Below are positions 1 through 64,000 of a stretch of 64,000 nt of DNA, one piece after another. Under the pieces are notes generated by a model, which was given only the letters and a program-made list of their open reading frames with translations, made no database searches and was not told where the DNA came from. The position numbers were made by a program, and so were the translations under genes. Every line of letters starts with the position of its first letter. Position 1 is the first letter of the stretch. The stretch covers positions 11,899 to 75,898 of the forward strand of contig CAZPWS010000003.1 of the NCBI GenBank assembly GCA_964590225.1, in the 5' to 3' direction. The DNA is from an uncultured Fibrobacterota bacterium. GTDB lineage: Bacteria; Fibrobacterota; OXYB2-FULL-49-7; JAEUSG01.

Positions 1-2
1 AT

Positions 3-974
3 GTTCCACTGTCAACTGTAGCGGTCTATTATTTTGCTAAAATCCCATATATACTAAACCTGATGATCTCGATAATTTATCTCATTACCACTATGTTGAC
101 TGTAGGAAGTTTTGCGCGGACAAGTGAAATTACAGCGATGAGAGCTTCTGGAATAAGTTTGGGCGCCATCTCGTTTCCGATAATCTTTTTTGCCGTGGTG
201 CTCCTTGCCGCAAATATTATACTCAACCAGACAGTGCTGCCGAGAGCAAATACAGAGCGGGAACGCCTATATAAAACTCTTATTCGCAGACAGAAGGTTA
301 ATGGAGAAACGATAAGGGGTGATTTTATCTATAAGGGTTATAATGATGTTATTTTTAGATTTAAAGGTTTATACAATTCTTCTTCAAAACGGGGTGAGTC
401 TGTCGATATTGAATTTTATAGGGACAGCAAGTTATATAGTAAAGTAGAGTGCAAGTTGTTTGAATGGATAAATGATGGCTGGGTGGCAAGGGATGCAACT
501 GTTCGCCATTTTGCCGGCGATGGTGTCCAGACGGAAAAATACTCAAGTTATAGTGATTTCCCTGTGCAGATTAAGGAAAAGCCGGATGATATTCTGAGGC
601 CAAAGAAGAATTCGGAGGAAATGGGATACATGGAATTGAATCGTTATATTGATATATTGAGGAGAGCGGGAGAAAGCCCCTACAGAATTGACAAGCTCCT
701 GACGGATCTGTATGTTAAAATATCGCTGCCCTTTACTATTCTTATAGTTGCGTTGTTTGGTACATCTCTTACTGTTCGCACGGGGAAAAAGGGAATGGCA
801 AGGAGTTTTGGCATAGGCCTTTTTATCGGTTTTTTCTATTATTTTTTTGTTAATCTTGGAATTGGTATGGGGCAGAGTGGCAGCATTAACCCCTTGGTTG
901 GGGCGTGGTTTGGAACAATTATTTTTGCCCCTTTTGCTCTACTTTATTTTATGAAAGTTGCGAGATACGAATGA
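3..974 (+). CDS. LptF/LptG (YjgP/YjgQ) family LPS export permease, 5' end runs off the window
   Basis: Frame 3 is open from nt 3. The conserved E-I-T-A-M-R-A-S-G-I-S motif and several TM helices are typical of LptF/G permeases. Its end overlaps the next gene. Confidence 0.55.
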   Translation, partial: VPLSTVAVYYFAKIPYILNLMISIIYLITTMLTVGSFARTSEITAMRASGISLGAISFPIIFFAVVLLAANIILNQTVLPRANTERERLYKTLIRRQKVNGETIRGDFIYKGYNDVIFRFKGLYNSSSKRGESVDIEFYRDSKLYSKVECKLFEWINDGWVARDATVRHFAGDGVQTEKYSSYSDFPVQIKEKPDDILRPKKNSEEMGYMELNRYIDILRRAGESPYRIDKLLTDLYVKISLPFTILIVALFGTSLTVRTGKKGMARSFGIGLFIGFFYYFFVNLGIGMGQSGSINPLVGAWFGTIIFAPFALLYFMKVARYE

Positions 975-2737
975 GAATATTGTCAATCATAGTAGCCATT
1001 GTATCACTATTTATTACTGGTTTTGCTGTCGGAAGTGGTAAAATGCCCGTTCTCCCTTTTTCTATTGCTGCATTTATTGTAAGTGCCTATCCTACGATAA
1101 GAAAAGCGTTACATGGAATCAGCCCCGCATTTGCAATCAAGGATAAAAGTGCAGACATTGGGGATAAACCACCTGAGTTTGTTCTTGAAGAGATAGAACA
1201 GGGTGTTGCCGAAATATCGACAAAGGCCTTGACGCCAGAATACAAAAAGGCAGTAAGGGAGTCCATAGAAATCCAGATAATTGAAACCCTCGGGACGCTA
1301 CTTTCTCTTGTAAGGCAGCAGGTGCCAAGCAGTTTTGCCGGTTTTTTTCGGCGCAGTGGAAATGATGTCATAAGGCTTTTTATCTTCGACTCAGAGCAGG
1401 AGGACATTCTGCTTGGGGCAGCCGTTAAAAAGGGGGAGGGACTTGTCGGTCAGGTGTTAAAGGAGGATGGCGGCAAGATTGTTGTGGAAGGGGATATTCG
1501 TACTCCATCAAACACCCTGATGTACTACGGGAAGGACAAGGGGGTTCGTTCGCTCGCTGCGCTTCCTATGACGGTTGGTGGAATTTGTCGAGGGGCGCTT
1601 GTTGTTGATTCGGTTCAAGCAGGGGCCTTTTCCGAAGAACATATGCGTATTCTTGAATCGTTTGCTCATATCGCTTCAGCTTTTCAGTATTATGCCTACC
1701 TGCAGCTTGAGAATCATATCGACAGAGATAAAGTTACAGCACTTTCTGTTTTGCAACGGGCTTTTTTTAAATGTGAAACGGAGGATCGAGTGTTATCTCT
1801 GCTTGGAGAGATTTTGGGCAAAGTTACGCAGGCAGACCGCATAACTGTTTCCCTTAGCGAAGAAGGTTCAAAAGGAACCGCCCTGGTTCGCTTTGTACAG
1901 GGAGTTGACGAAGGAAGTTTCAAGGGTTACCGTTTCTCGGTACGGGAAAATGGACTTGTGGGGCTTGTTTATCAGAAAAATGATGTTATACAGCGCTCTT
2001 TTGAGAAGGGCAAGTATGTTTCAAGGTTCAATTCAAAAGAAAAACCCTCAGATAAGCTGCTGTCGATACTTGCTGTTCCAATTTTTTCTGGATCTGAAGA
2101 TGAGTGCATTGGCGTAATTACGATAGAAAGTTCTGTGATCCACCGGTTTTCACGAATTGATGTTGAGAGTGTAATAAATCTTGCCAATGCTACGGGACTT
2201 GCTATTGAGAAGGTTAAGTTACTTGCTGCTCAAACCCATCTTGCAACTATTGACGGATTAACGGGACTGCCGAATCACAGAGAATTTCAGAATGCGCTTG
2301 AGAGAAGTATTAAGAGAGTTCGCAGGCAGAATGGCGAACTTGGATTGATACTGTGTGATATAGACCACTTCAAGAGTGTAAACGATACGCATGGACATCC
2401 AGCAGGCGATGCTATACTTAAGGGAGTTGCTGATGTTTTACGGAATTCCATACGAAAGGATGTTGATTTTGTAGCGCGGTACGGTGGCGAGGAATTTGCT
2501 TGCGTTGTGGAATCCGGTCTCGATATGGCGCTAGAAACGGCGGAGAGGATGAGGGGAGCAGTTGAACGGACACCATTTGTGATTGTGGGAGGAAAACAGC
2601 TTAGCGTAACGATGAGTTTTGGTGTGGCGGTTTTTCCTGCGGACGCACAGGACAAGAAGGCATTGACAGAAAAAGCGGATAAAGCGCTTTATGCGTCAAA
2701 AAAGGGGGGTAGGAATCAGGTAAGGAAATTCCAATAA
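971..2737 (+). CDS. Membrane-anchored diguanylate cyclase: 2 TM + tandem GAF-like domains + GGDEF
   Basis: The C-terminus has GLTGLPNHREF, DIDHFKSVND and RYGGEEF, the GGDEF active site. The N-terminus has hydrophobic helices. Two GAF-like segments are present (GLVGQV... and GLVGLVYQ...). The probable start is the ATG at 971 (MRILSIIVAIV) rather than the upstream alternative start at 905. Confidence 0.75.
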   Translation: MRILSIIVAIVSLFITGFAVGSGKMPVLPFSIAAFIVSAYPTIRKALHGISPAFAIKDKSADIGDKPPEFVLEEIEQGVAEISTKALTPEYKKAVRESIEIQIIETLGTLLSLVRQQVPSSFAGFFRRSGNDVIRLFIFDSEQEDILLGAAVKKGEGLVGQVLKEDGGKIVVEGDIRTPSNTLMYYGKDKGVRSLAALPMTVGGICRGALVVDSVQAGAFSEEHMRILESFAHIASAFQYYAYLQLENHIDRDKVTALSVLQRAFFKCETEDRVLSLLGEILGKVTQADRITVSLSEEGSKGTALVRFVQGVDEGSFKGYRFSVRENGLVGLVYQKNDVIQRSFEKGKYVSRFNSKEKPSDKLLSILAVPIFSGSEDECIGVITIESSVIHRFSRIDVESVINLANATGLAIEKVKLLAAQTHLATIDGLTGLPNHREFQNALERSIKRVRRQNGELGLILCDIDHFKSVNDTHGHPAGDAILKGVADVLRNSIRKDVDFVARYGGEEFACVVESGLDMALETAERMRGAVERTPFVIVGGKQLSVTMSFGVAVFPADAQDKKALTEKADKALYASKKGGRNQVRKFQ

Positions 2738-3324
2738 TGCAACCGCTTCAAATAGTTGTTATTGTTTGTTTATTTGTTGCGAGTTTGAAAGCGGATAAGT
2801 TTGAAGCGGAAGCTGAACTTGAGAAAACATTTGGCCGTGATGATCGTGTGGCCACTGAGTGGCGAAACGAACGAACTTCAATTAGTAGTTTTATTTCAAA
2901 GGTAGCTTCGGTAAGAAGTCCACTACTGATTGTCTATACTACGGAAAATGGGAAGGAATGCGCGCGGATATTGCATGCCTTTTTTTCTCGCCGAAGGAGC
3001 CTGAGCAAAAATAAGGGAGTGGATGGAGATAGTCGTGTCTTTATGGTGGATGCGTCACAATGGGAAAAAAATGGCCGATTACCTTTTCTTTACAGAAGTA
3101 TAATAATTGGAGGAACTGATGATTATCCTCTTCTTAAACGAATGGCTTCCCGTGGGCGTGTAAAGGCAGCGAAAAACAGGGCGCAATTCCGGCTTTTTGC
3201 GAATCCCAATGCTCTCGCTATTATTTCGGAGAGTAAGGAAATTTTCCCCAGCCTTGCGCGGGTTCTTGTAAAATCATATTTGGATATGGATGATGAATCG
3301 TATAGTTACTTCTACCTCGAATAA
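2737..3324 (+). CDS. hypothetical secreted protein (N-terminal signal peptide)
   Basis: ORF of 195 aa with a hydrophobic N-terminus (IVVIVCLFVASLKA). No recognisable motif. Confidence 0.3.
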   Translation: MQPLQIVVIVCLFVASLKADKFEAEAELEKTFGRDDRVATEWRNERTSISSFISKVASVRSPLLIVYTTENGKECARILHAFFSRRRSLSKNKGVDGDSRVFMVDASQWEKNGRLPFLYRSIIIGGTDDYPLLKRMASRGRVKAAKNRAQFRLFANPNALAIISESKEIFPSLARVLVKSYLDMDDESYSYFYLE

Positions 3325-3748
3325 AGCCTGCAACTTAGAAGAAGAACAATTGCAATGGCTTAGGAACAATCCACCTTCAATTAAGCTGAAGTTTCCTAAT
3401 GGTGAACCGAAAATCAATCAGAAGAAACGGATTCACCATAAAAGCACCTCATTATTACAAAAAAACAATCGACACCTGTTTGGTCTTGATGCGGAGGTAG
3501 ATGAAGAACTCGACCTTCATGGCATGACCGTTGAGCAGGGGGTGGCTGCGGCTGATGATTTTATAAAACTGGCGCACGAATATGGCTTTAATAAGGTAAG
3601 AATAATTCATGGGATTGGAAAGGCTTCTGGTGGATCTCTCCGTATGGCAGTTAGGGATCACATAAAGAGAAAATGCGGCAAGTACATAGAAAAGGTGGAG
3701 ATCGAGGGCCATAACGACGGTGCCGTAATAGTTAAACTAATAAAGTAA
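3290..3748 (+). CDS. Smr (small MutS-related) domain protein
   Basis: LHGMTVEQGVAAADDF...VRIIHGIGKASGGSLRMAVRDHIKR matches the Smr domain pattern (DLHG ... IHGKG). Confidence 0.55.
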   Translation: MMNRIVTSTSNKACNLEEEQLQWLRNNPPSIKLKFPNGEPKINQKKRIHHKSTSLLQKNNRHLFGLDAEVDEELDLHGMTVEQGVAAADDFIKLAHEYGFNKVRIIHGIGKASGGSLRMAVRDHIKRKCGKYIEKVEIEGHNDGAVIVKLIK

Positions 3749-3749
3749 A

Positions 3750-4925
3750 TCAGTATCGACAAAATCGCTGTATTGCTGCCATGATTAGCCTTATTGTGCT
3801 CAGTCGGGAACCATTGTTAACAGATCCCGCTGTTGCAAAAAGCACCCCTTTACCCTGTTTGCTTTGCTCAAAATCTCTTGAGAGTTCGAGCAGTATTTTT
3901 TCCCTTTCGTTACGCATTAATGAGTAGGGGTGCAGTTGTCCCTGTATTATGGTTTTTGGCATATGCGAGCGGATCTCGTTTACCGTAAGTGTTGGACCGA
4001 AGTTAACCTGTGTAAAATTAAGTCGAGATAACACTGGCAGGTGATGTCCCATAGGCGAATCTGAGTGTTGATATCGCCAATCGTTATCGTTCGGCGCATA
4101 CTTATCGAATATTGCCTTTAGTATTGGGTAGCCAAAGAATTCATACATTTCCTGATTAAGCATCATACAATTGTCGTCAAAAAAGGCGAAGCCATGGGGA
4201 GACTCCCCGCTGCTATATCCACTCTCTTCATCAATAACCGTTCTTATGTTAATTATTGTTGTGGTAATTAAATCGCGAAACCGCGCGGCTATAGGTTCGT
4301 TGTCAAGAATGAGCATTATTAAATCCTCGATACCATAGATGGACATTGCGAAAGTTACCGGTCCTCTCTGACCTGCATATCGCGGTGGTTTAATTCCCTT
4401 TGCAGTAAGCCTTTGTTTCTCGCTGTCCCAGTTTTCAGGAAGCATGAATGCCCGCGGGTTTTTGTTTCTCTCTTCAACTCTGTCGAGGAGTCGGGAAAGT
4501 TCGTCAACTCCGCTTGCTGATTTTTCTAACCACCAAGAACCTGCCTCCCACTTCCTTTCTGCTTCAAAGAAATCGTGAAGCATTTTGAGTTGCGGATATT
4601 TATCTGTTTGCGGAGTTTCTTTTTCGTTTAGTGGCCTCTGACCAATAATTTTTTCAGCCTTATCGTTGTATGCCTTATTCAGGCGGTGGCGAAATTCCCC
4701 GTCTGTTTCATATTTCAATAGATCGGGTTGAATCGCCAACTCATCAAAAACGCATTCCCCCTCAATATGAATTCCTAAAGCCATTGTTGCCGGATTAAAA
4801 ATTTCTCTGCGAGCAGCGCCATTTTCACTCCAAAACAGTTCGAGATTTACCTGCGCGAGTCCGTCGTTCTGATCGGCTTCTTTGATTAACAGGTCTATTT
4901 CTTTTTGGGTCATTGAATCCTCCAA
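3750..4925 (-). CDS. hypothetical cytoplasmic enzyme, possibly uroporphyrinogen-decarboxylase (URO-D)-like fold
   Basis: ORF of 391 aa with no signal peptide. The C-terminal G-rich tail (GKGVLFATAGSVNNG...) weakly resembles URO-D/MtaA-family ends. It is divergent from an AraC regulator gene. Confidence 0.25.
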   Translation of the reverse strand: MEDSMTQKEIDLLIKEADQNDGLAQVNLELFWSENGAARREIFNPATMALGIHIEGECVFDELAIQPDLLKYETDGEFRHRLNKAYNDKAEKIIGQRPLNEKETPQTDKYPQLKMLHDFFEAERKWEAGSWWLEKSASGVDELSRLLDRVEERNKNPRAFMLPENWDSEKQRLTAKGIKPPRYAGQRGPVTFAMSIYGIEDLIMLILDNEPIAARFRDLITTTIINIRTVIDEESGYSSGESPHGFAFFDDNCMMLNQEMYEFFGYPILKAIFDKYAPNDNDWRYQHSDSPMGHHLPVLSRLNFTQVNFGPTLTVNEIRSHMPKTIIQGQLHPYSLMRNEREKILLELSRDFEQSKQGKGVLFATAGSVNNGSRLSTIRLIMAAIQRFCRY

Positions 4926-4996
4926 TTGATGTATATTAGGGATTTTACAATTAATTATAGTATATACAATTTAAGGCGAATATACCATTCACGATA

Positions 4997-6019
4997 GTGA
5001 TATATGCATGTATTTTAAGGATTTTTGTAGATATGATTAACTATTATGATAGAGGGATAAACGATGGTAATGCTAATTGTGGTTTCTTTATTAAGTACGA
5101 TAATGTCACATATAAACTACGAATAAGTCATTTTTCTAAGTCAGTTTCTCGTGGCAATAAAAGGCCACATAGCCACGCCTTCTACCATGTTATCTACTAC
5201 ATTTCACAAGGTGAGCTTTTAATTGGCGACTCTATCAGAATAATGGACGGTGGTGATATTGCGCTTATATCGCCTGATCAGCCTCACTACTATGCTGCTG
5301 TTGATAATAAGGAATATTCCTACTACGAAATAACATTTGAATTTATTTCCTCATTTGGAAAGCCACTAAGAGTTTCTTTTTATGAGCTTTTTTCGATTCT
5401 TTTTCCATCTAAGGAAGTTAATGAACTATCTCCTGTATTTAATGTAGCACCGGTAAGTTTGCGGGAAGAAATGGCTTTGCTTTTTAAAAATATGCCCATG
5501 TCTCTTGAAACTATTGGCAGCAAAGGTGGCGAAATTCTATTCGGTGTAGCGCTCGAATCGTTACTTGTGAAGCTTCTTTTTATGATTGTTGATATGGCTA
5601 CAGGAATTGAAAATCCTGAAAAAAAGAAGCAGGGAGTTGTTGGAAATATTCGAGCTTATATACACTCAAATTATCAGCGCTGTTTCAGACTGCGAGATAT
5701 CGCAAAAGCATGTGGGGGAAATGAACAGCATCTTAATCGTGTTTTTAAAAAAGCAAGTGGATATAATATTATGGACTATACGAACCGCCTAAGAATTGAT
5801 ACTGCGAGAAGAATAATGGATTCAGAGGGTTATTCTGTAAAGGAAACTGCTTACATGATGGGCTTTAAGGACGAGTTCTATTTTAGCAGGGTTTTTAAAC
5901 GATATGCAGGTATCTCACCTGATGCCTTTCGAAAAAGTTTTTGCAATCATAATTTAACATTAAACAGTAACAATTTGGAGCGTTCTGCTGCTGCCGGCAT
6001 TAAATGCCCGCCCGACTAA
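4997..6019 (+). CDS. AraC family transcriptional regulator (N-terminal cupin-like sensor + C-terminal HTH)
   Basis: The C-terminus IRAYIHSNYQRCFRLRDIAKACGG...FKDEFYFSRVFKRYAGISPDAFRK is a typical AraC/XylS HTH pair. Confidence 0.7.
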   Translation: MIYACILRIFVDMINYYDRGINDGNANCGFFIKYDNVTYKLRISHFSKSVSRGNKRPHSHAFYHVIYYISQGELLIGDSIRIMDGGDIALISPDQPHYYAAVDNKEYSYYEITFEFISSFGKPLRVSFYELFSILFPSKEVNELSPVFNVAPVSLREEMALLFKNMPMSLETIGSKGGEILFGVALESLLVKLLFMIVDMATGIENPEKKKQGVVGNIRAYIHSNYQRCFRLRDIAKACGGNEQHLNRVFKKASGYNIMDYTNRLRIDTARRIMDSEGYSVKETAYMMGFKDEFYFSRVFKRYAGISPDAFRKSFCNHNLTLNSNNLERSAAAGIKCPPD

Positions 6020-7366
6020 CATAACGGCAGTGTCTCCTTTTGTTAAAAATCTGTTTCTTAAAACATGTGCTATGCCCGATTTAATCAGTTTATCTAACTG
6101 ACGCACAGGAGGTATCCAGTGTGAACGAATACCCCATACCAGACAAAGCTGATTTACGGTGGCTTGCTCTGGAGATAAGGCAATTATCGGACTTTCTTTT
6201 CGCTGGTACGCAGCAAGTCTGGCGATGTTGCCACTTTTTGAAAAAACTATTATTGCCTTTCCGCTAATTTTGTCGCACGCATTAACTGCGGCATCTGCTA
6301 AAGCGAGCTCATGTGATATTCTATCGGTATTTGACGAGTAATTAATGGAGCCATTACGGACTGCTTTCTCAGCTGCCATAGCTATTCTTGCCATCATTTC
6401 AACACTTTCAATCGGATATTGTCCGGCTGCCGTTTCTGCCGAAAGCATAAGCGCATCCGAGCCGTCATATATTGCGTTAGCGACATCAGATGCTTCTGCT
6501 CTTGTTGGAAAAGAGTTACTTATCATCGATTCAAGCATTTGTGTGGCAGTTATAACAAAGCGGTGTTTTTGGCGGGATAATTTTATGATTTGTTTTTGTA
6601 TGGCTGGCACTTCTTCTGGTGAAAGCTCAACTCCAAGGTCACCGCGAGCTATCATTATTCCATCGGCCACTTCAATTATTGAATTTATATTTGCAACAGC
6701 TTCGGGTTTTTCAATTTTAGCAACTACCATGGTCTTGCTTTTTGTTTTAGCAATGAGTTTACGGAGAGCTAAAATATCCGGCGCACTCCTTACAAAGGAT
6801 AGTGCTATAAAGTCAACGCCTAATTTTAATCCTAATTGCAGGTCGTCTCTGTCTTTAGGCGTAAGGCATGGTGCGGATACTTTTGTTCCTGGGAGATTAA
6901 TGCCTTTATGGTCGGATAAGGTTCCCCCTACTTCCACCGTTGTTATTATGTCGCGATCTTTAACGGCCATTACTCGCAGGCGGATTATGCCATCGTTTAG
7001 GTATATGGCCTCTCCAATCCTAACATCCTTTGGCAGCGAGGAGTAATTGACAGAAACAATGTTTTCGTCTCCGCTGATGGCCCTTGTTGTCAAAATAAAA
7101 CGGAATCCCTTATGGAGTTCAATTTTCCCTTTCAAAAATTTTCCTATCCTGATTTTTGGCCCCTGAAGGTCGAGCAAAATGGCAATGGGTACTTTTAATT
7201 GCTTCGCAACTTTACGGATCAGATTGTAGTTTTTTGTATGTTCAGCATGTGTTCCGTGTGAAAAGTTAAGGCGAAATGCATTTGCTCCTGCCTTTATGAG
7301 TTCTGCTATCATGTTTTCAGAAGAAGATGATGGTCCTATTGTGGCAAGAATTTTTGTGTGTCTCAT
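5960..7366 (-). CDS. pyk: pyruvate kinase
   Basis: N-terminus MRHTKILATIGPSSSS...NFSHGTHAEH and overall length and architecture are those of pyruvate kinase. Confidence 0.85.
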   Translation of the reverse strand: MRHTKILATIGPSSSSENMIAELIKAGANAFRLNFSHGTHAEHTKNYNLIRKVAKQLKVPIAILLDLQGPKIRIGKFLKGKIELHKGFRFILTTRAISGDENIVSVNYSSLPKDVRIGEAIYLNDGIIRLRVMAVKDRDIITTVEVGGTLSDHKGINLPGTKVSAPCLTPKDRDDLQLGLKLGVDFIALSFVRSAPDILALRKLIAKTKSKTMVVAKIEKPEAVANINSIIEVADGIMIARGDLGVELSPEEVPAIQKQIIKLSRQKHRFVITATQMLESMISNSFPTRAEASDVANAIYDGSDALMLSAETAAGQYPIESVEMMARIAMAAEKAVRNGSINYSSNTDRISHELALADAAVNACDKISGKAIIVFSKSGNIARLAAYQRKESPIIALSPEQATVNQLCLVWGIRSHWIPPVRQLDKLIKSGIAHVLRNRFLTKGDTAVMLVGRAFNAGSSRTLQIVTV

Positions 7367-7376
7367 GATATGTGCG

Positions 7377-8561
7377 CTAAAAGTTTAATTGAGCAAATTT
7401 TATGTACTGCTCCCAGTCATAAAGCTTGAGTGAATGGCCGCCTTCTTTAATATGATACCCCAGTTTGTTATCATGACTGACAAGCGGTGTGTTGATGGGA
7501 GGAAGCTCTGTTTCGGTGAGTCCGGCAATACCAAAAAGTTTATACACCGGTTCTGCCGCTTTTAACGAATAAAATTCATCCTCCGGCGCTACCTCTGTAT
7601 CGATTTCCGCGCTGCCAACATAGAGCGGACGGGGAGCAATAAGTGCGAGCAGCTCATGTTGGTCAACGGGCATAGTCTCTTCCTTGTCCTCGTAAGCACG
7701 GTAATTTGCACAAAACCAGTGTGGGAATACACGGTTTATGTCTTTCACTCTCTCCCCCCGTTTTGCCCTTGCAAGCATCGCCCCTGTACAACCAGATTCG
7801 TTGCTAATAACAATGGCAAATCTTTCATCCTGAGCACCGCACCAGAGAGCGGTTTTACCGCCCCGTGAGTGGCCTATCACTGCTACCCTTTTTTCGTCAA
7901 TATCGGCATCTGTCTCAAAGTAGTCCATTGCACGGCTTCCACCGAACGCCCATGCTGCTATTGTGCCCCATAGATCGGGTGGCCGTTTACCCTCTTCAAA
8001 GTTTTCAAAAATCGCGTGGATTCCTCCCTTAAACTTATCATCCTTATCCATGTCTATTTCCTGCAAAATAAGGCGTGCCGCGACAAAGCCATTATCAACA
8101 ATTTTTTCTGCCGGCCAATATTCGTTGTTAATTAGACGGTTCATTTCAAGTGTATAGTGTTCAAGTGGATTTCTGTGGTCAAGCAAAAGAAAGCAGGGGT
8201 GGCTTTTTTTGCCGTTTTTAGGCACAAACAGCAATAGAGTAAACGAGGTAATTCCACGCGGTCCTCTTACTGTAATTCTCACCTGTTTGCGGACAGCCTT
8301 GTTATCCATGGCTGCTTTATCCGATTCAACAAGAGAAAAGCTTACATCTGATTTTTTGACAAGAGGAGATTTGCCATAGATGTGTCGGCTAAAAAGTTCA
8401 AGAATTTCTGCTCTACGAATTGATATCCAGCCATTTTTATCGATAGCTTTACCGTTGTTATCAATAAGTGGGGTGGGCAGGGTCGATAGGTATTGAAGTG
8501 ATTGCATGTTGTTCACTTTTTTCTTACCTCCATAATAACAGCTAAGTGTAATAATACGCAC
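7377..8561 (-). CDS. alpha/beta hydrolase, CE15 glucuronoyl-esterase-like
   Basis: GHSRGGK nucleophile motif followed by ESGCTGAMLAR. This parallels the G-C-S-R-x-G ... ESGAGGAACWR block of CE15 4-O-methyl-glucuronoyl methylesterases. About 390 aa. Confidence 0.5.
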   Translation of the reverse strand: MRIITLSCYYGGKKKVNNMQSLQYLSTLPTPLIDNNGKAIDKNGWISIRRAEILELFSRHIYGKSPLVKKSDVSFSLVESDKAAMDNKAVRKQVRITVRGPRGITSFTLLLFVPKNGKKSHPCFLLLDHRNPLEHYTLEMNRLINNEYWPAEKIVDNGFVAARLILQEIDMDKDDKFKGGIHAIFENFEEGKRPPDLWGTIAAWAFGGSRAMDYFETDADIDEKRVAVIGHSRGGKTALWCGAQDERFAIVISNESGCTGAMLARAKRGERVKDINRVFPHWFCANYRAYEDKEETMPVDQHELLALIAPRPLYVGSAEIDTEVAPEDEFYSLKAAEPVYKLFGIAGLTETELPPINTPLVSHDNKLGYHIKEGGHSLKLYDWEQYIKFAQLNF

Positions 8562-8644
8562 TCTTTATGTGGTCAACATAAGGGAAAATAGGATATATTG
8601 AATTGGCAATTCAAACACAATCAGCAGGATGTATGATACAGTAA

Positions 8645-9760
8645 ATGGGCTATTTTAATTCAGAACTTATATCGTCGGACTCCCTATGGCAGATGACATT
8701 CATTGTCTTAGCCATTTTATTCGCCGGGCTTTTATTTGTTTCGTTTATCGCAATTTTTAAACATTTCCAGAACAATAAGATTAGCAATACTATGATGCTT
8801 CTTCAACCGCGCTTTGATCAGCTTGTTCTGGACGGGCGCGAGGGGCGTTACGATAGAGGGATAATAGTGGCTTTAATTTGTACCAAGCATTATCCCTATT
8901 TTGAGCGATTTCTGCGAAATCGTATTGCTTCCATTGATTCGCTGGATGTTTCGGTAGAGCGGAAATTGTCTGAGATGTCTGGTTTTACAGAGTGGACAAG
9001 AAAAAGGGCAAATACTTCAAGGGGGTGGCGCCAAGCTAATGCATTGCGTACCCTCTCTTATTTGCGAGACAGTCGCGATGCAGATATTTTCAGACATGCG
9101 CTTTCATCAAAGTTTTTCCAGAGCCGGTTTGTGGCAGCCATCGGCTTATCGCTGATCTACGATTCCGGGGCCATACCACTAATTATTAAAGCTTTGTCAA
9201 CTTCGGAACAGCCGCATCGTGATCTTCTATTGACCGTTTTGTCACCTTTAGTTCATTGCGCCGCTCCTTTGATGACTGAGCTTGTAATGGACAGTAGTAC
9301 AAGCGAACCTGTGCAATGTGTCCTAATAGACATACTGCGAGAGTCGGGGTATAAAGAGGCTTTTTTAGCTTTAAAAGAGAAGCTTTCTGTACCTAATGAA
9401 GATGAATTAACCATCCACCTGATTGAAGCGATAGGTATGCTTGGGCAGACAGGGGATGGTGCGTTTCTTCAAAGATGGGTGCAGCACGAAAATCCGTCTA
9501 TCCGTGTCAAGACAATTACGGCAATCAGTAAGCTTGATGGCGAAAAAGCTCTTCCTATAATAGAGCTGTATATGGAAGACAAATCATGGTGGGTAAGGCG
9601 TGCAGCGGCAGAAGCCCTTTACCGTATGGGAGGGATTGGACTCGCCAGGCTTAAAAAATTTGGAGAAGGTCCTACCGGTACATTTGCATCCGATGTAGCG
9701 CGCCTGATACTTGCCGAGGTCGAATTTGGCAGACTTAAGGGAGAACCGGTACATGCTTGA
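8645..9760 (+). CDS. inner-membrane HEAT/PBS-lyase-repeat protein (1 N-terminal TM); first gene of EPS module
   Basis: N-terminal TM (FIVLAILFAGLLFVSFIAIF). Repeated alpha-helical HEAT-like units (...WWVRRAAAEALYRMGG...). Its stop overlaps the start of the next gene (ATGCTTGA). Confidence 0.5.
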   Translation: MGYFNSELISSDSLWQMTFIVLAILFAGLLFVSFIAIFKHFQNNKISNTMMLLQPRFDQLVLDGREGRYDRGIIVALICTKHYPYFERFLRNRIASIDSLDVSVERKLSEMSGFTEWTRKRANTSRGWRQANALRTLSYLRDSRDADIFRHALSSKFFQSRFVAAIGLSLIYDSGAIPLIIKALSTSEQPHRDLLLTVLSPLVHCAAPLMTELVMDSSTSEPVQCVLIDILRESGYKEAFLALKEKLSVPNEDELTIHLIEAIGMLGQTGDGAFLQRWVQHENPSIRVKTITAISKLDGEKALPIIELYMEDKSWWVRRAAAEALYRMGGIGLARLKKFGEGPTGTFASDVARLILAEVEFGRLKGEPVHA

Positions 9761-11174
9761 TTTCTTCCTTGTCTTTCTGGGTGGTTTTAATCTCTTTATT
9801 TTATTCTATTTTATTTCGCTCAATCTTTTTTATACGGCTCTGATCTTTATTGCCTCTTTTGCAGTTTCGCGATATAACAACGAATATTTACTACACAGAG
9901 GGATAAGGTTGCCTCTAAAATTTATTAAGCCCTTCTCTCTTTTGATTCCTGCGTATAATGAGGAGGCGGTGGTTGTAGAATCTGTGAACTCGTTACTCTC
10001 GCTCGATTTTGAGGAATATGAGGTAATTGTCGCTAACGATGGCTCTACCGATGATACGCTTGATAGGTTGATTAAAGCCTTTAAGTTGGAAGAAGTCAAT
10101 ATTGCAATTCAGGTGCGGTATCCTTCCAAACAGATCAGGAAGGTTTATTTTTCACGAAAAGAGCCACGACTAATTGTAGTTGATAAGGAAAATGGAGGAA
10201 AGGCGGATGCTCAGAATGCGGCAGCTAATGTGGCCCGCTATCCTTATGTGGGAGCTGTTGATTCGGATTCTCTGTTGTCGCACGACTCAATGCGAAAGCT
10301 GATGGCGAGATTCGCGGCTCAGCCTAACTTTGTTGGTGTCGGTGGTATTGTTAGGCTCTCTAACGGCTGTCGTATTGAGAATGGAAAGATATTGAGTGTT
10401 AAGCTTCCGGGAACATTAATTGAAAATGTTCAGGTTGTTGAGTACTTGAGGGCATTTCTATATGGCAGGATGGGATGGGCTCACCTTAATATACTTATGA
10501 TTATTTCTGGCGCTTTTGGAGTTTTCAGACAGGATGTTCTTGCAAAGGTGAGTGGCTGGAATCCAAAGGCATTAGGGGAGGATATTGATATCGTCCTTAA
10601 AATGCACCGTTATATTCATGAAGAAAAGAAACCTTTTGCACTTGGTTTTGCTCCCGATCCGGTTTGCTGGACACAGGCACCGCACAGCCTTAAAGGGCTT
10701 TCCGTTCAGCGGGATCGTTGGCAGAGGGGATTAATGCAGACACTTTTTTATAATATCAGGATGTTCTTTAATCCAAAGTACAGGCAGATTGGATTGGTAG
10801 GATATCCCTATTTTTTTATTTACGAAATGATGGGAGGTCTTTTAGAATTTCTCTCATATCCAATTATTATTATCTGCTTTTTGTTGGGTCTTGTGAATAC
10901 GCCATTCTTTGTTCTGTTTATGTCGATTTCGCTTGTTTGGGGATTATGTGTTACAGTAATGTCTATCGCACTTGAGGAAACTTCTTACAGGCGTTACGAC
11001 AAGACGGGTGATTTTATCAAGTTGTTTGCTGCCGGTATTATAGAGAATTTTGGCTACCGTCAGCTTCACTCATGGTGGCGCGTTAAAGGTTTTTTTAAGC
11101 ATATTTTTGGCGTAAAGAGTGGATGGGGGGCAATTCCCAGAGTCTCTTTTTCAAATGAAAGAGCGAAGACATGA
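9753..11174 (+). CDS. processive family-2 glycosyltransferase (PgaC/IcaA/BcsA-like polysaccharide synthase)
   Basis: LIPAYNEE...VIVANDGSTDDT, a DSDS (DxD) motif, and QRDRWQRG, which is the Q-x-x-R-W motif of processive GT2 synthases. Two N-terminal and about four C-terminal TM helices, as in PgaC. ATGA overlap with the downstream gene. Confidence 0.75.
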   Translation: MLDFFLVFLGGFNLFILFYFISLNLFYTALIFIASFAVSRYNNEYLLHRGIRLPLKFIKPFSLLIPAYNEEAVVVESVNSLLSLDFEEYEVIVANDGSTDDTLDRLIKAFKLEEVNIAIQVRYPSKQIRKVYFSRKEPRLIVVDKENGGKADAQNAAANVARYPYVGAVDSDSLLSHDSMRKLMARFAAQPNFVGVGGIVRLSNGCRIENGKILSVKLPGTLIENVQVVEYLRAFLYGRMGWAHLNILMIISGAFGVFRQDVLAKVSGWNPKALGEDIDIVLKMHRYIHEEKKPFALGFAPDPVCWTQAPHSLKGLSVQRDRWQRGLMQTLFYNIRMFFNPKYRQIGLVGYPYFFIYEMMGGLLEFLSYPIIIICFLLGLVNTPFFVLFMSISLVWGLCVTVMSIALEETSYRRYDKTGDFIKLFAAGIIENFGYRQLHSWWRVKGFFKHIFGVKSGWGAIPRVSFSNERAKT

Positions 11175-12319
11175 AACAGCATATCTCTATTATTGTTCTA
11201 TTGCTTTTTATGCTTTCTGTGAGTGAAGTTTCGCTTAAAGGCGCTTCCGAACTCCGTAATGTCGGCCGTATAGAGGAGGCTTTGATAATATACGATTCCC
11301 TTATACAAATAAATAGCAAGGATTCAGATGCCTTGATTGCACGAGGATTTTGCAGATTGGCGGTTTCCCGTGTCGAGGAGGCCTATGCTGATTTTAAGAC
11401 TGCGATCGATATATCAAGTGATTATGTTGATGGTTATATTGGCATGGCTTTGGCCGCAAAACGAATGAACCATTTTGAATTAGTTGATTCATTAATAGCT
11501 CTTGCAATAAATACCTGCAATAGCGATAAATCAAAACTGCTCACGCTCCAGAATCAGCTTTGGGAGGTCGGTTTTTATAGTCAGGCACGAAAACTTTCTG
11601 CAGTATTTGCTGCGGAGGGTAATCGGGTTTGCTATCTAAAGGTAAATAGCGCTTTTGTTGCGCTGGGGTATGATCTTATTGACAATGGGGGTAATTGGCG
11701 TGCGATTGAAGGGGGGGCATTACTTGGAGTTCGTCCGGATTGGTCGCTTGGGGCGGTAGCAGGTAGTTACGAACGAAACGGTATAATCAACTCTCGGCTC
11801 TCGCTTTCTCCATCTTATAGACATACTTATCGGTTAAGTGGTGCATATGAGCTATCGGTTGCTTATCCAGAACGGTTCTTGCCATCAATATCACAAAAGA
11901 TACTGCTAAGTTATTTGGTAAGAGCAAACATAGTGGCGGAAGTTGGCGTAACTGCAGCCAAATATGATAATGGATGGGTCCGTTTAGGAATTATAGGGAG
12001 TGAATTTAACCATCATGCAGCATCTATCAGGTATCAACTGTCGGCAGGATTGGACAATAACAACGATAACATAATGACTCAGATGGCTGCGATTGGTTAT
12101 GCTGTTTCTCAAAAGTCAAAAATTACAATTGGTGGAGCGATTGGCAGCGAGACTGTTGATAAACTCGCGTACATCGCATCAGAAAAAGTGGCGTCGATCT
12201 ATTCTGTTGTTGCGTTCCCCTTGTTCTTTAGAGTAGGCATGGTAGTGTCGCTTGCAGAAGAGTGGCGCGACAAAAATCCTTTTCGCACGACTTTTTCGCT
12301 TTCCATTATTTATCGATAG
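11171..12319 (+). CDS. signal peptide + TPR repeats + C-terminal beta-barrel-like domain (mini PgaA/BcsC-type outer-membrane exporter)
   Basis: Signal peptide (IIVLLLFMLSVSEV). TPR-like helices (ALIARGFCRLAVSRVEEAYADFKTAIDI...). The C-terminal roughly 230 aa are Gly/Ser/Tyr-rich with an alternating hydrophobic pattern typical of beta strands. Confidence 0.45.
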   Translation: MKQHISIIVLLLFMLSVSEVSLKGASELRNVGRIEEALIIYDSLIQINSKDSDALIARGFCRLAVSRVEEAYADFKTAIDISSDYVDGYIGMALAAKRMNHFELVDSLIALAINTCNSDKSKLLTLQNQLWEVGFYSQARKLSAVFAAEGNRVCYLKVNSAFVALGYDLIDNGGNWRAIEGGALLGVRPDWSLGAVAGSYERNGIINSRLSLSPSYRHTYRLSGAYELSVAYPERFLPSISQKILLSYLVRANIVAEVGVTAAKYDNGWVRLGIIGSEFNHHAASIRYQLSAGLDNNNDNIMTQMAAIGYAVSQKSKITIGGAIGSETVDKLAYIASEKVASIYSVVAFPLFFRVGMVVSLAEEWRDKNPFRTTFSLSIIYR

Positions 12320-13012
12320 ATAAGATTGCAGTTGGTGGAGGAGCTTACGCCATTGGGTTAATGAGCGGCATTAATAATCTTCTTGGCGCGCTCTATTCTT
12401 TTCCTGGTGGATATCTTGCTGATAGGATTGGAATAAAAAATCTCTGCTTGTTTTTAATATGATGGCTGCTACAGGGTATATGATCGTAGTGCTTGTTCCA
12501 ATATGGCAAGCAGTTATTATTGGTTCATTTTTGTTTCTTTCGCAAAATGGGGTGAAAGAGAAGGAATAAGATATTCATTTATAGTGACATCAATAGAAAT
12601 GGTAACTGCTATTTTAATTTACATTCCTGTTGCATATCTTGCTGATAAGGGTTCTAAAAAGCCTTTTGTTATAATTACATTCGGTTTTTTCACCGTTTTC
12701 CCATTGGTATTGCTATTTAGCAATTCATATAGCGCATTGATTGTTGCCTTTATCTTCCGAGGTCTTAAGGAGTTTGGCGAACCGACCAGAAAAGCGTTAA
12801 TTATGGATCTTGCGCCGGAGGGAGAAAAAGCTTCGGCGTTCGGTCTTTACTACCTTTTAAGGGATGTTGCTGTATCGGTAGCAGCATTTGGTGGAGCTTT
12901 TTTATGGTCTATAAACCCATCTGTTAATCTTATTTCCGCGTTTTTCTTTGGCCTTGTGGGGACTATCTGGTTTGCTATTTACGGGAAAGATGTTAACAAA
13001 GCGGCGACTTAA
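12262..13012 (+). pseudogene. decayed MFS transporter gene (two out-of-frame fragments, N-terminal helices missing)
   Basis: Fragment 12262..12462 carries MFS motif A (GLMSGINNLLGALYSFPGGYLADRIG). Fragment 12503..13012, in another frame, carries the second-half motif (FRGLKEFGEPTRKALIMDLAPEGEKASAFGLYYL) and C-terminal TMs. Together they are far shorter than the roughly 400 aa of an MFS protein. Confidence 0.45.
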
Positions 13013-13200
13013 CAAAAATAAGTCACGAATAGGAAAAAAGTTTAGCGGTCACAACTCTTTTGCCCATTTAATTCTTAAAGTAAAAGCTGTTGTTAAAGTC
13101 AAAGAGTTTTAATTTCAATATTTTCAATGGCTTGTGACCTTACTTAAAGTGTTTAAACAACTCAAATTGTGGCACTTAATTTGCGTTGTAAGTAGCTACT

Positions 13201-13761
13201 ATGTCTGCATTCAGGGTAACCCCAAGCGCTCAACACATTCAATCTGCTTATGATCGTGCGCTTGTATTTGATAGAATGAAAAAAAAGAGCGAAGAGGAGA
13301 GAGCTGCAGAAAGCGCATCAAAGATTGATACAGTTGTTAAAGATTCTTATAAAGATGTAACTACCACTTCTTCGTATCTTCCTGTTGATAAACCAAAACC
13401 TAATACGGTTCCTTTTAAGCCTGGTTTTGTGTTTGAATATGGCCGTGGTACAGAAGGAGGGGGGGTTACTGTTACTATCACAGATGTTGATAGGGTTAAA
13501 ATCGAGATGGAGTCGAATGCCATGACAGATGACCGGAAAAAGGCGGTCAAGTCACTTGTCATGCTGGGACTTGGAAAGATAAACAGGGAGGATCTTAATA
13601 AGGCAACTTCCGATGGAAGGCAATCGGTTGAAACAATTAAAAAAGAATTGTCTTATATGGGGCTTAAGAGTGATATCCCCTTTGGGCTTGGCGAGGATTC
13701 TTTTTATTTCGACTTTGCCAATTTGCTCCGGCAATATAAATCCATAGATGTCAATGGCTAA
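13201..13761 (+). CDS. hypothetical protein; its last about 35 codons are duplicated at 19279..19396
   Basis: ORF of 186 aa with no recognisable motif. The 3' end lies inside direct repeat copy A. Confidence 0.35.
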   Translation: MSAFRVTPSAQHIQSAYDRALVFDRMKKKSEEERAAESASKIDTVVKDSYKDVTTTSSYLPVDKPKPNTVPFKPGFVFEYGRGTEGGGVTVTITDVDRVKIEMESNAMTDDRKKAVKSLVMLGLGKINREDLNKATSDGRQSVETIKKELSYMGLKSDIPFGLGEDSFYFDFANLLRQYKSIDVNG

Positions 13762-13878
13762 TTTACGGGCCGAAAATATTGTCTCAGAACCTTGTTTCTG
13801 TTTGCATTAGAAACTTCTTCTAATGCAAAGTTCGGGTTTATAATTTGTTGGGTACAGGAGAAGAAAAAGAAGCCTTCT
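13654..13878. repeat. direct repeat copy A (about 225 bp, about 90% identical to 19277..19478); contains 3' end of 13201..13761 gene and a sequence matching the holA 3' end
   Basis: Read by eye: tatatggggcttaagagtgatatcccctttgggcttggcgaggattc...ggtacaggagaagaaaaagaagccttct matches 19277..19478, with several substitutions and a 35 nt indel. Confidence 0.7.
13804..13826. terminator. perfect 9 bp stem / 5 nt loop hairpin (gcattagaa-acttc-ttctaatgc) present only in repeat copy A
   Basis: The inverted repeat is seen directly. It lies 42 nt after the stop of the 13201..13761 gene. There is no strong T-run, so intrinsic-terminator function is uncertain. The hairpin is missing from copy B. Confidence 0.3.
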
Positions 13879-13922
13879 TTGAATAAGTCTTTGGGCAGGT
13901 TTGGCTTCTCTGTTAAGAAAAA

Positions 13923-14011
13923 GTGAATTTTGTTCACGCTTATGGCGCTATAACCGTGAATAAAATCTGTTTTTAACTATCTATTCACGGTTATGTTGCT
14001 AAAAGCGTGAA
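13923..14011. promoter_or_regulatory. array of five alternating GTGAA/TTCAC half-sites forming nested inverted repeats immediately upstream of fic
   Basis: ttcacgctt(13933)...aagcgtgaa(14003) and aaccgtgaata(13952)...tattcacggtt(13982) are exact reverse complements. An additional gtgaa lies at 13923. The array ends 19 bp before the fic start. Confidence 0.4.
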
Positions 14012-14029
14012 TTAATACTATGTTTAAGT

Positions 14030-14902
14030 ATGTCAAAAATACTGAATGTGTATGCAAAAATATCCAAGCTCCGTGAGCGCTATTATGTTTCCATTAAGGG
14101 AAAACAATCACTTTTAGGTCTGCTCTCAGACAATGAAGTTGCAGAACAGGTTTATAACTCTAATGCTATAGAAAATAGCACTCTTACCTTAGAAGAGACG
14201 GAAAAAATTCTTCTTCAGATTGATCTGGATAGATACATTACAGAAAGAGAAATTTTTGAAGCAAAAAACCTCTCTCGTGTTGTTTCTTACATTGATAAGA
14301 AAGCTAAAGAGCAGGAGCTTGATCTGGACATGATATTGCTGCTGCATAAAATGCTTATGTCAAATATCAGGGATGATGTAGCCGGCAGGTTTAGAAAAGA
14401 GGGAGAGTGGGTAAGAGTTGGAAACCATATAGCTCCAGATTCTAAATTGGTGCATGGACTGCTTGAAAATATGATAACTGAATACAATGCCCATAGCAGC
14501 GAAAATATCATAAAACGGATAGCGCTCCTTCATCTTACATTTGAAAACATTCATCCTTTTGTTGATGGAAATGGCCGTATTGCCAGGGCATTAAACAATT
14601 ATTTGCTCATTCGAGAAGGTTTTGTACCAATTAGCATAAAGTTTATTGATCGAAAAATGTATTATAATGCTTTTCAGCAGTTTGATAAAAATAACTCAAT
14701 GTCAATAATGGAGTCTATAGTTGGTCGGGCGCTTGCAAACAGCTATCACAAGAGGCTTGCATATCTGGAAGGTAAGAGCATAATTACGCTTAAAGAATAT
14801 GCAAGAAGCAGCAAAATGTCATACTCAAACTTGCTCAACAAGGCAAACCGTCAAACAATTGAAGCGTTTATTGAAAAAGGTGTTTGGAAAATAGGCGAGT
14901 AA
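14030..14902 (+). CDS. Fic/DOC family protein (AMPylator-type)
   Basis: HPFVDGNGRIARAL matches the Fic active-site motif HPFx(D/E)GNGR. The length (290 aa) is typical. Confidence 0.8.
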   Translation: MSKILNVYAKISKLRERYYVSIKGKQSLLGLLSDNEVAEQVYNSNAIENSTLTLEETEKILLQIDLDRYITEREIFEAKNLSRVVSYIDKKAKEQELDLDMILLLHKMLMSNIRDDVAGRFRKEGEWVRVGNHIAPDSKLVHGLLENMITEYNAHSSENIIKRIALLHLTFENIHPFVDGNGRIARALNNYLLIREGFVPISIKFIDRKMYYNAFQQFDKNNSMSIMESIVGRALANSYHKRLAYLEGKSIITLKEYARSSKMSYSNLLNKANRQTIEAFIEKGVWKIGE

Positions 14903-14976
14903 TGTTCATGTTGATAAATAAAATTCTACAAAAACTCTAACTTGCTGTCAAGTCATTGATTTTAAAGACATAGCGG

Positions 14977-16044
14977 TCAGCGACCCAAAACCGCCATGGC
15001 ACTCTCTTTAAATTTACCACTACGAATAGATACAACATATTTACCACAGGGGCGCCCCGATGCATTCCATAAATAACTGCAAGCTTCTCCATAACTTGCC
15101 ATTTTGGCATAAAATACACGCTTACCGTCAATCGTAACTATTGAAAGTTCCACCGGCTCATTTTTACTGCTGTTAAAAGTTATTCTCAAAACCGAATTAA
15201 AAGGTGAGGGAGAAAGCGCCAACACACCTTGCCTCGCAAAACCAACATTTCCCTGCTCAATAGCAAGACATTGGCAAAAAGGCGAAGAGTAAGGGGTTTG
15301 TGGTAGCCCCTTGCCAACCCAGAGCGCAGCGTATCCTTCCAAACTGATAACCCTCGCCGGATCGAAACCCATGTTGTCTATAAGCCAATCCCTTGCCTGG
15401 TTTGCTCTGTTTCCGCTACGGCAATAAATGAAGACTTCCGTCTCGGTGCTCAAACAATTTGGAGCCTGTGTCTGAAATTCACCGGAACTCCAGTCTAGTC
15501 GGCACGCTCCCGGAACCATCCCAACATCTGTTTCAGATTGCGTCCTTACATCTATAACCTTGACCTCCCTGCTTCCAACCATTATTGCCCTGAGTGCATA
15601 CCCATCAATAACAGCAGGCAGAACAGCGTTGGCCTGAAGTAATTTTAACGAAAGAGTATCCTGTACACTCCTTCTGTGGGAGGGCAAAAGATCAAAACCG
15701 CTATACCAGATAGAGTCCGATGGATATCCATCATCAGCTATTCGTGATGCCGTATACTGAGCCAATGAGCCACTGTAACAGGTAATCAGAAGTCTGCGCT
15801 GCTGACGAAGCAATCGAACTGAAGCCACGGCTTCATCCGCTGAACAATAAAAGGTTGGTACAGCAACTTCCACAGGGTTTGCCATATCCCTTACATCAAA
15901 TGCAATATAATCAACATTTGTTGAATTCCAGACTTTCAAAACTGAGTCAGTGAGAAATGAGACCGCACCCACATTAAACGATAGCCCGAACAATAAAAAA
16001 ACAGGCTTTATTCTATTCATACTCAAAATATAGGAAATAAACAA
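14977..16044 (-). CDS. secreted tandem rhodanese-domain protein with T9SS C-terminal sorting domain
   Basis: Signal peptide. A second rhodanese domain with the active-site loop VFIYCRSGNRANQA, and a degenerate first domain (ITCYSGSLAQ). The C-terminal roughly 80 aa (SPSPFNSVLRITF...GKYVVSI...) match the Por-secretion-tail pattern. Confidence 0.55.
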   Translation of the reverse strand: MFISYILSMNRIKPVFLLFGLSFNVGAVSFLTDSVLKVWNSTNVDYIAFDVRDMANPVEVAVPTFYCSADEAVASVRLLRQQRRLLITCYSGSLAQYTASRIADDGYPSDSIWYSGFDLLPSHRRSVQDTLSLKLLQANAVLPAVIDGYALRAIMVGSREVKVIDVRTQSETDVGMVPGACRLDWSSGEFQTQAPNCLSTETEVFIYCRSGNRANQARDWLIDNMGFDPARVISLEGYAALWVGKGLPQTPYSSPFCQCLAIEQGNVGFARQGVLALSPSPFNSVLRITFNSSKNEPVELSIVTIDGKRVFYAKMASYGEACSYLWNASGRPCGKYVVSIRSGKFKESAMAVLGR

Positions 16045-16146
16045 GCCAAGAGCGAATGTGTTGATTGTGGTGACGAAAAGTTTGTGGCATTCTCCTGCAA
16101 GCAGCGCAGTTGCTGTCCAAACTGCGATAAGACTTGCCCTGAGTGA
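16024..16146 (+). mobile_element. remnant of an IS91-family transposase N-terminal zinc-binding domain (no start codon, about 40 codons, ends in a stop)
   Basis: The translation ...ECVDCGDEKFVAFSCKQRSCCPNCDKTCPE* fits the C-x2-C-G-x-E-x4-(A)FSCK-x-R-x2-CP-x-C pattern of the IS91 transposase zinc-binding domain. No catalytic domain follows. Confidence 0.35.
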
Positions 16147-16236
16147 GCCGAAGGGAGCGTTCCATTATTCTTGGCATATGCTTAATGACTGAAGGTAAAA
16201 CTCGTTTTTTACCGTTTCCCACAGGAAACGATAATT

Positions 16237-17166
16237 ATGAAAATAAATTGCTTTAATATCAATTTCTTCATATCTTTGCATAGAAGGAATGGAGAAAAAA
16301 TGATACCTTGCATATTCGATTATACCGACTATAAGAAATATCTGGCAGAGCTTTATAAGGTAAGGAAGGCCGAGAATAAGGGGTTCTCGTACAACGCCCT
16401 TTCTATGCGTGCGGGATTTAAGAACAAGGGCTTCATTTACAATGTTATAAATAGCAATAAGCGGTTATCCAAAGAAAGTACAATAAAACTTTCTATGGCG
16501 CTTAATCATAATAAACAGGAAACTGAATATTTCGAAAATCTTGTTTTTTTTAACCAGGCCGAAGAGCTCAAAGAGCGTAACTACTATTATGAAAAACTGA
16601 TTGCAGTTAAACCATGCAAGCAAAATGTTGGCGAAGCATACAAACTTATGCAGGATCAATATGCGTATTACTCCGATTGGCGAAACAGCGCCATCCGCTC
16701 GTTAATTGGCCTATATCCATTTAAAGATGACTATGCATGGCTCGCAAAAAGTCTCTATCCTCGGATAAAACCTAAAGAGGTAAAAAAGTCTATTCAGCTA
16801 CTGGAAAATCTTGGACTCATCAAAAAGGGTAAAGACGGAATTTACAAACTCGCTGAAAAACATATTACAACTGGCAAAGAAGTTACAGGTCTTGCAGTGC
16901 AAAACTTCCACAAAGCGTCTGCGATACTTGCATCGGAAGCAATAGCTAACCTGCCCAAGAGCAAGCGAAACATCACGGGAATTACGCTTGGTATTTCAAA
17001 AAAGACCTACACACGAATATGTGAAGAGATTGCACAATTTCGTAGTCGTATTATCGATCTTGCAGATTCTGACGAAGGGGCTGATCGCGTGTATCAGCTC
17101 AATTTTCATTTTTTCCCCATTTCAAATATTGATAACCAACTTTCTAAAACAGGAGATAAGGTATGA
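16237..17166 (+). CDS. TIGR02147-like (Fibrobacter succinogenes paralogous family) putative HTH protein
   Basis: MIPCIFDYTDYKKYLAELYKVRKAENKGFSYNALSMRAGFKNKGFIYNVI resembles the N-terminus of the Fibrobacter TIGR02147 family. The likely true start is the internal Met at 16300. Its stop overlaps the start of the next gene (ATGA). Confidence 0.45.
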   Translation: MKINCFNINFFISLHRRNGEKMIPCIFDYTDYKKYLAELYKVRKAENKGFSYNALSMRAGFKNKGFIYNVINSNKRLSKESTIKLSMALNHNKQETEYFENLVFFNQAEELKERNYYYEKLIAVKPCKQNVGEAYKLMQDQYAYYSDWRNSAIRSLIGLYPFKDDYAWLAKSLYPRIKPKEVKKSIQLLENLGLIKKGKDGIYKLAEKHITTGKEVTGLAVQNFHKASAILASEAIANLPKSKRNITGITLGISKKTYTRICEEIAQFRSRIIDLADSDEGADRVYQLNFHFFPISNIDNQLSKTGDKV

Positions 17167-18902
17167 AAACCTTTCTGAACATCACCAACAAGTTCGCAGT
17201 ATTAACACTAATAATGATTCTTTCAAAATGCAGTCAGGAAGGGCCACTTGCTGGCAACACTTCTGAAACTGGAAATGCTGCTGTAAAAGGAATTCTATAT
17301 ACCGAAAATGGACAACCAGCAGTCAATGCAGAGGTCAAACTTATAACATCAGACCATCGGCCAGGGCCAAACCTTGCTAAAACAGAAGCAGTTGTAACAA
17401 CAACATACACCAACGCTCAAGGCGTTTATGAATTTAGCAGTATGCCAAGAAATTTTTATAATGTCCTTTGTAAAAGTAATGGTGCTAATGCTTTTATAGA
17501 TTCAATCTATTTGCAGCCAAATCAAATAACAGAGGTTGAAAATAAAACACTCAAATCGCCAGGATCATTACACGGCGTAGTTCGTCTTCAGCCAGGAGAC
17601 GATAACCGAAGTGTTCTTATTATTCTTTTTGGAACAGATTTCTTTACTACCACTGTTGATACTTCGGGCAAATTTAACATTACTCACATTGCAGAAGGTA
17701 GATACAATGCAATGATCTATGTTCTGAATACTGCTGGTGTATATGAACCATTTGACACTGTTTTTACTATACGCTCAGGGAAAACAGACACTCTTGGAGC
17801 AATAATATATCCTAATCTTACAAGTATTCCTGTTGTTACCGGATTTACATCTGAATATGATGATGTTAGGCAGGTTGTTACTTTGAGGTGGAATAAACCT
17901 ATAAACGGTGAAGTGGCGGGATATGATATATACCGAATGCATCAGGATTCGGCTTTCAAGAAAATTAACATCGTTACTTTGACGGATACTCAGTATGAGG
18001 ATGGCATAAATAGCATACTCATGCCTGAATATACCTATAGCTATAAAGTAGTTGGTGTTGATAAGGATGGAAACGAAGGAAACAAAAGCATAACAACAAA
18101 CCAAACAATAAGGCAGGCATTTTCAATTGCTGACACAATCATTATGTCGGGTTCGGGTATAAAAGTAATGTGTGCGAATGATAAAGGTGATTTATTCGCC
18201 CTTAAAGAAAATGGAGATGTGGAAGTTTATAATAGCAATTTCACGAAAATTGGCAGCTTCAACATTGCTACAATTTTGCCAAATTATTATGACATCTATA
18301 CTGTCAATGATGGAAAAATATATTTTCCATCTGGAAACAGCGATACTCGCATGATAGATTCGTTAGCTGGAGACTCATCTTTACCATACGGCATATTACG
18401 ATTTGATTATAACGGTAATCTTGAAGAAACAATACCTATAAATCATCCTATGCAGCCAGGCGACGAATTCCTTAAGTACAACAATAACTATTACTTTGGT
18501 AAGTTTCACAACATATTTTATTCGCCAACGACTGAACCATTTACAATAGATTCATTTGAATGTCCCAAAAGAAACAACTATAGTCTAACACAACTAATTG
18601 GGATCAATAACGATAAGTTAATTTTTGCTGACTATGGTGAATTCTTCATTACAAATACTGATGGCGCTCTTGTTTCTAACATAAAATTACCGCCACATAC
18701 ATATCCACGAGGTATTTGGAATGGCATTATAATTTCTCAGAACTTATCAGGCACGGTATATGATGGCTACACAATAAAAGGTGAACTTGTATTCAGATGC
18801 ATTGTTGAACCACTTGGTATGTGGGCTCATCCTATATCATATTTTGATGAACAATTGATACTTTTGTGTGCTGATGGTAGTGTGATAAAAATTTCCAAGT
18901 AA
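17163..18902 (+). CDS. lipoprotein with carboxypeptidase-regulatory-like (Ig-like) and fibronectin-III-like domains
   Basis: Signal peptide with a Cys (LTLIMILSKC). Two segments of the pattern G-x-V...G-x-P...A-x-V. The Fn3-like stretch (LRWNKPINGEVAGYDIYR). Translationally coupled to the TIGR02147-like gene. Confidence 0.4.
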   Translation: MKTFLNITNKFAVLTLIMILSKCSQEGPLAGNTSETGNAAVKGILYTENGQPAVNAEVKLITSDHRPGPNLAKTEAVVTTTYTNAQGVYEFSSMPRNFYNVLCKSNGANAFIDSIYLQPNQITEVENKTLKSPGSLHGVVRLQPGDDNRSVLIILFGTDFFTTTVDTSGKFNITHIAEGRYNAMIYVLNTAGVYEPFDTVFTIRSGKTDTLGAIIYPNLTSIPVVTGFTSEYDDVRQVVTLRWNKPINGEVAGYDIYRMHQDSAFKKINIVTLTDTQYEDGINSILMPEYTYSYKVVGVDKDGNEGNKSITTNQTIRQAFSIADTIIMSGSGIKVMCANDKGDLFALKENGDVEVYNSNFTKIGSFNIATILPNYYDIYTVNDGKIYFPSGNSDTRMIDSLAGDSSLPYGILRFDYNGNLEETIPINHPMQPGDEFLKYNNNYYFGKFHNIFYSPTTEPFTIDSFECPKRNNYSLTQLIGINNDKLIFADYGEFFITNTDGALVSNIKLPPHTYPRGIWNGIIISQNLSGTVYDGYTIKGELVFRCIVEPLGMWAHPISYFDEQLILLCADGSVIKISK

Positions 18903-19088
18903 AATTACTAAATGGCGATTTGAGTCCTTGCGATAGCTTTTGGTGCCTGTTAAGCTTCAGCTTATACAGGCGCACTTATTTCAGCCGGCTGATTTGAAAA
19001 TTGTTGTTTTTAAGAGAATTACCATGGTATAATTGATTGAAGCTGGCGATACGGAGATCGGAGAATACTGGAATTGACTCTTAGTTAA

Positions 19089-19277
19089 ATAAATATTGAC
19101 CATCCAGAAAATCAATCTGCCTTTCTGTGGGGACCCCGTAAGTCTGGCAAATCAACATTTTTAAAGACTGCTTTTCCAGATAGTCATTGGTTTGATTTTT
19201 TTAAAACAAAACTAAACATACCCATTTACCGTATAAATATAGTCAGTAATTTGACTCGGGTTTATACACTAACCACC
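19089..19277 (+). pseudogene. 5' fragment of a P-loop AAA ATPase gene (AAA_14/DUF4143-like), truncated
   Basis: The translation INIDHPENQSAFLWGPRKSGKSTFLKTAFPDSHWFDFF contains a Walker A motif (GPRKSGKST) in the context typical of AAA_14 ATPase N-termini. No start codon. It runs into the repeat and stops. Confidence 0.4.
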
Positions 19278-19478
19278 AGCCGGTATTCTATATGGGGCTT
19301 AAAAGTGATATCCCTTTTGGGCTTAGCGAGGATTCGTTTTATTTCGATTTTGCCAATTTGCTCCGGCAATACAAATCCATAGATGTCAATGGATAATTTA
19401 CGGGCCGGCAATATTGTCTCAAAACCTTGTTTCTGCTTTATAATTTGTTGGATACAGGAGAAGAAAAAGAAGCCTTTC
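19277..19478. repeat. direct repeat copy B (partner of 13654..13878); overlaps the 3' end of holA
   Basis: tatatggggcttaaaagtgatatcccttttgggcttagcgaggattc...gatacaggagaagaaaaagaagcctttc. It lacks the 35 nt hairpin segment present in copy A. Confidence 0.7.
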
Positions 19479-20528
19479 CATGCTTGGCAGGGAATGGTTA
19501 AAAGAGCCGTTTGATTTTAGATCCCAATCGGCGGTTGTTAGAAGGTTAACGCAGTATTTCAGGTTCGCAATTGAATAATTCGACAGCTGAGAAAGTACCT
19601 TCGGAAGAAAGATATATCGATATACACTTTTGGGTGTCATTAACTTTTCGCCGCTGAAACCGGACTCGTTTGCCGCTTTTGCCATTAGCGCGCCAAAAGC
19701 ATCTTTTGTTTTTATTCGGCCATTTGCCAGTTTTTGGGCTTCGGTGAACTTTCCTTCGTTGCTGGCAAACCATAGTTTTAGCATAAGTAGCTTTACAAAT
19801 GAATCGAAGAGTGCCGAAACAATTTGAATTGAGTGAACATTGTAGGCAAATAGGTTATGCAGTATTGAAAGCGAAGTTCCGCTCTCTCCCCGTAAAAGAG
19901 GGGGGGGTAAATCCCACGGTTTGCATGCTCTTGACAGTGTAGTGTATTCATTTACTGCACTTTCAGAAATTTCCTGTCGTGGAGGAAGAACAATGTCGAT
20001 TTTGGTCAATTCCGACACGATGGTATGTAATTCGTTACCTACCCGTTCAAACAGTATGTTTGCCGCTCTATTGCTGATTTTTCTGCCAAACCTTGTAAGC
20101 GTTTCTTGTACAATCCATTCAGAAATTTCGTAATCTTGCGGAACTGGAAAATATTCAACTGCAATGTGTGTAGGCGGCTTTGAAATAAGTTTCTTGAAAG
20201 GATGTTTTTCGGCCACTTTTCCGCCGATTGTTTTACCTTCAAGTAAAAGTATAGATGAGGAGCTTTCCTGAAGCATATATGGGACAAGGTCTTCAAGTGT
20301 GTCGGATTTCAGAGTGTCACAGCCACGGACAAGTATAGTAGTTTTTTCTCCAAATAAGGAGCCCGCCCCAAGCTTTTCTCCTATGTCTGAAGCTAAAATG
20401 TCAGAAGCATGATACACCTCTATAGAACTTCCTTTTGCACTCGAAGGGGGTTCTTTCTTTAGAATGGCCTTTATTCGGTCTTCTTTATTGGGCGTGTGTC
20501 CACCTATCAGTATGTGTATTGTTGTCAT
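19419..20528 (-). CDS. holA: DNA polymerase III delta subunit
   Basis: Pattern ...SLFGEKTTILVRGCDTLKSDTLEDLVPYML...ILLLEG...WIVQETLTRFGRKISNRAANILFERVGNELHTIVSELTKIDIV fits the HolA family. 369 aa. Confidence 0.55.
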   Translation of the reverse strand: MTTIHILIGGHTPNKEDRIKAILKKEPPSSAKGSSIEVYHASDILASDIGEKLGAGSLFGEKTTILVRGCDTLKSDTLEDLVPYMLQESSSSILLLEGKTIGGKVAEKHPFKKLISKPPTHIAVEYFPVPQDYEISEWIVQETLTRFGRKISNRAANILFERVGNELHTIVSELTKIDIVLPPRQEISESAVNEYTTLSRACKPWDLPPPLLRGESGTSLSILHNLFAYNVHSIQIVSALFDSFVKLLMLKLWFASNEGKFTEAQKLANGRIKTKDAFGALMAKAANESGFSGEKLMTPKSVYRYIFLPKVLSQLSNYSIANLKYCVNLLTTADWDLKSNGSFNHSLPSMERLLFLLLYPTNYKAETRF

Positions 20529-20628
20529 GTTTTAGGAAAGATAAACCATGTTAAAGGTAAAAAACTATGTGATTTGCTCTTGTAAAAAAATAGTTGCGAA
20601 AAAAAAGAAATGATGCTATATTTGCATC

Positions 20629-22896
20629 ATGAGGGTGGAGGAATCCAGTTTAGTTCGTTCGCTTAAAACAGAAACTATAAAATGTGATCTATGTGTAACA
20701 GGTGGCGGTATTGCAGGTGTTGCATGTGCTGTTACTGCCGCAAGAGCTGGAATTGCGACAGCTCTGATTCAGGATCGTCCTGTGCTTGGTGGTAATGCCA
20801 GTAGTGAAATAAGGGTGTGGATAAGTGGCGCTACTGCCCATATGGGAAGCAATAACCGCTGGTCGAGAGAGGGCGGATTAATCAATGAACTGCTTCTCGA
20901 AAATTGTTACAAAAATAAGGGGGGGAATCCGGTTGTCTTTGATTCAATTTTATTAGATAAAGTTTTGCGAGAAGAAAAGATAACTCTTCTATTGAATACT
21001 GCCGTATTTGAGGTTGTAAAGAGTGATGCCAAAACAATATCGTCGGTAAAGGCATTCTGTCCGCAGAATAGTACCATGTATTTGATCTCTGCTCCGCTTT
21101 TTTGTGATGCTTCGGGAGATGGAATAGTTGGCTATCTCTCAGGTGCCGCTTATAGAATTGGTGCCGAAGATACCAGCGAGTTTAACGAAACTATGGCACC
21201 CGACGATTCTTTTGGTAGGCTGCTTGGTCAAAGTCTTTATTTTAATACAAAAAAAGCAAATGCTTCTGTGGATTATTATCCTCCCTCTTTTGCACATTTA
21301 TGCGATGAAATTGAAAATATACCGAGACATAAACAATTAAATCCTTCTGCGGAGGGCTGTCATCTCTGGTGGCTCGAATATGGAGGACGACTTGATCCTG
21401 TTCACGATACTGAGAAAATAAAAAGAGAATTATGGAAGATTTCTTACGGAGTTTATAACTATTATAAGAATTCAAAAAGGTTCTTGAATACAGAGAACAG
21501 GCAACTTGAGTGGATGGGAGCAATTACGGGTAAAAGAGAAAGCAGAAGGTTTGAGGGTGACTATATTCTTTCGCAGAATGATCTATTAACGCAAAAGGAG
21601 CATTGTGATGCTGTAAGCTATGGCGGATGGTCCATAGACCTCCATCCGGCAGATGGCATATACGACAAGAACGCAGGCTCGATTCACGGTTATATAAGTG
21701 GTATTTATCAAATACCTTTTCGCACTATGTATAGTCGCAATATTAACAATCTTTTCCTCGCGGGAAGGTTGATAAGCGCTTCGCATGTGGCGTTTGGCAG
21801 CACCAGGGTTATGGCTACCTGCGCTCACTCAGCTCAAGCAGTGGGAACCGCTGCTGCAATTTGTGTCAAGAAACAAATTGTTCCGCGAGACCTAATTGGG
21901 AACGATTATATCGCAGAATTGCAAAGAGAGCTCATAAAAAGCGGGCAATATATTCCCGGATATAAGTTTGTTGATAAATTAGACATGGTCGCGACGGCAC
22001 GCCTATCAGCGAGCAGCTCTCTGGCGACTATTTCGTTTCCTGACAGCAATAAGCTTGTTGCACTTTGTACGCCGCTTGCGCAACTTGTTCCAGCGACTAT
22101 GGGCTGTGTTCCACAGGCAACATTTATTGCGGATGTCGAGCAGCCGACGAAGTTGGAGATAGAAATAAGAATTAGTAAAAAAAGAATCAATTTTACTCCG
22201 GCAATCACCCTTGCAAGAAAGGAACTTATCCTTGAGAAAGGTAAGAATATTCCGATTGTGTTTGATTTTCCAGTTATCTTAAATGAGTCGCAATATTTAT
22301 TTTATTGCTTCGGAAAAAATGATTTAATAAGTTTGCACGCAACGGAAAAAAGGATTACGGGGGTCTTGACTGTGAGATATAATGGAACAGAGTCGCATAT
22401 GTGCTTGCTTGGTTTTCCCGATGTGGAAATGTGGGTGCCGGAGAGAAGACCCGATGGATTTAATCTTGCTGGTTTTATAGGCTGCGATTCGTCTCTATTT
22501 TCTGTAAATAACATTACAAATGGGATAAATAGACCGCTTATAACACCCAATGCTTGGGTTGCTGCTCTTGATGATGTTTTACCATGGGTAAAGCTTGAGT
22601 GGAATATGGCGCAAAAAATACGCAGAGTTCAAATTGAGTTTGATAGCGATTACGACCATTCGCTGGAATCCGTTAACTGGGAACATAGCGATTCCGCTAT
22701 GCCATTTTGTGTAAAAAGTTTTATTATTGTTGACGAGAGAGGGTGCGAGCTATATAAAAACGATGGCAATTATCAGGGACTACTGGATATTGTATTGGAT
22801 CGGCCGGTAGTTGCGCGGAGTTTGACTATTAAAATATTGGAAATATGGGGAAACGCTCCAGCGGCAATTTTCGCGATTCGTTGCTATTCAGAGTAG
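20629..22896 (+). CDS. FAD-dependent oxidoreductase (FAD_oxidored/pfam12831-like) with long C-terminal extension
   Basis: N-terminal dinucleotide-binding motif CDLCVTGGGIAGVACAVTAARAGIATALIQDRPVLGGNASSE. 755 aa. Confidence 0.6.
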   Translation: MRVEESSLVRSLKTETIKCDLCVTGGGIAGVACAVTAARAGIATALIQDRPVLGGNASSEIRVWISGATAHMGSNNRWSREGGLINELLLENCYKNKGGNPVVFDSILLDKVLREEKITLLLNTAVFEVVKSDAKTISSVKAFCPQNSTMYLISAPLFCDASGDGIVGYLSGAAYRIGAEDTSEFNETMAPDDSFGRLLGQSLYFNTKKANASVDYYPPSFAHLCDEIENIPRHKQLNPSAEGCHLWWLEYGGRLDPVHDTEKIKRELWKISYGVYNYYKNSKRFLNTENRQLEWMGAITGKRESRRFEGDYILSQNDLLTQKEHCDAVSYGGWSIDLHPADGIYDKNAGSIHGYISGIYQIPFRTMYSRNINNLFLAGRLISASHVAFGSTRVMATCAHSAQAVGTAAAICVKKQIVPRDLIGNDYIAELQRELIKSGQYIPGYKFVDKLDMVATARLSASSSLATISFPDSNKLVALCTPLAQLVPATMGCVPQATFIADVEQPTKLEIEIRISKKRINFTPAITLARKELILEKGKNIPIVFDFPVILNESQYLFYCFGKNDLISLHATEKRITGVLTVRYNGTESHMCLLGFPDVEMWVPERRPDGFNLAGFIGCDSSLFSVNNITNGINRPLITPNAWVAALDDVLPWVKLEWNMAQKIRRVQIEFDSDYDHSLESVNWEHSDSAMPFCVKSFIIVDERGCELYKNDGNYQGLLDIVLDRPVVARSLTIKILEIWGNAPAAIFAIRCYSE

Positions 22897-22916
22897 TTTG
22901 AATTAAGGAGGAGATC

Positions 22917-24056
22917 GTGATAACTGTAAATAGCAATTTTCCAGGCGGTAATATTATTCTTGAGTCTGTAGATGGAGATACCGTTTATCTCCATCAGGAT
23001 CTTCGTGATACGGTTGAAGATTGGTTTTACTGGTATTTTTCTGTAAATAACGCTCAGGATAGACTCGTCAGATTTGTTTTTACAAAAAGCCAAGCAATTG
23101 GCGTAAGGGGTCCTGCAGTGTCCTTGGATAAGGGGCAAACATGGCGCTGGCTTGGAAAAGATGTAGGCTCGGGCAACAGTTTTTCCTATCGGTTTTGCCC
23201 AACAGATAACGAAGTCAGATTTTCATTTGGCATGCCCTATCTCGAATCTAATTGGAATAGTTTTTTTGGTTCACAGCTTGCTGATTCGTCATTAATAAAA
23301 AAAAGTGTTCTATGTACTACACCAAAGGGGCGCGAGGTAGAGTTGCTTACCATATCTAATCCCTCAAAGCCTTTAAAATGGAGGGTCTTAATAACATGTC
23401 GACACCACGCGTGCGAGATGATGGCGAGCTATTCACTTGAAGGTTTAATTAGCTATATAGTCAAGAGTAAGACGGAAGATGCGATGTGGCTGAGGGAAAA
23501 TATTGAATTTGTTATAATCCCTTTTATGGACAAAGATGGCGTTGAAGATGGAGATCAGGGAAAATCTCGCAGCCCCCACGACCATAATCGGGATTATATA
23601 AAGCATGGAATTCATTCGTCGGTTCAGTCACTAATGAAAAAAACCGATTTATGGATTGACAATAAGTTGGTAGCCGCTATCGATCTGCACTGTCCCTGGA
23701 TAAAAGGGTGGCATAACGAGGATATATATCTTGTAGGAAGTCAAGATGATGTAATGGCTCAGCGGCAAAAGGTGTTCTCCAGAATAATTGAGCAGTCTGT
23801 GAAAGGGGAACTTCCCTTTAATGCGTCCAATTTTCTTCCTTTTGGCAAAGAATGGAATACAACAATCCCTTCTGAAACAAGAGCCTGTTTTCACCATTGG
23901 GCCGAAACGATATCAGGCATAAAAATGGTTACTTCTATGGAAATTCCATACGCAAATGCTGGCGGCAAAGAGGTTAATGCAGAATCGGCTAGTAGCTTTG
24001 GTACTGATCTTGCCGCATCAATATATGCTTATCTTAAAGAGATGGAGCGGTTATGA
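22917..24056 (+). CDS. M14-like zinc peptidase/deacylase fold protein
   Basis: H-x-x-E (RHHACEM) followed by an N-R-D motif (PHDHNRDY) and a later DLH. Spacing is compatible with M14 zinc ligands and the substrate-binding NR. Confidence 0.4.
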   Translation: MITVNSNFPGGNIILESVDGDTVYLHQDLRDTVEDWFYWYFSVNNAQDRLVRFVFTKSQAIGVRGPAVSLDKGQTWRWLGKDVGSGNSFSYRFCPTDNEVRFSFGMPYLESNWNSFFGSQLADSSLIKKSVLCTTPKGREVELLTISNPSKPLKWRVLITCRHHACEMMASYSLEGLISYIVKSKTEDAMWLRENIEFVIIPFMDKDGVEDGDQGKSRSPHDHNRDYIKHGIHSSVQSLMKKTDLWIDNKLVAAIDLHCPWIKGWHNEDIYLVGSQDDVMAQRQKVFSRIIEQSVKGELPFNASNFLPFGKEWNTTIPSETRACFHHWAETISGIKMVTSMEIPYANAGGKEVNAESASSFGTDLAASIYAYLKEMERL

Positions 24057-25354
24057 AAATAAAAACAGTTACAGAACCTGAAAGAAAAATACCAATAAAG
24101 GGCGAATTTGATGTACTTGTTGTAGGAGCTGGTCCTGCTGGATTTAGTACTGCTTTATCTGCTGCAAAAATGGGAGCTAAAGTAGCTATTGTGGAACAAT
24201 CCGGTGTTATTGGCGGAATAGCAACCGCTGGTTTAATGAGCCATTGGGGAGGCAGTGCCGACTCTTCAATTTTGAGAGAACTGCTTTTAAGAGTAAATAA
24301 ACCATGGCCGGAAGAACAGCTATATTGTGAGAGTGTGATATCGCACGGGAAGCTTGGGATAGTTATGAAGGAAATGCTCCTCGAACATGGTGTTGAGGTT
24401 TTCCTTTATACTTTTGCCGCGGATGCCATAATGTCAAATAATAAGATTATAGGAGTGGCAATAGAAAATAAAAGTGGGCGGCAGGCACTTCTTTCTAAGG
24501 TCATTGTAGATGCTTCCGGGGACGGGGACATCGCAGCTAAGGCTGGAGCAGAATTCACAAAAGGGCGTGAAGGTGACAATAAAATGCAGCCTGTAACTTT
24601 GATGTTTAGCATCGGAGGCGTGGATGAAAAATGTGCTCTGTATCCCGGCTCGTTCGAATCTAATCTTGATACTCCACGGGGAAAAATTCAAGACCTCGCA
24701 AGTAAACATCTGCCCCGTCCGGCCGGACATGCTCTTCTTTATAGATCTGCACTTCCTGGAGTTGCTGTTGTAAATATGACAAATGTAACCGGTATGGATG
24801 GAACTAATACCGATGATCTGGTCAGGGCAGATACCATTTGCAGAAGTCAGATTTTGCCGATACTGAATTTTATACGGGAGTTTGTGCCAGGCTATTCCCA
24901 TTCCTTTTTACTCTCGATAGCTTCGTTTATTGGTGTTCGTGAGACACGACATTTTATTGGGGAATATACGCTTAATGAAAATGACATATTGAACTCCCGT
25001 ACCTTTGACGATTGGATTGTTGTAAATGCACAATTTAACTTCGATATACACAATGTTGACGGGCCCGGTCTTGATAAGAACGGCGCACAGCATAATTTTC
25101 CAAAAATCAATGGATATAGTATCCCATATCGCTCTTTTGTTCCAAAGACAGTTGATGGCCTTTTGCTTGCCGGCAGAAATATTTCAGGTACTCATAAAGC
25201 GCATTCGAATTATAGGGTAATGACGATTTGTGCTGCCATGGGTGAAGGTGTCGGTATAGCTGCTGCTATGGCCTCTATGGAGCAAATTGAGCCAAGGTAT
25301 ATCAATGTAGCTTCTGTACAGAGTGTACTTAAAAAGAGAGGCATTGCTCAGTGA
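24053..25354 (+). CDS. FAD-dependent oxidoreductase (FAD_oxidored-like)
   Basis: DVLVVGAGPAGFSTALSAAKMGAKVAIVEQSGVIGGIATAG is a Rossmann GxGxxG motif. 4 nt overlap with the upstream gene. Confidence 0.6.
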   Translation: MKIKTVTEPERKIPIKGEFDVLVVGAGPAGFSTALSAAKMGAKVAIVEQSGVIGGIATAGLMSHWGGSADSSILRELLLRVNKPWPEEQLYCESVISHGKLGIVMKEMLLEHGVEVFLYTFAADAIMSNNKIIGVAIENKSGRQALLSKVIVDASGDGDIAAKAGAEFTKGREGDNKMQPVTLMFSIGGVDEKCALYPGSFESNLDTPRGKIQDLASKHLPRPAGHALLYRSALPGVAVVNMTNVTGMDGTNTDDLVRADTICRSQILPILNFIREFVPGYSHSFLLSIASFIGVRETRHFIGEYTLNENDILNSRTFDDWIVVNAQFNFDIHNVDGPGLDKNGAQHNFPKINGYSIPYRSFVPKTVDGLLLAGRNISGTHKAHSNYRVMTICAAMGEGVGIAAAMASMEQIEPRYINVASVQSVLKKRGIAQ

Positions 25355-26217
25355 ATACCTATACGGCAAGCGACTGGATTAGGGATCGCAACTTTCCTTT
25401 CATGATTAATACAACAAGACACAGTGTTAGTCATGAGATACACAAACATGAATTTTTTGAGTTTTTCTTTGTAACGGAAGGGCGCTGCCGCCATATTATT
25501 GACGATGCTAAACAGACTATTGCTGATGGCGATCTCATTCTTATTAAGCCTGGGCATAGTCATGGATTTGAGCCATTCATGGACGAGAAATTTGAAATTA
25601 TCCAGGTACTTTTCTTGCCTTCTATGTTAAATATTAGCCCATTACATTACAGTAAATCTAACCGGCTAGTAGAACTTTTCTGGTTGCAACCATTCGCAAA
25701 CAACGGGTGTGAACGGCTCCGTTTTGTAGGTGATATTGGTGTTAAATTAAAGTTATTGCTAAATGAAATGCTTGTGGAATTCACCAATAAGGCTGAATGC
25801 TTTGAAATGGCAATAGAAGCAAAGCTGCTCGATTTTATGCTTACAATAGCAAGAAATTTCGATAAAGGGTTGATGTCGGAAAAAAAGAATGCTCCATTTT
25901 CACACTCTGCGAAAGCTATCTCGAAGTCACTTGCCTATATTCATAACAATTTTCGGCAAACAATAGAACTTGAAGAATTGGCAAAAAAGGCCGGAATAAC
26001 AAAGGAGTATTTCTGTTCGCTTTTTAAGCGAATGACCAATACCTCGCTCACTGATTATATCAACCATCTTAGAATTGCTGAAGCAAAACGGTTGCTCTTA
26101 TATAGCAAGTTAAGTATAACGGATATCTGTTACGAATCGGGTTTTAATGATTTAAGTTATTTTTCGCGACTGTTTAAGGCAATGACCAATATGTCGCCTA
26201 AAAAATATAGGGGTTAA
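25351..26217 (+). CDS. AraC family transcriptional regulator (cupin + HTH)
   Basis: C-terminus ...ELAKKAGITKEYFCSLFKRMTNTSLTDYINHLRIAEAKRLLLYSKLSITDICYESGFNDLSYFSRLFKAMTNMSPKKYR. Overlaps the upstream gene by 4 nt. Confidence 0.7.
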   Translation: MNTYTASDWIRDRNFPFMINTTRHSVSHEIHKHEFFEFFFVTEGRCRHIIDDAKQTIADGDLILIKPGHSHGFEPFMDEKFEIIQVLFLPSMLNISPLHYSKSNRLVELFWLQPFANNGCERLRFVGDIGVKLKLLLNEMLVEFTNKAECFEMAIEAKLLDFMLTIARNFDKGLMSEKKNAPFSHSAKAISKSLAYIHNNFRQTIELEELAKKAGITKEYFCSLFKRMTNTSLTDYINHLRIAEAKRLLLYSKLSITDICYESGFNDLSYFSRLFKAMTNMSPKKYRG

Positions 26218-28298
26218 CTCGGCTTTGTACCTTTACACACAGGATATCTTGAGCAGCCGTAGAAAGTTTTAACTTTACCATCTTTCTTATCGGTGTATTT
26301 CCGTTCTGCCATGTAGGCGTTGCAAAGTGGACAAAGTGTTTCTGTCTCAATATTTAACTGTGTAGAATTACCGCACTTGATACATTTTAGATAGTCACCA
26401 TTTTTCCCTTTATACTTACGGAACTTGATTTTGCAGCGACCGCACTCTTTTTCAGATGCTTCGAACTCAAGGTTTTCTTTCCTACCACAGGACAAACATA
26501 CTGCAAAACGGCCAAATTTTCCTGATAGGGCGCCCATTTCACCGCCGCAGGATGAGCATGGCTCGGAATGTTTCAACATATTTTTGCTGTGTGTGCTAAC
26601 AGGATTTTCTCGCGCATAATCAGAAAAGCAACTCTTTGCCTTTTTCATTAATGCTGTCCATTCGCTAAACCAGTTATTCATAAAATTCTTATATTCATCA
26701 CCTGCCTCGGATATGGTGTCTAAATGCTCTTCCAGGATTTTTGTAAAATCTGGGGTAGTAGCATCGGGCATGGCGCGGTTCAAAAGTGCGATGCATTTTG
26801 TGCCGGTCTCTGTTGGATGTAAAAACCCCTTTTTGTCCTCGACATAATAACCACGATCAAGTGGAGTTTGCACAATTGATGAAAAAGTTGATGGTCGGCC
26901 GAATCCAAGCCGCTCTATTTCTTTTGAAAGCGTGGCCAGTTTAAAACGGGGAGGAGGTTTAGTTTCTTGCGAAGCGAAGAGGTACTTGTCAACAATAGCC
27001 GGTTCCCCTTGCGAAAGAGAGATCGAAACCGTGCCGATATCTTCTTCTTCACCGCTATTTTTCTGCTCTGGCATTTCGTCCGCATATATTTTTGTAAATC
27101 CGGGAAAAACTTCAACTCTATTTCGCAATAAAAAATAAATGGCAGAAGGTGTTTCAAAAACCACATCCTGCCGATTAAAAACCTGCGGTTTGCACTGCGA
27201 AGCTAAAAAACGGTTTCTAATTAATAGGTAAAGAGACAGTTCGTCCTTGTTTCCTTTAAGCTCGTTGGAGTCGTCGGGATGGGTGGGTCTGATACATTCA
27301 TGCGCACCCTGCGCGCTTTTTTTAGCCTGATATACAACTGGCTTTTCAGCCATAACATCAGGGTATTCAGCTTGCAGCACCTCTTTGGCAAGGCTTAGCC
27401 CCTCGTCGGAAATGGCGACGCTGTCTGTTCTGATATAGGTAATGTGCCCTTTATGGAAAAGTGACTGCAATAGGGATGTTGTTTTGGCAGGTTTGAATTT
27501 CAGTTTTGCAGCAGCATCTGTAATAATAGTGCTTGTAATAAATGGAGGACGGGGTTTTTTATCTTCGCGGAATTCGTTTATTGAGTGAACCTTATGTTCC
27601 TTTTCTGAGTTTAGGCGTATCAATAAGGCATCAAGATTTTCTTGCGTATCTATTTTGGAAACCTTGTATTTACCCTCTTTGTCCGGAATCGCGTGTTCCG
27701 CGGTGAATCCATCTTTGTAAACAGCTTTCAGCGAGAAGTATTTTCGGGGCTTGAAGTTTGTAATTGCCTCTTCCCTTTGAACAACAATACTCAGGCATGG
27801 GGTTTGACAGCGGCCAGCCGAACGCATTCCGAACCTCTGAATTTCGGGACTTAGCTGATAGCCGAAGATACGGTCAACCGCTCGTCTCGCTCTATACGCA
27901 TCAACAAGATTCATGTCAATTACCCGTGGAGCGTTAAGTGCTTTTTTTACCTCATCCTTTGTGATGCTGTTAAAGCAGACCCTGTTTAGGGCTGTGGTGT
28001 TAAGCTTAAGCAGGCGGCTCAAATGCCACGCGATTGCTTCTCCTTCTCTATCGGGGTCCGAAGCAAGGAATACTGCCTCAGCTTTTGCTGCCTGCGCTTT
28101 AAGCTTGGCAACAACATCAGCCTTTGATTTGCTGATCTGGTATTTTTGTTCAAATCCGCCGGAATTTAGATCGATGGCCATGTCATCAGCCGGCAGATCG
28201 CAAACATGGCCAACCGATGCCGCTACACCCCATGTGCTATCAAGAAAGGTCTTAAGTTTCTTGATTTTGTTGGGTGATTCAACAATCAGCAGTTTCAT
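26214..28298 (-). CDS. topA: DNA topoisomerase I (type IA) with three C-terminal zinc ribbons
   Basis: Toprim N-terminus MKLLIVESPNKIKKLKTFL. C-terminal CxxC...CxxC repeats (CSSCGG...CLSCG, CGRCK...CIKCG, CPLCN...CSRYPVCKG). Confidence 0.8.
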   Translation of the reverse strand: MKLLIVESPNKIKKLKTFLDSTWGVAASVGHVCDLPADDMAIDLNSGGFEQKYQISKSKADVVAKLKAQAAKAEAVFLASDPDREGEAIAWHLSRLLKLNTTALNRVCFNSITKDEVKKALNAPRVIDMNLVDAYRARRAVDRIFGYQLSPEIQRFGMRSAGRCQTPCLSIVVQREEAITNFKPRKYFSLKAVYKDGFTAEHAIPDKEGKYKVSKIDTQENLDALLIRLNSEKEHKVHSINEFREDKKPRPPFITSTIITDAAAKLKFKPAKTTSLLQSLFHKGHITYIRTDSVAISDEGLSLAKEVLQAEYPDVMAEKPVVYQAKKSAQGAHECIRPTHPDDSNELKGNKDELSLYLLIRNRFLASQCKPQVFNRQDVVFETPSAIYFLLRNRVEVFPGFTKIYADEMPEQKNSGEEEDIGTVSISLSQGEPAIVDKYLFASQETKPPPRFKLATLSKEIERLGFGRPSTFSSIVQTPLDRGYYVEDKKGFLHPTETGTKCIALLNRAMPDATTPDFTKILEEHLDTISEAGDEYKNFMNNWFSEWTALMKKAKSCFSDYARENPVSTHSKNMLKHSEPCSSCGGEMGALSGKFGRFAVCLSCGRKENLEFEASEKECGRCKIKFRKYKGKNGDYLKCIKCGNSTQLNIETETLCPLCNAYMAERKYTDKKDGKVKTFYGCSRYPVCKGTKPS

Positions 28299-29570
28299 CT
28301 ATGCAATTTTTCTACCCTTTGCGAGTCTGGCTTTTGTAGCAATAGGGAGACCAAACAGCCTTATGAATCCGATGGCATCCATCTGGTTGTATAGGGCCTT
28401 ATCGTCTGTAAAACTTGCTATTTTATTCACATAAAGTGAATTCTGCGAGCTCACGCCGGCACTTCTGATATTTCCCTTATATAGCTTGAGGCGTACTTTA
28501 CCTGTTACAACCTTTTGTGTTTCATCGACAAAAGCGTCAAGAGCTTCCCGTAATGGTGTGTACCATTGTCCGTAATAAACCAATTCTGCATATCGCTTAG
28601 ACAACAGTTCTTTGTAGTGCGCCGTATCCCTGTCAATTGTAAGCTGTTCAAGATCTTCGTGGGCATAGTAGAGTATTGCGCCGCCAGGTGTTTCATATAC
28701 ACCTCTCGATTTCATGCCTACAAGCCTGTTTTCTACCATGTCTATTTGTCCGACGCCATGTTTGGCGCCAATTTCGTTTAGCTTTTTCATTAAACTGACC
28801 GGATCAAGCTTTTTTCCGTTCACTGCAACAGGAATACCCTTAACAAATTCAATTTCAATGTATTCGGCTTTGTTTGGAGCTTTCTCAATGGGGACGCTTA
28901 TTGTAAAAACACGGTCGAGGGGTTCATTTGCCGGATCTTCAAGCTCGTCGCCTTCATGCGAAAGGTGCCAAAGATTTCCATCTTCGGAGTAAATCTTCTT
29001 TTTTGTAACAGGAACTGGAATGCCTCTTGCATTTGCATAGTCAATAGCGTCTTCGCGACTTTTTATTTTCCAGTTCGAATCTTTCCACGGTGCTATTATT
29101 TTTACAGACGGGTCAAAATGCATATAGGTAAGCTCGAACCTGACCTGGTCATTGCCTTTGCCTGTTGCTCCATGCGCAACTGCCTTGGCTCCCTCTTTTT
29201 TTGCAACAGCCATCTGGTATTTCGCAATTATTGGGCGTGCGAATGATGTGCCAAGAAGATAGCGGTTTTCGTAAACAGCTCCTGCTTTGAGCGTTGGCCA
29301 AACAAAGTCGGTCAGAAATTCTTTACTTAAATCGAAGCCATAGAACTTGGAGGCTCCGCTCTTTAGTGCTTTTTTTTCCAGCACCTTGAAATCATCGCCC
29401 TGCCCGAGATTTGCCGCAAATGCAATAACATCGTACCCATAAGTTTCTTTAAGCCACGGGATTATTACAGATGTATCAAGACCACCACTATACGCAAGAA
29501 CTACCTTTTCGGCCATATTTGTCAACTCCTTCTGTATGTTTTTATTTGTGGCATAAAATAATTGATTCAA
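28299..29570 (-). CDS. argG: argininosuccinate synthase
   Basis: [36 protein letters not shown], the PP-loop of ArgG. 423 aa. Confidence 0.85.
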
Positions 29571-31447
29571 GTGAGGGTAGAAACAACTCGCTTTAAAAGC
29601 TGGTCAACACTTAACCCTGCTTCGTTTAATAGCGATTGTTTATCGCCATGAGGAAGAAAGAGGTCGGGAAAACCAAATATGGTTGTTTCTTTGCCGGAAA
29701 GTTTATAGCTGTTGATTAATTCAAGAACAGCCGTACCTACTCCGCCGGTAACTGTACCTGCTTCAAATGTAAATATCATATTATGGTTTTTTATCAACTG
29801 AACGAGTATCTCTTCATCGATTGGTTTTATTTTACGCAAATTTACTACTGTTGGATAAATAGCTGTATCGTTAAGCTTTGAGGCAACGCTCAAAGCACTC
29901 TCAACCATTTCGCCATAGGCAATAAACAGGATATTCTGACCATTAACCAGTATTTCTGGCGCAAGAGAACATGGCGTTGCCCGCCTATTGGCATCAAAGT
30001 TGGTTGCGTTCCCTCTTGGATATCGGATAAATGCAGGGCCGTCAATAGTATATAGAGAAGCATGTATCATGTCGCAAAGTTCGTTTCCATCCTTTGGTGC
30101 CAATAAAGTTATGTTGGGCACACATCGCAAATAGGCAATATCATATAGTCCGTGATGAGTGGGGCCGTCGTCTGGCGTTAGCCCTCCTCGGTCGATGCCA
30201 ACAACAACAGGGAGCTTCTGAAGAGCTATATCATGTATAACATTGTCATACGCTCTTTGCAGGAATGTTGAATAAAGGGCGACAACAGGTTTTAAACCGC
30301 TCTTTGCGAGTCCCGCAGCAAATGTTATGGCGTGACCTTCGGCTATTCCAACATCAAAATATCGCTCTGGGAAACGAGTTGCGAAATGGTCAAGTCCTGT
30401 ACCAGTAGGCATTGCCGCAGTTATTGCCGTAATTGTTTTATCTTTTTCCGCGGCTGCTGTAATAGTATCACCAAATATTGTGGACCATGTAATTGATTCC
30501 GACTTTGTTGTTGATATTCCTGTTTTTTTCTCGAATCCCCCAACGCCGTGGAATTTGGGCGCATCATTTTCTGCGTGCTCGTATCCCTTGCCCTTTTTTG
30601 TGATCGCATGAATAAGGACAGGTCCTTTGACATTCTGACGAACATTCCGAAAAAGTGCTAATAATTGTTCAATGTTATGACCGTCAATAGGTCCGAAATA
30701 GCGAAATCCTAAATCTTCGAATACTCTTCCCGGCAATAACGCGCCTTTAATACCCTCTTCCAAGCGGCTTGCAACTGTTCTAATACCCTGTCCCAAGTTT
30801 TTCATTCTACCTGTCATTTCCCATAGGTCGTTCTTGATTTTATTGTATCGGGGATCGGAAATCACTTTGGTTAGGTAGGATGCCATTGCCCCCACATTTG
30901 GAGAAATAGACATTTTATTATCGTTAAGTATAACTGTTATATCCTTATGAGAGGCTCCGGCATTATTCAGCCCTTCAAAAGCCAATCCACCTGTCATAGA
31001 TCCGTCTCCAATAACAGCTACAACCTTGTCATTCTTTCCTAAAAGATGGTTCGCCTCTACTAAGCCGTGGGCAACGGATATTGAAGTGCTTGCATGGCCA
31101 ACATCAAATGTGTCATACTCACTTTCGAGACAGCGTGGAAAACCGGATAGGCCTCTATATTGTCGGATTGTCTGGAAACGGTCATTTCTTCCCGTCAATA
31201 TCTTGTGCGCGTAGCACTGGTGGCCGACATCCCATACAATTTTATCGTGCGGTGTGTTGTATGAATAATGGAGAGCGAGTGTCAGTTCAACTGTTCCGAG
31301 GCTGCTTGCAAGGTGTCCGCCCGTTTCAGAAACTACTCCAAGTATTCTCTCTCTTACTTCGCCTGCAAGAGTATTTAGCTCGGCAACAGAAAAACTTCTG
31401 AAGTCCGCAGGTGTTTTTATAGTGTTGAGTAACCCCATATTTTTCAA
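29567..31447 (-). CDS. dxs: 1-deoxy-D-xylulose-5-phosphate synthase
   Basis: N-terminus [30 protein letters not shown]...[19 protein letters not shown] and a TPP-binding GDG motif. 626 aa. Confidence 0.85.
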
Positions 31448-32322
31448 TTCACCCTCTCAATAATAAAATCAGCAAGGTCGCGTAAGAGCTCGGCAGCCGG
31501 ACTGCTTTCAAAATGGCTTAGCGCCTCTTTTGCTTCGTATATAAGTCTCGCCGCCTCTTTCCTTGATTCGTCAATTCCATAAAGGCGGGGATAGGTGGCT
31601 TTGTTATTTTCGAGATCGGATCCGACATCTTTTCCTAAAGTTACTGTGTCACTCACAAGATCGAGCACATCGTCAACAATCTGAAATGCAAGACCAATTC
31701 CTTTGCCAAAAGACGAAACTGCCTGCAGTTGAGCCTCCGAAGCATTCGCTATTAGAGCTCCAAGCCTCAAGGAAACGGTTATTAGTTTCTCAGTTTTATG
31801 AATATGGATAAATTCAAGTGTTTTAGCGTCAACCTCTCCTTTACCTTCCGATTCGATATCCGCAACCTGTCCACCAATCATTCCCGATGTCCCCAATGCT
31901 TCGCTTATTTCGGCCACAACTGGCAAGTCTCTGTATTTCCCAAGAATTCCGTAGGCGTGAATGCAGAGGGCGTCTCCTGCAAGTACGGCAATTGCTTCTC
32001 CGAAAACCTTATGGTTAGTTGGTTTGCCTCTTCGAAAATCGTCGTCATCCATGCAGGGTAGGTCGTCGTGAATCAAAGAAAATGTGTGCATCATTTCAAG
32101 AGCACATGCCGCCGGATAGGCTTTTTCGTCTTTACCGCCGCATAGCTCGTAAGCAAGGAGACAAAGCAGTGGACGAAGTCTCTTCCCACCGGCAAAAACA
32201 GAATACCGCATTGACTTATGAATAGAAAACGGCATTGCACTTTCGGGCGGGAGTAATTTATCGAGCCAAGAATCGACTGTTTTAGTTTCGGCTTCGAAAC
32301 GGGATTTAAGCTTCTGATTCAT
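31444..32322 (-). CDS. ispA: polyprenyl (farnesyl/geranylgeranyl) diphosphate synthase
   Basis: First DDxxD motif LIHDDLPCMDDDDFRRGKPT and second motif FQIVDDVLD. Classic xseB-ispA-dxs gene order. Confidence 0.75.
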   Translation of the reverse strand: MNQKLKSRFEAETKTVDSWLDKLLPPESAMPFSIHKSMRYSVFAGGKRLRPLLCLLAYELCGGKDEKAYPAACALEMMHTFSLIHDDLPCMDDDDFRRGKPTNHKVFGEAIAVLAGDALCIHAYGILGKYRDLPVVAEISEALGTSGMIGGQVADIESEGKGEVDAKTLEFIHIHKTEKLITVSLRLGALIANASEAQLQAVSSFGKGIGLAFQIVDDVLDLVSDTVTLGKDVGSDLENNKATYPRLYGIDESRKEAARLIYEAKEALSHFESSPAAELLRDLADFIIERVN

Positions 32323-32581
32323 TGAACAGGTCCATTTTTTCTGTTGAATATTCTGGAGGGGAATTGCCGACAGCGTCTTGTTTTTTTACCAGTTTTTCGA
32401 TTTTCTTTTCGGCATCCGCTAACTTCGAATAACAGACCCGTGAGAGTTTTATCCCCTCCTCATAAAAGTGAAGGGCGTCATCGAGTGATAGGTCACCCGA
32501 CTCCATTTTTGAGACAATCTCTTCAAGCCGGTCGATATTTTGTTCAAAACTTTTATTTGTCACAAATAACCATCCTTCCAA
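32306..32581 (-). CDS. xseB: exodeoxyribonuclease VII small subunit
   Basis: FEQNIDRLEEIVSKMESGDLSLDDALHFYEEGIKLSRVCYSKLADAEKKIEKL matches the XseB family. Confidence 0.7.
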   Translation of the reverse strand: MEGWLFVTNKSFEQNIDRLEEIVSKMESGDLSLDDALHFYEEGIKLSRVCYSKLADAEKKIEKLVKKQDAVGNSPPEYSTEKMDLFNESEA

Positions 32582-32624
32582 TTAGATAGAAACTAATTAA
32601 TTACAAGGATGGTTTTGAAGGTGC

Positions 32625-34766
32625 TTATTTCATTAGCATTACTCTCTTGAGCATTGTTCTTTCTCCAGTCAGGACTTTTACCAAATAAAGTCCGGAAGGC
32701 ATTCCTGTTGCATTCCAATCAGCTCTATTTCCCCGTAGAGAGTTTGTTAAATCTACAATTTTTTGTCCGCTAACTCCATATATGCCTACCTCTCTGATAT
32801 AACTTATTTCGTGCAGTACAATATTTATGGCGGGGTTGAATGGATTTGGCGTTACTGTTAAATATGGCATTTTCCCTGAGCTAACAGAAGCAGCATCATT
32901 CGAAGTTGTTCCCCCACCACCGAAGGCCTCGCGGGTATCGTATGCAACGAGGTCGATATCAACCCCCTCCTTGGATATAATAATCAAGTAGTTAATATAT
33001 CCTCTTATGTTAAGATTAAGTCCATTATCTGTCCGTAGCTCGATAGTATCAGTAGTTATGCTTTTTGTTGTTTTATTTGTGGTGAATTTTACAAGGGTGT
33101 CGTTTCCGTCGCCGGAAAGCTTTTTTACAAGAGGATCATCATCCAGTCTAAGAAGGCAAGTTTTGCCACTCAAGTATTCGCCCATACAAACTTTTATAAT
33201 GTAGTCACCGTCGGGTATGTTAAGCTTAAAGGTTCCTTCATCGTATTTTGCCCAAGCTCCTGGAGAAACAGCCGTGCTTCTGATAAATAAACTATCATGG
33301 AAATCAATCATATTTCTATTTATGGACAGATTGCTGCTGCTCGGTTTATTTACGGTCCAGCCATAGCCCCGCACTGGATCGTAAACTCTGTTCCATTCTG
33401 TATCCCAGTGTTCACTGAACATGGTGTCGTATGGCTGGAAATTGATTCTTCGTATTACGGATAGTTTTTGGGCCATAACAAAGGCAACAGAATCTGTTTT
33501 GCCATCTTTTTCTATTCTTAAAACCATGTCACCGCCCTCTGCACCAATCCTCTCAAGGTAACCGTTTGTCACTTTAAATTGTGTAGTGTCGCTCGATAGC
33601 CACTCAACAGCACCATCAAGATTGGTTATAAAACTCTGATCTCCCTTAGTAAAATATCCATTTGCTGTGAACTTGAATCCGTTTTCGACATATCCGGTTA
33701 TCTGTTTTGGTGTAATTGCCACTGAATCCAGAATAGCTGTGCTTGGTACAATATCAACTGAGAGCGTCTCCCTTTCTGTTTCGCGCCAAACTTCGATGCA
33801 TGCTCTGCCAATCTCTTTTGCTGTTACAGTTCCATAATAATCAACCGAAGCGATGCTTGGTGTAAGCGATGAATATACTGCGTTTACCGAATTGCTTTCT
33901 ATCGAGTCGTTTTCGTAGATAAAGTCAACATTAATTTTAAAAGACAAATATCTCTCAATCGATGAGATATTGTCCGAAAGGTCTATGCGTTTTACCCTCA
34001 CTGGCTCCGCTGTCCACGGAGGCAGATTACTTTTCATCCGTTCAGTCATTGTGACATTCCACGCTACTTGCTGTATAAAGTGTTTTGTAACTGAATCAAC
34101 AAGTGGGTTAGGATTAGCAATTCTTCCCGTAGGATTTTCGCGGAATAGTGTTGCAACCCAGACGCAGGCAGCAAGATATTTTTGCCATTCGGTAGGATGG
34201 GTTCCATCTGATGTGACTCTAAACCCTTTTTTAACAAGTTCCTGAGAACCGACTGCCACAGGTGAGGCATATACAAAGCTGGGTTCAGCCAATTCGAAAT
34301 TAACCTCATTAAGTGTATCCTGCATATTCACCGACCATTCTCCGTTAGCTTCAGTAAAAATAAGCGGTGCTACTGTGCCCTGCATTCTTCGCATCCACAA
34401 TATTGGAATTGACCCCACGCTATCAATTATGCGCGCCAACTCTCGTCCTGTTGCAATGTAGTTTGCTTTATAGGTTTCGTACGAACCGGTTGGATTATAC
34501 AGCGCCATCATTTCCACATAATGAAAAACACCACTCCTGATTGTATCCATTAACGATGTATCTCTCAAAACAGCCTCCCATGAAGTTGTTTTTGGGGCGT
34601 AGTAGTATTTGACGGGAATGCCCCGTTCGGCGGCAAATTTTTTGACATCTTCGGGGGTTTGTGCTCTTGAGCTGCTGCCAAGCCAGCAAATATTTATTGT
34701 GTCTGCTGCATGCAAGCTAAGTGCCAAGAAGAAAACAAGCAAGATTGTTTTTGCTTCGGATTTCAT
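32625..34766 (-). CDS. secreted protein with Ig-like (Big_2) domain and T9SS C-terminal sorting domain
   Basis: Signal peptide. A Big_2-like stretch (AVYSSLTPSIASVDYYGTVTAKEIGRACIEV). C-terminus VTPNPFNPAINIVL...WNATGMPSGLYLVKV, typical of Por secretion tails. Confidence 0.5.
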   Translation of the reverse strand: MKSEAKTILLVFFLALSLHAADTINICWLGSSSRAQTPEDVKKFAAERGIPVKYYYAPKTTSWEAVLRDTSLMDTIRSGVFHYVEMMALYNPTGSYETYKANYIATGRELARIIDSVGSIPILWMRRMQGTVAPLIFTEANGEWSVNMQDTLNEVNFELAEPSFVYASPVAVGSQELVKKGFRVTSDGTHPTEWQKYLAACVWVATLFRENPTGRIANPNPLVDSVTKHFIQQVAWNVTMTERMKSNLPPWTAEPVRVKRIDLSDNISSIERYLSFKINVDFIYENDSIESNSVNAVYSSLTPSIASVDYYGTVTAKEIGRACIEVWRETERETLSVDIVPSTAILDSVAITPKQITGYVENGFKFTANGYFTKGDQSFITNLDGAVEWLSSDTTQFKVTNGYLERIGAEGGDMVLRIEKDGKTDSVAFVMAQKLSVIRRINFQPYDTMFSEHWDTEWNRVYDPVRGYGWTVNKPSSSNLSINRNMIDFHDSLFIRSTAVSPGAWAKYDEGTFKLNIPDGDYIIKVCMGEYLSGKTCLLRLDDDPLVKKLSGDGNDTLVKFTTNKTTKSITTDTIELRTDNGLNLNIRGYINYLIIISKEGVDIDLVAYDTREAFGGGGTTSNDAASVSSGKMPYLTVTPNPFNPAINIVLHEISYIREVGIYGVSGQKIVDLTNSLRGNRADWNATGMPSGLYLVKVLTGERTMLKRVMLMK

Positions 34767-34793
34767 AATAGCTACTCCATTTGAAAGTTATTT

Positions 34794-36806
34794 ATGTTAA
34801 ACATTAAGGTATATATACCGAATATTTCAGGAAAATCATGCCAAAAATGGCTTAAAATAATGCCAAAATCCTTTGAAAAATGTGCCAAAATCCTCTTTTT
34901 GCTCTTTTTTGCAGCAATTTCTGAATCAGCTATTCAATTTACCCTTCCTGAAGGATGTGATGATTATGTCAAAGTGTCGCCTGAAGCGGGGCTTAGGGAT
35001 ACCGTGGGCATAATATTGAAAAGAGAGAAAACCGCTACCTATAACTGTAAATTTTCAAAAAAATTACCATATAAACCAAATTTTTGGCAAAGATCACTCA
35101 TAAAAATTCCGTTAACCTCCAGCAGCACACATTGGTATGGCGCAATTGACAAATCCTTCTCACTGTATCTTATCTCATTTTCTGATGAGAGTAATAACCA
35201 GCCCCCCAACGGCTCTATTCGCTTTTCAATATTACAGAGCAGGGAGAACTTACCCAATACTTACACGCTTCAGCTTGAAGTTTTAACCTCCTCTGACAGA
35301 GCGACAGCCCCAAGGCTTCAATCAATAATTACTGTTGACTCCGAGTATTGTATTGAGTCTAATATTAAGTTTACAACGGCTGATAGTATTAGCGTTTCTC
35401 TGTTGATTAATGGAAAAACAGTAGGGAGTTTAAATGCTCTTATACCAGTAATAGAGAGAAAGTGCATCAATATTTATAGTGGCACATTAGCTCATGGTTT
35501 TGAAGAACCTCTTACTGTTTTTGTCAGTGATTTTGAAATTTCCGATTCGCAGCCATTTCTTCCGCCACCCCGCCCGGCAAAAACTGCAATCCGAGTGGAA
35601 AATGGACGATCCGTAACGAATACAAGTAAGTTCACCTCGTTATATAGCGGAGAATTTATTCGTGAGGTAGAATGGCAGTGCTATAAAGCAGGTGATACCG
35701 CTTTTCCTCTATTTGACATGGTAATTACTGACCCTGCAAAATTTTACGAATGTGCCACACCATTTTCTCTTGATAGTGGCAGTTATCTGTTTCGGTTGCG
35801 ATGGAAAAACAACTTTAATAAATGGGGCCATTTTTCAATTGCGGATACGGTTTTAATTAATTCAAATCCAGAAAGAGCATTCCAGATAGCGCGAGCTGCT
35901 CTATTCACGGTCAATCACAAGAAAGAGTTGGCTGAAATTGAAAACGACAGCTATTATTCGTTAAGAATATCATTTTCTGCAACCACGGATCTTCTAAAGA
36001 TGGCATATTTGGTGGCTATTTTGAGGCATGAGAGTTACCCGTATGGCCATGCAGGTAACAAGGGAGAGAAGTTTCAGCCATTTGGTAATTATATTGTCAA
36101 TATTTCCAGAGAGCAAAATGGTTTTTCGGTGTTTGAAAAAAACATTGAGGGTTCATCGGTAACGCAAAAGCTTAATGTATCAGACAAAGGTTTATACATC
36201 GATGAATCGTCGTTAGTAGTAGATTCCTTGAATAGTATTGTTTCGGTGAATATCAGGCTTCTTGATAAAGCGAAAGAAGGAAATTGGCAGGGGATTGTTT
36301 ATGGCCGTGATTCTCATGATGTAATATCAAATACTTTTCGTTTTCATTTTAGTGTTTGTGAGCGTAAATCCCTCGGAAATATTTATAAAGTTATTGCTGT
36401 CGTTGTTGTGGCTTCGTTTATTGCTCTTTGTTGGTTAATCCGCAGGAAAAAGAAAAGTTCTGCAGCACCCCTTGTGTACGCGAAGGAGTTTGAAACTATC
36501 CGAAAATATATTGCAGAAAACATGGCAGAAAAGTTAACTATTGATATTGTGCGTGCGAAACTTGGAATAAATACAAATCGTTTTTACGATATAATGCGTG
36601 CGAATAATGCCGAGTTTCCCAATGTTGTCAATGTAATACGCATTGAAAAGGCTAAGGAATTACTTCTAAATACTGAAACAACCATTGCCTCTGTTGGGTT
36701 TGATGTCGGGTACAGTAAACCGGGCTATTTCTCGCAAATATTTAAGGAACAGACAGGTGTTACACCCGTAGAGTATCGTAGGACCAATGGAAGACTTTCT
36801 CGATGA
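34794..36806 (+). CDS. membrane-spanning AraC-type regulator: about 500 aa extracytoplasmic domain, 1 TM, C-terminal cytoplasmic AraC HTH
   Basis: Single TM (VIAVVVVASFIALCWLIRRKKK). Then IRKYIAENMAEKLTIDIVRAKLG...SKPGYFSQIFKEQTGVTPVEYRR, an AraC HTH. A large N-terminal domain follows a signal-like hydrophobic stretch. Confidence 0.5.
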   Translation: MLNIKVYIPNISGKSCQKWLKIMPKSFEKCAKILFLLFFAAISESAIQFTLPEGCDDYVKVSPEAGLRDTVGIILKREKTATYNCKFSKKLPYKPNFWQRSLIKIPLTSSSTHWYGAIDKSFSLYLISFSDESNNQPPNGSIRFSILQSRENLPNTYTLQLEVLTSSDRATAPRLQSIITVDSEYCIESNIKFTTADSISVSLLINGKTVGSLNALIPVIERKCINIYSGTLAHGFEEPLTVFVSDFEISDSQPFLPPPRPAKTAIRVENGRSVTNTSKFTSLYSGEFIREVEWQCYKAGDTAFPLFDMVITDPAKFYECATPFSLDSGSYLFRLRWKNNFNKWGHFSIADTVLINSNPERAFQIARAALFTVNHKKELAEIENDSYYSLRISFSATTDLLKMAYLVAILRHESYPYGHAGNKGEKFQPFGNYIVNISREQNGFSVFEKNIEGSSVTQKLNVSDKGLYIDESSLVVDSLNSIVSVNIRLLDKAKEGNWQGIVYGRDSHDVISNTFRFHFSVCERKSLGNIYKVIAVVVVASFIALCWLIRRKKKSSAAPLVYAKEFETIRKYIAENMAEKLTIDIVRAKLGINTNRFYDIMRANNAEFPNVVNVIRIEKAKELLLNTETTIASVGFDVGYSKPGYFSQIFKEQTGVTPVEYRRTNGRLSR

Positions 36807-36814
36807 TTTAAGAA

Positions 36815-38275
36815 TCAGAAACCGGCCATGGTAGCAATGTTGAGCTTCGAATTGTCGATTGCTTGAATGATCTTTATGTCGTTGTTTGTTTTGAGATCGT
36901 ATGTTTTTACTTGATTCTCGGGTAGCATTTTACGGTCTGAACCTATTATTACAGACACAACGGGTCTTGCGTATAGAGCGCCGTTTGGTTTTACCACTTT
37001 AGCAATTTCGCCCGTGCTGAGCATTACGATACTGCCAACGGGGAAAAGTGAAGTGTATTCAAGATAAAAACGGACTGTGTCGGCACTTATAAGACCTTGT
37101 TTAACTGAAGTAAGTATTTTTTCCATAGCTTTGTAGGGAACCATAGCCTCTCTATATGGTCTTCCACCAGTGAAGGACTCGTACATGTCGGCCACCATTA
37201 TTATTTTGGCGAAATCGTGAATTAGTCTGCCCGCCCTTTGCTTTGGATACCCTTCTCTGTTTTCCCTTTCATGATTCTGGTAACATATTAGCGGAGCGGC
37301 AGGAGGTAATCCCTTGATTTTTTCGATAAGATGTATGCCAAGCATAGGGTGCTTCTTGATTTCAAAAAGTTCGTCGCTTGTTAGCGGCTCTTTTTTAAAT
37401 CTGATGGATTCAGGTATAAAAAGCGTTCCCACATCGTGAAGCAGTCCACTTACACCAACCTCAAGAATCTGGTTTTCGTCGAGTCCTCTTGATGCTGCAA
37501 TGGAGATTGCTATGAGTGATACATTGAGGCTGTGGCTGTATATGTAGTCTGGATCCTTTGACTTTGCCGTAGCAAGATTAAGAAGCATGTGTTTGTCATT
37601 AAGAAATGTTTTTACAAACCCCTTGACGAGATTCGTTATTCTTGCTCCTTGAACCTGTCGTCCCGCCCTTAAAGAGATAAGAAGCGCTTTTACCTCCTCT
37701 ACTGCTTTGTCAAAATCAGTTAAAAGTTCTTTTTTATAGGCTTCTGTTCGCTCTCCTACGGCTATTTCCTTGGCAAGCTCTTTAGCGGGTGTTCCAGAAG
37801 GCATGACAGTGAGGGGAACCTGACTTTTAGTTATTGCCTCTTCAATTGTTTGTACCGATTTTGAATCAAGAATTTGTTTAAAGCCGTCTTCGCCCGTTTT
37901 AACGCCAACAAGAACAGGTAGAACAGTTTCTGGGGGCGGAGCATTTAAAGAGGTGGATATGTTGTCTGTGAGGGTTGAATAATCGTCCTGCGTTTGGATG
38001 TCGTCGCCCAGGTCAAAGTTGTCAAGCTCTTTCATGCTGAGCAGTTTTTTTAAGTCTTCTCCCTCTTCCTGTGTGTAGAATTTAGTGATATTGCGCCTGT
38101 TAATGGCTGCAAGCAGGGTGTTGTCCATCATTGCACCCTTCTTGATAAGAATTTTACCATCACGACCAAAGTAATCGTGAGTAGCAATAGTTCCTACCTT
38201 TATATCACTGAGTTTTATCTCTTTCATATATGGTTTGTCTTTCGCTAATATAACTATTTGACCATGAGTGGACAA
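36815..38275 (-). CDS. HD-GYP domain cyclic-di-GMP phosphodiesterase with N-terminal unknown domain
   Basis: HSLNVSLIAISIA...LLHDVG...HPMLG...NHERENREGYPK, the HD and GYP motifs. Confidence 0.65.
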   Translation of the reverse strand: MSTHGQIVILAKDKPYMKEIKLSDIKVGTIATHDYFGRDGKILIKKGAMMDNTLLAAINRRNITKFYTQEEGEDLKKLLSMKELDNFDLGDDIQTQDDYSTLTDNISTSLNAPPPETVLPVLVGVKTGEDGFKQILDSKSVQTIEEAITKSQVPLTVMPSGTPAKELAKEIAVGERTEAYKKELLTDFDKAVEEVKALLISLRAGRQVQGARITNLVKGFVKTFLNDKHMLLNLATAKSKDPDYIYSHSLNVSLIAISIAASRGLDENQILEVGVSGLLHDVGTLFIPESIRFKKEPLTSDELFEIKKHPMLGIHLIEKIKGLPPAAPLICYQNHERENREGYPKQRAGRLIHDFAKIIMVADMYESFTGGRPYREAMVPYKAMEKILTSVKQGLISADTVRFYLEYTSLFPVGSIVMLSTGEIAKVVKPNGALYARPVVSVIIGSDRKMLPENQVKTYDLKTNNDIKIIQAIDNSKLNIATMAGF

Positions 38276-38278
38276 CCC

Positions 38279-39328
38279 TCACTTCTGTTGCGTCGCTTGT
38301 TTATTTCTATCGCCCCGTCCTTTGCCAGGTACCCTGCCAATGGATTTAATCCGCCTGTTGAGACATCCATGGCACTCTTCTGCCGTCTCGAATATGCACG
38401 CCTTTGAAGGGTATATCTCATAGTACTGACGATATTTTACCGGTGTAAGGTTTGGCATCACAATATTCGCACCTCTTTGCAGGCCGAGTTCTCTACCTTC
38501 GTTTTTATTTATAGTTGCAAGGGCAGTAGTGCTTGGTATATTTGACTCAGGGCAGTGTATTCTTGTGAGTGCTATCATTTTATACACCATCTCCTCGCTA
38601 TTTGGGGCCTGTTCGCTTCCATTCATCAGCTTTGTGGAACCAAGGGGTGTTTCTGGATGAGGTATATATGGACCGATACCAATCATGTCAAGATCGAGTT
38701 TGCTAAAAAGCAAAATATCATCGGCAAGCGAATCGTAGGTTTGCCCTGGAATTCCCACCATGACGCCACTTCCCGCTTCGTAGCCAATAGTCTTTAGGCG
38801 TTGAAGTAAGTCAATTCTATTAATGGGGTTGATAGTTCCTGGCGGTGGGGGATGGATTTGGGAAAACAAGGTTCGGTCGGATGTTTCAAACCGCAAAAGA
38901 TAACGGTCGGCGCCTGCTTCTTTCCATTCAATTAGTTCTTCGTCATCCCTTTCGCCAAGACTTAGAGTGACAGCGAGCTCTGTTTCTGCTTTTATTGTTT
39001 TAATAATCTCTGCTATAAAGGTCTTGTCAATTTGTATGTCTTCTCCTGACTGAATTACTACTGTTCCGTAGTTAAGAGTAATGGCCTTTTTAGCACATTC
39101 AATTATTTCTTTGGCGCTCATTCGATATCTGATGAGTTTGCTGTTTGCTGCCCTTATACCGCAGTAACCGCATAAACGGCGGCAGTAGTTAGATATTTCA
39201 ATAAGACCTCTGAGGTGGACTTCGTCGCCAACTGTGTTCTTTCGTACTGTATCTGCTTTTTTATAAAGCTCATCAAGAATAAGTGGATTTTGTTCTTTCA
39301 GTAAATATACTATCTCTTTTTTATCCAT
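38279..39328 (-). CDS. hydE: [FeFe]-hydrogenase maturase HydE (radical SAM, biotin-synthase-like)
   Basis: CRRLCGYCG radical-SAM CxxxCxxC motif. About 350 aa. It overlaps hydF by 8 nt, consistent with HydE rather than BioB. HydG is not in the window. Confidence 0.55.
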   Translation of the reverse strand: MDKKEIVYLLKEQNPLILDELYKKADTVRKNTVGDEVHLRGLIEISNYCRRLCGYCGIRAANSKLIRYRMSAKEIIECAKKAITLNYGTVVIQSGEDIQIDKTFIAEIIKTIKAETELAVTLSLGERDDEELIEWKEAGADRYLLRFETSDRTLFSQIHPPPPGTINPINRIDLLQRLKTIGYEAGSGVMVGIPGQTYDSLADDILLFSKLDLDMIGIGPYIPHPETPLGSTKLMNGSEQAPNSEEMVYKMIALTRIHCPESNIPSTTALATINKNEGRELGLQRGANIVMPNLTPVKYRQYYEIYPSKACIFETAEECHGCLNRRIKSIGRVPGKGRGDRNKQATQQK

Positions 39329-40559
39329 TTCTTTTACTCCTTACAGCTTCAATCACAGCAGGAAAAGGGGAGAGGGCTCTATCGAAAATTCCAAGCGAGT
39401 ACGCGATTGCAAGACCATAGTTGGTTATTGGTACATTGGAAGCATGGCATACAAGCAAACGAGAAAGCATCTCTCTCCTGTTATGCATACAGCTTCCACA
39501 ATGAACAACAAGCTTGTAGCTTGAAAGATCCGGTGGAAAATCGTGTCCTGACACTGTAGTGAAGTTGAGCGTCCCGCCTATGTATTGAGTAAGCCATCGC
39601 GGTATCTTGACCCTGCCGATATCTTCGCCTATCGGGTGGTGGGTACACGCTTCAGAAATCAAAACTTTATCTCCGCTTTTTAAATTGTCAATTGCAAGAG
39701 TTCCTATCGCCTGTGTAGTAAGGTCACCTTTGAAACGAGAAAGCAGTATTGAAAAACTGGTCATAGGGATGTCGGGTGGGGTATCTGCTGCCACCTTTAG
39801 GAATGCCTGCGAGTCAGTAACAACCAATGTCGGTTTATGCTTCAGGTTGTCAATGGCTCTTTTTAATTCTCGCTCTTTAACAACCATGCAGATTGAATCA
39901 CCATCAAGCAGATCGCGGATAGCTTGAACTTGTGGAAGAATAAGTCGTCCCTTAGGCGCTTCTTTGTCTATTGGAACAACAAGAATGCAAATTTCGCCCG
40001 GCGGAACAAGATCCGACAAAATCACAGGGGGATTGATAAAATCTTCAGGAGCGCTTTTTATAAGTAATGATTTAAGAGCAGGTATTCCTTCACCTGTCAG
40101 AGATGAAACAGCAAGTAATGGAATGGCCTTTTCTTTAAGATTAGCTATAACTAATTCGCTGGGAGAGGAAATGTCGGATTTGTTAAATACAATTATGCAT
40201 GGAATTTTTCTTTTGTCAAACTCTGTCAGTAACTCTTCCTCAAAAGAAGTCCATGTTTCACCTGTGGCAACAACAATGGCGATTTCGGTGCGGTTGAATA
40301 TGCCTCTCGTTTTTTCGATGCGCATTTTTCCAAGATCGCCTTCGTCATCTATGCCTGCTGTGTCAATAAATAGCACTGGTCCGAGTGGCAAAAGTTCCAT
40401 GGGTTTTTCGACGGGATCGGTTGTTGTGCCTGCAGTTGATGATACAATAGATATGCTTTGGTTCGTTAAGGCATTCAGCAAGCTTGATTTTCCCACATTT
40501 CTTCTGCCAAAGATACCTATATGCAATCTCATGCTTTTAATCTGTGCTGTTGTGCTCAT
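39321..40559 (-). CDS. hydF: [FeFe]-hydrogenase maturation GTPase HydF
   Basis: N-terminal GTPase IGIFGRRNVGKSSLLNAL...DTAG...NKSD. C-terminal HCGSCMHNRREM cluster-binding motif (CxH...HCxxC). Confidence 0.7.
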   Translation of the reverse strand: MSTTAQIKSMRLHIGIFGRRNVGKSSLLNALTNQSISIVSSTAGTTTDPVEKPMELLPLGPVLFIDTAGIDDEGDLGKMRIEKTRGIFNRTEIAIVVATGETWTSFEEELLTEFDKRKIPCIIVFNKSDISSPSELVIANLKEKAIPLLAVSSLTGEGIPALKSLLIKSAPEDFINPPVILSDLVPPGEICILVVPIDKEAPKGRLILPQVQAIRDLLDGDSICMVVKERELKRAIDNLKHKPTLVVTDSQAFLKVAADTPPDIPMTSFSILLSRFKGDLTTQAIGTLAIDNLKSGDKVLISEACTHHPIGEDIGRVKIPRWLTQYIGGTLNFTTVSGHDFPPDLSSYKLVVHCGSCMHNRREMLSRLLVCHASNVPITNYGLAIAYSLGIFDRALSPFPAVIEAVRSKRNG

Positions 40560-40580
40560 ATTGTGTATTAAATTTCCAAG

Positions 40581-41993
40581 TTATTGTTTAATAAAAAAAG
40601 AGTCGGGAGAACCGAGCCGAGTAACGGCTTCGGGGGAAAGGAGCTCTTTTACTGCTGAGTGAGTTGTTAAACCTTCGCTAATAAGTACTTCGCGCACAGG
40701 CCGATTTATCTCTTGCGCTCTCACTATTGCCTTGCTTACGGCATCGTACCCGAGCGTTGGAATAAGAGCTGTTGCAATTACGGTTGAATTTTCGATATGT
40801 GCTGCGCATATTGATTCGTTTGCCGTTATTCCTGCAACGCAGTTATTCTTTAGGATAGCGCAGCTATTCGTCAATAATTCGAGTTCTGTAAGAAGGGTAT
40901 CCGCAATGATTGGTAAAAATGGATTCAGTTCGAGAGAGCCCATGGATGCAGCGTGCGTAAGAGAATTGTCTAGTCCTAAGACCTTTATTGCCGCTTGCGT
41001 TACTGATTCCGGTATTACGGGGTTGATTTTGCCAGGCATAATGGAAGAGCCAGCTTGCCGTGGTGGCAGGTTTATTTCTCCTATACCTGCATCGGGACCG
41101 GAGCTTAAAAAGCGCAGATCCGAGCATATTTTTATAAGCGAGGAAGCAAGCGCTTTAAGGATACCAGAGACTTCAACAAAAACATCAACATTTTGTGTTG
41201 CCTCTACGAGGTTTTCGGCCCTTGCGAAACCTATGCCCGATACTTCCCGCAGTTTGTCGGTAGCGGAGAAAATAAAGCCGCGGGGGGCAGCCGCACCGGT
41301 TCCTATTGCGGTGCCTCCGAGATTGATTACCCTAAGCCGTTCCTCACATTTATAAATGCGCCACCTGTCCCGAGAAAGCACTTCGGCGTATGCGCCCATT
41401 TCACGGCCAAGGGTCGTAAGTATTGCATCCTGCATCTCTGTTCTTCCAACCTTAACAATGTGGGCAAAACCTTTTTCTTTTGCCTGAAAAGCCTCCTGAA
41501 GAGAAACCACAGCAGCCTCGAGTGGCTTTAGCATCCTGATAGCGGCTAGTTTTAGTGCTGTGGGGAAGGTATCATTAGTTGATTGAAAGCGGTTTGCGTC
41601 GTTGAGTGGCGAAACAATGGAGTATTCGCCCGGGCTATGGCCCAATATTTGAAGTGCACGGTTAGCGATTATTTCGCTTACGCATAAGTTCAGACTTGTT
41701 CCCGCTCCGCCATGAAGACTATCAATGGTAATAAGATTATCAAACCTGCCTTCTGATAGCTCGATTGCCGCCCGTTCCATTGCGTCAAATTTTTTTGTAG
41801 GATCTTTAGTAATTGGTAAGGCACGAATGGCTTTAAAGCAGGCGTATTTAACCGTTCCATAAGCGTGAATAAGTTCGCTATGGACAGGTTTAAGTGAGAG
41901 CGGAAAGTTCTCAAGCGCACGAATAGTATGAATACCGGTTAGTGAATTCGCCGGCAGTGTTCTTTCACCAATTAAATCTCTTTCTCTACGCAT
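40581..41993 (-). CDS. aspartate ammonia-lyase-like (fumarase/aspartase class II family)
   Basis: Signature GSSIMPGKINPVIPE, the GSSxMPxKxN loop. The PVIPE variant is closer to aspartase than to fumarase C. The probable start is the internal Met at 41993, because the longer ORF to 42056 overlaps the upstream gene. Confidence 0.65.
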   Translation of the reverse strand: MRRERDLIGERTLPANSLTGIHTIRALENFPLSLKPVHSELIHAYGTVKYACFKAIRALPITKDPTKKFDAMERAAIELSEGRFDNLITIDSLHGGAGTSLNLCVSEIIANRALQILGHSPGEYSIVSPLNDANRFQSTNDTFPTALKLAAIRMLKPLEAAVVSLQEAFQAKEKGFAHIVKVGRTEMQDAILTTLGREMGAYAEVLSRDRWRIYKCEERLRVINLGGTAIGTGAAAPRGFIFSATDKLREVSGIGFARAENLVEATQNVDVFVEVSGILKALASSLIKICSDLRFLSSGPDAGIGEINLPPRQAGSSIMPGKINPVIPESVTQAAIKVLGLDNSLTHAASMGSLELNPFLPIIADTLLTELELLTNSCAILKNNCVAGITANESICAAHIENSTVIATALIPTLGYDAVSKAIVRAQEINRPVREVLISEGLTTHSAVKELLSPEAVTRLGSPDSFFIKQ

Positions 41994-42009
41994 ATAGCTC
42001 TCTGACTTA

Positions 42010-42996
42010 TTAAAGTTCTTTTTGGAAGTACTCCCTGAAAAGCCCAACGCCTCCATACGACTCCTTAAATCGACAGAGCCCGAAATTCGGGTTCATATCA
42101 ACTGTAAAAAGTCCTAATTCGTAATAATCGTGACCCCATTCTTTTACCCTTTTAATTGTTGATAAGTAAAGTAAGTTTGATATGCGGGCATTCTGTAATT
42201 TGTAGTCTTGCGCAATGTAAAAGGCAATGGCAACTTTAGGGTTTGCCCTAAAAAGCCAAATTCCGCCAGCCATTTCGTCGTTGATATAAGCAGCCATAAG
42301 AGTGATGCGCTCAGGAAAGCGTTTGTTGAGATCAACCATTTCATCAAGTGAGTGAACCGGTTTGACGCTATGCCTGCTCTTAAGGTTGTTTTCAAGAATT
42401 TTGTAAAAATTAATATAAGCTTCCCGTGAGTTGTCTTCCACAACCGTTACTCCATCCTTTTCGGCTTTACGGACAGCACGGCGGACTTCCGGTTTAAGAA
42501 AAGAAAGGGTATCGTCAAGAACAGATGGTAATTTTATAACACTTGTAAGCTCTCTTTTCCTGAACGAAAATGATTCTCTGGATAACACAAAGTCAATGTG
42601 CTGGTTCTCGTTCTTGCCATAGAAAAAGGGAGTCGGGGTTATGAAAACCCTATTAAAGCCATCCTTTTTCAGATACGATAAAAAAGAGGAGATGATGCTA
42701 TTAATTGTCTGAAGCCCGAAGCTGGAGGGAAGAACGAATCCACCAACAGAGGTTCCCGGATATGAGCTAAAAATTTTCGTTCCAGCCGAATCAACAGAGA
42801 TTGCGCCCGGTATTATACCTTTTATCTGGCCATCAACAGATATCAGGTGATGAAAGTTATTGAATTTCCCTTCGGCGTGGTAAGAAAGGAATTTTTGAGA
42901 GTGATAAATAGTTCCGTTGTTGGACTCCTCTACAATTTTTTCCCATTTATCATAGTAAGTATGGTTATAGGTAATAAATTTAATAGTATCTGACAT
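42010..42996 (-). CDS. FemAB/GNAT-fold acyltransferase-like hypothetical protein
   Basis: 328 aa and cytoplasmic. Weak resemblance to FemAB-type or BioF2-like acetyltransferase domains. No firm motif. Confidence 0.3.
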   Translation of the reverse strand: MSDTIKFITYNHTYYDKWEKIVEESNNGTIYHSQKFLSYHAEGKFNNFHHLISVDGQIKGIIPGAISVDSAGTKIFSSYPGTSVGGFVLPSSFGLQTINSIISSFLSYLKKDGFNRVFITPTPFFYGKNENQHIDFVLSRESFSFRKRELTSVIKLPSVLDDTLSFLKPEVRRAVRKAEKDGVTVVEDNSREAYINFYKILENNLKSRHSVKPVHSLDEMVDLNKRFPERITLMAAYINDEMAGGIWLFRANPKVAIAFYIAQDYKLQNARISNLLYLSTIKRVKEWGHDYYELGLFTVDMNPNFGLCRFKESYGGVGLFREYFQKEL

Positions 42997-42998
42997 TA

Positions 42999-44549
42999 TT
43001 ATTGTTGCCCCGTTTTACTTCTTGGCTTCTTAATAATAATAGTAATTAAAAGCAGTAGCGCAGCGATACCTGAGAAGGTGCCGATAATGTCACCGGTAAA
43101 GGTGAAAAGCGTATCCATAGTATTTGTTTTGACATTTCCAACAAGTATCCGGCTTTCATAAATTGGCGTGGATAGAGATATTCTGCCACATGCGTCTGCG
43201 ATGGCACTTATGCCCGTATTAGCTGCCCGTGCAAGCGGAATCCCAAACTCAATTGAACGAAAGAGAGCAATATTTAGATGTTGGTAAGGCATAGCTGAAC
43301 GGCCAAACCAGCCGTCGTTTGTAACCTGTGCCATTAACTTGCCGCCGTTTTTTACAAAATTAGCTATCGCTTTCTGATAAACAACTTCATAGCATATTGG
43401 GGTGAATACATTCAGTGGTCCTGCAGCTGTTTGAATGCTATAAACGGTAGATAATTTTCCATGGGTGAAATCTGCTTCTCCGAGGTCAACTCTGCTTATT
43501 ATTGGAAAAATTCCTTCAAAGGGGAGCCGTTCTGCGAACGGTAACAAGTTGATTTTATCGTAGCGAACAAACTGGGTGTGTGGAGCCTTAAAAAACACAG
43601 AGTTATAGTAGTTTGGCTGATTAATATCATTATTTGTAAAATCAATGTCAAGGGCACCAAAGAGTATGGATGTAGATAGAGAGTCTGCGAGGGAAGAGAT
43701 GATTCTTCTGTATCTTGCTTCGCGGCCGAAGTAGACAGGAAGGGCACTTTCTGGCCAAATTGCGAGATCAATATTGTTTTCGGAAGTAAAAGCATTGGTT
43801 GTCATGTCAATATTAAGCTGAAAAATGGAGTCTGCTCTTCTTCTTTCCCATTTAATAAGAGGATCAACATTTGGCTGTATTATTGCAACCCGCGCGGACT
43901 CAATTTTGTTTTTATCAAATGATTTTACACGAGCTGTTCCATAAAAGAGAAGAATCGCATACAGTAACAAGATAATGACGAAATGCGCTATCCATCCACC
44001 TTCTTTCTCTTTTATTCGCTTTATGACTATAAAAAGTAAAACTGATGTTGAAGCAATGAGTAAGGAATAAAAATAGACGCCGAATAGAGAGAGTGCCTGC
44101 AAAAGCTTGTTATAGGCTCCAAAAGAGTATCCGGCGGTTATCCATGGAAAAGAGATTTCCCCCATCTCTCGTAGTTTTTCCTGCGCTACCCAAAAGAGCG
44201 GAAATGATAGTGCCCCCAATGTAGCTCCGAAGCGTTTGTGAACCAGATGGGTGAGGAGAGATGTTAAGCCAATCCATGCGGCCATGTACGAAAAAAGCAG
44301 CAGCATACCAATAGCAAGAACAGCATACAATCCCTTATCCATTAAACGGGGAATCCAATAGAGGAGTCCAATGGCCGATACAAATCCCGATATAAATGGA
44401 TACCAGAAGGCTTCCTTCTTTGTTGATGCGCTTATAGAAAGGTTAAATAACAATGCGAGAGAAATTGGAGAAAGGAAGCCAAATGGTGAAGGTGGAAAGC
44501 TTGCTATGTATAGAATACCCGATAATATTGAAAGAATGGTTTTATTCAT
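42999..44549 (-). CDS. lnt: apolipoprotein N-acyltransferase
   Basis: Multi-TM N-terminus followed by a carbon-nitrogen hydrolase domain (ARVAIIQPNVDP...DLAIWPESALP...). Confidence 0.75.
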   Translation of the reverse strand: MNKTILSILSGILYIASFPPSPFGFLSPISLALLFNLSISASTKKEAFWYPFISGFVSAIGLLYWIPRLMDKGLYAVLAIGMLLLFSYMAAWIGLTSLLTHLVHKRFGATLGALSFPLFWVAQEKLREMGEISFPWITAGYSFGAYNKLLQALSLFGVYFYSLLIASTSVLLFIVIKRIKEKEGGWIAHFVIILLLYAILLFYGTARVKSFDKNKIESARVAIIQPNVDPLIKWERRRADSIFQLNIDMTTNAFTSENNIDLAIWPESALPVYFGREARYRRIISSLADSLSTSILFGALDIDFTNNDINQPNYYNSVFFKAPHTQFVRYDKINLLPFAERLPFEGIFPIISRVDLGEADFTHGKLSTVYSIQTAAGPLNVFTPICYEVVYQKAIANFVKNGGKLMAQVTNDGWFGRSAMPYQHLNIALFRSIEFGIPLARAANTGISAIADACGRISLSTPIYESRILVGNVKTNTMDTLFTFTGDIIGTFSGIAALLLLITIIIKKPRSKTGQQ

Positions 44550-45240
44550 CTTGGTGGTTCTGTTTCAGATTGTTCATCTTTAAGTTGTATAGTAGAACAA
44601 ATTCGCCTTTGGGTGATTCCGTTGTAAGCTTTTCTATTATCGAAGAAATAGTTCCGCGATAGAAAGTTTCGTAAATTTTGGTGAGTTCCCGAGCTATAAC
44701 AATATTTATGTCGCCATAAACATTTTTCAGATCTTCAAGTGCTTTTATAATGCGGTGAGGCGATTCATAAAAGATGATTGTCCGTTCTTCGGCGTTGAGA
44801 GATTTAAACTTGCTTATTCGTTTACAACTCTTTGGCGGCAAGAATCCTTCAAATGTGAAGCGATCTGTGGGAAGGCCAGAGGCTGAGAGGGCTGTAATAA
44901 GAGCGCATGGACCAGGGATAGGAATTACATCCAGATTGTTATCTGTGGCAAGCTTAACAATTCTATATGCTGGATCAGCGATTCCTGGAGTGCCAGCATC
45001 CGAGATAACAACGACCTTTTTCCTGTTGTTAAGATGGTCGAGAAGCGTTGCCGCCATTTTTTGCTCATTGTGCTCATGGTAGCTTAGTATTTTTGCCTGC
45101 GGATTAGTTTTGTCTATGATTGGTCGAGAGTGGCGGGTGTCTTCGGCGGCAATAATATCCGCCTCCTTAAGCGCAATAAGAGCACGCGGTGAAAGATCGC
45201 CCATATTTCCAATCGGAGTGCTTACAATGTAAAGTGGCAT
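44542..45240 (-). CDS. rsmI: 16S rRNA (cytidine1402-2'-O)-methyltransferase
   Basis: MPLYIVSTPIGNMGDLSPRALIALKEADIIAAEDTRHS, the tetrapyrrole-methylase-fold RsmI N-terminus. 232 aa. Confidence 0.8.
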   Translation of the reverse strand: MPLYIVSTPIGNMGDLSPRALIALKEADIIAAEDTRHSRPIIDKTNPQAKILSYHEHNEQKMAATLLDHLNNRKKVVVISDAGTPGIADPAYRIVKLATDNNLDVIPIPGPCALITALSASGLPTDRFTFEGFLPPKSCKRISKFKSLNAEERTIIFYESPHRIIKALEDLKNVYGDINIVIARELTKIYETFYRGTISSIIEKLTTESPKGEFVLLYNLKMNNLKQNHQDE

Positions 45241-45245
45241 TGCGT

Positions 45246-48200
45246 TTATCTGCCCTCCGCCTTTGCGATTTTAAAGATGCGTTCAATGTTCCCTGTTTTG
45301 CCTTTAGCGCTGAATTTAACATAGTAAGTTCCGTTGGGGAGGAGTCGTCCATTTTTATCGGTTGCGTCCCAGGCAATTTCCTGATATCCGAGAATGTTTC
45401 GTGCCGAAAGAGTTTTTGCAAGGTATCCGGCAAAGGTGTATATACGAAGCTCCACATCAGCTTCATCCTCTATTGTAAAAGCGAAAATGGTTTTTCTGCC
45501 GAACGGGTTGGGATGGTTGGCAAAACTCCTTAAGGCCAAGCGAGAGCTAAGAGTAAAACCGACTTTCATTGTATCGGAACGGTTATTGTTGATATCTTTC
45601 GCCACAGCGTAAATGGAATCACTTCCTTTCCTGAATGGACGGAACGAAACAACTGCATTTCCAGCTCCGCCGGAATGGCCCACAGAAAAGCGATCACGAG
45701 ATAGAGGAAGCATGCCTTGAGTGAACAGCTGTATTGTTGAAGTGTCAACTGCGGAATTATCCTCAAAAAGGATGTCAATGGGAGCACCGGTTGGAATAAA
45801 GTCTGGAAAATCGAGATTTCGTCCGGCGGACATCGCTCTTATTGTTGGCCCCTTTGCGTCAGTTGTGTATCCAGGCGTATAAAACATTCCGGTCTTAACA
45901 ATGGCGGATACTGTTGCTGTTAACGAATCAATAGTTCCTTCGATAAAATGCCAGTAGGATGATATTGTATCGAGTCTGAAAAAACCATATCGGTTGGTTT
46001 GGCTGGTGTTAGCTTGTTGATTTGATGAATAAACTTGATAGGAAAATATAATGTCTGATGATGGTTTTTCTGAGGCTGCAAATACTGAGTATGTTAAAAC
46101 AGAATCAGATCCAAGTGGCCTAACTTCATTCTGATAAGGTCGCAGGGTGGTTGCAATGTCAGCCTTTTCCTGAAAAAGTGTTATTGGTATGGTGTCGAGT
46201 TTTCTGACTGTTTTTACCGAAAGCCCTCCGTAAGGAGCGGTTGAAACAGTATCGAGCTTGCCAAGTATTGTACCACGGATTCCAATCAATTTCTGGGCTA
46301 TGTTGTTACCTTTATCGCTTTCAAGTATGTTGTTGCTGTTGTCAAGATGTGCCTGCAATAAAAGATATCCATCCGCGTTAATAATTGGAAAATCCAGAGA
46401 GTCAATGGCTTTGGAGGGCAAGACAGAATTATATGGGAGTGTCATTGCATTTAAGCCATTTATAGAAAGTGCAACGGTGAATGGCGAGGCATCTGACAAG
46501 CCTTGGTTTATAAATCGGAGGCGAGCTACAAGGCGGCCGGCAAGCATTGGTTTAATGGCATCTTTGAGTAGAAAGGCAAGATCTGGCGGTGTTTTAATTT
46601 TACAATGGAAAAATCTTCGCAGCAGTCTGGTAGTATTATCTGCTGTTCGATATTTAACGCTTATACAATAGGTAATGCCTCGTTTGGTGCCATAGACTGC
46701 CGGCGAGAGGAATATCGCTCCTGAGATGAATTTGCCGTTACCGAATAACATTTCTATTCTGCTCGACGGAAGAACAGATTCATTTATGGCCGTATCAGCT
46801 TCGTAATAGAGAGTAACGGAATCTATCGTGAATCCGTTTGGGTTTTTAATTTCACAGCTAATCCGTATCGAATCACCAAGTGAGTATGTTGATTTAATTA
46901 TAGTATCACGGTTTGTTGATAAAATGAATGGTAAAGCAGATGAAACTGTGATCTGTCCGGTTGAAAACGGTATTTCACCTACACTTATTTTGTTGCCACT
47001 TGTTAGTATGGCACGAATAAGCCCGTTCGGATAATCTCTGCCTGGACGAAGGGGCACAAACACTGTGTCGGTTTTTCCATTGAACGGAGTGGAGTGTTGT
47101 AGGCTTAAGAGGTCATCTTCTCCATATATTCTAATTGTTATTTCTCCATGAGTTGCAGTTGCCGCGCTTACTTTGATATGCAGAGAGTCGCCGGCAAGCG
47201 GCGTTGGGTTGAGAAGAGTCAAATCGTCAAGTTTTCCCGGGTATGCAATTGGCATGGAAGGGTCGCCAAGAAGATTGTATTGGGCAATAACATGAAAGTA
47301 GCCGGCACCGTAAGCAGCTAACATGTTCTCTTCGGCAGCGTTTATTAGCCCCCCAACGGTTTTATGCACTTTTGAGGCGGCTTCGGTGAGAATAATTTCA
47401 CTAAGCAGCTTGTCTGATATTGTAAACGAATGTCCAGACGCACCATAGAAAGCGGCACATCCCCCTTTGTCTGAAAGTAGCATTGTTTCGCCCAACGGAG
47501 GAAATAGGTCTTGAGTTAATCCTTCAGATACCGCCTCAAATGAGGCAGTAAGACAGGTCAAGCTGAATACTATCGGGAGCACGCCAGCATTAGAGAGAGA
47601 TTTTGCTGACGAGTTGTCCATCATTGGAAGAGGGCGACCGTCTGACCAGATGCTGCCACCACCGTGCCCAAAGAAAAAGGTGAAGAGCGCTCCTTTGTTA
47701 AAAAACGATGAAACTGCTGTTTGTGTCGCCGTGCCAAAAAAATAGTCGGATGTGGGGTCGGCATCGGCACGAACCACATTGAATGTTGGCGAAATTATTT
47801 CTCTGTGAAAAATGTTATTGGCAGATGTAAATATGTTCTCATAGCCTCCAATAAGGAAGAAATTATTTCTCCAAGTTCCTGCGTCCGGATTGTTTTCGAA
47901 CCTTTGTATTTTTATAAGAACATCTCTTATCTCTTTAACGCTTCTGCCTGGAATTCTTCCCACTGCAATATCTGGAAAAATATCATCGCCATAGACAGTA
48001 GTTAAGCGACTATCTGCGCTTGCTATACCCCAACCGTTAACCTGCGTGAAGAGAGTTGGAACTATGTTTCGCCCTCTTTCTCTTTTATCCGAAAGCTCAG
48101 AGGCATCTCCGAGAATAAGCAAATAGGCCGGTTTAGGGTTAAAGGAGGTGTATGCATGGGCGATATACTCTTTTATAGAGATGGGATTTACAGAGCCATT

Positions 48201-49865
48201 TCCAAATTTATCATATATTGCCTCTATTGGAGCAAAAAATGAGGTGATACCATTTTTAAGTCTGTGCAACGAATGCTCTGCCGCGACTGGCCGCATTTCC
48301 GATGGACCGATTATCAGGAGATTGGCGCCACCGCTTGATGGTGTTAGAGTTGTATCGCGCCAAAGCCTAATCTTTTCAGGCTTTATTGGCGAGTCAGTTA
48401 TGAAATATTCTGCCGGTGAAGATCGGACATCATAAACTTCTACGGCGCCGTTATAGAAGCGCATTCCTGTATATCGCCGTCCGCCCTTGTCCCATATTTC
48501 CGGAATAAAAGGAAAATTACTGAGTTGCAGGAGGTAGGCCGCTCGTTCCTTAATTGTTGAGGAGTCAACTTTTATTGTCATTCCTCCCGTGCCGGCGTAT
48601 TTGGTTGACGCGTTGTAATCAACTTTTATCCAGTTGAGAAAGAGACAGTCGTTTCGTGAATGGATAACCGATAGTGTGTTGCTTCCTGCTTTTATAGCCG
48701 CGAGAATATCTGGAGATAGTGGTGTTTCAAAAAGTGCAGTTTTTTGTCCTGTCCAGATAAGAGTAGAGTCGCCATTCGCGAGAGATAGTCTTGTATTGTT
48801 AAGAAAAATCTGAACAGCATGCTCTTTTTGTCCATATCCGAAAAAGGCTACCTTTAGGCCGGCGCTTCCCGTAATGTGCGGTGCGCAATCAAGAGAAAAT
48901 GGTATATCTGTCTTTCCTGTGGCATTGGCCGGAGAGCACATACCAACCCACATCCAATAGTCATCCGGCACGGCTTCGATTGTTTCCGGATTTGTATTGT
49001 CGGAGCGGACGCTGTCCGGAGTGCTCACTCTAATTATCCGGTTATCTTCCTCAAGGTGTGCGGAGCGGAAGTGTGAACTTATACGGACTATTTTACGGCT
49101 CTCAGCCGAGTAAGCAGTTGGATCAAAGGGAGATACTAACCCGTTGGAGTCAATGTATTGGGGACCTGCGTAAACAAGGGGCGCTCTTAGTCCGGGTATG
49201 TTATCCCATACAAGATAGTAGCATCGCGAAAAGGTCTGTTCTGCGAAATGAGACCCGTTTATGCCATGCTCATGTGTACCATAAAAGAGGATTTTATCGC
49301 CATCGTTAAAACGGTCGGGGGTGGCGGTTTCAACGACTATGGGAATCTCTTTCCCGTTCGAAAAAAGATGGATGTTTACAGGATTGATTGACGAGGGCGA
49401 GGCTCCAGCAGAAACAATGTCGTTATGGGTAATAGCATAGATTCCTTCGCGGTTTGTCCATATCTTGACGCCTTGTGTCTGCGCAGCTATTGTGGTGCTC
49501 TTTCTTAATGGTGGTTGTTGTACTAAAGCAAGAGCCTCTTTGTCAGGGGTTAGCTGGATTGTTAATTTGCCATTTGAGGGAAATGGTGAACTGCCTTCAT
49601 AGAGCCGTATTCCGCACTGTGTTCCGTTTTTGTTTTGCCATATACCACCAAGAGAACATTCAACCATCCCATATTCGCCGGTTGCCGATGCGGATATCGG
49701 TAAAGATTGGGAGGGAATTGTAACCTTTATCAAAAAGAATTTTCTGCCGTATGTGTCCCTGAGGCGCAAGCCATTTTCAAGGGATTCCTTTGAGAAGTCA
49801 AGTTCAATAGCTGATTTCGCCTGTCCTGCCATAAAGAGAAGAATCAGTATATGGATGATTTTCAT
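45246..49865 (-). CDS. 1539 aa C25-family (gingipain/PorU-like) cysteine peptidase with T9SS C-terminal sorting domain
   Basis: His (FFFGHGGGS) and Cys (FSLTCLTASFEA) about 37 aa apart, as in the C25 catalytic dyad. C-terminus HPNPFGRKTIFAFTI...WDATDKNGRLLPNGTYYVKF, a Por-secretion tail. N-terminal signal peptide. Confidence 0.55.
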   Translation of the reverse strand: MKIIHILILLFMAGQAKSAIELDFSKESLENGLRLRDTYGRKFFLIKVTIPSQSLPISASATGEYGMVECSLGGIWQNKNGTQCGIRLYEGSSPFPSNGKLTIQLTPDKEALALVQQPPLRKSTTIAAQTQGVKIWTNREGIYAITHNDIVSAGASPSSINPVNIHLFSNGKEIPIVVETATPDRFNDGDKILFYGTHEHGINGSHFAEQTFSRCYYLVWDNIPGLRAPLVYAGPQYIDSNGLVSPFDPTAYSAESRKIVRISSHFRSAHLEEDNRIIRVSTPDSVRSDNTNPETIEAVPDDYWMWVGMCSPANATGKTDIPFSLDCAPHITGSAGLKVAFFGYGQKEHAVQIFLNNTRLSLANGDSTLIWTGQKTALFETPLSPDILAAIKAGSNTLSVIHSRNDCLFLNWIKVDYNASTKYAGTGGMTIKVDSSTIKERAAYLLQLSNFPFIPEIWDKGGRRYTGMRFYNGAVEVYDVRSSPAEYFITDSPIKPEKIRLWRDTTLTPSSGGANLLIIGPSEMRPVAAEHSLHRLKNGITSFFAPIEAIYDKFGNGSVNPISIKEYIAHAYTSFNPKPAYLLILGDASELSDKRERGRNIVPTLFTQVNGWGIASADSRLTTVYGDDIFPDIAVGRIPGRSVKEIRDVLIKIQRFENNPDAGTWRNNFFLIGGYENIFTSANNIFHREIISPTFNVVRADADPTSDYFFGTATQTAVSSFFNKGALFTFFFGHGGGSIWSDGRPLPMMDNSSAKSLSNAGVLPIVFSLTCLTASFEAVSEGLTQDLFPPLGETMLLSDKGGCAAFYGASGHSFTISDKLLSEIILTEAASKVHKTVGGLINAAEENMLAAYGAGYFHVIAQYNLLGDPSMPIAYPGKLDDLTLLNPTPLAGDSLHIKVSAATATHGEITIRIYGEDDLLSLQHSTPFNGKTDTVFVPLRPGRDYPNGLIRAILTSGNKISVGEIPFSTGQITVSSALPFILSTNRDTIIKSTYSLGDSIRISCEIKNPNGFTIDSVTLYYEADTAINESVLPSSRIEMLFGNGKFISGAIFLSPAVYGTKRGITYCISVKYRTADNTTRLLRRFFHCKIKTPPDLAFLLKDAIKPMLAGRLVARLRFINQGLSDASPFTVALSINGLNAMTLPYNSVLPSKAIDSLDFPIINADGYLLLQAHLDNSNNILESDKGNNIAQKLIGIRGTILGKLDTVSTAPYGGLSVKTVRKLDTIPITLFQEKADIATTLRPYQNEVRPLGSDSVLTYSVFAASEKPSSDIIFSYQVYSSNQQANTSQTNRYGFFRLDTISSYWHFIEGTIDSLTATVSAIVKTGMFYTPGYTTDAKGPTIRAMSAGRNLDFPDFIPTGAPIDILFEDNSAVDTSTIQLFTQGMLPLSRDRFSVGHSGGAGNAVVSFRPFRKGSDSIYAVAKDINNNRSDTMKVGFTLSSRLALRSFANHPNPFGRKTIFAFTIEDEADVELRIYTFAGYLAKTLSARNILGYQEIAWDATDKNGRLLPNGTYYVKFSAKGKTGNIERIFKIAKAEGR

Positions 49866-49870
49866 AACTC

Positions 49871-50587
49871 TTATGGAAGCCTTAATGGAGCAGCACTTAT
49901 GCCGTAAGCGGTGGTCCCGTTTACAGGGAGTTCAGATATTATGCGAATGCCGTAAGACTGGCCTGTAAGCGAATTCACTGTGAATCCATCCCACAGTTCC
50001 GTAAATGATTCTGATTGACTGTAAACTGGTCTCAAATGCTCTTTCTCGGCAAAGGAAGAGTCCTTGTGTGTAACCGCAATCCGATGCGTAACACCAATTG
50101 GGCCATAAATAGTATAGTTAACAGCTATAAAACCCCCTGTGATATAAACAGAATCAATTTTAGGCGCTTTATCAAGAAGCGTTATGGAGAGTGTATTTGA
50201 TGGTGCGCTAATACTATCATTTACTGATATTGCGAAAAGTCTATAAAATCTTTTTAAAAAGGTACCAGTTGCAGGAACGCTCCACATCCAATCATTATAA
50301 ACTTGCGAAGCAGATGGGACGCTATGTACAAGAAGATTGAAAATAGAATCGCTACCTGCGGAATCTATCCGTATTGTTGCTGGAATTGAGTCTGTATAAG
50401 AAAAATAGATTGCTATGGCCGGCAAGCTATCCTCCTTTGTTGATGGCGCAAGCGATAATATGTGTGGAGCTTCAGGGACTTTTCTTTGGGTTGAGTAGCG
50501 AACGGGCTCAAGGCAGGAAGCGAGCAGAAATAGAGATAGAAAGAGCGCGATTGAATGTGTTTTAATATTTTCCTTAGTAGCGTCCAT
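49871..50587 (-). CDS. lipoprotein (internal Met + lipobox LLASC) currently fused in-frame to upstream ruvX
   Basis: MDATKENIKTHSIALFLSLFLLASC is a canonical lipoprotein signal in the n-h-LxxC form. It begins at Met155 of the 392 aa ORF. Confidence 0.4.
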   Translation of the reverse strand: MDATKENIKTHSIALFLSLFLLASCLEPVRYSTQRKVPEAPHILSLAPSTKEDSLPAIAIYFSYTDSIPATIRIDSAGSDSIFNLLVHSVPSASQVYNDWMWSVPATGTFLKRFYRLFAISVNDSISAPSNTLSITLLDKAPKIDSVYITGGFIAVNYTIYGPIGVTHRIAVTHKDSSFAEKEHLRPVYSQSESFTELWDGFTVNSLTGQSYGIRIISELPVNGTTAYGISAAPLRLP

Positions 50588-51049
50588 GTATTCTCTCAAG
50601 ATTACTGCAGCTGCGGCCCTATCTATTTCCCCTTTGTCTATTTGCCGTTTCTTGTAACCTGCTTTGCCGCACCGTCCTGAATTTATAAGTTTTTGTGCCT
50701 CGAAAGTGCTATATCGTTCATCCTGTCTCTCGATTGGTGTGTTTGGGTAAGTTGATGATAGTGTTCTAATAAAACTATCAACTGCGGCGGTTTTTTCTCC
50801 TTTTTCTCCATCTGTTCGCAGTGGATATCCGATAATAATTTTCTCTACGGAATACTCTTCAACTAAAAAGCCAATCCGCTGTATAGGATCAATTTTAGAC
50901 TTGGTGTCAATCGTCTCAAGGGGAGTTGCAATAAGCCTCGAATTATCGCTTACAGCTATTCCGATTCGTCTCTCACCAAAATCAATGCCGAGTAAAGCAG
51001 CCACCCGCCTCTCGTTACAATCTGGGTTTTTCCGGTCCTGCGTACTCAA
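50588..51049 (-). CDS. ruvX: Holliday-junction resolvase-like RuvX/YqgF domain (no stop codon before downstream lipoprotein ORF)
   Basis: VAALLGIDFGERRIGIAVSD...KIIIGYPLRTDGEKGE...AAAVILREY. Full YqgF domain of about 150 aa. The reading frame continues into the lipoprotein. Confidence 0.55.
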
Positions 51050-51521
51050 GTGCCCGTCTATGACGGTTGTTTTGGTATGCCTTCAGGCCGGTTATGAGTG
51101 CGACGAGAAAGGCCATTATTATAGCAGGAAACATGAAGGTTCTTATGAGAGGAGATTTATCACTGCTTTCGATTATCTCAACCTTTGGAGATGACATGCC
51201 AAGCTCTATCCATCCCATTTCGTTGTTAGGTGGAACAAAAACTCTCGCCCAATATTGACCTACCTGTGCTACCGCAAATTTATCCCCCTTTTTTGCCTGA
51301 ACAAGGATTTCCGATTCCGGTCTTCGCTCCCTATAAATCGGTATGAAAGGAATAAGCACATGGGCAATAAGTTTTTCTTGGTCAATCGCAGCTGGACCGG
51401 ATGAACCTTCTGTTGAGAAAACAGATGTAGTTGCTACCAAAAGCAAAAAAACAATGCTAAGTATCCTCATTTTAGTTTCCCTGTATTTAAAGCCCTTGTA
51501 GAAACATATATATATATTCAT
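51015..51521 (-). CDS. signal-peptide protein with bacterial SH3-like domain and C-terminal TM anchor
   Basis: MRILSIVFLLLVATTSVFS is a signal peptide. KKGDKFAVAQVGQYWARVFVPPNNEMGWIE is SH3b-like. The C-terminal helix is FMFPAIIMAFLVALITGL. Confidence 0.35.
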   Translation of the reverse strand: MNIYICFYKGFKYRETKMRILSIVFLLLVATTSVFSTEGSSGPAAIDQEKLIAHVLIPFIPIYRERRPESEILVQAKKGDKFAVAQVGQYWARVFVPPNNEMGWIELGMSSPKVEIIESSDKSPLIRTFMFPAIIMAFLVALITGLKAYQNNRHRRALEYAGPEKPRL

Positions 51522-52522
51522 CCATTTTGAAAGTGTAGATTAAGAAGTTTTTCCTTAAAACTTTCATGGGCGGATATTTTCATTCTTATTCTGAGTCCAT
51601 AAATGGCTAAATCTATGCCATGAAGTCTGGCTAAATCCTTTTCGGTTGTTAAAAGAGGGATACCCTTGGCCTGTTTTTGCAGGTGCAGTAATTCTTCGGC
51701 ATCAAAAGGATAGTGGTCAGGATATGAGATTGAACCGGCTATTTCAATATTGATTTCACGGGCAGACCGTTCGAATTTATTATGCCCCTCAATTCCAGAA
51801 AAAAGAAAAAATGGCTTGCCAGCAACTGATTGAATCGGAATATTCATTTTTTCCGGAGTAATAACAGAATCTGGCACCCGTTGTGCGGTATAGATTGGAC
51901 CATTAAATCCTTTGGCACGCACAGCAGCTGAAATTGAATTTATATTGTCAATTGGGTAGGATTCTCCTGTAATAATAATTATATCTGCTCTCCCAATGGC
52001 AGAAAGCGGTTCCCGCAACATGCCGTAAGGGAGATATCCCCCTCCAAACGGGTTGTGCACATCGAGCAATAGGATATTCATGTCCCTGTGAAGTTTGCGG
52101 TGCGAGAAACCGTCATCAAGGATGATGGTATGCTGACCAAACTTTTTTAATAGAACAGAGCCACTTTTAAACCGGTCAGCTGCTATCCCTATGGGACAAT
52201 TTAATCTTTCAGATATCAGTTTTGGCTCATCGCCAATTTCTCTATAGGTTAGTTGAGCGGTTTCTTTAACGATATATGGTCTTGCCGATTTTCTCCCGTA
52301 TCCTCTACTAAGTATTGCTATTGGGATTCCAGCTTCCTTAAGTATCTCGCCTATTGCTATAACTATGGGGGTTTTACCCGTCCCGCCTGAAGTTATGTTT
52401 CCTACTGAAATTACCTTTGTGGGAAGTTTTCTTACCGGCAGAGCGTTAAAATCGTATAACTTTTTTCGTACGGTCGAAGCTATGGCGAATGGTATTGAAG
52501 AGAGAAAAAGGCCGCCGCGCAT
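51518..52522 (-). CDS. lpxK: tetraacyldisaccharide 4'-kinase
   Basis: VISVGNITSGGTGKTPIVIAIGEIL...ILSRGYGR, the LpxK P-loop. Confidence 0.8.
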   Translation of the reverse strand: MRGGLFLSSIPFAIASTVRKKLYDFNALPVRKLPTKVISVGNITSGGTGKTPIVIAIGEILKEAGIPIAILSRGYGRKSARPYIVKETAQLTYREIGDEPKLISERLNCPIGIAADRFKSGSVLLKKFGQHTIILDDGFSHRKLHRDMNILLLDVHNPFGGGYLPYGMLREPLSAIGRADIIIITGESYPIDNINSISAAVRAKGFNGPIYTAQRVPDSVITPEKMNIPIQSVAGKPFFLFSGIEGHNKFERSAREINIEIAGSISYPDHYPFDAEELLHLQKQAKGIPLLTTEKDLARLHGIDLAIYGLRIRMKISAHESFKEKLLNLHFQNG

Positions 52523-52524
52523 AA

Positions 52525-53412
52525 CTATCTTCTATTGCGGAATTTTCCGCCTCTTTTGGGTTTCTTCGCTTTAACAATAAGCGATAGTTTAACGGGCTGT
52601 TCGAAGTAGTCTCTTAACCGTTTTTGTGCGAAGAGCCGAATCTTTTTGATAAAGGAACCCTTGTCACCAATAAGCATTCCTCTATGTCGTTCATTTTCGA
52701 CATTGATCAAGGCGTCGATAGAAATTCCAGTATCACTGTTATCTCTAATTTCTTCTATTGTAACAGTTGTGTGGTAGGGAATTTCCTTTTCTGTGTTTAG
52801 ATATATCTGTTCTCTAATAAACTCGGCAGCGGCAAACGAGTCGTCCATGTCTGTAATTTCTTCGGCTTCGTAAATGAAGTTGTTTTCTGGCGCGTATTTT
52901 TTTAGAAGAGAGATTAGTGTGTCAACATTATCTCCCGTTAACGCGCTAATGGGAATAAATTCTGCCACTTTAGTCCACTTTGAAATAGCATCCACAATGG
53001 GAATAGCCTTTATATTGCTTGATAAATCCATTTTGTTTAGCGCAACTATTACGGGCTTATTCAGCTTTTCAATAGATTTAAGAATTGTCTTATCGTTTTC
53101 GCCAAGCCCTTTAATCATATCGATAACAAAAAGGATAATGTCTGTTTCGTGAGCGGCGTGTTCGGCAACCCTATTGACTCTGGCTGCTCGTTCGCCGATA
53201 GGTTTTCCTATTCCTGGCGTGTCGTAAAACAACAATTGGCAGTTTTGTTCAGTAAGTATGCCAAGGATCCTGTTTTCGGTTGTTTGTGGTTTGTCTGTAA
53301 CTATGGATATCTTTTTGTTGACTAAGCGGTTTATGAGAGTCGATTTTCCCGCATTGGGACTTCCCATGATAGCAATTGCAGCGCTGAATTTCTTGTCGGT
53401 GGGCGATTCCAC
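52525..53412 (-). CDS. era: GTPase Era
   Basis: AIAIMGSPNAGKSTLINRLVNKKISIVTDKPQTT...DTPG...NKMD. C-terminal KH domain. Confidence 0.85.
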   Translation of the reverse strand: MESPTDKKFSAAIAIMGSPNAGKSTLINRLVNKKISIVTDKPQTTENRILGILTEQNCQLLFYDTPGIGKPIGERAARVNRVAEHAAHETDIILFVIDMIKGLGENDKTILKSIEKLNKPVIVALNKMDLSSNIKAIPIVDAISKWTKVAEFIPISALTGDNVDTLISLLKKYAPENNFIYEAEEITDMDDSFAAAEFIREQIYLNTEKEIPYHTTVTIEEIRDNSDTGISIDALINVENERHRGMLIGDKGSFIKKIRLFAQKRLRDYFEQPVKLSLIVKAKKPKRGGKFRNRR

Positions 53413-53419
53413 TTTATTC

Positions 53420-54541
53420 TTATTTGCCCTTTTTCATCATAGCGGTAAATGTTTCAAAGAGATATCTCGAATCGTGAGGTCCTGGCGCAGATTCCGGATG
53501 ATATTGAACAGAAAAAGCCTTATACTTTTTGCTTTTTATTCCCTCTATTGTTTTGTCGTTAAGGTTGATGTGGGTGACCTCAATGTTTTTACCCCGAAGC
53601 GAATTTGCATCTGAACAGAAACCATGGTTCTGTGAAGTAATCTCTATGGCGCCTGTCTTGATATTTTTGACAGGGTGATTACCACCCCTATGGCCGAATT
53701 TAAGTTTGTATGTTTTTCCGCCAAGTGCAATTGTAAGAATCTGGTGACCCAGGCAGATTCCAAATATTGGCAGTTTTCCTAACAGGCTCTTTACCGTTTC
53801 TATTGCGTAGGTTACTGCTGCAGGATCGCCAGGACCATTAGAAAGGAAGACTCCATTTGGTTTCATCGCCATAATCTCTTTTGCGGTAGTAGTAGCAGGC
53901 ACTACAGTTACAGAGCAGCCATGCGAAACAAGAAGCCGGAGTATATTCCGTTTAATACCAAAGTCCAGTACCACAACTTTATATTGTGGTTTTGTAAAGT
54001 TATTTTTGTTGTTTCCAACAATATCAATAAGAGGCTTATCCCATTTGTAGCTCTTTTTACAGGAAACCTCTTTTGCGAGGTCGCGACCGGCCATTTTGGG
54101 GTATTTGGCCAGTTTCTCCAGAAGTATCTCAGTAGAATCATCCTTTGTTGAAATAATTCCGTTCATTGCCCCTTTTTCACGAATATGCTTTACAAGCATT
54201 CTGGTATCGATACCATCGATTCCCATAACTCCCGATTCTTTCAAGTAGTCAGAAAGGCTTTTCGTTGAACGCCAATTGCTAACCGCCGCGCTATTTTCTT
54301 TTACAATAAACCCCGCAGCCTGTATTCTTGACGATTCTGCGTCGGATGGATTTGTGCCGTAGTTCCCCTGCAATGGGTATGTCATTGTCACTATTTGGTC
54401 GCGATAGGATGGGTCAGTAAGAATTTCTTGGTATCCGCACATGGCGGTATTAAATACCACTTCACCACATTTTTCCCCTTCGGCACCGAAGCTTTTACCG
54501 ATAAATTTTGTTCCATCTTCAAGTAATAGTACAGCTTTCAT
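53420..54541 (-). CDS. carA: carbamoyl-phosphate synthase small (glutaminase) subunit
   Basis: MKAVLLLEDGTKFIGKSFGAEGEKCGEVVFNTAMCGYQEILTDPSY... and GATase catalytic GICLGHQ. Confidence 0.85.
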   Translation of the reverse strand: MKAVLLLEDGTKFIGKSFGAEGEKCGEVVFNTAMCGYQEILTDPSYRDQIVTMTYPLQGNYGTNPSDAESSRIQAAGFIVKENSAAVSNWRSTKSLSDYLKESGVMGIDGIDTRMLVKHIREKGAMNGIISTKDDSTEILLEKLAKYPKMAGRDLAKEVSCKKSYKWDKPLIDIVGNNKNNFTKPQYKVVVLDFGIKRNILRLLVSHGCSVTVVPATTTAKEIMAMKPNGVFLSNGPGDPAAVTYAIETVKSLLGKLPIFGICLGHQILTIALGGKTYKLKFGHRGGNHPVKNIKTGAIEITSQNHGFCSDANSLRGKNIEVTHINLNDKTIEGIKSKKYKAFSVQYHPESAPGPHDSRYLFETFTAMMKKGK

Positions 54542-55936
54542 TTATTCTCTCTCTAAAATGTGTTTGGTTGTTGAAGAGTTTCCCATAGGGTATTTCCCTG
54601 AAAAGCAGGCATAGCAGTAATTATTAAAATCGTCCCCCGCGCATTTCATAAGACCTTTTATAGAAAGATATCCAAGAGAATCAGCACCGAGATACCGCCG
54701 AGTTTCTTCAATAGTTTTATTTGAGGCAATTAATTCATCTTTGCTTGGAAAGTCCATTCCGTAAAAGCATGGGTTGCCAATTGGGGGAGAAGAAACCCTG
54801 ATGTGTACCTCTTTTGCTCCAGCTGAGTAAAGGAGTGAGACAAGTTGTTTTAGCGTTGTTCCACGGACAATAGAATCTTCTACAATTACTACTCGTCTAT
54901 CTTTTAATACGCCTCTTACAGGATTAAATTTAAGCTTAACCTTTGCGTCTCTATCACCTTGAACAGGGCTTATAAATGTCCTGCCAACATAGTGGTTTCT
55001 AATAAGTCCTATTTCGAACGGTATGCCAGATGCTTTTGCGTAACCAAGCGCTGCTGTATTGCTGCTGTCCGGGACAGAGATTACTATGTCTGCTTTTGCC
55101 GGATGCTCTCTTGCAAGCTCGCTACCAAGAGCTCTTCTGACTCTGTCAACGCTATGCTTGAATATACGCGAGTCCGGCCGCGAAAAGTAAATAAACTCAA
55201 AGATGCAGTGCGCTTTGGTTTTTTGTTTTGAAAATGTAATTGATTTTAAACCAGAAGGTCCAATAATGAGCATTTCCCCAGGTTCAATGTCTCTCTCGTA
55301 TGTTGCGCCCATAATATCAAGGGCGCATGTTTCTGAGGCAACCACGAATGTATCTTTATATCGTCCAAGACAGAGCGGGCGGACACCAAAGGGATCGCGA
55401 GCAGCAATCAGCTGTTTAGCAGACAAAAAAACAAGCGAGTATGCCCCCCTTATTTTTTTTAGGGCATCGACGATGGTGTCGGGAAGGCTCTTTTTATAAG
55501 AACGGGCTATTAAATGCAGAAAAACCTCGCTGTCGTTTGTAGAGTGAAATATGGATCCGCTCTTTTCCATGTTCTTGCGGAGTTCTCCTGCGTTAACAAG
55601 ATTTCCGTTGTGTGCAACGGCAAGTTGGCCGCCCTTGTAGCTTACAAGGATTGGCTGTGAATTGATAAGATTGGAGCTTCCCGTAGTCGAATATCTTGTA
55701 TGAGCGATTGCAATGTTTCCGCTGAAATTATCCACCCTTCCCATTTTCCGGACCATGTTTGAAACAAGTCCCTGTGTCTTGTAACATTTGATTGTTGCTC
55801 CGTTGCTCACAGCAAGTCCGGCGCTCTCCTGTCCTCTGTGCTGGAGAGCATGAAGTCCCAGCGAAGCCATGCTTACAGCATCTTTCGAGCCGTAAACACC
55901 TACTATACCACACTCTTCGTGAAATTTGTCGGTCAC
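54542..55936 (-). CDS. purF: amidophosphoribosyltransferase
   Basis: N-terminal Cys nucleophile MTDKFHEECGIVGVYG and PRTase motif VVIVEDSIVRGTT. A C-terminal Cys cluster is present. Confidence 0.85.
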   Translation of the reverse strand: MTDKFHEECGIVGVYGSKDAVSMASLGLHALQHRGQESAGLAVSNGATIKCYKTQGLVSNMVRKMGRVDNFSGNIAIAHTRYSTTGSSNLINSQPILVSYKGGQLAVAHNGNLVNAGELRKNMEKSGSIFHSTNDSEVFLHLIARSYKKSLPDTIVDALKKIRGAYSLVFLSAKQLIAARDPFGVRPLCLGRYKDTFVVASETCALDIMGATYERDIEPGEMLIIGPSGLKSITFSKQKTKAHCIFEFIYFSRPDSRIFKHSVDRVRRALGSELAREHPAKADIVISVPDSSNTAALGYAKASGIPFEIGLIRNHYVGRTFISPVQGDRDAKVKLKFNPVRGVLKDRRVVIVEDSIVRGTTLKQLVSLLYSAGAKEVHIRVSSPPIGNPCFYGMDFPSKDELIASNKTIEETRRYLGADSLGYLSIKGLMKCAGDDFNNYCYACFSGKYPMGNSSTTKHILERE

Positions 55937-55951
55937 TTTTGCAACCTCCCT

Positions 55952-58900
55952 TTAACGGTAATGGTCCTGGAGCGGTTTAACATCAATCGAAGATTCCCTC
56001 ATTTTCTTTAAAGCTTCCACCACCGCAGATGCAGCTCTTTTGGTCGTTACATAGGGAATACCCCTGTCAAGTGCCGTCCGTCTTATGGAAAATGAGTCTA
56101 ACATTGATTTTCGATCTTCGGATGTGTTAATAATAAAATCTATCTGTCCACTGCTTAGTAAATCGATGATATTTGGTTTACCGTCTGAAAGTTTAAGCAC
56201 GAATTCGGAAGGGATATTGTTTTTTACAAATTCTAGACTTGTGCCCCTTGTTGCGCAAATCGAAAAACCGAGTTTATGTAGCTCGCGTGCAAACTCAACA
56301 GCCTTTTCCTTGTCGCTATCTTTTACAGATATAAATACCTTACCTTTTTCGGGGAGCGTATTTCCAGAGGCCATTTGTGATTTGGCATAAGCCATGGCAA
56401 AGTTGCTGTCCACTCCCATAACTTCGCCTGTCGAAAGCATTTCCGGCCCAAGAACGGGGTCAACCCCTGGAAATTTAATAAACGGAAAGACCGCTTCCTT
56501 AACTGCAACATGCTTTACAACCTTCTCGTGTGTGAATTTAAGCTCATTGAGGGTTTTGCCGGCCTGAATTTTTGCCGCAAGTTTAGCCAGTGGAATGCCG
56601 ATTGTCTTTGAAACAAAGGGGACAGTCCGCGATGCCCGTGGATTAACTTCAAGTATGTATATGGCGTCGTCCTTTACCGCAAACTGGATATTTATTAGCC
56701 CTCTTACATCAAGCTCTTTTGCTAGTAGCACCGTTTGCCGTTTTATTTCTGCGATAACGGCTGGCTTTAAACTGACAGGTGGTAGCGAACAGGCAGAGTC
56801 GCCGGAATGGATACCGGCTTCCTCGATGTGTTCCATTACACCGGCAACAACCACAGTTGAGCCATCGCAAATCGCATCAACATCAACTTCAGAGGCGTCA
56901 TCGAGAAATTTGTCAATAAGTACTGGGTGTTCTGGTGAAGCTTCAAGGGCGCTTTCGAAACAGGCCATTAGTGATGATTCGTTATACACAACCTCCATTG
57001 CCCGTCCTCCAAGAACGAAACTTGGACGGATTAGAATAGGAAAACCAATTCTGCGAGCTATGGCGAGTGTTTCGTCGTAGCTTCTTGCGGTGCCGCTTTC
57101 GGGTTGTCTGAGTTGTAGTTTATCGATAACTTCTTTGAAAAGCTTGCGATCTTCTGCTCTGTCAATAGATTCAGGGCTTGTTCCAATAATTGGAACTCCT
57201 GCGTCCTTAAGTTGGTTAGAAAGCTTTAGCGGAGTTTGTCCGCCAAACTGAACTATCACGCCATCCGGTTTTTCTTTGTCAACAATGTTCATTACATCTT
57301 CAAAGGTAAGCGGTTCGAAATAAAGCTTATCTGAAGTGTCGTAATCGGTTGAAACTGTTTCAGGATTGCAATTGACCATTATCGATTCCACACCAATTTC
57401 TCTAAGCGCGAAACTTGCGTGCACACAGCAATAATCAAACTCAATTCCCTGTCCAATACGGTTAGGACCACCGCCAAGAATCATTATTTTTCTGCGAGGG
57501 TTTGGGTCGGCCTCGCATTCCTGTTCGTAGGTGGAATAAAGGTAGGGAGTATTGGCTTCAAATTCAGCTCCACAGGTATCCACTGTTTTATAAACTGGAG
57601 CAATCCCAGATTGTTTTCTTGTGTTGCGGAAATCCATCTCTTTAATGCCGTAGAGGGAAGCAAGATAGTTGTCGGAAAAACCATACTCCTTGATCTCACG
57701 AAGAAATTCCGGCGTTGGTAGCTCATTTTTGGCTGCGAGTTTCTTTAGCTCAATTTCTTTTTGAACAATTTGCTGTATGTTTGTCAAAAACCATGGGTCT
57801 ATACCTGTCAATGTATATATCTCATCAACTTGCAAGCCTCGCCTCAATCCCTCGGCAATGTACCAAAGTCTGTCCCAATAGGGTTTTTGAAGGCGTTCTT
57901 TCAGAAAAGAATCAGGTGTTCCGCTGTCTCTGTAAACGGGTTCAAGATGTTTATTGTCGAGACTAAATCTTCCGATTTCAAGCGAACGGATTGCTTTATG
58001 CAGAGATTCCTTGAATGTTCGACCAATCGCCATTGCTTCGCCTACCGATTTCATCTGCACTGTGAGCGTAGGGTCGGCCTTTTTAAACTTTTCAAAAGTG
58101 AATCTTGGAAATTTAACTACACAATAGTCAATTGTCGGTTCAAATGAGGCGGGTGTCTTTTTTGTTATATCATTTGGAATTTCGTCAAGCGTGTAGCCTA
58201 TGGCAAGTTTTGCAGCTATTTTGGCAATGGGAAATCCCGTTGCTTTAGAGGCAAGTGCGGAAGAACGGGATACTCTCGGGTTCATTTCAATAACATAGAG
58301 CTTGCCGTTCTTGGGATTAACGGCAAACTGTATATTTGAGCCGCCTGTTTCTACTCCTATTGCTCTGATTATTTTGAGTGCAGCGTCACGCATAAGCTGG
58401 TATTCTATATCTGTAAGCGTTTGTGCCGGTGCCACTGTAATAGAGTCGCCAGTATGTACACCCATAGGATCAAGATTTTCTATCGAACAGACAATCACAA
58501 CATTGTCTTTTTTATCACGCATAACTTCAAGCTCGTACTCTTTCCAGCCTATAACGGACTCTTCAACCAGAATTTGCCGCCTTGGCGAAAGGTTGAGTCC
58601 CCACTCGGCATACTTCTTGTACTCTTCCATGTTGTTAGCGATGTTTCCACCCATCCCGCCAAGTGTAAATGAGGGTCTTATGATGGCCGGAAAGCCAACA
58701 GTTTTTATTACGCTCATTGCCTCATCCATACTATGGGCCATGCCACTTTTGGGAACAAGAAGGCCAATGTCCTGAATAATCTTCTTGAACAGATCGCGCT
58801 TTTCTGCTTTATTAATGGATTCGAGATTTGCGCCTAACATTCGTACCTTGTGCTTTTTTAAGATGCCTCTTTCAGCAAGGGCCACAGCCATATTAAGCCC

Positions 58901-59182
58901 TGTTTGTCCGCCGAGAGTGGGCAGGAGAGAATCCGGCTTTTCTTTTTCAATAATTTTCTCAATTATTTCAGGGGTTATTGGTTCGACATAGGTTTTATCG
59001 GCAAGTTCAGGGTCGGTCATTATAGTAGCTGGATTACTGTTGATCAGAACGACTTCGATTCCTTCCGATTTAAGTACCTTGCAGGCCTGTGAGCCGGAGT
59101 AATCGAATTCGCATGACTGGCCGATAACAATAGGGCCGCTACCTATGATAAGAACTTTTTTAATTTTCGGGTCTCTTGGCAC
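55952..59182 (-). CDS. carB: carbamoyl-phosphate synthase large subunit
   Basis: 1076 aa with duplicated ATP-grasp halves ([22 protein letters not shown]... and [22 protein letters not shown]...) and a C-terminal MGS-like domain. Confidence 0.9.
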
Positions 59183-59195
59183 TCTTTACCTCTCT

Positions 59196-60851
59196 CTATT
59201 CTTGTGTTAGAGGAACCCTTCCCAGCGCTGTTTTTACCATGTGCAGGAAAAAGGGATCCGGTCTTTCAAGTTTACTTGTTAATTCGGGATGAAACTGGCA
59301 TCCGATAAAGCATGGGTGCTCGGGCAATTCCATTATCTGCATAATTCGTTTATCCGCTGCTCTGCCGGAGAATACAATGCCTTTTGCTTCAAGTTTTTCT
59401 ATGTAGTCGGGATTTACTTCATACCTGTGGCGGAAGCGGCGTCTTACGCTGCTTTCAAGAAGAATCTTGTGGGCGACTGAATTATGCTTGATAATTACAT
59501 CGTGTCCACCAAGCCGCATGGTAGCACCTTTTTCTGTTACGGTTTTTTGTTCCGGAAGAATATCTATTACCGGATCCGATACCGTTTTACCATCGCTTAA
59601 AACTTCGGCAGTATTAGCGCCCTCGATACCGCAGATGTTTCTTGCAAACTCAACAACTGCAAGCTGCATTCCGTAACAGATGCCAAGAAAAGGGAGCCTA
59701 TTTTCCCTGCAATGGCGTATGATGTCTATTTTACCTTCAATGCCCCTTGCACCAAATCCACCCGGTACAATAACGCCATCAACTCCTGTAAGAAGGGATT
59801 CTGGCGTGGCCTTGCTCGACTCCATGCTATCTGTATCGATCCATTTTACCTTAACCTTTGCATCGAGCGCAGCACCGCAGTGGGCAAGAGCCTCAACTAC
59901 ACTCGCATATGAATCTTCGAGGGTTGTGTATTTGCCACAAATTGCAATTGTTACAGACTTACTAGCTGATTCAAGATTTCTCTTGATTGTTGTTACAAGT
60001 TCTCTCCACCTTTTAAGTTCCGGTGGGCTGTATATGCCGAGCTTTTTATGAAGTATAGCTACAAGGCCTTCTTCTTCGTATGCAAGTGGAACTTCATAGA
60101 CACATTTTACATCGGGTCCGGAGATTACCGCTTCGGTTTCGACATCGCAAAACAGAGCGATTTTTTCCTTGATTTTTGGTGATAGATATTCTGCACATCT
60201 CGCGATAATAATGTCCGGCTCTATACCAAGTTCGTTTAGTGCCTTGACGCTCATCTGCGTTGGTTTGGTTTTTGGCTCGTTTACGCCGCTTGGTATCGGG
60301 ATATATGTGAGGTGGACATAAACTATATCATTTGGCCCTACTTCGCGCCGTAGCTGGCGCACTGCCTCTATGTAAAATTGGTTTTCGAGATCACCAACGG
60401 TTCCACCTATTTCAACTATGGCAAGATCTGCTCCCTCATTCGAAACTGTCTGTCGTATCCACGATTTTATCTCATTTGTTACATGAGGAATGAACTGTAC
60501 CGTTTTTCCGAGGTAGTCGCCCCTCCGTTCCTTTTCGAGTATGGACTTGAAAATCTTACCCATAGTAAGATTCCAGCCGAATTTGCAGTCTGTTCCAATA
60601 AAGCGCTCATAGTGGCCGAAGTCCATATCAACCTCACCACCGTCGTCCAGAACAAAGACCTCTCCATGTTCAACGGGGTTCATTGTGCCAGGATCGGTGT
60701 TCAGGTATCCGTCACATTTTATTGGGACAATTTTTAAGTGAGTTGAAAGAAGTCTTCCGATGGAGGCAGAGGCTATCCCTTTGCCAAGTCCAGAAAGAAC
60801 GCCCCCTGTTATTACAATGTACTTCGGGGTTGTTGAGGACTTTTTTTTCAT
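59196..60851 (-). CDS. pyrG: CTP synthase
   Basis: KYIVITGGVLSGLGKGIASASIGRLL... N-terminus and the GATase GICYGMQ motif. Confidence 0.9.
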   Translation of the reverse strand: MKKKSSTTPKYIVITGGVLSGLGKGIASASIGRLLSTHLKIVPIKCDGYLNTDPGTMNPVEHGEVFVLDDGGEVDMDFGHYERFIGTDCKFGWNLTMGKIFKSILEKERRGDYLGKTVQFIPHVTNEIKSWIRQTVSNEGADLAIVEIGGTVGDLENQFYIEAVRQLRREVGPNDIVYVHLTYIPIPSGVNEPKTKPTQMSVKALNELGIEPDIIIARCAEYLSPKIKEKIALFCDVETEAVISGPDVKCVYEVPLAYEEEGLVAILHKKLGIYSPPELKRWRELVTTIKRNLESASKSVTIAICGKYTTLEDSYASVVEALAHCGAALDAKVKVKWIDTDSMESSKATPESLLTGVDGVIVPGGFGARGIEGKIDIIRHCRENRLPFLGICYGMQLAVVEFARNICGIEGANTAEVLSDGKTVSDPVIDILPEQKTVTEKGATMRLGGHDVIIKHNSVAHKILLESSVRRRFRHRYEVNPDYIEKLEAKGIVFSGRAADKRIMQIMELPEHPCFIGCQFHPELTSKLERPDPFFLHMVKTALGRVPLTQE

Positions 60852-60938
60852 CGCCTCTGTATTTATTGGTTCAGGTTCGACATAAAGTAGTTTTTTTATC
60901 CGATCGGTTGCAATACTTTTGATGGGTGATAAAGGGTA

Positions 60939-60967
60939 TTGACTTTTTTTTTCAAATTCATTATAAT
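60939..60967 (+). promoter_or_regulatory. sigma70-type promoter of groES (TTGACT - 17 nt - TATAAT)
   Basis: ttgact at 60939..60944 and tataat at 60962..60967, read directly. They lie immediately upstream of the CIRCE operator. Confidence 0.5.
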
Positions 60968-60974
60968 TTCACTA

Positions 60975-61001
60975 TTAGCACTCGTTTGTGGTGAGTGCTA
61001 A
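60975..61001 (+). promoter_or_regulatory. CIRCE operator (HrcA binding site), perfect consensus
   Basis: TTAGCACTC-gtttgtggt-GAGTGCTAA matches TTAGCACTC-N9-GAGTGCTAA exactly. It lies 46 nt upstream of the groES start. Confidence 0.85.
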
Positions 61002-61046
61002 CAAAAGATGTTAAAACCAACATAAACAAAAATAGGAGGCTTTTAA

Positions 61047-61328
61047 ATGAAGGTTAAACCGTTAGCAGACAGGATTGTTGTAGAGGCGCTTGCTGCTGAA
61101 GAAAAGACAGCTGGTGGTATCATCATTCCCGACAATGCAAAAGAAAAACCACAGCAGGGCAAGGTAGTGGCCGTTGGATCGGGCAAGGTTGAAGATGGTA
61201 AAAAGATCGAAATGGAACTCAAGGTCGGTGATACTATTCTGTACGGAAAGTATTCCGGAACCGAAATCACGGTTGAAGGTAAAGAATATCTGATCATGCG
61301 TGAGAATGATGTTCTTGCTAAAATCTAA
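61047..61328 (+). CDS. groES: co-chaperonin GroES
   Basis: [44 protein letters not shown]..., 93 aa. Confidence 0.9.
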
Positions 61329-61369
61329 TCACCAATTAAAGTAACAATAAAAAAGAAATTCAGGAGTAA

Positions 61370-63025
<1,656 letters not shown>

Positions 63026-63050
63026 TTTTCTGTTAGAAACTGTTAACTTA

Positions 63051-63100
63051 TTCCCCGTGAGGCTCCAACCGTTTTGGAATCTTGCGGGGAAGTTTTGTTT
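63051..63100 (+). terminator. putative intrinsic terminator after groEL (nested hairpin then T-rich run)
   Basis: ttccccg...cggggaa stem enclosing tccaa-ccgtt-ttgga, followed by gttttgttt. Confidence 0.4.
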
Positions 63101-63117
63101 ACGGAATCTGTGTGTAG

Positions 63118-64000
63118 ATGAGTGTTATAGTTCTAAACGATAGAGAACAAAGAGTACTTGAAACCATTGTCCGTGACTTTATGGTTATGGGGGAGCCTGA
63201 GGGGTCTAGAACCATTTCGCGGAAAAGTGGACTTGAATTGAGTGCTGCTTCTATCCGTAATGTAATAAGTGATCTTGAGGAAAAAGGATATGTCGAACCG
63301 TTGCATACCTCGTCTGGTCGTGTTCCGACGGATAAAGGGTATCGCTTCTATGTCGATTACCTTATTCGCATGTCAACCCTTACGAGCGAGGATAGAGACA
63401 AAATTGAGAGAGAGGTGGAGGCTACGGCAGGAAGCATAGATGAAATTGCAAAGGCAACATCTCGGATGCTATCATCGCTTACCTGTCAATTGGGCTTTGT
63501 TCTCTCACCCAGATTTGAGAGTGGGGTTTTCCGCCGTCTCACCGTAGCGGAAGTATCGGAGAGAAGATTTTTGCTGGTGCTTGCAATAGAGTCTGGTCTC
63601 GTAAATACCGTTGTTGCGGAGGTAGAATCGCCAATTTCTTCAAGAGAGCTTGATGATGCAGTTGCTTTTATCAACGAGAGACTTTCCGGTCGCCGTCTGT
63701 CCGACATCCAAAAACATCTTGCCGAAATGATCTACACTGATGATACCGACAAAACCGAACTTGTGAGACTTTTTGTAAGGAACTACGAAAATCTTTCTGC
63801 TTTTCCTGTTGATAAAATCATTCACTTGGCTGGTACTGCTAACATAATAAACCAGCAGGAGTATTTAAAGAAGGAAAACCTTGAAGCTGTGGTTGAACTT
63901 GTCGAAAATAAGGAAATGCTGATACATCTTTTTGAAAATAGAAAGAATCAGGATGGTGTTTACATAACTATAGGGGCGGAGAACTCCGATGGTGAACTGA
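63118..64000 (+). CDS. hrcA: heat-inducible transcription repressor HrcA, 3' end runs off the window
   Basis: MSVIVLNDREQRVLETIVRDFMVMGEPEGSRTISRKSGLELSAASIRNVISDLEEKGYVEPLHTSSGRVPTDKGYRFYVDYL is a canonical HrcA N-terminus. Open to the window end. Absent from the ORF track because it has no stop. Confidence 0.8.
   Translation, partial: MSVIVLNDREQRVLETIVRDFMVMGEPEGSRTISRKSGLELSAASIRNVISDLEEKGYVEPLHTSSGRVPTDKGYRFYVDYLIRMSTLTSEDRDKIEREVEATAGSIDEIAKATSRMLSSLTCQLGFVLSPRFESGVFRRLTVAEVSERRFLLVLAIESGLVNTVVAEVESPISSRELDDAVAFINERLSGRRLSDIQKHLAEMIYTDDTDKTELVRLFVRNYENLSAFPVDKIIHLAGTANIINQQEYLKKENLEAVVELVENKEMLIHLFENRKNQDGVYITIGAENSDGEL

Follow-up and report, generated by a model that had tools for sequence, protein, structure and literature searches.

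A HEAT-repeat membrane protein paired with a PgaC-like glycosyltransferase in a putative synthase-dependent polysaccharide module

Our analyses favour, with a probability that we place at roughly 0.6, a widespread and uncharacterised synthase-dependent polysaccharide system in which a HEAT-repeat protein would act as the co-synthase or adaptor subunit of a membrane-embedded family-2 glycosyltransferase (GT2). Both genes recur as a pair in bacteria and archaea, in several hundred species or more. As far as gene neighbourhoods indicate, regulation in this family centres on receiver and phosphorelay genes, not on c-di-GMP, a link overlooked by the first-pass annotation. The copy described here, located in a window of 64 kb (the whole stretch of DNA that was analysed), would represent a minimal diderm version of the system at a rearranged site, with no adjacent gene for a receiver, a modifying enzyme or a hydrolase.

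The coupled gene array and its flanks

The module and its immediate context comprise the following features:

7377..8561, reverse strand: CE15-type glucuronoyl esterase gene, divergent (GCE_fung, 1.4e-29); context, outside the module
8645..9760, forward strand: gene 1 (ORF list), 371-aa HEAT-repeat inner-membrane protein, proposed co-synthase/adaptor subunit
8693..8764, forward strand: gene 1, single N-terminal transmembrane (TM) helix, residues ~17-40, by hydropathy; predicted N-out/C-in
8972..9724, forward strand: gene 1, HEAT/PBS-lyase-like alpha-solenoid, residues ~110-360, about 8 helical hairpins (Pfam, AF2, Foldseek)
9753..11174, forward strand: gene 2, 473-aa membrane-embedded GT2 synthase with its ATG at 9753; PgaC-like, not a PgaC equivalog
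9753..9760, forward strand: overlap ATGCTTGA of gene 1 stop and gene 2 start, read from the sequence; translational coupling
10260..10268, forward strand: gene 2, DxD motif D170-S-D172, invariant in the family (n=34 members)
10578..10583, forward strand: gene 2, ED motif E276-D277, invariant (n=34)
10707..10724, forward strand: gene 2, QRDRWQ (QxxRW) motif, residues 319-324; Q319, R320, R322 and W323 invariant (n=34)
11171..11174, forward strand: overlap ATGA of gene 2 stop and gene 3 start, read from the sequence
11171..12319, forward strand: gene 3, 382-aa predicted secreted TPR and beta-barrel outer-membrane protein of the YaiO family, proposed export porin
11234..11605, forward strand: gene 3, periplasmic TPR domain, residues ~22-145, about four repeats
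11639..12313, forward strand: gene 3, 14-strand beta-barrel, residues 157-381
12322..13012, forward strand: MFS transporter pseudogene, 5'-truncated and with two frameshifts, abutting the end of gene 3; context

Within ATGCTTGA, the ATG of gene 2 occupies positions 9753-9755 and the TGA of gene 1 positions 9758-9760; the sequence AAGGGAG can be read 9 nt upstream of that ATG. The ORF coordinates and the two overlaps bear out the coupled array of three same-strand genes that had been proposed, and Pfam, hydropathy and AF2 models support the identities given to them, i.e. a 1-TM HEAT protein, a GT2 with QRDRWQ and a 382-aa signal-peptide protein. Neither a deacetylase nor a hydrolase is encoded in the module, as the first-pass annotation had stated.

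The flanking CE15-like gene and MFS remnant were likewise recovered, the former by its GCE_fung match and the latter as a broken gene in which three-frame translation revealed MFS motif A (GGYLADRIG) and the frame switches, with an MFS_1 Pfam match on the last fragment. The CE15-type gene is not conserved beside the module in the neighbourhoods compared from other genomes, and the MFS pseudogene marks a rearrangement or insertion boundary. This decayed neighbour, the lack of a receiver or kinase, and a gene 3 C-terminus (...IIYR) without the aromatic F in which most relatives end, would suit a horizontally acquired remnant that is decaying and no longer functional. Nevertheless, none of the three ORFs is interrupted or shortened in comparison with its homologues, every catalytic residue is kept, the coupling overlaps are preserved, contigs from several samples yielded identical proteins, and the GC content of the module (42.7%) matches that of the window (42.1%), which makes such decay improbable.

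Domain architecture of the three proteins

Gene 1 matched the Pfam families HEAT_2 (56.3 bits, cutoff 27.7) and HEAT (34.3 bits). Its AF2 model is all-alpha and confident over residues ~110-360, Foldseek retrieved alphaRep/HEAT-like solenoids and CpcE/F, and a WWVRxxAAxAL motif conserved across the HEAT family was located at residues 315-325. Among 65 family members, 64 carry the TM helix, and 61 of these 64 show a positive-inside bias, with more K/R after than before the helix. Because this helix is predicted to be N-out/C-in, the HEAT solenoid is placed in the cytoplasm.

The protein encoded by gene 2 scored above the cutoffs of Glycos_transf_2, Glyco_tranf_2_3 and Glyco_trans_2_3 in Pfam, and its hydrophobic blocks cover residues 1-39 and 344-412. 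Its top NCBIfam match was PgaC_IcaA, at 145.4 bits against an equivalog cutoff of 422.3; it shares 29% identity with E. coli PgaC over 309 aa (E 2e-30), and the GT2 family profile matched E. coli PgaC over profile positions 29-407 with 130 bits. Gene 2 is thus related to PgaC along its full length, though distantly, and is not a PgaC equivalog. The family profile also matched the structures of BcsA (residues 254-383, the QxxRW/TM region, 1.6e-13) and hyaluronan synthase (HAS; residues 18-347, 8e-9), whereas DPMS, GtrB and ArnC aligned with it in the N-terminal Rossmann part only. Gene 2 does not group with polyprenol-phosphate GT2s, in agreement with the earlier expectation that it would stand apart from the dolichol-phosphate type. 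DGS, DxD, ED and QRxRW are invariant in the family alignment (n=34), and E276-D277 corresponds to 'TED', the motif that holds the catalytic base in processive synthases of the GT2 family such as BcsA and HAS.

Membrane GT2s bearing QxxRW also include non-processive lipid glycosyltransferases, and processivity of gene 2 is for this reason inferred only. In the corresponding alternative scenario, gene 2 would glycosylate a lipid or membrane acceptor, like monoglucosyl-diacylglycerol synthases, under regulation by the HEAT protein, and gene 3 would be unrelated or loosely linked. The score far under the PgaC equivalog cutoff and the small TM complement fit this scenario, but the PgaC alignment extends through the membrane region that follows QxxRW, where BcsA and HAS align too.

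In gene 3, a hydrophobic N-terminal signal without Cys is followed by weak Pfam TPR matches. The AF2 model (pLDDT 88.8, pTM 0.80) shows 9 helices and then 14 beta strands, which supports the TPR and barrel architecture claimed in the first-pass annotation but not the 16-18 strands that it suggested. Structural matches include BcsC, PelB, PgaA and 14-strand porins; known polysaccharide porins have larger barrels, of 16-18 strands. Gene 3 itself falls below the YaiO models TIGR04390 and PF19413, which only its homologues reach: the former matched 12 of 15 family members and the latter 8 of 15, and the TIGR04390 cutoff is exceeded by three full-length homologues (P0012, P0014 and the orthologue in the Verrucomicrobia MAG L011).

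Conservation and regulatory context across genomes

A genome scan over one-genome-per-species contigs yielded at least 572 relatives of this GT2 subfamily, from taxa that include Clostridia, Actinomycetota, Bacteroidota, Proteobacteria, Acidobacteriota, Verrucomicrobia and haloarchaea. A HEAT gene lies directly upstream of the GT2 gene in 77 of the 81 loci examined; of the remaining four, three are on contigs that stop at the GT2 start. The pairing extends over more than 10 phyla and to a Haloarcula plasmid. Pairwise identities of the HEAT proteins correlate with those of their GT2 partners (r=0.84). Adjoining the pair, a YaiO-type TPR porin was found in 23 loci, and the L011 locus is fully collinear with the window module; these results agree with the anticipated co-conservation of the three genes. 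The HEAT partner had been described as unusual, and it is so relative to described systems only, being the rule within this large GT2 subfamily. No paper describing a HEAT-synthase pairing was found in the open-access literature, to which our searches extended, and nothing found there contradicts the view that a partner of this kind is absent from the systems described so far.

Porin-bearing loci come from diderm organisms or carry no phylum label, save two MAGs automatically labelled 'Eubacteriales', and no such porin was present in the loci examined from Clostridia, Bacillota, Actinomycetota or archaea. Monoderm and archaeal modules do without a dedicated export partner, and roughly every second diderm locus lacks a recognisable YaiO porin beside the pair; both points would suit a non-processive lipid glycosyltransferase. 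Against it stand the porins of PgaA/BcsC/PelB architecture, translationally coupled or adjacent to the pair in 23 loci, and the recurrence near the pair of LtaS/OpgB-like transferases (9 loci), polymer-modifying enzymes that lend the neighbourhood an exopolysaccharide flavour. Overall, we consider non-processive glycosylation quite unlikely.

A stand-alone receiver (REC) gene with intact D/D/T/K residues occurs upstream in about 46 of 80 loci, and the REC-bearing loci that were checked often contain histidine kinase or Hpt genes as well. No module-type REC was detected within the 64 kb of the window, and the regulation proposed for the family may consequently not apply to the window copy.

Proposed mechanism and comparison with known systems

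Under the synthase-dependent reading, the three genes would form one operon for an extracellular polysaccharide. Gene 2, as an inner-membrane processive GT2 of the PgaC class, would use a cytoplasmic nucleotide sugar for polymerisation, the chain being threaded through the TM region of the enzyme itself. Gene 1 would be the obligate partner of this synthase, the N-out/C-in helix packing on the small TM bundle of the synthase, as PgaD/IcaD does on PgaC/IcaA, and the solenoid serving as a scaffold or adaptor at the cytoplasmic face. The phosphorylated stand-alone receiver probably docks on the solenoid in most relatives, which would place the family under phosphorelay rather than c-di-GMP control. 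Through its periplasmic TPR domain and YaiO-type barrel, gene 3 may pass the polymer across the outer membrane, in a role like that of a miniature PgaA, BcsC or PelB; a homopolymer of beta-linked GlcNAc or Glc is one possible product.

The closest comparison is with PgaABCD/IcaADBC, which produce poly-beta-1,6-GlcNAc in E. coli and staphylococci. Both share a synthase of PgaC ancestry, alignable almost from end to end and with DxD, ED and QxxRW, a small membrane partner gene beside it and, in diderms, an outer-membrane TPR domain fused to a beta-barrel. With PgaC_IcaA as the best named match, the identity to E. coli PgaC and the common synthase and TPR porin logic, the module might be a divergent Pga/Ica system making that same polymer, with the HEAT protein as a non-essential regulator and no new machine involved. 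We regard this as unlikely, if somewhat less so than non-processive glycosylation. The partner, 1-TM with a ~330-residue cytoplasmic HEAT solenoid, takes the place of the 2-TM PgaD/IcaD and shows no similarity to PgaD, which the HEAT profile does not match, and no PgaD homologue or PgaB/IcaB-type deacetylase is present in the module. Furthermore, gene 2 reaches about a third of the cutoff of the PgaC model, and the porin has the 14-strand YaiO-type barrel instead of the 16 strands of PgaA, of which it is not an equivalog since NCBIfam searches gave no TIGR03939 match. Finally, HEAT co-occurrence is strict across phyla, and the family is linked to receivers, kinases and Hpt rather than to c-di-GMP components.

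The uncharacterised E. coli yaiS-yaiP-yaiX-yaiO cluster resembles the module in having a YaiO-family (TIGR04390/PF19413) barrel beside a membrane GT2. However, E. coli YaiO lacks the TPR domain of gene 3, YaiP is distant from gene 2 (28% identity over the GT-A core; 53 bits with the GT2 family profile), and the cluster, which includes deacetylase and acyltransferase genes, lacks one for a HEAT protein; no exopolysaccharide function is assigned to it in the searchable open-access literature. The E. coli exopolysaccharide system NfrB-NfrA-YbcH is, by annotation, a similarly compact combination of a membrane GT2 and a TPR/beta-barrel outer-membrane protein. It differs in NfrB, which has a c-di-GMP-binding C-terminal domain and scores only 17 bits with the family profile, in the size of NfrA (990 aa) and in the absence of a HEAT protein. 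In Bcs and Pel, the likeness concerns the QxxRW/TM region of BcsA and the fold of BcsC and PelB, whereas the module is much smaller, has a 14-strand porin and lacks equivalents of BcsB, PilZ and PelD/E/F/G.

For the regulatory part, Che7/Cpc7 of M. xanthus is reportedly a precedent for signalling from a CheY-like receiver to a HEAT protein. There, the stand-alone receiver gene cheY7 lies beside the gene of a HEAT/PBS-lyase-like repeat protein, a likeness of gene arrangement to the family that the receiver-less window copy does not share. Cpc7 is not known to be membrane-anchored or paired with a glycosyltransferase. Lastly, xagABCD of Xanthomonas, a GT2-centred operon needed for biofilm and with an uncharacterised polymer (PMC3609779, PMC8042644), is comparable by description. 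In iron-oxidising bacteria a XagB-like gene adjoins a BcsB-like gene (PMC4643136), which points to a partner set unlike that of the HEAT module.

Architecture and genomic setting of the module

The module consists of three genes on the same strand, seen both among the listed ORFs and in the sequence itself, and joined by two stop/start overlaps exactly as the first-pass annotation had described them:

8645-9760, + strand, gene 1, HEAT-repeat protein of 371 aa
9753-11174, + strand, gene 2, family 2 glycosyltransferase (GT2) of 473 aa, counted from the ATG at 9753
11171-12319, + strand, gene 3, protein of 382 aa with a signal-like N-terminus, TPRs and a barrel

Genes 1 and 2 share the 8 nt ATGCTTGA (9753-9760) and genes 2 and 3 the ATGA at 11171-11174, both read directly in the sequence, and a Shine-Dalgarno-like AAGGGAG lies 9 nt 5' of the second ATG. 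The ATG at 9753 was taken as the start of gene 2, a TTG at 9711 being a less likely alternative. As had been claimed, domain searches found no deacetylase or hydrolase in or beside the three genes; domain-model searches also gave no match to PilZ, GGDEF or MshEN in any of the three proteins, and no ORF in the 64-kb window matched the profile of the module-type receiver (REC) at E<=1e-3. Scans of the surroundings for promoters and terminators returned nothing better than shuffled sequence.

The window is chromosomal, carrying carB, pyrG, lnt, fumarase and hydF, and contains two markers of the FCB group, a T9SS sorting-domain protein and a member of a Fibrobacter paralogous family (TIGR02147, 279.8 bits), which agrees with an origin in Fibrobacterota without proving it. 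The features of its setting are the following:

905-2737, GAF-GAF-GGDEF diguanylate cyclase, about 6 kb upstream of the module
12322-13012, MFS transporter pseudogene, directly 3' of the gene 3 stop
13201-13761, ORF of 186 aa without family match, preceding the Fic-domain gene
14030-14902, Fic-domain protein, just 3' of the MFS remnant
16237-17166, strong match to TIGR02147 (Fibrobacter 'Fsuc_second' paralogous family)
32625-34766, protein with a T9SS C-terminal sorting domain
45246-49865, C25 (gingipain-family) peptidase of 1538 aa with a FlgD_ig-like tail

Both flanks are those proposed initially: upstream, a divergently transcribed CE15-type glucuronoyl esterase (GCE_fung, 1.4e-29) and, downstream, an MFS gene lacking its 5' end. 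The latter begins in TM2 at motif A (GGYLADRIG), its N-terminal part being absent, and is broken by two frameshifts over three frames, which suggests that it was destroyed by the arrival of the module or by a deletion. Because a broken gene adjoins the module and the genes flanking it here are not conserved beside it in other genomes, an accessory, rearranged location is supported, in agreement with the earlier impression; the Fic-domain gene and the 186-aa ORF add to this look of the region. A repeat search around the module revealed no flanking direct or inverted repeats indicative of a mobile element, and base composition carries no signal of foreign origin (GC 42.7% in the module vs 42.1% in the window). 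There is no evidence tying the upstream cyclase to the module, whose proteins are devoid of any recognizable c-di-GMP-binding domain.

Such a neighbourhood might raise the question of whether the copy in the window is itself a decaying remnant. This is unlikely, however, as the three ORFs are intact and retain their motifs, identical proteins occur on contigs from several samples, and the GC content is native.

The HEAT-GT2 pair across genomes

Gene 2 passes three Pfam GT2 families and carries QRDRWQ at residues 319-324, with hydrophobic blocks at residues 1-39 and 344-412; it ends some 60 residues past the last transmembrane segment, with no extra C-terminal domain. The motifs DGS(T)D, DxD (D170/D172), ED (E276/D277) and QRxRW are invariant in 34 GT2 relatives. 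NCBIfam contains no model specific to gene 1 or to gene 2, and the best named family for gene 2 is PgaC_IcaA (TIGR03937), at 145.4 bits and well below the equivalog cutoff of 422.3. A profile built from 64 subfamily members matched E. coli PgaC with 130 bits over profile positions 29-407 (pairwise identity between gene 2 and PgaC is 29% over 309 residues), as compared to 53 bits for YaiP and 16.6 bits for NfrB. When searched against PDB sequences, the 34-member profile matched BcsA over the ED/QxxRW/membrane region (residues 254-383, 1.6e-13) and the Chlorella-virus hyaluronan synthase (HAS) over residues 18-347 (8e-9). On the basis of these profile matches and of the invariant motifs, gene 2 belongs to the class of membrane-integrated processive synthases, closest to PgaC without being a PgaC orthologue; the initial description as a PgaC/BcsA-like enzyme with QxxRW and flanking TM helices therefore holds, processivity itself being predicted from sequence likeness. 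A polyprenol- or dolichol-phosphate type of GT2 was considered and rejected: DPMS, GtrB-like and ArnC sequences match only the N-terminal nucleotide-binding part (profile positions ~50-135), and QRDRW and the membrane region following it are present in gene 2.

To collect relatives of gene 2, an alignment of two GT2 sequences was run against one genome per species; it yielded at least 572, of which the best 80 loci were kept. These 80 come from Verrucomicrobia, Bacteroidota, Ignavibacteria, Acidobacteriota, Gemmatimonadota, Nitrospinota, Gamma- and Betaproteobacteria, Clostridia and other Bacillota, Actinomycetota, Bipolaricaulota and a Methanomicrobia metagenome-assembled genome (MAG), and their GT2s (the best 80 of at least 572) lie at 38-54% identity. 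We define the cluster by the subfamily signature [IV]VVDKENG plus PDP[VI]CWT[QE] (IVVDKENG and PDPVCWTQ in the window) together with about 40% or more full-length identity, and gene neighbourhoods were counted by running custom HMMs of the three proteins on all ORFs of the related loci. In 77 of 81 loci, no more than ~20 nt separate the end of a same-strand HEAT protein from the start of the GT2; of the four exceptions, three are truncated by a contig end and one shows an overlapping match outside the distance criterion. Among the loci kept (the best 80 of at least 572), the closest relative is a Verrucomicrobia MAG (L011), fully collinear with the window and with full-length identities of 30% (HEAT), 54% (GT2) and 28% (TPR-barrel protein). 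With a TPR-barrel gene of the YaiO type adjacent in 23 loci, the proposed co-conservation of the trio is borne out in other genomes. Within this uncharacterised HEAT-GT2 family, the copy in the window is unexceptional. As a side observation, the GT2 ORF of an Anoxymicrobiaceae MAG (L022, 3909-7625) runs ~760 residues further without a Pfam match; an unknown domain may be fused to it, or the frame may merely have stayed open by chance in high-GC DNA.

Gene 1 had been read as a HEAT protein with one transmembrane segment, and this was confirmed by Pfam scores above the cutoffs (HEAT_2, 56.3 vs 27.7 bits; HEAT, 34.3 vs 23.5) and by hydropathy, with a single strongly hydrophobic segment located at the N-terminus. 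Its AF2 model, built with only five usable homologues, is of moderate quality overall (pLDDT 73.9), with a confident all-alpha solenoid at residues ~110-360 that is structurally most similar to alphaRep (consensus bacterial HEAT-like repeats), armadillo, importin and the phycocyanin lyase CpcE/F; as modelled, the solenoid carries no enzymatic signature and is a protein-binding scaffold of a generic kind. The N-terminal helix is found in 64 of 65 HEAT proteins of related loci and, since K/R residues are commoner after it than before it in 61 of these 64, the solenoid is predicted to be cytoplasmic. HEAT proteins have diverged much further than their partner GT2s (median pairwise identity 19% vs 45%), and pairwise identity among the HEAT proteins correlates with that among the GT2s (r=0.84), in line with joint inheritance of the partners. 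Of three weak gene 1 homologues, one (P0004, from locus L008) lies directly upstream of a homologous GT2, and the other two have their 3' end overlapped by a same-strand gene that is cut by a contig end; they are preceded by a receiver gene in two cases and by a 392-aa TPR protein in one. A further candidate, P0007, was dropped as a generic HEAT match in an unrelated neighbourhood.

Other genes recur around the pair. In ~46 of 80 related loci the pair is preceded by a stand-alone receiver, so the receiver is an optional part of the cluster; the receivers keep the acidic pocket, the phospho-acceptor Asp, the Thr and the Lys, and in the loci checked they occur together with genes for histidine kinases, hybrid kinases or Hpt. 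An LtaS/OpgB-like 'sulfatase' membrane enzyme (~800 aa) occurs in nine loci, once fused to TPRs (among them L023, L030 at 11060-13516, L035, L062, L071, L073 at 10702-13089, L075 and L093), and suggests, by analogy with BcsG for cellulose, a phosphoglycerol- or phosphoethanolamine-type decoration of the polymer in some lineages. A ~730-aa protein without Pfam or NCBIfam match adjoins the pair in 11 loci, nearly all from Firmicutes (among them L018, L024, L026, L047, L064, L067, L068 at 4595-6787, L078 and L088), and may be a monoderm-specific extracellular partner.

Public annotation gives these clusters generic names only. In RefSeq, the Mesorhizobium ciceri plasmid pMESCI01 reads kinase, response regulator (RR), RR, 'YaiO family outer membrane beta-barrel protein', 'HEAT repeat domain-containing protein', 'glycosyltransferase family 2 protein' and Hpt; Emticicia oligotrophica pEMTOL05 reads RR, hypothetical, GT2, hypothetical, YaiO and LTA-synthase-family protein; and a Haloarcula halophila plasmid (L092, NZ_CP119560.1, 23702-26649) reads PAS kinase, RR, HEAT, GT2 and GAF kinase. 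Archaeal REC-HEAT-GT2 clusters are found on haloarchaeal plasmids and in the Methanomicrobia MAG (L092, L054 and the plasmid matches H6 and H9), flanked by PAS and GAF histidine kinases.

The TPR-barrel protein

Gene 3 has a signal-like N-terminal segment without cysteine and weak TPR matches. Its AF2 model (pLDDT 88.8) comprises about four TPRs and a 14-strand barrel, and its structural matches include BcsC, PelB and PgaA. A word-seeded search with gene 3 retrieved only the protein itself, and the A1 profile added just one relative. Because word-seeded searches missed the family, an exhaustive HMMER search of 1.8 billion representatives was needed, and this recovered a family of full-length relatives, mostly of 390-410 aa, some being longer through extra TPRs.

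The model TIGR04390 (YaiO-family outer-membrane barrel) is matched by 12 of 15 aligned family members and PF19413 by eight of the 15. Against a TIGR04390 cutoff of 32 bits, the relatives P0012 and P0014 and the L011 orthologue score 43.4, 55.5 and 46.6 bits, respectively, and cover essentially the whole of the 230-position model; the region matched in the closest relatives corresponds to residues ~155-382 of gene 3. With gene 3 as query, neither TIGR04390 nor PF19413 is matched at E<=0.1, so its membership of the YaiO family is transitive, through homologues that do match. Likewise, the similarity of the family profile to E. coli YaiO is weak (hhalign probability of 4.9% against that single sequence), and the assignment rests on the curated models matching the homologues. 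The first-pass annotation had seen in gene 3 a miniature PgaA or BcsC: the combination of TPRs and barrel stands, while the strand number does not, the barrel being modelled with 14 strands and of YaiO type. Gene 3 ends in ...SLSIIYR (window 12290-12319), as opposed to the aromatic F of nearly all family members, which is the usual C-terminal signal of outer-membrane proteins.

In related genomes, a TPR and YaiO-barrel gene lies directly beside the HEAT-GT2 pair, up- or downstream, in the 23 loci already counted, and TIGR04390 is matched by 23 of 27 outer-membrane proteins adjacent to the pair. Porin-bearing loci belong to diderm lineages or are without phylum label, save for two MAGs automatically labelled 'Eubacteriales'. 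In these two (L014 and L036, 'uncultured Eubacteriales'), a YaiO-type porin lies beside the module, and the gene order of L014 is that of the Saccharicenans loci L013 and L058; their taxonomic labels are probably wrong.

The porin bears on a further reading of the synthase. Some membrane GT2s with QxxRW are non-processive lipid glycosyltransferases, and the small transmembrane complement of gene 2 would be in keeping with such an enzyme, which makes this reading possible. Nevertheless, the translational coupling to a TPR-barrel porin and the full-length similarity to PgaC, BcsA and HAS argue against it.

A candidate phosphorelay-linked machine and its relation to known systems

Taken together, we propose a mechanism in which the GT2 would polymerise and translocate a polysaccharide, which similarity to PgaC suggests to be a beta-linked homopolymer of GlcNAc or Glc. 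PgaD and IcaD helices associate with the transmembrane regions of PgaC and IcaA and, by analogy, the helix of the HEAT protein may join the synthase's small transmembrane bundle, leaving the solenoid as a putative cytoplasmic scaffold. In receiver-bearing loci, the solenoid may take the phosphorylated receiver; the M. xanthus CheY7/Cpc7 pair, reportedly described by Darnell in 2014, would be a precedent for a receiver acting on a HEAT protein. The TPR-barrel protein, as modelled, would export the chain. Genomic support for HEAT as a putative co-synthase partner comes from its position upstream of the GT2 and from the co-divergence of the two. Since HEAT is kept where no receiver adjoins, as in the window, its core role is more likely to be structural or activating than purely signal-receiving.

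The broader reading, to which we give a probability of roughly 0.4 and which is therefore advanced tentatively, is that HEAT-GT2, spread over more than 10 bacterial phyla and haloarchaea, constitutes a widespread and ancient class of polysaccharide machine, in which HEAT is an obligate subunit, docking of a phospho-receiver gates activity post-translationally, and the diderm 14-strand TPR porin of YaiO type is the smallest known export channel. If true, polysaccharide secretion would gain a novel mode of regulation and a novel kind of subunit, the YaiO barrel family would acquire a role as minimal export porin, and many environmental and gut anaerobes, this probable member of the Fibrobacterota among them, would be pointed to as makers of a matrix polymer so far overlooked; a compact three-gene cassette would moreover lend itself to heterologous expression and to structural work.

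In the open-access literature, no description was found of a HEAT partner of a GT2 synthase (also searched as PBS lyase plus GT2), nor of an exopolysaccharide role for YaiO-family porins or YaiP; matches for 'HEAT repeat' (a lipocone paper and a Xanthomonas genome paper) concerned unrelated contexts and were discarded. What would be new here is the partner type, the regulatory linkage and the smaller porin class in a synthase-dependent system, Xanthomonas xagABCD being a possible described equivalent. In E. coli K-12 (L010, NC_000913.3, 380069-384616), yaiS (deacetylase), yaiP (membrane GT2), yaiX (acyltransferase, split by IS2) and yaiO (outer-membrane barrel) follow one another and have the look of a cryptic polysaccharide cluster of the synthase-dependent kind, disrupted by an IS element, for which no polysaccharide role was found in the open-access literature.

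Among known systems the nearest is Pga, yet the reading of the module as just a divergent Pga is unlikely. The closeness of gene 2 to PgaC, though below the equivalog cutoff, is what would recommend it, whereas three defining features are missing: the module has no small 2-TM ORF of the PgaD kind, and the HEAT family profile has no similarity to E. coli PgaD or YbcH; no PgaB-type deacetylase/hydrolase domain lies in or beside it; and gene 3 does not match PgaA (TIGR03939), a 16-strand barrel. NfrB differs in its C-terminal c-di-GMP-binding domain, which gene 2 does not have. To our knowledge, the textbook synthase-dependent systems (cellulose, PNAG, alginate, Pel and Nfr) are all activated by c-di-GMP and draw on a small known set of partners. 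In contrast, the HEAT-GT2 family, which extends to Gram-positives and archaea and numbers at least 572 species, keeps a PgaC-like synthase, replaces the known partners with a HEAT membrane protein and is usually wired to two-component phosphorelay genes, relatives of the window copy carrying receiver, kinase and Hpt genes instead of c-di-GMP elements. If our reading is correct, it would thus represent a phosphorelay-controlled counterpart of the c-di-GMP-gated Pga, Bcs, Alg, Pel and Nfr systems.

Follow-up and report, generated by a model that had tools for sequence, protein, structure and literature searches.

A 64-kb stretch of an uncultured Fibrobacterota-like chromosome (the window, meaning the whole stretch that was analysed) contains an island of 5412 nt (13877-19288) lodged between two convergent genes, the 3' ends of which are both present twice. 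Gene X (13201-13761, + strand), on the upstream side, encodes an intact conserved hypothetical protein of 186 aa, and holA (19419-20528, - strand), on the downstream side, encodes the delta subunit of DNA polymerase III and is likewise intact (TIGR01128, 119.9 bits; cutoff 80). A preliminary description of the locus regarded both as core genes. This holds for holA but not for X, which is a lineage-restricted hypothetical protein: no Pfam or NCBIfam family and no PDB fold matched it, and its homologs number nine among 5.8 billion protein clusters, the best showing 59% identity.

The repeats that bracket the island are in direct orientation. Copy A (13654-13876; 223 nt) consists of the functional 3' end of X (the last 35 codons and the stop), a 22-nt spacer and a non-functional fragment of the holA 3' end (holA', 13784-13876, - strand) carrying a 35-nt insertion. 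Copy B (19289-19476; 188 nt) consists of a non-functional X fragment (X', 19289-19396, + strand; 35 codons and a stop), the 22-nt spacer that separates the X' stop from the end of holA, and the functional 3' end of holA (the last 19 codons). The preliminary description had already recognised the two repeats and assigned the true gene ends to them correctly; however, its edges required revision, since copy A ends at 13876 and copy B does not span 19277-19478. It had also called for a precise alignment, which yielded 12 mismatches over 188 aligned nt (93.6% identity, 6.4% divergence) and one 35-nt indel; with blastn, the two repeat segments gave E values of 3e-60 and 4e-14. Uninterrupted identity extends over at most 24 nt, the next blocks measuring 23 and 20 nt, and the 24-nt block (13853-13876) lies at the edge of the homology, adjoining the island joint. 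Beyond the repeats homology ends abruptly, identity in the 60 nt on either side being 17-28%, which is the chance level. The novel joints fall between 13876 and 13877, inside the holA coding sequence, and between 19288 and 19289, inside that of X. No inverted repeat joins the two ends of the island, and the two copies are the sole repeats of at least 40 nt in the window. Because contigs from at least six independently assembled samples span both copies at 100% identity, the two-copy structure is not an assembly artefact.

Cargo genes and composition of the island

Ahead of the cargo genes lies a strong palindrome (13933-14011) with 30-nt arms, the inner 13 bp of which are perfect. Its DNA fold has an energy of -21.4 kcal/mol (z -7.5), and it lies 19 nt upstream of the start codon of a Fic gene, for which it is likely a regulatory site. 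The Fic-domain protein itself (14030-14902, + strand; 290 aa) was annotated correctly from the outset (PF02661, 4e-21). Against the PADLOC defence models it matched PDC-S04 (1e-31) and SoFic (4e-30) with partial coverage, and nothing else in the cargo matched any of these models. A secreted rhodanese-domain protein is encoded on the opposite strand (14977-16044). It had been described as a tandem rhodanese with a T9SS tail; the rhodanese assignment stands (PF00581, 1e-9), but only one domain was detectable, and the C-terminal sorting signal is weak (PF18962, 20.8 bits, below the cutoff of 27). Directly adjacent, at about 16045-16134 (+ strand), an IS91-family transposase has left approximately 30 aa of its zinc-binding domain, as previously suggested (PF14319, E 5.1e-5; 23.6 bits, below the cutoff of 26.3; profile positions 37-65 of 90). 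The catalytic Y2_Tnp domain is absent, and the window holds no second copy. Its presence inside the island shows that a rolling-circle element was active in the past.

The next two genes form a conserved module. The first (16237-17166, + strand) encodes a TIGR02147/DUF4423 protein, in agreement with the earlier annotation (TIGR02147, 279.8 bits); it is 70% identical to a homolog (L025) after which a homolog of the secreted protein also comes next. The second (17163-18902, + strand) overlaps the first by 4 nt and encodes a secreted or putative lipoprotein of 579 aa with CarboxypepD_reg and fn3_3 domains. The earlier label of lipoprotein is therefore only partly sustained: the CarboxypepD_reg protein is there, but its lipobox is non-canonical. 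The last cargo element is the stub of a P-loop (AAA-type) ATPase gene (19089-19288, + strand), which lacks a start codon, ends exactly at the joint between the island and copy B, and has a reading frame that continues into copy B. It had been called a truncated AAA ATPase, for which the matches are weak (AAA_24, E 0.002; AAA_14, E 0.0099).

In composition, the island stands apart from its surroundings. Its GC content is 38.35%, compared with 42.5±1.0% in 478 other windows of the same size, none of which is as low, and its tetranucleotide signature is the most deviant of any such window. The AT-richness perceived by eye is thus real, though modest and uneven; the composition is internally mosaic, with 44.7% GC in the rhodanese gene. 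With respect to codon usage, three of the four cargo genes show the best fit to host preferences of all 44 genes tested, and the rhodanese gene shows the second-worst.

The good codon fit of these three genes could be taken to mean that nothing was inserted at all, and that the arrangement is old and native, its low GC being a property of accessory or secreted-protein genes. Two of the cargo features (TIGR02147/DUF4423 and the T9SS tail) are typical of the phylum. Gene order around X and holA is also fluid in relatives: in the nearest of them in public collections, at 56-59% protein identity, X is not next to holA and the gene order differs. Scans of DNA for a close relative, a donor genome or an empty site gave 0 hits, and the protein clusters were singletons. 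However, partial copies of both gene ends require that X and holA were once adjacent at a single junction, the pseudo-fragments are little decayed, and the island is a compositional outlier, all of which make a native origin extremely improbable. The evidence supports the view that the island is accessory DNA of atypical composition that was inserted where X and holA converge. The preliminary description had placed the insertion at this junction as well, but had called the site intergenic, whereas both joints lie inside coding sequences and the crossover could fall anywhere within 188 nt.

Pfam and NCBIfam searches of the island ORFs, of six-frame translations of its non-coding stretches and of the neighbouring genes found no recombinase, which bears out the earlier statement that no integrase is left; a lost integrase is possible, without any support in the sequence. 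The island likewise holds no phage, plasmid or conjugation genes, and it gave no match to phage or plasmid DNA.

Divergence between the repeat copies

The differences between the copies are concentrated at silent positions. Over the 105 coding nt derived from X, six of the seven differences are synonymous third-position changes (the X' codons of copy B being AAA, CCT, TCG, GAT, TAC and GGA), whereas either of the remaining reading frames would give 0-1; dS is about 0.36 and dN/dS about 0.03. The one non-synonymous change in X', G164S, affects a residue that is invariant in all nine X homologs. In the part derived from holA, two of the three differences between holA' and the functional end are synonymous and one is not. 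A count of at least 8 synonymous changes among the 10 coding differences, which are the whole sample for this argument, has P = 0.002-0.013 if the duplication arose in place and one copy was neutral, and P = 0.1-0.9 if two selected alleles diverged. Copies A and B thus behave like a pair of alleles, each having diverged under selection in a genome of its own. As the synonymous excess is improbable under in-place decay, the spare fragments of X and holA would be functional alleles imported from a related lineage. The same excess contradicts the earlier proposal that a resident attachment region was duplicated and then decayed.

An origin in place has nevertheless some points in its favor. Here, a tandem duplication of 188-223 nt, or a very long target-site duplication, would have received DNA between its two copies, which later diverged, and the flanking direct repeats do resemble a target duplication. 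Bacteria often replace segments of core genes homologously, and this could mimic allelic divergence if the functional halves were later replaced by ordinary recombination. Yet simple decay is rejected by the synonymous excess, and to rescue the model by allelic replacement one would have to assume two separate events, both with an endpoint in or beside the short repeat. The island also lacks terminal inverted repeats, and a duplication of ~190 nt is far beyond the target duplications made by transposases. Taken together, an in-place origin appears very improbable. Classical transposons leave short target-site duplications of 2-15 bp; a classical transposon or insertion sequence was rejected as a candidate on the basis of the 188-223-nt flanking repeat and the missing inverted repeat at the island ends.

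The 35-nt indel distinguishes the copies further. The segment is found in copy A only (13801-13835, with its placement ambiguous by about 2 nt), is unique in the window and includes, at 13802-13828, a hairpin whose 11 bp are all perfect (fold energy as DNA -12.6 kcal/mol, z -5.1). GTTC/CTTG tetranucleotides, the insertion context of IS91/ISCR elements, occur near it, as expected by chance. The preliminary description had taken the segment to be a loss from copy B. However, the homologs of holA (40-57% identity) all end in ...K-x-x-T-R-[FLY], as holA does via copy B, and once the 35 nt are taken out of copy A, holA' again reads in frame to its end, ...RLLFLLLYPTNYK(P/T)ETRF* (...YPTNYK(P/T)ETRF*). 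Judged from these ends and the restored frame, the segment is a gain by the non-functional holA fragment of copy A, where it disrupts the conserved ...ETRF end. Both G164S and the 35-nt insertion would fit a brief period of decay after insertion, and light decay only.

Routes of insertion

The best explanation, with about an even chance of being correct, is a Campbell-type single-crossover insertion of circular DNA that carried a diverged X/holA junction. In the ancestral chromosome, X and holA would have stood tail to tail, 22 nt apart, with one copy of the junction. The incoming circle, from a related lineage, would have carried a homeologous copy together with the accessory genes, and one reciprocal crossover between the two junctions would have left the insert bracketed by two hybrid copies. 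The spare fragments would have been functional in another genome until shortly before insertion, decaying thereafter through G164S in X' and the hairpin-forming insertion in holA'. Since the island lacks a recombinase, the favored catalyst would be host homologous recombination (RecA) acting across the 188-nt segment. We infer this catalyst, the circular intermediate and the related-lineage donor alike.

Similar events have been measured in conjugation experiments with E. coli, where circularised non-replicative DNA integrates by recA-dependent single crossover and leaves locus duplications of 109-950 bp; single crossovers were 14 times commoner than homology-facilitated illegitimate recombination (56 versus 4 of 60 clones) (PMC3240628). 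As in E. coli, a direct duplication flanks the insert (188-223 nt, within the above range), no recombinase has to be encoded by the insert, and both chromosomal genes can stay intact. Unlike in E. coli, the segment is 6.4% diverged with identical blocks of at most 24 nt, and the event is a natural one reconstructed after the fact. The minimum identity commonly quoted for RecA strand exchange is about 20-30 nt; as the blocks lie close to it, a homologous crossover at this divergence would be inefficient. An earlier event is also required for the circle to have captured its junction copy, because that copy is flanked on both sides by unrelated DNA (the region upstream of Fic and the truncated ATPase gene). 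The exact cut of the ATPase gene at the joint suggests a deletion, possibly one that removed a recombinase gene and further homology.

The IS91-type remnant would be one possible past source of circular intermediates. IS91/ISCR elements have ori-IS and ter-IS ends, insert next to GTTC/CTTG and make no target duplication. Toleman et al., in 2006, reportedly proposed that homologous recombination rescues ISCR/IS91 circles and that part of the flanking segment is duplicated as a result, as in complex class 1 integrons. The present island is comparable in that it, too, has partly duplicated host sequence on both sides and contains the remnant of an IS91-family transposase. It differs in retaining only ~30 zinc-binding residues, the catalytic domain being absent and neither ori nor ter ends being recognisable; furthermore, the remnant is located centrally instead of at an edge of the island, and nothing ties it causally to the insertion. 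The island as a whole was rejected as an IS91/ISCR element, given that it holds no intact HUH (Y2) transposase. Going further, one could imagine a recombinase-less DNA circle, perhaps made by an IS91-type element, that uses the junction as a homology 'address' and moves accessory genes between related species by a route not yet recognised. Such a circle would insert by host recombination and renew its address with host sequence at each excision, so that the X fragment would still resemble a recently functional allele; we consider this quite unlikely.

A degraded element of the e14/phage 21 type would produce a comparable footprint. In this case, a tyrosine or serine integrase would have acted at a short core in the holA 3' end, and the element would have brought a surrogate holA 3' end with downstream DNA, including the X fragment, thereby keeping the target intact; a later deletion would have removed the integrase gene along with the 3' part of the ATPase gene. 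The e14 prophage in the icd gene of E. coli, where phage 21 also resides, is flanked by an intact icd and by icdC, a C-terminal pseudogene fragment with mostly synonymous differences (PMC13626634, citing Hill et al. 1989). The likeness to the present locus extends to the intact target gene, the displaced C-terminal fragment, the mostly synonymous differences and the preserved frame, and direct repeats flanking an island between intact genes are what attL and attR sites would look like. In addition, the longest perfect block is at the homology edge, where a core site would be expected, and the truncation of the ATPase exactly at the other joint fits a deletion. However, the ORFs and six-frame translations contain no integrase or integrase fragment, and the island lacks an excisionase and the phage, plasmid and conjugation genes and DNA matches mentioned above. 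The deletion endpoint must also coincide with the homology edge. Unlike the single gene duplicated at icd, the repeated segment comprises the ends of two convergent genes and their spacer, and an attachment site would have no use for X'. As a passenger, the X fragment should decay neutrally, yet its synonymous to non-synonymous ratio is 6:1, which means that it must have been captured very recently. An integrase-driven origin is therefore held to be unlikely.

Linear DNA from a related lineage could have produced the same arrangement without a circle, through homology-facilitated illegitimate recombination. Homologous recombination in holA or the junction would have anchored one end, and the Fic-side end would have been joined illegitimately inside the recipient holA 3' end, upstream of the anchor, with the junction duplicated as a result; a deletion between the ATPase gene and the imported X' would have followed. 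This sequence of events accounts for the allelic copy B and the abrupt non-homologous joints. Transformable bacteria are known to undergo this process, which has also been put forward to explain gene-array footprints of a similar kind (PMC5361080, PMC3240628). Among these, the orphan immunity-gene arrays of the Vibrio cholerae T6SS also combine foreign genes beside a conserved anchor with leftover gene-end fragments, but there genes were displaced and arrays formed, whereas here the flanking genes are whole and the anchor is duplicated (PMC5361080). Against this route, the only direct comparison, given above, found illegitimate recombination to be far rarer than single crossover, and it usually leads to deletions, not duplications (PMC3240628). 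An extra deletion is needed to explain the truncated X' and ATPase, and the donor must already have had the island genes upstream of X'. On balance, we regard insertion of linear DNA as rather improbable.

Significance for the host lineage

The event at the X/holA junction is of an ordinary kind with a clear footprint, and it reveals no new system. Its value lies in the preservation of this footprint, which records the entry of accessory genes into the chromosome of an uncultured, Fibrobacterota-like lineage for which genetic tools are lacking and virtually no close relatives have been sequenced. The pattern of synonymous and non-synonymous differences within the flanking repeats makes it possible to tell import from local duplication in a single genome, and the same test may be used on further islands that have long, imperfect repeats at their flanks but lack a genome for comparison. 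For the host itself, the Fic protein, the secreted rhodanese and the pair formed by a regulator and a secreted protein would all have been acquired horizontally.

Anatomy of the repeated gene junction

The island lies between two copies of one segment in the same (direct) orientation, copy A (13654-13876, 223 nt) and copy B (19289-19476, 188 nt). The copies differ at 12 of 188 aligned positions (93.6% identity) and by a single indel of 35 nt, present only in copy A at about 13801-13835; blastn recovers the two aligned pieces with E = 3e-60 and 4e-14. In the 60 nt beyond each repeat edge, identity drops to the level of chance (17-28%), and no other repeats of at least 40 nt were found in the 64-kb window. 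Identical blocks shared by the copies reach 24 nt at most, the largest being located at the edge of the homology. The imperfect direct repeats noted in the preliminary description are thus borne out, as are its limits for copy A, while it placed the left edge of copy B about 12 nt too far out. In at least six metagenome samples of one study, each assembled independently, contigs run through copy A, the island and copy B with 100% identity, and the structure is no artefact of assembly. As a single clone is represented in these samples, they are silent on the ancestral state.

What is repeated is the stretch where two convergent genes meet: X (13201-13761, plus strand), a conserved hypothetical gene, and holA (19419-20528, minus strand), encoding the delta subunit of DNA polymerase III. 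Copy A contains, in order, the true last 35 codons and stop of X, a 22-nt spacer, and a non-functional 3' piece of holA. Copy B contains a spare set of the 35 X codons with their stop (19289-19396), the spacer, and the true end of holA, comprising 19 codons and the stop. The novel joints fall within coding sequence, rather than at an intergenic site as had been proposed. The two genes had also been regarded as core genes. This is justified for holA, which matches TIGR01128 with 119.9 bits against a cutoff of 80. X is not demonstrably core: this open reading frame has no match in Pfam or NCBIfam, a search of 5.8 billion protein clusters yielded no more than nine homologs, and the predicted structure of the protein (moderate, pLDDT 70.7) returned no fold match in the PDB.

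The differences between the copies are distributed unevenly over codon positions. Within the 105 coding nucleotides derived from X, 7 positions differ, 6 of which are synonymous third-position changes in the X frame, whereas the two remaining frames give 1 and 0 synonymous codon changes (X frame: dS ~0.36, dN/dS ~0.03). The sole amino-acid change in the spare X fragment, G164S, affects a residue that is invariant in 9/9 homologs. When the 35 nt are removed, the holA part of copy A reads in frame as ...RLLFLLLYPTNYK(P/T)ETRF* with the same stop position, and differs from the functional end by two synonymous changes and one non-synonymous change. Duplication of the junction in place, followed by neutral drift of one copy, would be expected to yield only about 30-40% synonymous changes. 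In a test resting on just 10 informative differences, at least 8 of 10 synonymous changes has P = 0.002-0.013 under in-place decay, compared with 0.1-0.9 under divergence of two functional alleles. In-place duplication with decay is thereby statistically rejected and, with no terminal inverted repeats present either, is very improbable. From the synonymous excess we infer that the spare fragments probably belonged to functioning X and holA genes of a different but related genome until not long before their arrival; neutral decay since then is small. Accordingly, X and holA would have lain side by side in both lineages, with one junction between them. A wholly ancestral arrangement is scarcely credible, as it leaves the partial copies of both gene ends unaccounted for. 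The earlier proposal of foreign DNA at the X/holA junction between long repeated junction copies is thus supported, whereas its duplicated and then decayed attachment region gives way to one resident and one imported allele.

The 35-nt segment (13801-13835), of which the window holds no further copies, forms a perfect 11-bp hairpin, TTGCATTAGAA-ACTTC-TTCTAATGCAA, 41 nt 3' of the X stop codon. Homologs of holA at 40-57% identity all end in ...K-x-x-T-R-[F/L/Y], and the same ending is found in the holA of the window, by way of copy B, and in copy A once the 35 nt are removed. Given this common ending, the hairpin-free state is ancestral, and the 35 nt are an insertion that interrupts the non-functional holA piece in copy A, a gain by copy A and not the loss from copy B that had been suggested. 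A role of the hairpin as a terminator was rejected: a consensus scan made no call, and overall counts equalled those of shuffles.

Gene content and composition of the island

The island between the copies (13877-19288, 5412 nt) has a GC content of 38.35%, compared with 42.5±1.0% in 478 other windows of equal size, none of which is as low. In tetranucleotide usage it lies 0.192 from the window profile; elsewhere this distance is 0.123±0.013 (maximum 0.180). The island had been described as AT-rich, which holds in that its GC is the lowest of all, but only modestly so and not for the rhodanese gene (44.7% GC). This gene also has the second-worst host synonymous-codon fit of 44 genes, whereas the Fic, DUF4423 and 579-aa genes have the three best. 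Overall, the island is compositionally distinct yet mosaic.

Leftmost is a strong palindrome (13933-14011; 30-nt arms, 19-nt spacer, inner 13 bp perfect) with a DNA fold of -21.4 kcal/mol (z -7.5), ending 19 nt short of the Fic start codon; it may serve Fic as an operator or as a 5' leader structure. Its 13-mer core has two one-mismatch matches in the window and otherwise does not recur. Both the palindrome and the 35-nt hairpin were considered as dispersed repeats and dismissed, each being unique within the window. The Fic protein (14030-14902, plus strand) also matches defence-associated Fic models. It is followed by a secreted rhodanese protein (14977-16044, minus strand), whose T9SS tail is present, if weak. 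Only one rhodanese domain is detectable and a search for a second found none, leaving the label "tandem" unproven. The reported IS91-family transposase zinc-binding remnant of about 30 aa (16045-16134) is real and lies on the plus strand (PF14319, E 5e-5, just under the gathering score). It lies between the rhodanese gene and the island's right half and, together with the composition of that gene, suggests that the island was built from at least two sources.

The right half carries a TIGR02147/DUF4423 gene overlapping the gene for a 579-aa CarboxypepD_reg secreted protein (16237-18902, plus strand). The two form a conserved module that also occurs in a distant relative (L025, 9133-11731), where it is surrounded by toxin-antitoxin genes; the DUF4423 proteins are 70% identical, and the partner proteins, like X, 42%. 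The island ends with the stub of a P-loop ATPase gene (19089-19288) reading into copy B. To the left of this stub, assemblies from two samples both break within the same ~50 nt (19026-19073; contigs L013/L004 and L016/L009, overlaps of only 12-22 nt), possibly through a local drop in coverage or the presence of a minor variant. Searches of the open reading frames, of the non-coding parts translated in six frames, and of neighbouring genes detected no recombinase or recombinase fragment, in agreement with the earlier statement that no integrase is left.

The junction in other genomes

Exact-protein look-ups with X, holA, Fic and the 579-aa protein returned matches from one study only, in the same context throughout. 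The contigs concerned match the window at 100% identity, with the exception of L018, whose only differences lie in the MFS region and which matches the window through copy A. Upstream of X, the MFS transporter gene of the window is in two fragments (12262-12462 and 12503-13012) with its middle helices missing. L018 (SRR13617041; 1-160) leaves the window sequence left of 12585, continuing an intact-looking MFS reading frame, and carries three SNPs (12611, 12634 and 12652); a second allele or strain therefore exists in sample SRR13617041. L018 was discarded as a variant junction, since it ends inside copy A and varies only in the MFS gene.

A holA-based scan of species-representative genomes found neither an empty site nor a donor, exact scans with 23-nt blocks gave 0 matches in genome and metagenome collections, and the 90% protein clusters are singletons. 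The nearest homologs (56-59% identity) belong to a "Fibrobacteres bacterium" MAG; these matches, along with the strong TIGR02147 family member, suggest that the window comes from an uncultured Fibrobacterota-like bacterium. Such relatives are uninformative on an empty site because there X precedes rpmI-rplT-pheST and holA follows mutL. For example, the two nearest relatives (58-59% identity) have the X homolog immediately 5' of rpmI-rplT-pheS-pheT (L020, 3138-5471; L021, 6943-9284), a slot usually occupied by infC. In the window, X lacks this linkage. Another relative, L022, has a Fic gene near X; the protein shares only 29% identity with the Fic of the island, and a shared island was therefore rejected.

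Other sources and targets were also considered. The island Fic found nothing among viral contigs, and the island DNA gave a single 136-nt match, to the Fic domain, in plasmid and phage collections; a phage or plasmid origin was set aside on these grounds. A tRNA or RNA gene as the insertion target was likewise dropped, as the window has none.

Origin of the island

Campbell-type insertion by a single reciprocal crossover is the most likely origin, to which we assign roughly an even chance. If the chromosome and a circular DNA shared one segment, one reciprocal crossover would insert the circle, and the product would always be an insert between two direct, hybrid copies of that segment. Genes entering the shared segment would keep whole ends, and the spare ends would be left beyond the far side of the insert. 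The observed anatomy matches this product, and the second parental copy is accounted for by the allelic divergence. As the island contains no recombinase, host homologous recombination is favoured as the putative catalyst. In E. coli, non-replicating circularised DNA integrates in a recA-dependent manner, leaving 109-950-bp duplications of the homologous locus, and single crossover outnumbered homology-facilitated illegitimate recombination by 56 to 4 among 60 clones (PMC3240628). The latter process, acting on linear DNA (PMC5361080), is improbable here, as it is rare and requires extra steps.

The main rival is an integrative element resembling e14 or phage 21 that has since lost its integrase. 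The e14 element is flanked by intact icd and the C-terminal pseudogene icdC, which differ mostly by synonymous changes (PMC13626634), much like the flanks of the island, and the longest identical block of the island lies at the edge of the homology, where a core site would be expected. However, there is no trace of integrase, phage or conjugation genes, and a useless X fragment in an attachment site should decay, whereas 6 synonymous changes to 1 non-synonymous change are seen; we consider this origin unlikely. The ATPase gene is truncated precisely at the island/repeat joint, so there may have been a deletion at this point that possibly removed more, including a recombinase. A lost integrase is conjecture.

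For the single-crossover origin, an earlier capture step would be needed, because the incoming junction copy is itself bounded by unrelated DNA. The shortness of the identical blocks (24 nt at most) is a further weak point of this origin. Rolling-circle elements are a known source of circular intermediates, and the IS91-family remnant shows that one was once present within the island DNA, although it is not tied to the insertion event. Campbell-type insertion of an island with long imperfect direct repeats is a known kind of event, and the distinctions of the present case are modest: the shared segment spans two convergent gene ends, and there is no recombinase. It is doubtful that it represents a recombinase-free, homology-addressed movement of accessory cassettes between related species. 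A further modest distinction is that the pattern of synonymous changes allows the imported origin of one repeat copy to be demonstrated from a single genome.

Follow-up and report, generated by a model that had tools for sequence, protein, structure and literature searches.

Within the window, which is the whole stretch of 64,000 nucleotides of DNA that was analysed, four plus-strand genes were called as ORFs between 20629 and 26217. They encode two flavoproteins (FAD755 and FAD433), an M14 hydrolase and a cupin-AraC regulator, and they lie between holA and topA (Table 1), with the topA and regulator-gene stop codons sharing 4 nt (TTAA). A 20-nt gap separates the FAD755 and M14 genes, and the two following junctions are 4-nt overlaps, ATGA between the M14 and FAD433 genes and GTGA between the FAD433 and regulator genes. 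The ORF coordinates match the first-pass annotation, which had described four coupled genes with 20-, 4- and 4-nt junctions. The start/stop overlaps, together with the short gap and the Shine-Dalgarno (SD) sequence in it, argue for co-expression. The four genes are a real, tightly packed operon, and are probably coupled in translation.

Table 1. Coordinates of the operon genes, the elements found upstream of and within the operon, and the flanking genes.
Feature	Position	Strand	Description
holA-like gene	19419-20528	-	Housekeeping; flanks the operon on the 5' side
Weak direct repeat pair 1	within 20526-20592	+	CATGTTTTAGGAAA / CATGTTAAAGGTAA; 21-bp spacing; upstream of -35
Weak direct repeat pair 2	within 20526-20592	+	GTAAAAAACTA / GTAAAAAAATA; 25-bp spacing; upstream of -35
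Promoter-like element	20594-20622	+	TTGCGA (20594-20599), 17 nt, TG-extended TATATT (20617-20622); consensus scan
Perfect 7-bp inverted repeat	20610-20616 / 20624-20630		ATGATGC-N7-GCATCAT; brackets the -10-like box
FAD755, PF12831 flavoprotein	20629-22896	+	755 aa; ATG start; FAD domain residues 20-435, GGGIAG
Shine-Dalgarno of M14 gene	22905-22911	+	AAGGAGG; 5 nt before GTG
M14D-like zinc hydrolase	22917-24056	+	379 aa; GTG start; N-terminal beta-sandwich and carboxypeptidase domain
FAD433, PF12831 flavoprotein	24053-25354	+	433 aa; ATG start; GAGPAG; spans the whole Pfam model
Cupin and AraC/XylS HTH regulator	25351-26217	+	288 aa; GTG start; last operon gene
topA	26214-28298	-	Housekeeping; convergent with the AraC gene

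A consensus scan gave a single promoter-like match in the 100-nt intergenic region upstream of the operon, at 20594-20622; 6 nt separate the end of its -10-like TATATT from the ATG at 20629. We infer from its sequence that this element may function as a promoter; promoter-like matches were no commoner in the scanned region than in shuffled sequences. Whereas the internal genes have SD sequences (GGAG upstream of the FAD433 start and AGAGG upstream of the regulator start, in addition to that of the M14 gene), none was present upstream of 20629, and the position of the putative -10 suggests that the first gene may be leaderless.

The palindrome noticed in the first-pass annotation exists and does reach the first ATG, the first two bases of which are covered by its 3' arm, but it occupies 20610-20630 and not 20606-20626, that is, 4 nt further to the right. 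As a background, perfect 7-bp inverted repeats with spacers of 3-12 nt were counted across the whole window. There were 69 (1.08 per kb) against a shuffled mean of 43, with an expectation of ~0.11 for the 100-nt intergenic region. The palindrome is therefore suggestive, being weakly unusual and not significant on its own, and is either a candidate operator or a product of chance. Its hairpin has a dG of -7.8 kcal/mol and would not be transcribed if transcription starts at 20629. If functional, the palindrome would more likely have a DNA-level role around the -10 box than be an AraC site. The two direct repeat pairs are candidate AraC half-sites only; they are short, A-rich and two-copy, and may be due to chance.

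Both flavoproteins were assigned by Pfam to PF12831 (FAD_oxidored), with 291 bits for FAD755 and 332 bits for FAD433 (cut-off 27). They cover the whole 416-position model and keep the GxGxxG motif, and the two paralogues share 28% identity. PF12831 is an uncharacterised branch of the two-dinucleotide-binding-domain flavoproteins: no solved structure of a member was present among the PDB sequence or fold matches, and no reaction for any member was found in the literature searched. The nearest solved folds are those of the fumarate reductase/succinate dehydrogenase flavoprotein, APS/PAPS reductase, geranylgeranyl reductase, Thi4 and the flavin monooxygenases of group A. FAD755 differs from the PF12831 model by ~316 additional C-terminal residues, which fold into beta-sandwiches in the AF2 model and had no Pfam match even at E<=10. 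This model (pLDDT 74) is confident for the FAD and C-terminal domains and of low confidence for the substrate lobe; Foldseek returned only distant matches to FrdA/SdhA, APS reductase and monooxygenases, together with factor VIII and entry 8ayr_B from an A. muciniphila sialidase/fucosidase study. Full-length FAD755 orthologues are very numerous (~50% identity, 750-765 aa, mean column identity 66%), and FAD433 has orthologues with 55-63% identity in Spirochaetota, Lindowbacteria, Kiritimatiellia and Clostridia.

The 379-aa protein is an intact M14D-type zinc hydrolase. It matched Peptidase_M14 with 50.3 bits (cut-off 21.6), and the HxxE...NRD...H features pointed out earlier correspond to the zinc residues H164-x-x-E167 and H258 and to N224-R225-D226, of which N224-R225 bind carboxylate; E342 is the catalytic-type Glu (general base). 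Across 40 homologues, none of these zinc, catalytic and carboxylate-binding residues varies. The confident AF2 model (pLDDT 92.6) adopts the M14 fold, as had been proposed, with a Foldseek TM of ~0.8 over the full length to the bacterial cytosolic-carboxypeptidase-like (CCP-like) M14 structures and to eukaryotic CCP5 (8v3m-8v3s), whose two-domain build it shares. The closest solved relatives are the bacterial CCP-like (M14D) proteins that were also its PDB sequence matches (4a37 from P. aeruginosa, 4b6z from B. cenocepacia, 3k2k and 3l2n), for which we know of no established substrate. The N-domain motifs F-x-x-G-N-[IL] and W-F-[YH], the HxxE/H zinc triad, the catalytic Glu and the N-R carboxylate clamp are common to the CCP-type M14 proteins, but identity to them is just 17-19% and the profile aligns residues 4-232 only. 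The C-terminal half, with the specificity pocket, has diverged too far for specificity to be read from sequence. Peculiar to the subfamily are an invariant acidic loop, D-x-D-G-V-E-x-G-D-Q-G-K, and invariant W313, N314 and W328, and unlike the CCPs the subfamily is found in clusters of glycan and sugar genes. The same fold occurs in MpaA (murein tripeptide amidase) and AstE/AspA (succinylglutamate desuccinylase, aspartoacylase), zinc hydrolases without the CCP-type N-terminal domain. They act on small non-protein substrates and cleave an amide beside a free carboxylate, which is the type of reaction proposed below for the M14 protein; AstE_AspA itself gave no Pfam or NCBIfam match in it.

The regulator matched HTH_18 (87 bits) and AraC_binding/Cupin_2, so that all the family assignments of the first-pass annotation (PF12831, Peptidase_M14 and AraC/cupin) were correct. 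Its nearest NCBIfam models were RhaS, AryK and HpaA, all far under their equivalog cut-offs (for the best, RhaS, 91 vs 288 bits), and hence it is not an orthologue of any named regulator. The N-terminal cupin/AraC_binding domain and double HTH are shared with RhaS, RhaR, AraC, ChbR and MelR; unlike the genes of those sugar-responsive activators, that of the present regulator is the last, overlapping gene of its presumed target operon and not divergent from it.

We have then compared the neighbourhoods of related genes. Among 80 genome loci with M14 homologues, 15 had a PF12831 gene within 10 kb (8/33 when at least 5 kb was available on both sides), and the two genes shared a strand in 15 of 16 cases. 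The M14-adjoining PF12831 genes were found in Lentisphaerales, Planctomycetaceae, Planctomycetales, Anaerolineaceae, Caldilineales and Bacteroidales. The adjacency was enriched only ~3-fold relative to other ORFs of the same loci (7/143 vs 10/585, p = 0.056). A dedicated PF12831 clade, with Bacteroidota and Planctomycetota copies 42-66% identical, was always near M14 in the sample. In four metagenomic loci (L101, L111 with an ATGA overlap, L126 and L131), an M14 gene that also keeps the key residues adjoins a FAD433-type gene. The L131 contig carries all four components (FAD433-like, M14, FAD755-like and cupin-AraC), and genes of the FAD433 and FAD755 types are found as a pair in L097, L100 and L131. 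AraC-type HTH genes were detected by tblastn in 25/80 FAD433-type loci; none was found near the M14 homologues in the genome scan, and no M14 gene occurred in the five FAD755/FAD433 orthologue contexts examined. Co-conservation, which the earlier annotation had expected, is thus real but partial.

This partial pattern bears on the idea that there is no single pathway, and that individually useful genes were compactly placed between holA and topA, with the palindrome and direct repeats arising by chance. Each gene family is widely distributed on its own, most homologues (including most M14 homologues with respect to PF12831) lack the other partners, the three enzymes have their best homologues in different phyla, and the palindrome is statistically weak. 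The junctions described above speak against this idea, as do the M14-PF12831 adjacency in several phyla and the recurrence of the four-component set on L131, and we consider it very unlikely.

The typical partners of the relatives are CUT1 sugar ABC transporters, SusC/D, GH3/GH43/GH2, sulfatases, Gfo/Idh/MocA and AP_endonuc_2, which fits the catabolism of a small molecule or glycan derivative suggested at first pass. Among 124 partner ORFs of the FAD433 clade, there were 17 BPD_transp_1, 16 PF12831, 8 SBP_bac_1 and 5 AraC HTH. One locus (L100) reads His-kinase, RR-AraC, SBP, two permeases and two FAD genes, and another (L092) GH20, FAD, Gfo/Idh/MocA, AP_endonuc_2 and Gfo/Idh/MocA. Bacteroidota PULs contain SusC/D, M14, GH3 and M14-like genes followed by FAD, or by GH43 and GH2; other loci have sulfatases, BNR_2, Kelch and rhamnosidase, and FAD755 orthologues adjoin GH97, GH2, GH106 and GDSL genes. 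Oxidative "keto-glycoside" breakdown routes use Gfo/Idh/MocA oxidoreductases and AP_endonuc_2 (xylose-isomerase-like) enzymes. The operons of the flavoprotein relatives share families with these routes and with PUL/CUT1 operons (AP_endonuc_2 in L092 and L131; CUT1 or SusC/D), whereas the window operon has none of them. To our knowledge, no described version of a keto-glycoside route contains a PF12831 flavin enzyme and an M14 hydrolase.

The M14 family also has M16 peptidase pairs as one of its commonest operon partners (9/192), which points to plain peptides. The operon could serve in peptide or cell-wall-peptide salvage, with an M14D-like carboxypeptidase (cf. cytosolic carboxypeptidases, MpaA) trimming imported peptides or muropeptides C-terminally and the flavoproteins oxidising the (D-)amino acids or amines set free. 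The intact carboxypeptidase residues, including the N-R pair for the C-terminal carboxylate, the CCP-type carboxypeptidases as closest structures and an Opp-type permease near one homologue (L087) are consistent with this, and FAD433 relatives carry the label "glycine/D-amino acid oxidase-like" in some source databases. However, both flavoproteins are PF12831 and not DAO-type amino-acid oxidases (DAO scores are at or below cut-off), the flavoprotein neighbourhoods consist mostly of CUT1, GH, Gfo/Idh/MocA and AP_endonuc_2 genes and not of genes for peptides or amino acids, and the M14 family occurs within SusC/D-GH3-GH43-GH2 PULs. Salvage of peptides therefore seems unlikely.

Another possibility, which we regard as quite unlikely, is that the PF12831 proteins catalyse no net redox reaction and instead break glycosidic or ether bonds, with flavin serving in a transient oxidation and elimination or in some other non-redox capacity, the M14-like protein being an accessory de-acylase. 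FAD433 orthologues are concentrated in largely anaerobic lineages (Spirochaetota, Clostridia and Kiritimatiellia), and the operons examined had sugar transporters and keto-sugar families (Gfo/Idh/MocA, AP_endonuc_2) and no visible electron-transfer partner. FAD755 orthologues are placed among GHs as if they were GHs themselves, and the FAD755 beta-sandwich domains resemble carbohydrate-binding modules. That resemblance comes from low-TM Foldseek matches where Pfam finds nothing, the fold is like that of ordinary flavin dehydrogenases, reductases and monooxygenases, and the proposal is purely inferential. If it were true, PF12831 proteins would in effect be a new class of carbohydrate-active enzyme.

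The reading that we prefer, with a probability of about 0.45, is that the operon works in the cytoplasm as an effector-induced cassette for the catabolism of an imported, sugar-derived compound with a free carboxylate and an amide bond; we infer its inducibility, catabolic direction and substrate. None of the three operon enzymes has a signal peptide, and the window's cluster contains no glycoside hydrolase, transporter or other sugar enzyme. Candidate substrates would include a conjugate of the sugar-amino-acid or glycopeptide type, or a sugar acid that is N-acylated or amidated with an amino acid. Its import must depend on a transporter encoded outside the operon. The cupin-AraC protein would bind the substrate or a breakdown product and activate the lone promoter-like element, raising its own level because its gene is the last of the operon. 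The M14D-like enzyme would place the substrate carboxylate on R225/N224 and cut the adjacent amide by means of the zinc (H164/E167/H258) and E342, freeing an amino acid or acyl group. Two flavin-dependent steps on the sugar-derived part, either dehydrogenation or reduction, would fall to the two PF12831 paralogues, with the C-terminal beta-sandwich domains of FAD755 possibly holding carbohydrate, and later keto-sugar chemistry would depend on enzymes encoded outside the operon. No described pathway with the flavoprotein-M14-flavoprotein-AraC composition was found in the literature searched, in agreement with the first impression that this composition is unlike described pathways. Since its parts recur across phyla beside sugar transporters and glycan-degrading genes, the operon probably degrades a sugar-derived compound, and probably by a chemistry not previously described.

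The four operon genes lie on the same strand with short or overlapping junctions, and one promoter-like site was found in the upstream gap, as would be expected of a single operon, but weak promoter-like and terminator-like matches also occurred inside the operon genes, at about the rate seen in shuffled sequence. The first flavoprotein gene (FAD755) is separated by a 20-nt gap from the gene of the zinc carboxypeptidase-like protein (M14), with AAGGAGG 5 nt before the GTG of the latter. The M14 gene and the second flavoprotein gene (FAD433) share an ATGA overlap, FAD433 and the cupin-AraC regulator gene a GTGA overlap, and a purine-rich Shine-Dalgarno-like sequence lies upstream of every internal start. 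The four genes form a compact, probably translationally coupled unit. In a check for horizontal transfer, the cluster had the same GC content as its flanks (0.41) and no mobile-element genes. At 26214-26217 (TTAA) the stop codons of the convergent regulator gene and topA overlap, leaving no space for a terminator between them.

Genes of the operon, its flanks and other genes of the window mentioned in the text
Gene	Position	Strand	Description
FAD755 gene	20629-22896	+	755 aa
M14 gene	22917-24056	+	379 aa, GTG start
FAD433 gene	24053-25354	+	433 aa
Cupin-AraC regulator gene	25351-26217	+	288 aa, GTG start
holA-like gene, flanking	19419-20528	-	Housekeeping
topA, flanking	26214-28298	-	Housekeeping
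DUF4423 gene and adjoining gene	16237-18902	+	309 aa and 579 aa
Por_Secre_tail protein gene	32625-34766	-	713 aa, Big_2 and Por_Secre_tail (T9SS sorting) domains
Peptidase_C25 gene	45246-49865	-	1539 aa, gingipain-like, FlgD_ig-type C-terminal domain
Second AraC-type regulator gene	34794-36806	+	670 aa, long unannotated N-terminal part
Fic-domain protein gene	14030-14902	+	
Diguanylate cyclase gene	905-2737	+	GAF-GAF-GGDEF

Just upstream of the holA-like gene, a gene for a DUF4423 protein, a kind typical of Fibrobacter-type genomes, overlaps by 4 nt with that of a protein showing CarboxypepD_reg and PL4-domain-II-like (fn3_3) matches. Elsewhere in the window, the Por_Secre_tail protein and the C25 peptidase with its FlgD_ig-type C-terminus imply a type IX secretion system, and a second AraC-type regulator, a Fic-domain protein and a diguanylate cyclase are also encoded. 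Taken with the DUF4423 protein, the secretion-related proteins suggest that the source belongs to the Fibrobacterota-Chlorobiota-Bacteroidota (FCB) group and may be one of the Fibrobacterota.

Pfam agreed with the domains that the first-pass annotation had assigned to the four products (PF12831 twice, Peptidase_M14, and HTH_18/HTH_AraC/AraC_binding/Cupin_2). FAD755 and FAD433 matched PF12831 with 291.3 and 332.1 bits (cut-off 27) over residues 20-435 and 20-426, respectively, in both cases along profile positions 1-416. The GxGxxG motif is intact in both (GGGIAG and GAGPAG, respectively), and the two proteins are paralogues with 28% identity. Both can be assigned to PF12831 and are predicted to bind FAD and to act in redox chemistry. 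The clade of FAD755 is very large, with members of 750-765 aa that are ~50% identical to the window protein (mean column identity 66%), and takes in cultured Chitinophagaceae, Sphingobacteriaceae and Ktedonobacteria. The neighbours of two of its orthologues comprised GH97, GH2, GH106, GDSL esterases, Laminin_G_3 proteins and an AraC-hybrid regulator. Orthologues of FAD433 (55-63% identity) were found in Spirochaetota, Lindowbacteria, Kiritimatiellia and Clostridia; among their contexts were two PF12831 genes in tandem and the series GH20, FAD, Gfo/Idh/MocA, AP_endonuc_2, Gfo/Idh/MocA.

The FAD755 model (pLDDT 74) was confident for the FAD domain and for two C-terminal beta-sandwiches, and poor for the substrate lobe. 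Its fold matches in the PDB were distant only (Foldseek), namely fumarate reductase/SdhA, APS/PAPS reductase and flavin monooxygenases, and the C-terminal part, in whose last 316 residues Pfam found nothing, matched factor VIII and 8ayr_B, from a study of A. muciniphila sialidase and fucosidase. No PF12831 member with a solved structure was present among the PDB sequence or fold matches, and a full-text literature search returned no paper on a PF12831 reaction or on a link between PF12831 and M14; PF12831 is a family defined by sequence only. A "xanthan lyase" lead for the flavoproteins, which goes back to old annotations, was dropped, as the literature matches were false and concerned an author name only. 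Instead of the predicted redox function, PF12831 proteins might carry out a non-redox, flavin-assisted bond cleavage, the most novel of the rival readings, which we hold to be decidedly unlikely.

The M14 protein matched PF00246 (Peptidase_M14) with 50.3 bits (cut-off 21.6) over residues 123-227, and the closest solved proteins by sequence were the bacterial enzymes 4a37, 4b6z, 3k2k and 3l2n (family profile E = 5e-22), which resemble cytosolic carboxypeptidases (CCPs). An AlphaFold2 model derived from 40 homologues was confident (pLDDT 92.6, pTM 0.92). Foldseek aligned it over its full length with M14D structures and CCP5 (TM 0.77-0.82, identity 17-19%; E = 2e-26 against 4b6z), and over the catalytic domain only with carboxypeptidases A, B and T (TM ~0.5). 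The M14 fold anticipated for the middle protein was thus borne out by structure prediction, which had been named as one way to refute it.

Residues H164, E167, H258 and E342 were invariant in the 40 homologues and also kept in the metagenomic partners; together with R218 and R225 they were invariant or nearly so across the M14 subfamily. H258 and E342 were assigned from motif context (D-L-H-C and T-x-E) and the full-length fold alignment, not from model coordinates. With the H-x-x-E zinc ligands, the distal His and the catalytic Glu present, the protein is predicted to be a zinc hydrolase. In the N-domain, whose beta-sandwich strands were modelled confidently, the motifs F8-P-G-G-N12-I and W36-F-Y38 aligned with ADFDSGNI and QWFHF of 4a37, and PF18027 is precomputed for several M14 homologues. 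Judged by its profile matches and modelled architecture, the protein belongs to family M14 and, within it, to the CCP-like M14D group. No signal peptide was found on the window protein, and signal-peptide-like N-terminal extensions were seen in about one-third of the aligned homologues.

The collections searched held no close relative of the source organism, the nearest M14 homologue being 53% identical. The M14D-like subfamily (3,643 homologues found) has an invariant acidic loop of its own, D-x-D-G-V-E-x-G-D-Q-G-K. The profile alignment to CCP structures ends at residue 232, and the C-terminal half lies beyond sequence profiles; in this diverged half, W313, N314 and W328 are invariant. Position 327, a candidate for the basic S1' residue to which CCPs owe their specificity for acidic C-terminal residues, is Arg in most homologues, His in the window protein and variable elsewhere. 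None of the three operon enzymes received a family-level name from NCBIfam.

The regulator matched HTH_18 (87.1 bits, residues 210-287), HTH_AraC (60.6), AraC_binding (37.3) and Cupin_2 (36.1), and by this domain content is an AraC/XylS member with a double helix-turn-helix and an N-terminal cupin. Its nearest NCBIfam models were RhaS, AryK and HpaA, far under their cut-offs; orthology to a named regulator was not found, with RhaS best at 91.5 bits (cut-off 288) and all other NCBIfam models likewise below cut-off.

Relatives of the operon were sought from both its M14 and its FAD433 genes, and the loci returned carry L numbers below. The M14-side scan took one genome from each species and gave 80 loci, spread over Planctomycetota, Lentisphaerota, Kiritimatiellia, Latescibacterota, Chloroflexota, Bacteroidota, Verrucomicrobiota, Omnitrophota, Nitrospirota, Acidobacteriota and Sumerlaeia. 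A PF12831 gene lay within 10 kb of M14 in 15/80 loci, or 8 of the 33 having at least 5 kb on both sides, and on the same strand in 15/16 cases. It adjoined M14 directly in L028 (gene order LacI, FAD, M14) and L080, where it was FAD433-like and upstream, and in L047, L087, L062 and L083, where it was FAD755-like and downstream. Compared with the other ORFs of the same loci, this adjacency was only ~3-fold enriched (p = 0.056), and the case for co-conservation therefore rests on its recurrence across phyla, not on that statistic.

Among the same-strand operon partners of M14 (n=192), PF12831 and Peptidase_M16 were the joint commonest enzyme families, with nine occurrences each; other partners were ABC permeases (11), sulfatases (5), SBP_bac_1 (4), GH3 (3) and SusD (3). 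The M16 neighbours, as well as the intact carboxypeptidase machinery, would suit a plain peptide or muropeptide salvage module, which we consider unlikely. The Bacteroidota loci are classical polysaccharide utilisation loci (PULs), with SusC, SusD, M14, GH3 and an M14-like paralogue, followed by PF12831 or by GH43 and GH2.

Some features of these loci were observed on the side. Bacteroidota PULs carry ORFs of 820-900 aa 3' of M14/GH3 (L076:5078-7549, L072:13444-15909, L069:11131-13617 and L068:5631-8330). In BLAST clustering, those of L076 and L072 fell in with the M14 subfamily as a second, longer M14-like paralogue, those of L076 and L069 have weak CBM35 or F5/8-type-C matches at the C-terminus and no Pfam peptidase match, and that of L068 has no Pfam match whatsoever. 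A separate PF12831 clade of ~590-770 aa (L062:11225-12994, L076:7891-9750, L072:16277-17791, L083:9513-11378, L050:5212-7533 and L051:3412-5625) differs from both window flavoproteins (its identity to FAD755 is 30-34%) and shows 42-66% identity between Bacteroidota and Planctomycetota copies; an M14-subfamily gene was near every copy sampled. In a Latescibacteria genome (GCA_022706085.1, L005:5087-16300), a sulfatase, M14, a 507-aa protein without Pfam match and PF12831 are followed by a Kelch beta-propeller, two BNR_2 sialidase-like proteins and a PD40 protein. For that lineage, such a series hints that the substrate may be a nonulosonic or acidic sugar.

The FAD433-side scan of metagenomes also returned 80 loci. 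In four of these, an M14 gene that retains all catalytic residues lay directly next to the flavoprotein gene: L101, L111, where the two genes share an ATGA overlap, L126, with M14 followed by FAD433 as in the window, and L131. The latter (contig ERZ1034917.3199, 7.2 kb; 400-7082) holds all four components in an order unlike that of the window. One strand encodes a FAD433-like protein (52% identity), M14 (35%) and a 566-aa PF12831 protein (41% to FAD755 residues 46-446), and the other AP_endonuc_2, a small zinc-ribbon protein and a cupin-AraC regulator (26% over residues 25-286). The pair of FAD433-type and FAD755-type genes recurred in L097 and in L100, a complete sugar operon with a His-kinase, a response-regulator/AraC, SBP_bac_1, two permeases and two flavoproteins. 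The families met most often among 124 operon partners of the FAD433 clade were ABC permeases (17), PF12831 paralogues (16), SBP_bac_1 (8), Metallophos (6) and AraC HTH (5), and AraC-type HTH genes were present in 25/80 loci. None of five individually looked-up contexts of FAD755 or FAD433 orthologues contained an M14 gene. Co-conservation, on which the first-pass annotation had staked its operon, was therefore upheld in part: M14 and PF12831 genes adjoin across phyla and the four components meet on L131, but linkage is partial, most homologues of each operon gene occurring without the others. That the operon genes are a non-functional juxtaposition is, in our estimate, very unlikely.

The palindrome ATGATGC-N7-GCATCAT, earlier reported at the operon start, exists, but lies at 20610-20630 and not where it had been placed. 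Such inverted repeats occur at 1.08 per kb across the window, with ~0.11 expected in a 100-nt gap, which makes the palindrome suggestive and no more. Its loop contains a TG-extended -10-like TATATT (20617-20622), with TTGCGA 17 nt upstream. As this -10 ends 6 nt before the ATG of the FAD755 gene (20629) and, unlike at the internal genes, no Shine-Dalgarno precedes that start, the operon transcript may be leaderless. If transcription starts at 20629, the palindrome hairpin would never be transcribed, and the palindrome would be either a DNA operator overlapping the -10 or due to chance. An operator overlapping the -10 is in a repressor-type position, atypical of AraC proteins. The sole AraC half-site candidates were two weak direct repeats, spaced by 21 and 25 bp and located further upstream.

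Two other explanations were set aside. For an RNA element, no Rfam family was found in the window, and the hairpin (-7.8 kcal/mol) lies upstream of the likely transcription start, which makes an mRNA-level role unlikely. For a Bacteroidetes-type promoter, TAnnTTTG can also be read in the -10 region, but this motif was not enriched before other window genes. A leaderless-type layout was seen in several apparent transcription units at their first genes, 3750-4925(-), 8645-9760(+), 39321-40559(-) and 20629(+), which have a -10-like hexamer (TAATAT, TATGAT, TTTAAT and TATATT) 6-7 nt before the start codon and no Shine-Dalgarno, unlike the internal operon genes of the window, which carry one. Leaderless mRNAs may thus be used often in the source organism.

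The three operon enzymes are predicted to be soluble, with cofactor and metal motifs intact, the regulator is of the sugar-sensing cupin-AraC type, and relatives of the operon genes sit in carbohydrate uptake or degradation clusters. Transporters (SusC/D or ABC) and glycoside hydrolases were absent from the window's cluster and found only in those of relatives; the operon is thus not itself a PUL. By analogy with these relatives, it would belong functionally with PULs or sugar-utilisation systems. We propose a sugar-linked catabolic cassette in which the regulator would sense the substrate or product and activate the upstream promoter, its own synthesis included. The M14D-like enzyme would clamp a free carboxylate (R225/N224) and hydrolyse the adjacent amide, and the two flavoproteins would act one after the other on the sugar-derived moiety, each in a flavin-dependent redox step. 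The products would pass to keto-sugar-type chemistry, encoded alongside in relatives (Gfo/Idh/MocA, AP_endonuc_2). A substrate fitting both halves would be a sugar-amino-acid or glycopeptide-type conjugate, or an acylated or amidated sugar acid. We give this mechanism as a whole a probability of roughly 0.45; its general part, a sugar-linked catabolic cassette, is likelier than the whole statement, and the specific substrate class less likely.

More speculatively, and with considerable doubt, the M14D-like subfamily and PF12831 could be an undescribed step-pair of glycan or sugar-conjugate breakdown, spread over PVC bacteria, Bacteroidota, Chloroflexota, Latescibacterota and several largely anaerobic lineages. 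PF12831 proteins would then be carbohydrate-active enzymes that depend on flavin and either oxidise their substrate or cleave it by way of a transient oxidation. The "carboxypeptidase" would be a carbohydrate amidase or de-acylase whose substrates are acidic sugars carrying amino acids or acyl groups. Such a step-pair would add two new CAZy-type families.

A regulator-linked catabolic operon is ordinary as a kind; the recurring M14D-like and PF12831 enzyme content was in no pathway found in the literature searched. Both families are very large (thousands of homologues, ~50% identity) and sit in glycan-degrading clusters of polysaccharide degraders that are dominant in the environment (Planctomycetota, Lentisphaerota, Kiritimatiellia, Bacteroidota, Latescibacterota and Chloroflexota). 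The window holds a minimal module, with three cytoplasmic enzymes, no transporter and a ligand-sensing regulator of its own, and hence a convenient experimental handle: the AraC cupin domain could serve as bait for the effector, and the three soluble enzymes could be co-expressed. If the pairing is not a pathway, the operon would be one more uncharacterised catabolic operon; if it is a real one, it would account for a gene position that annotated PULs and sulfatase-rich clusters repeatedly leave as "unknown".
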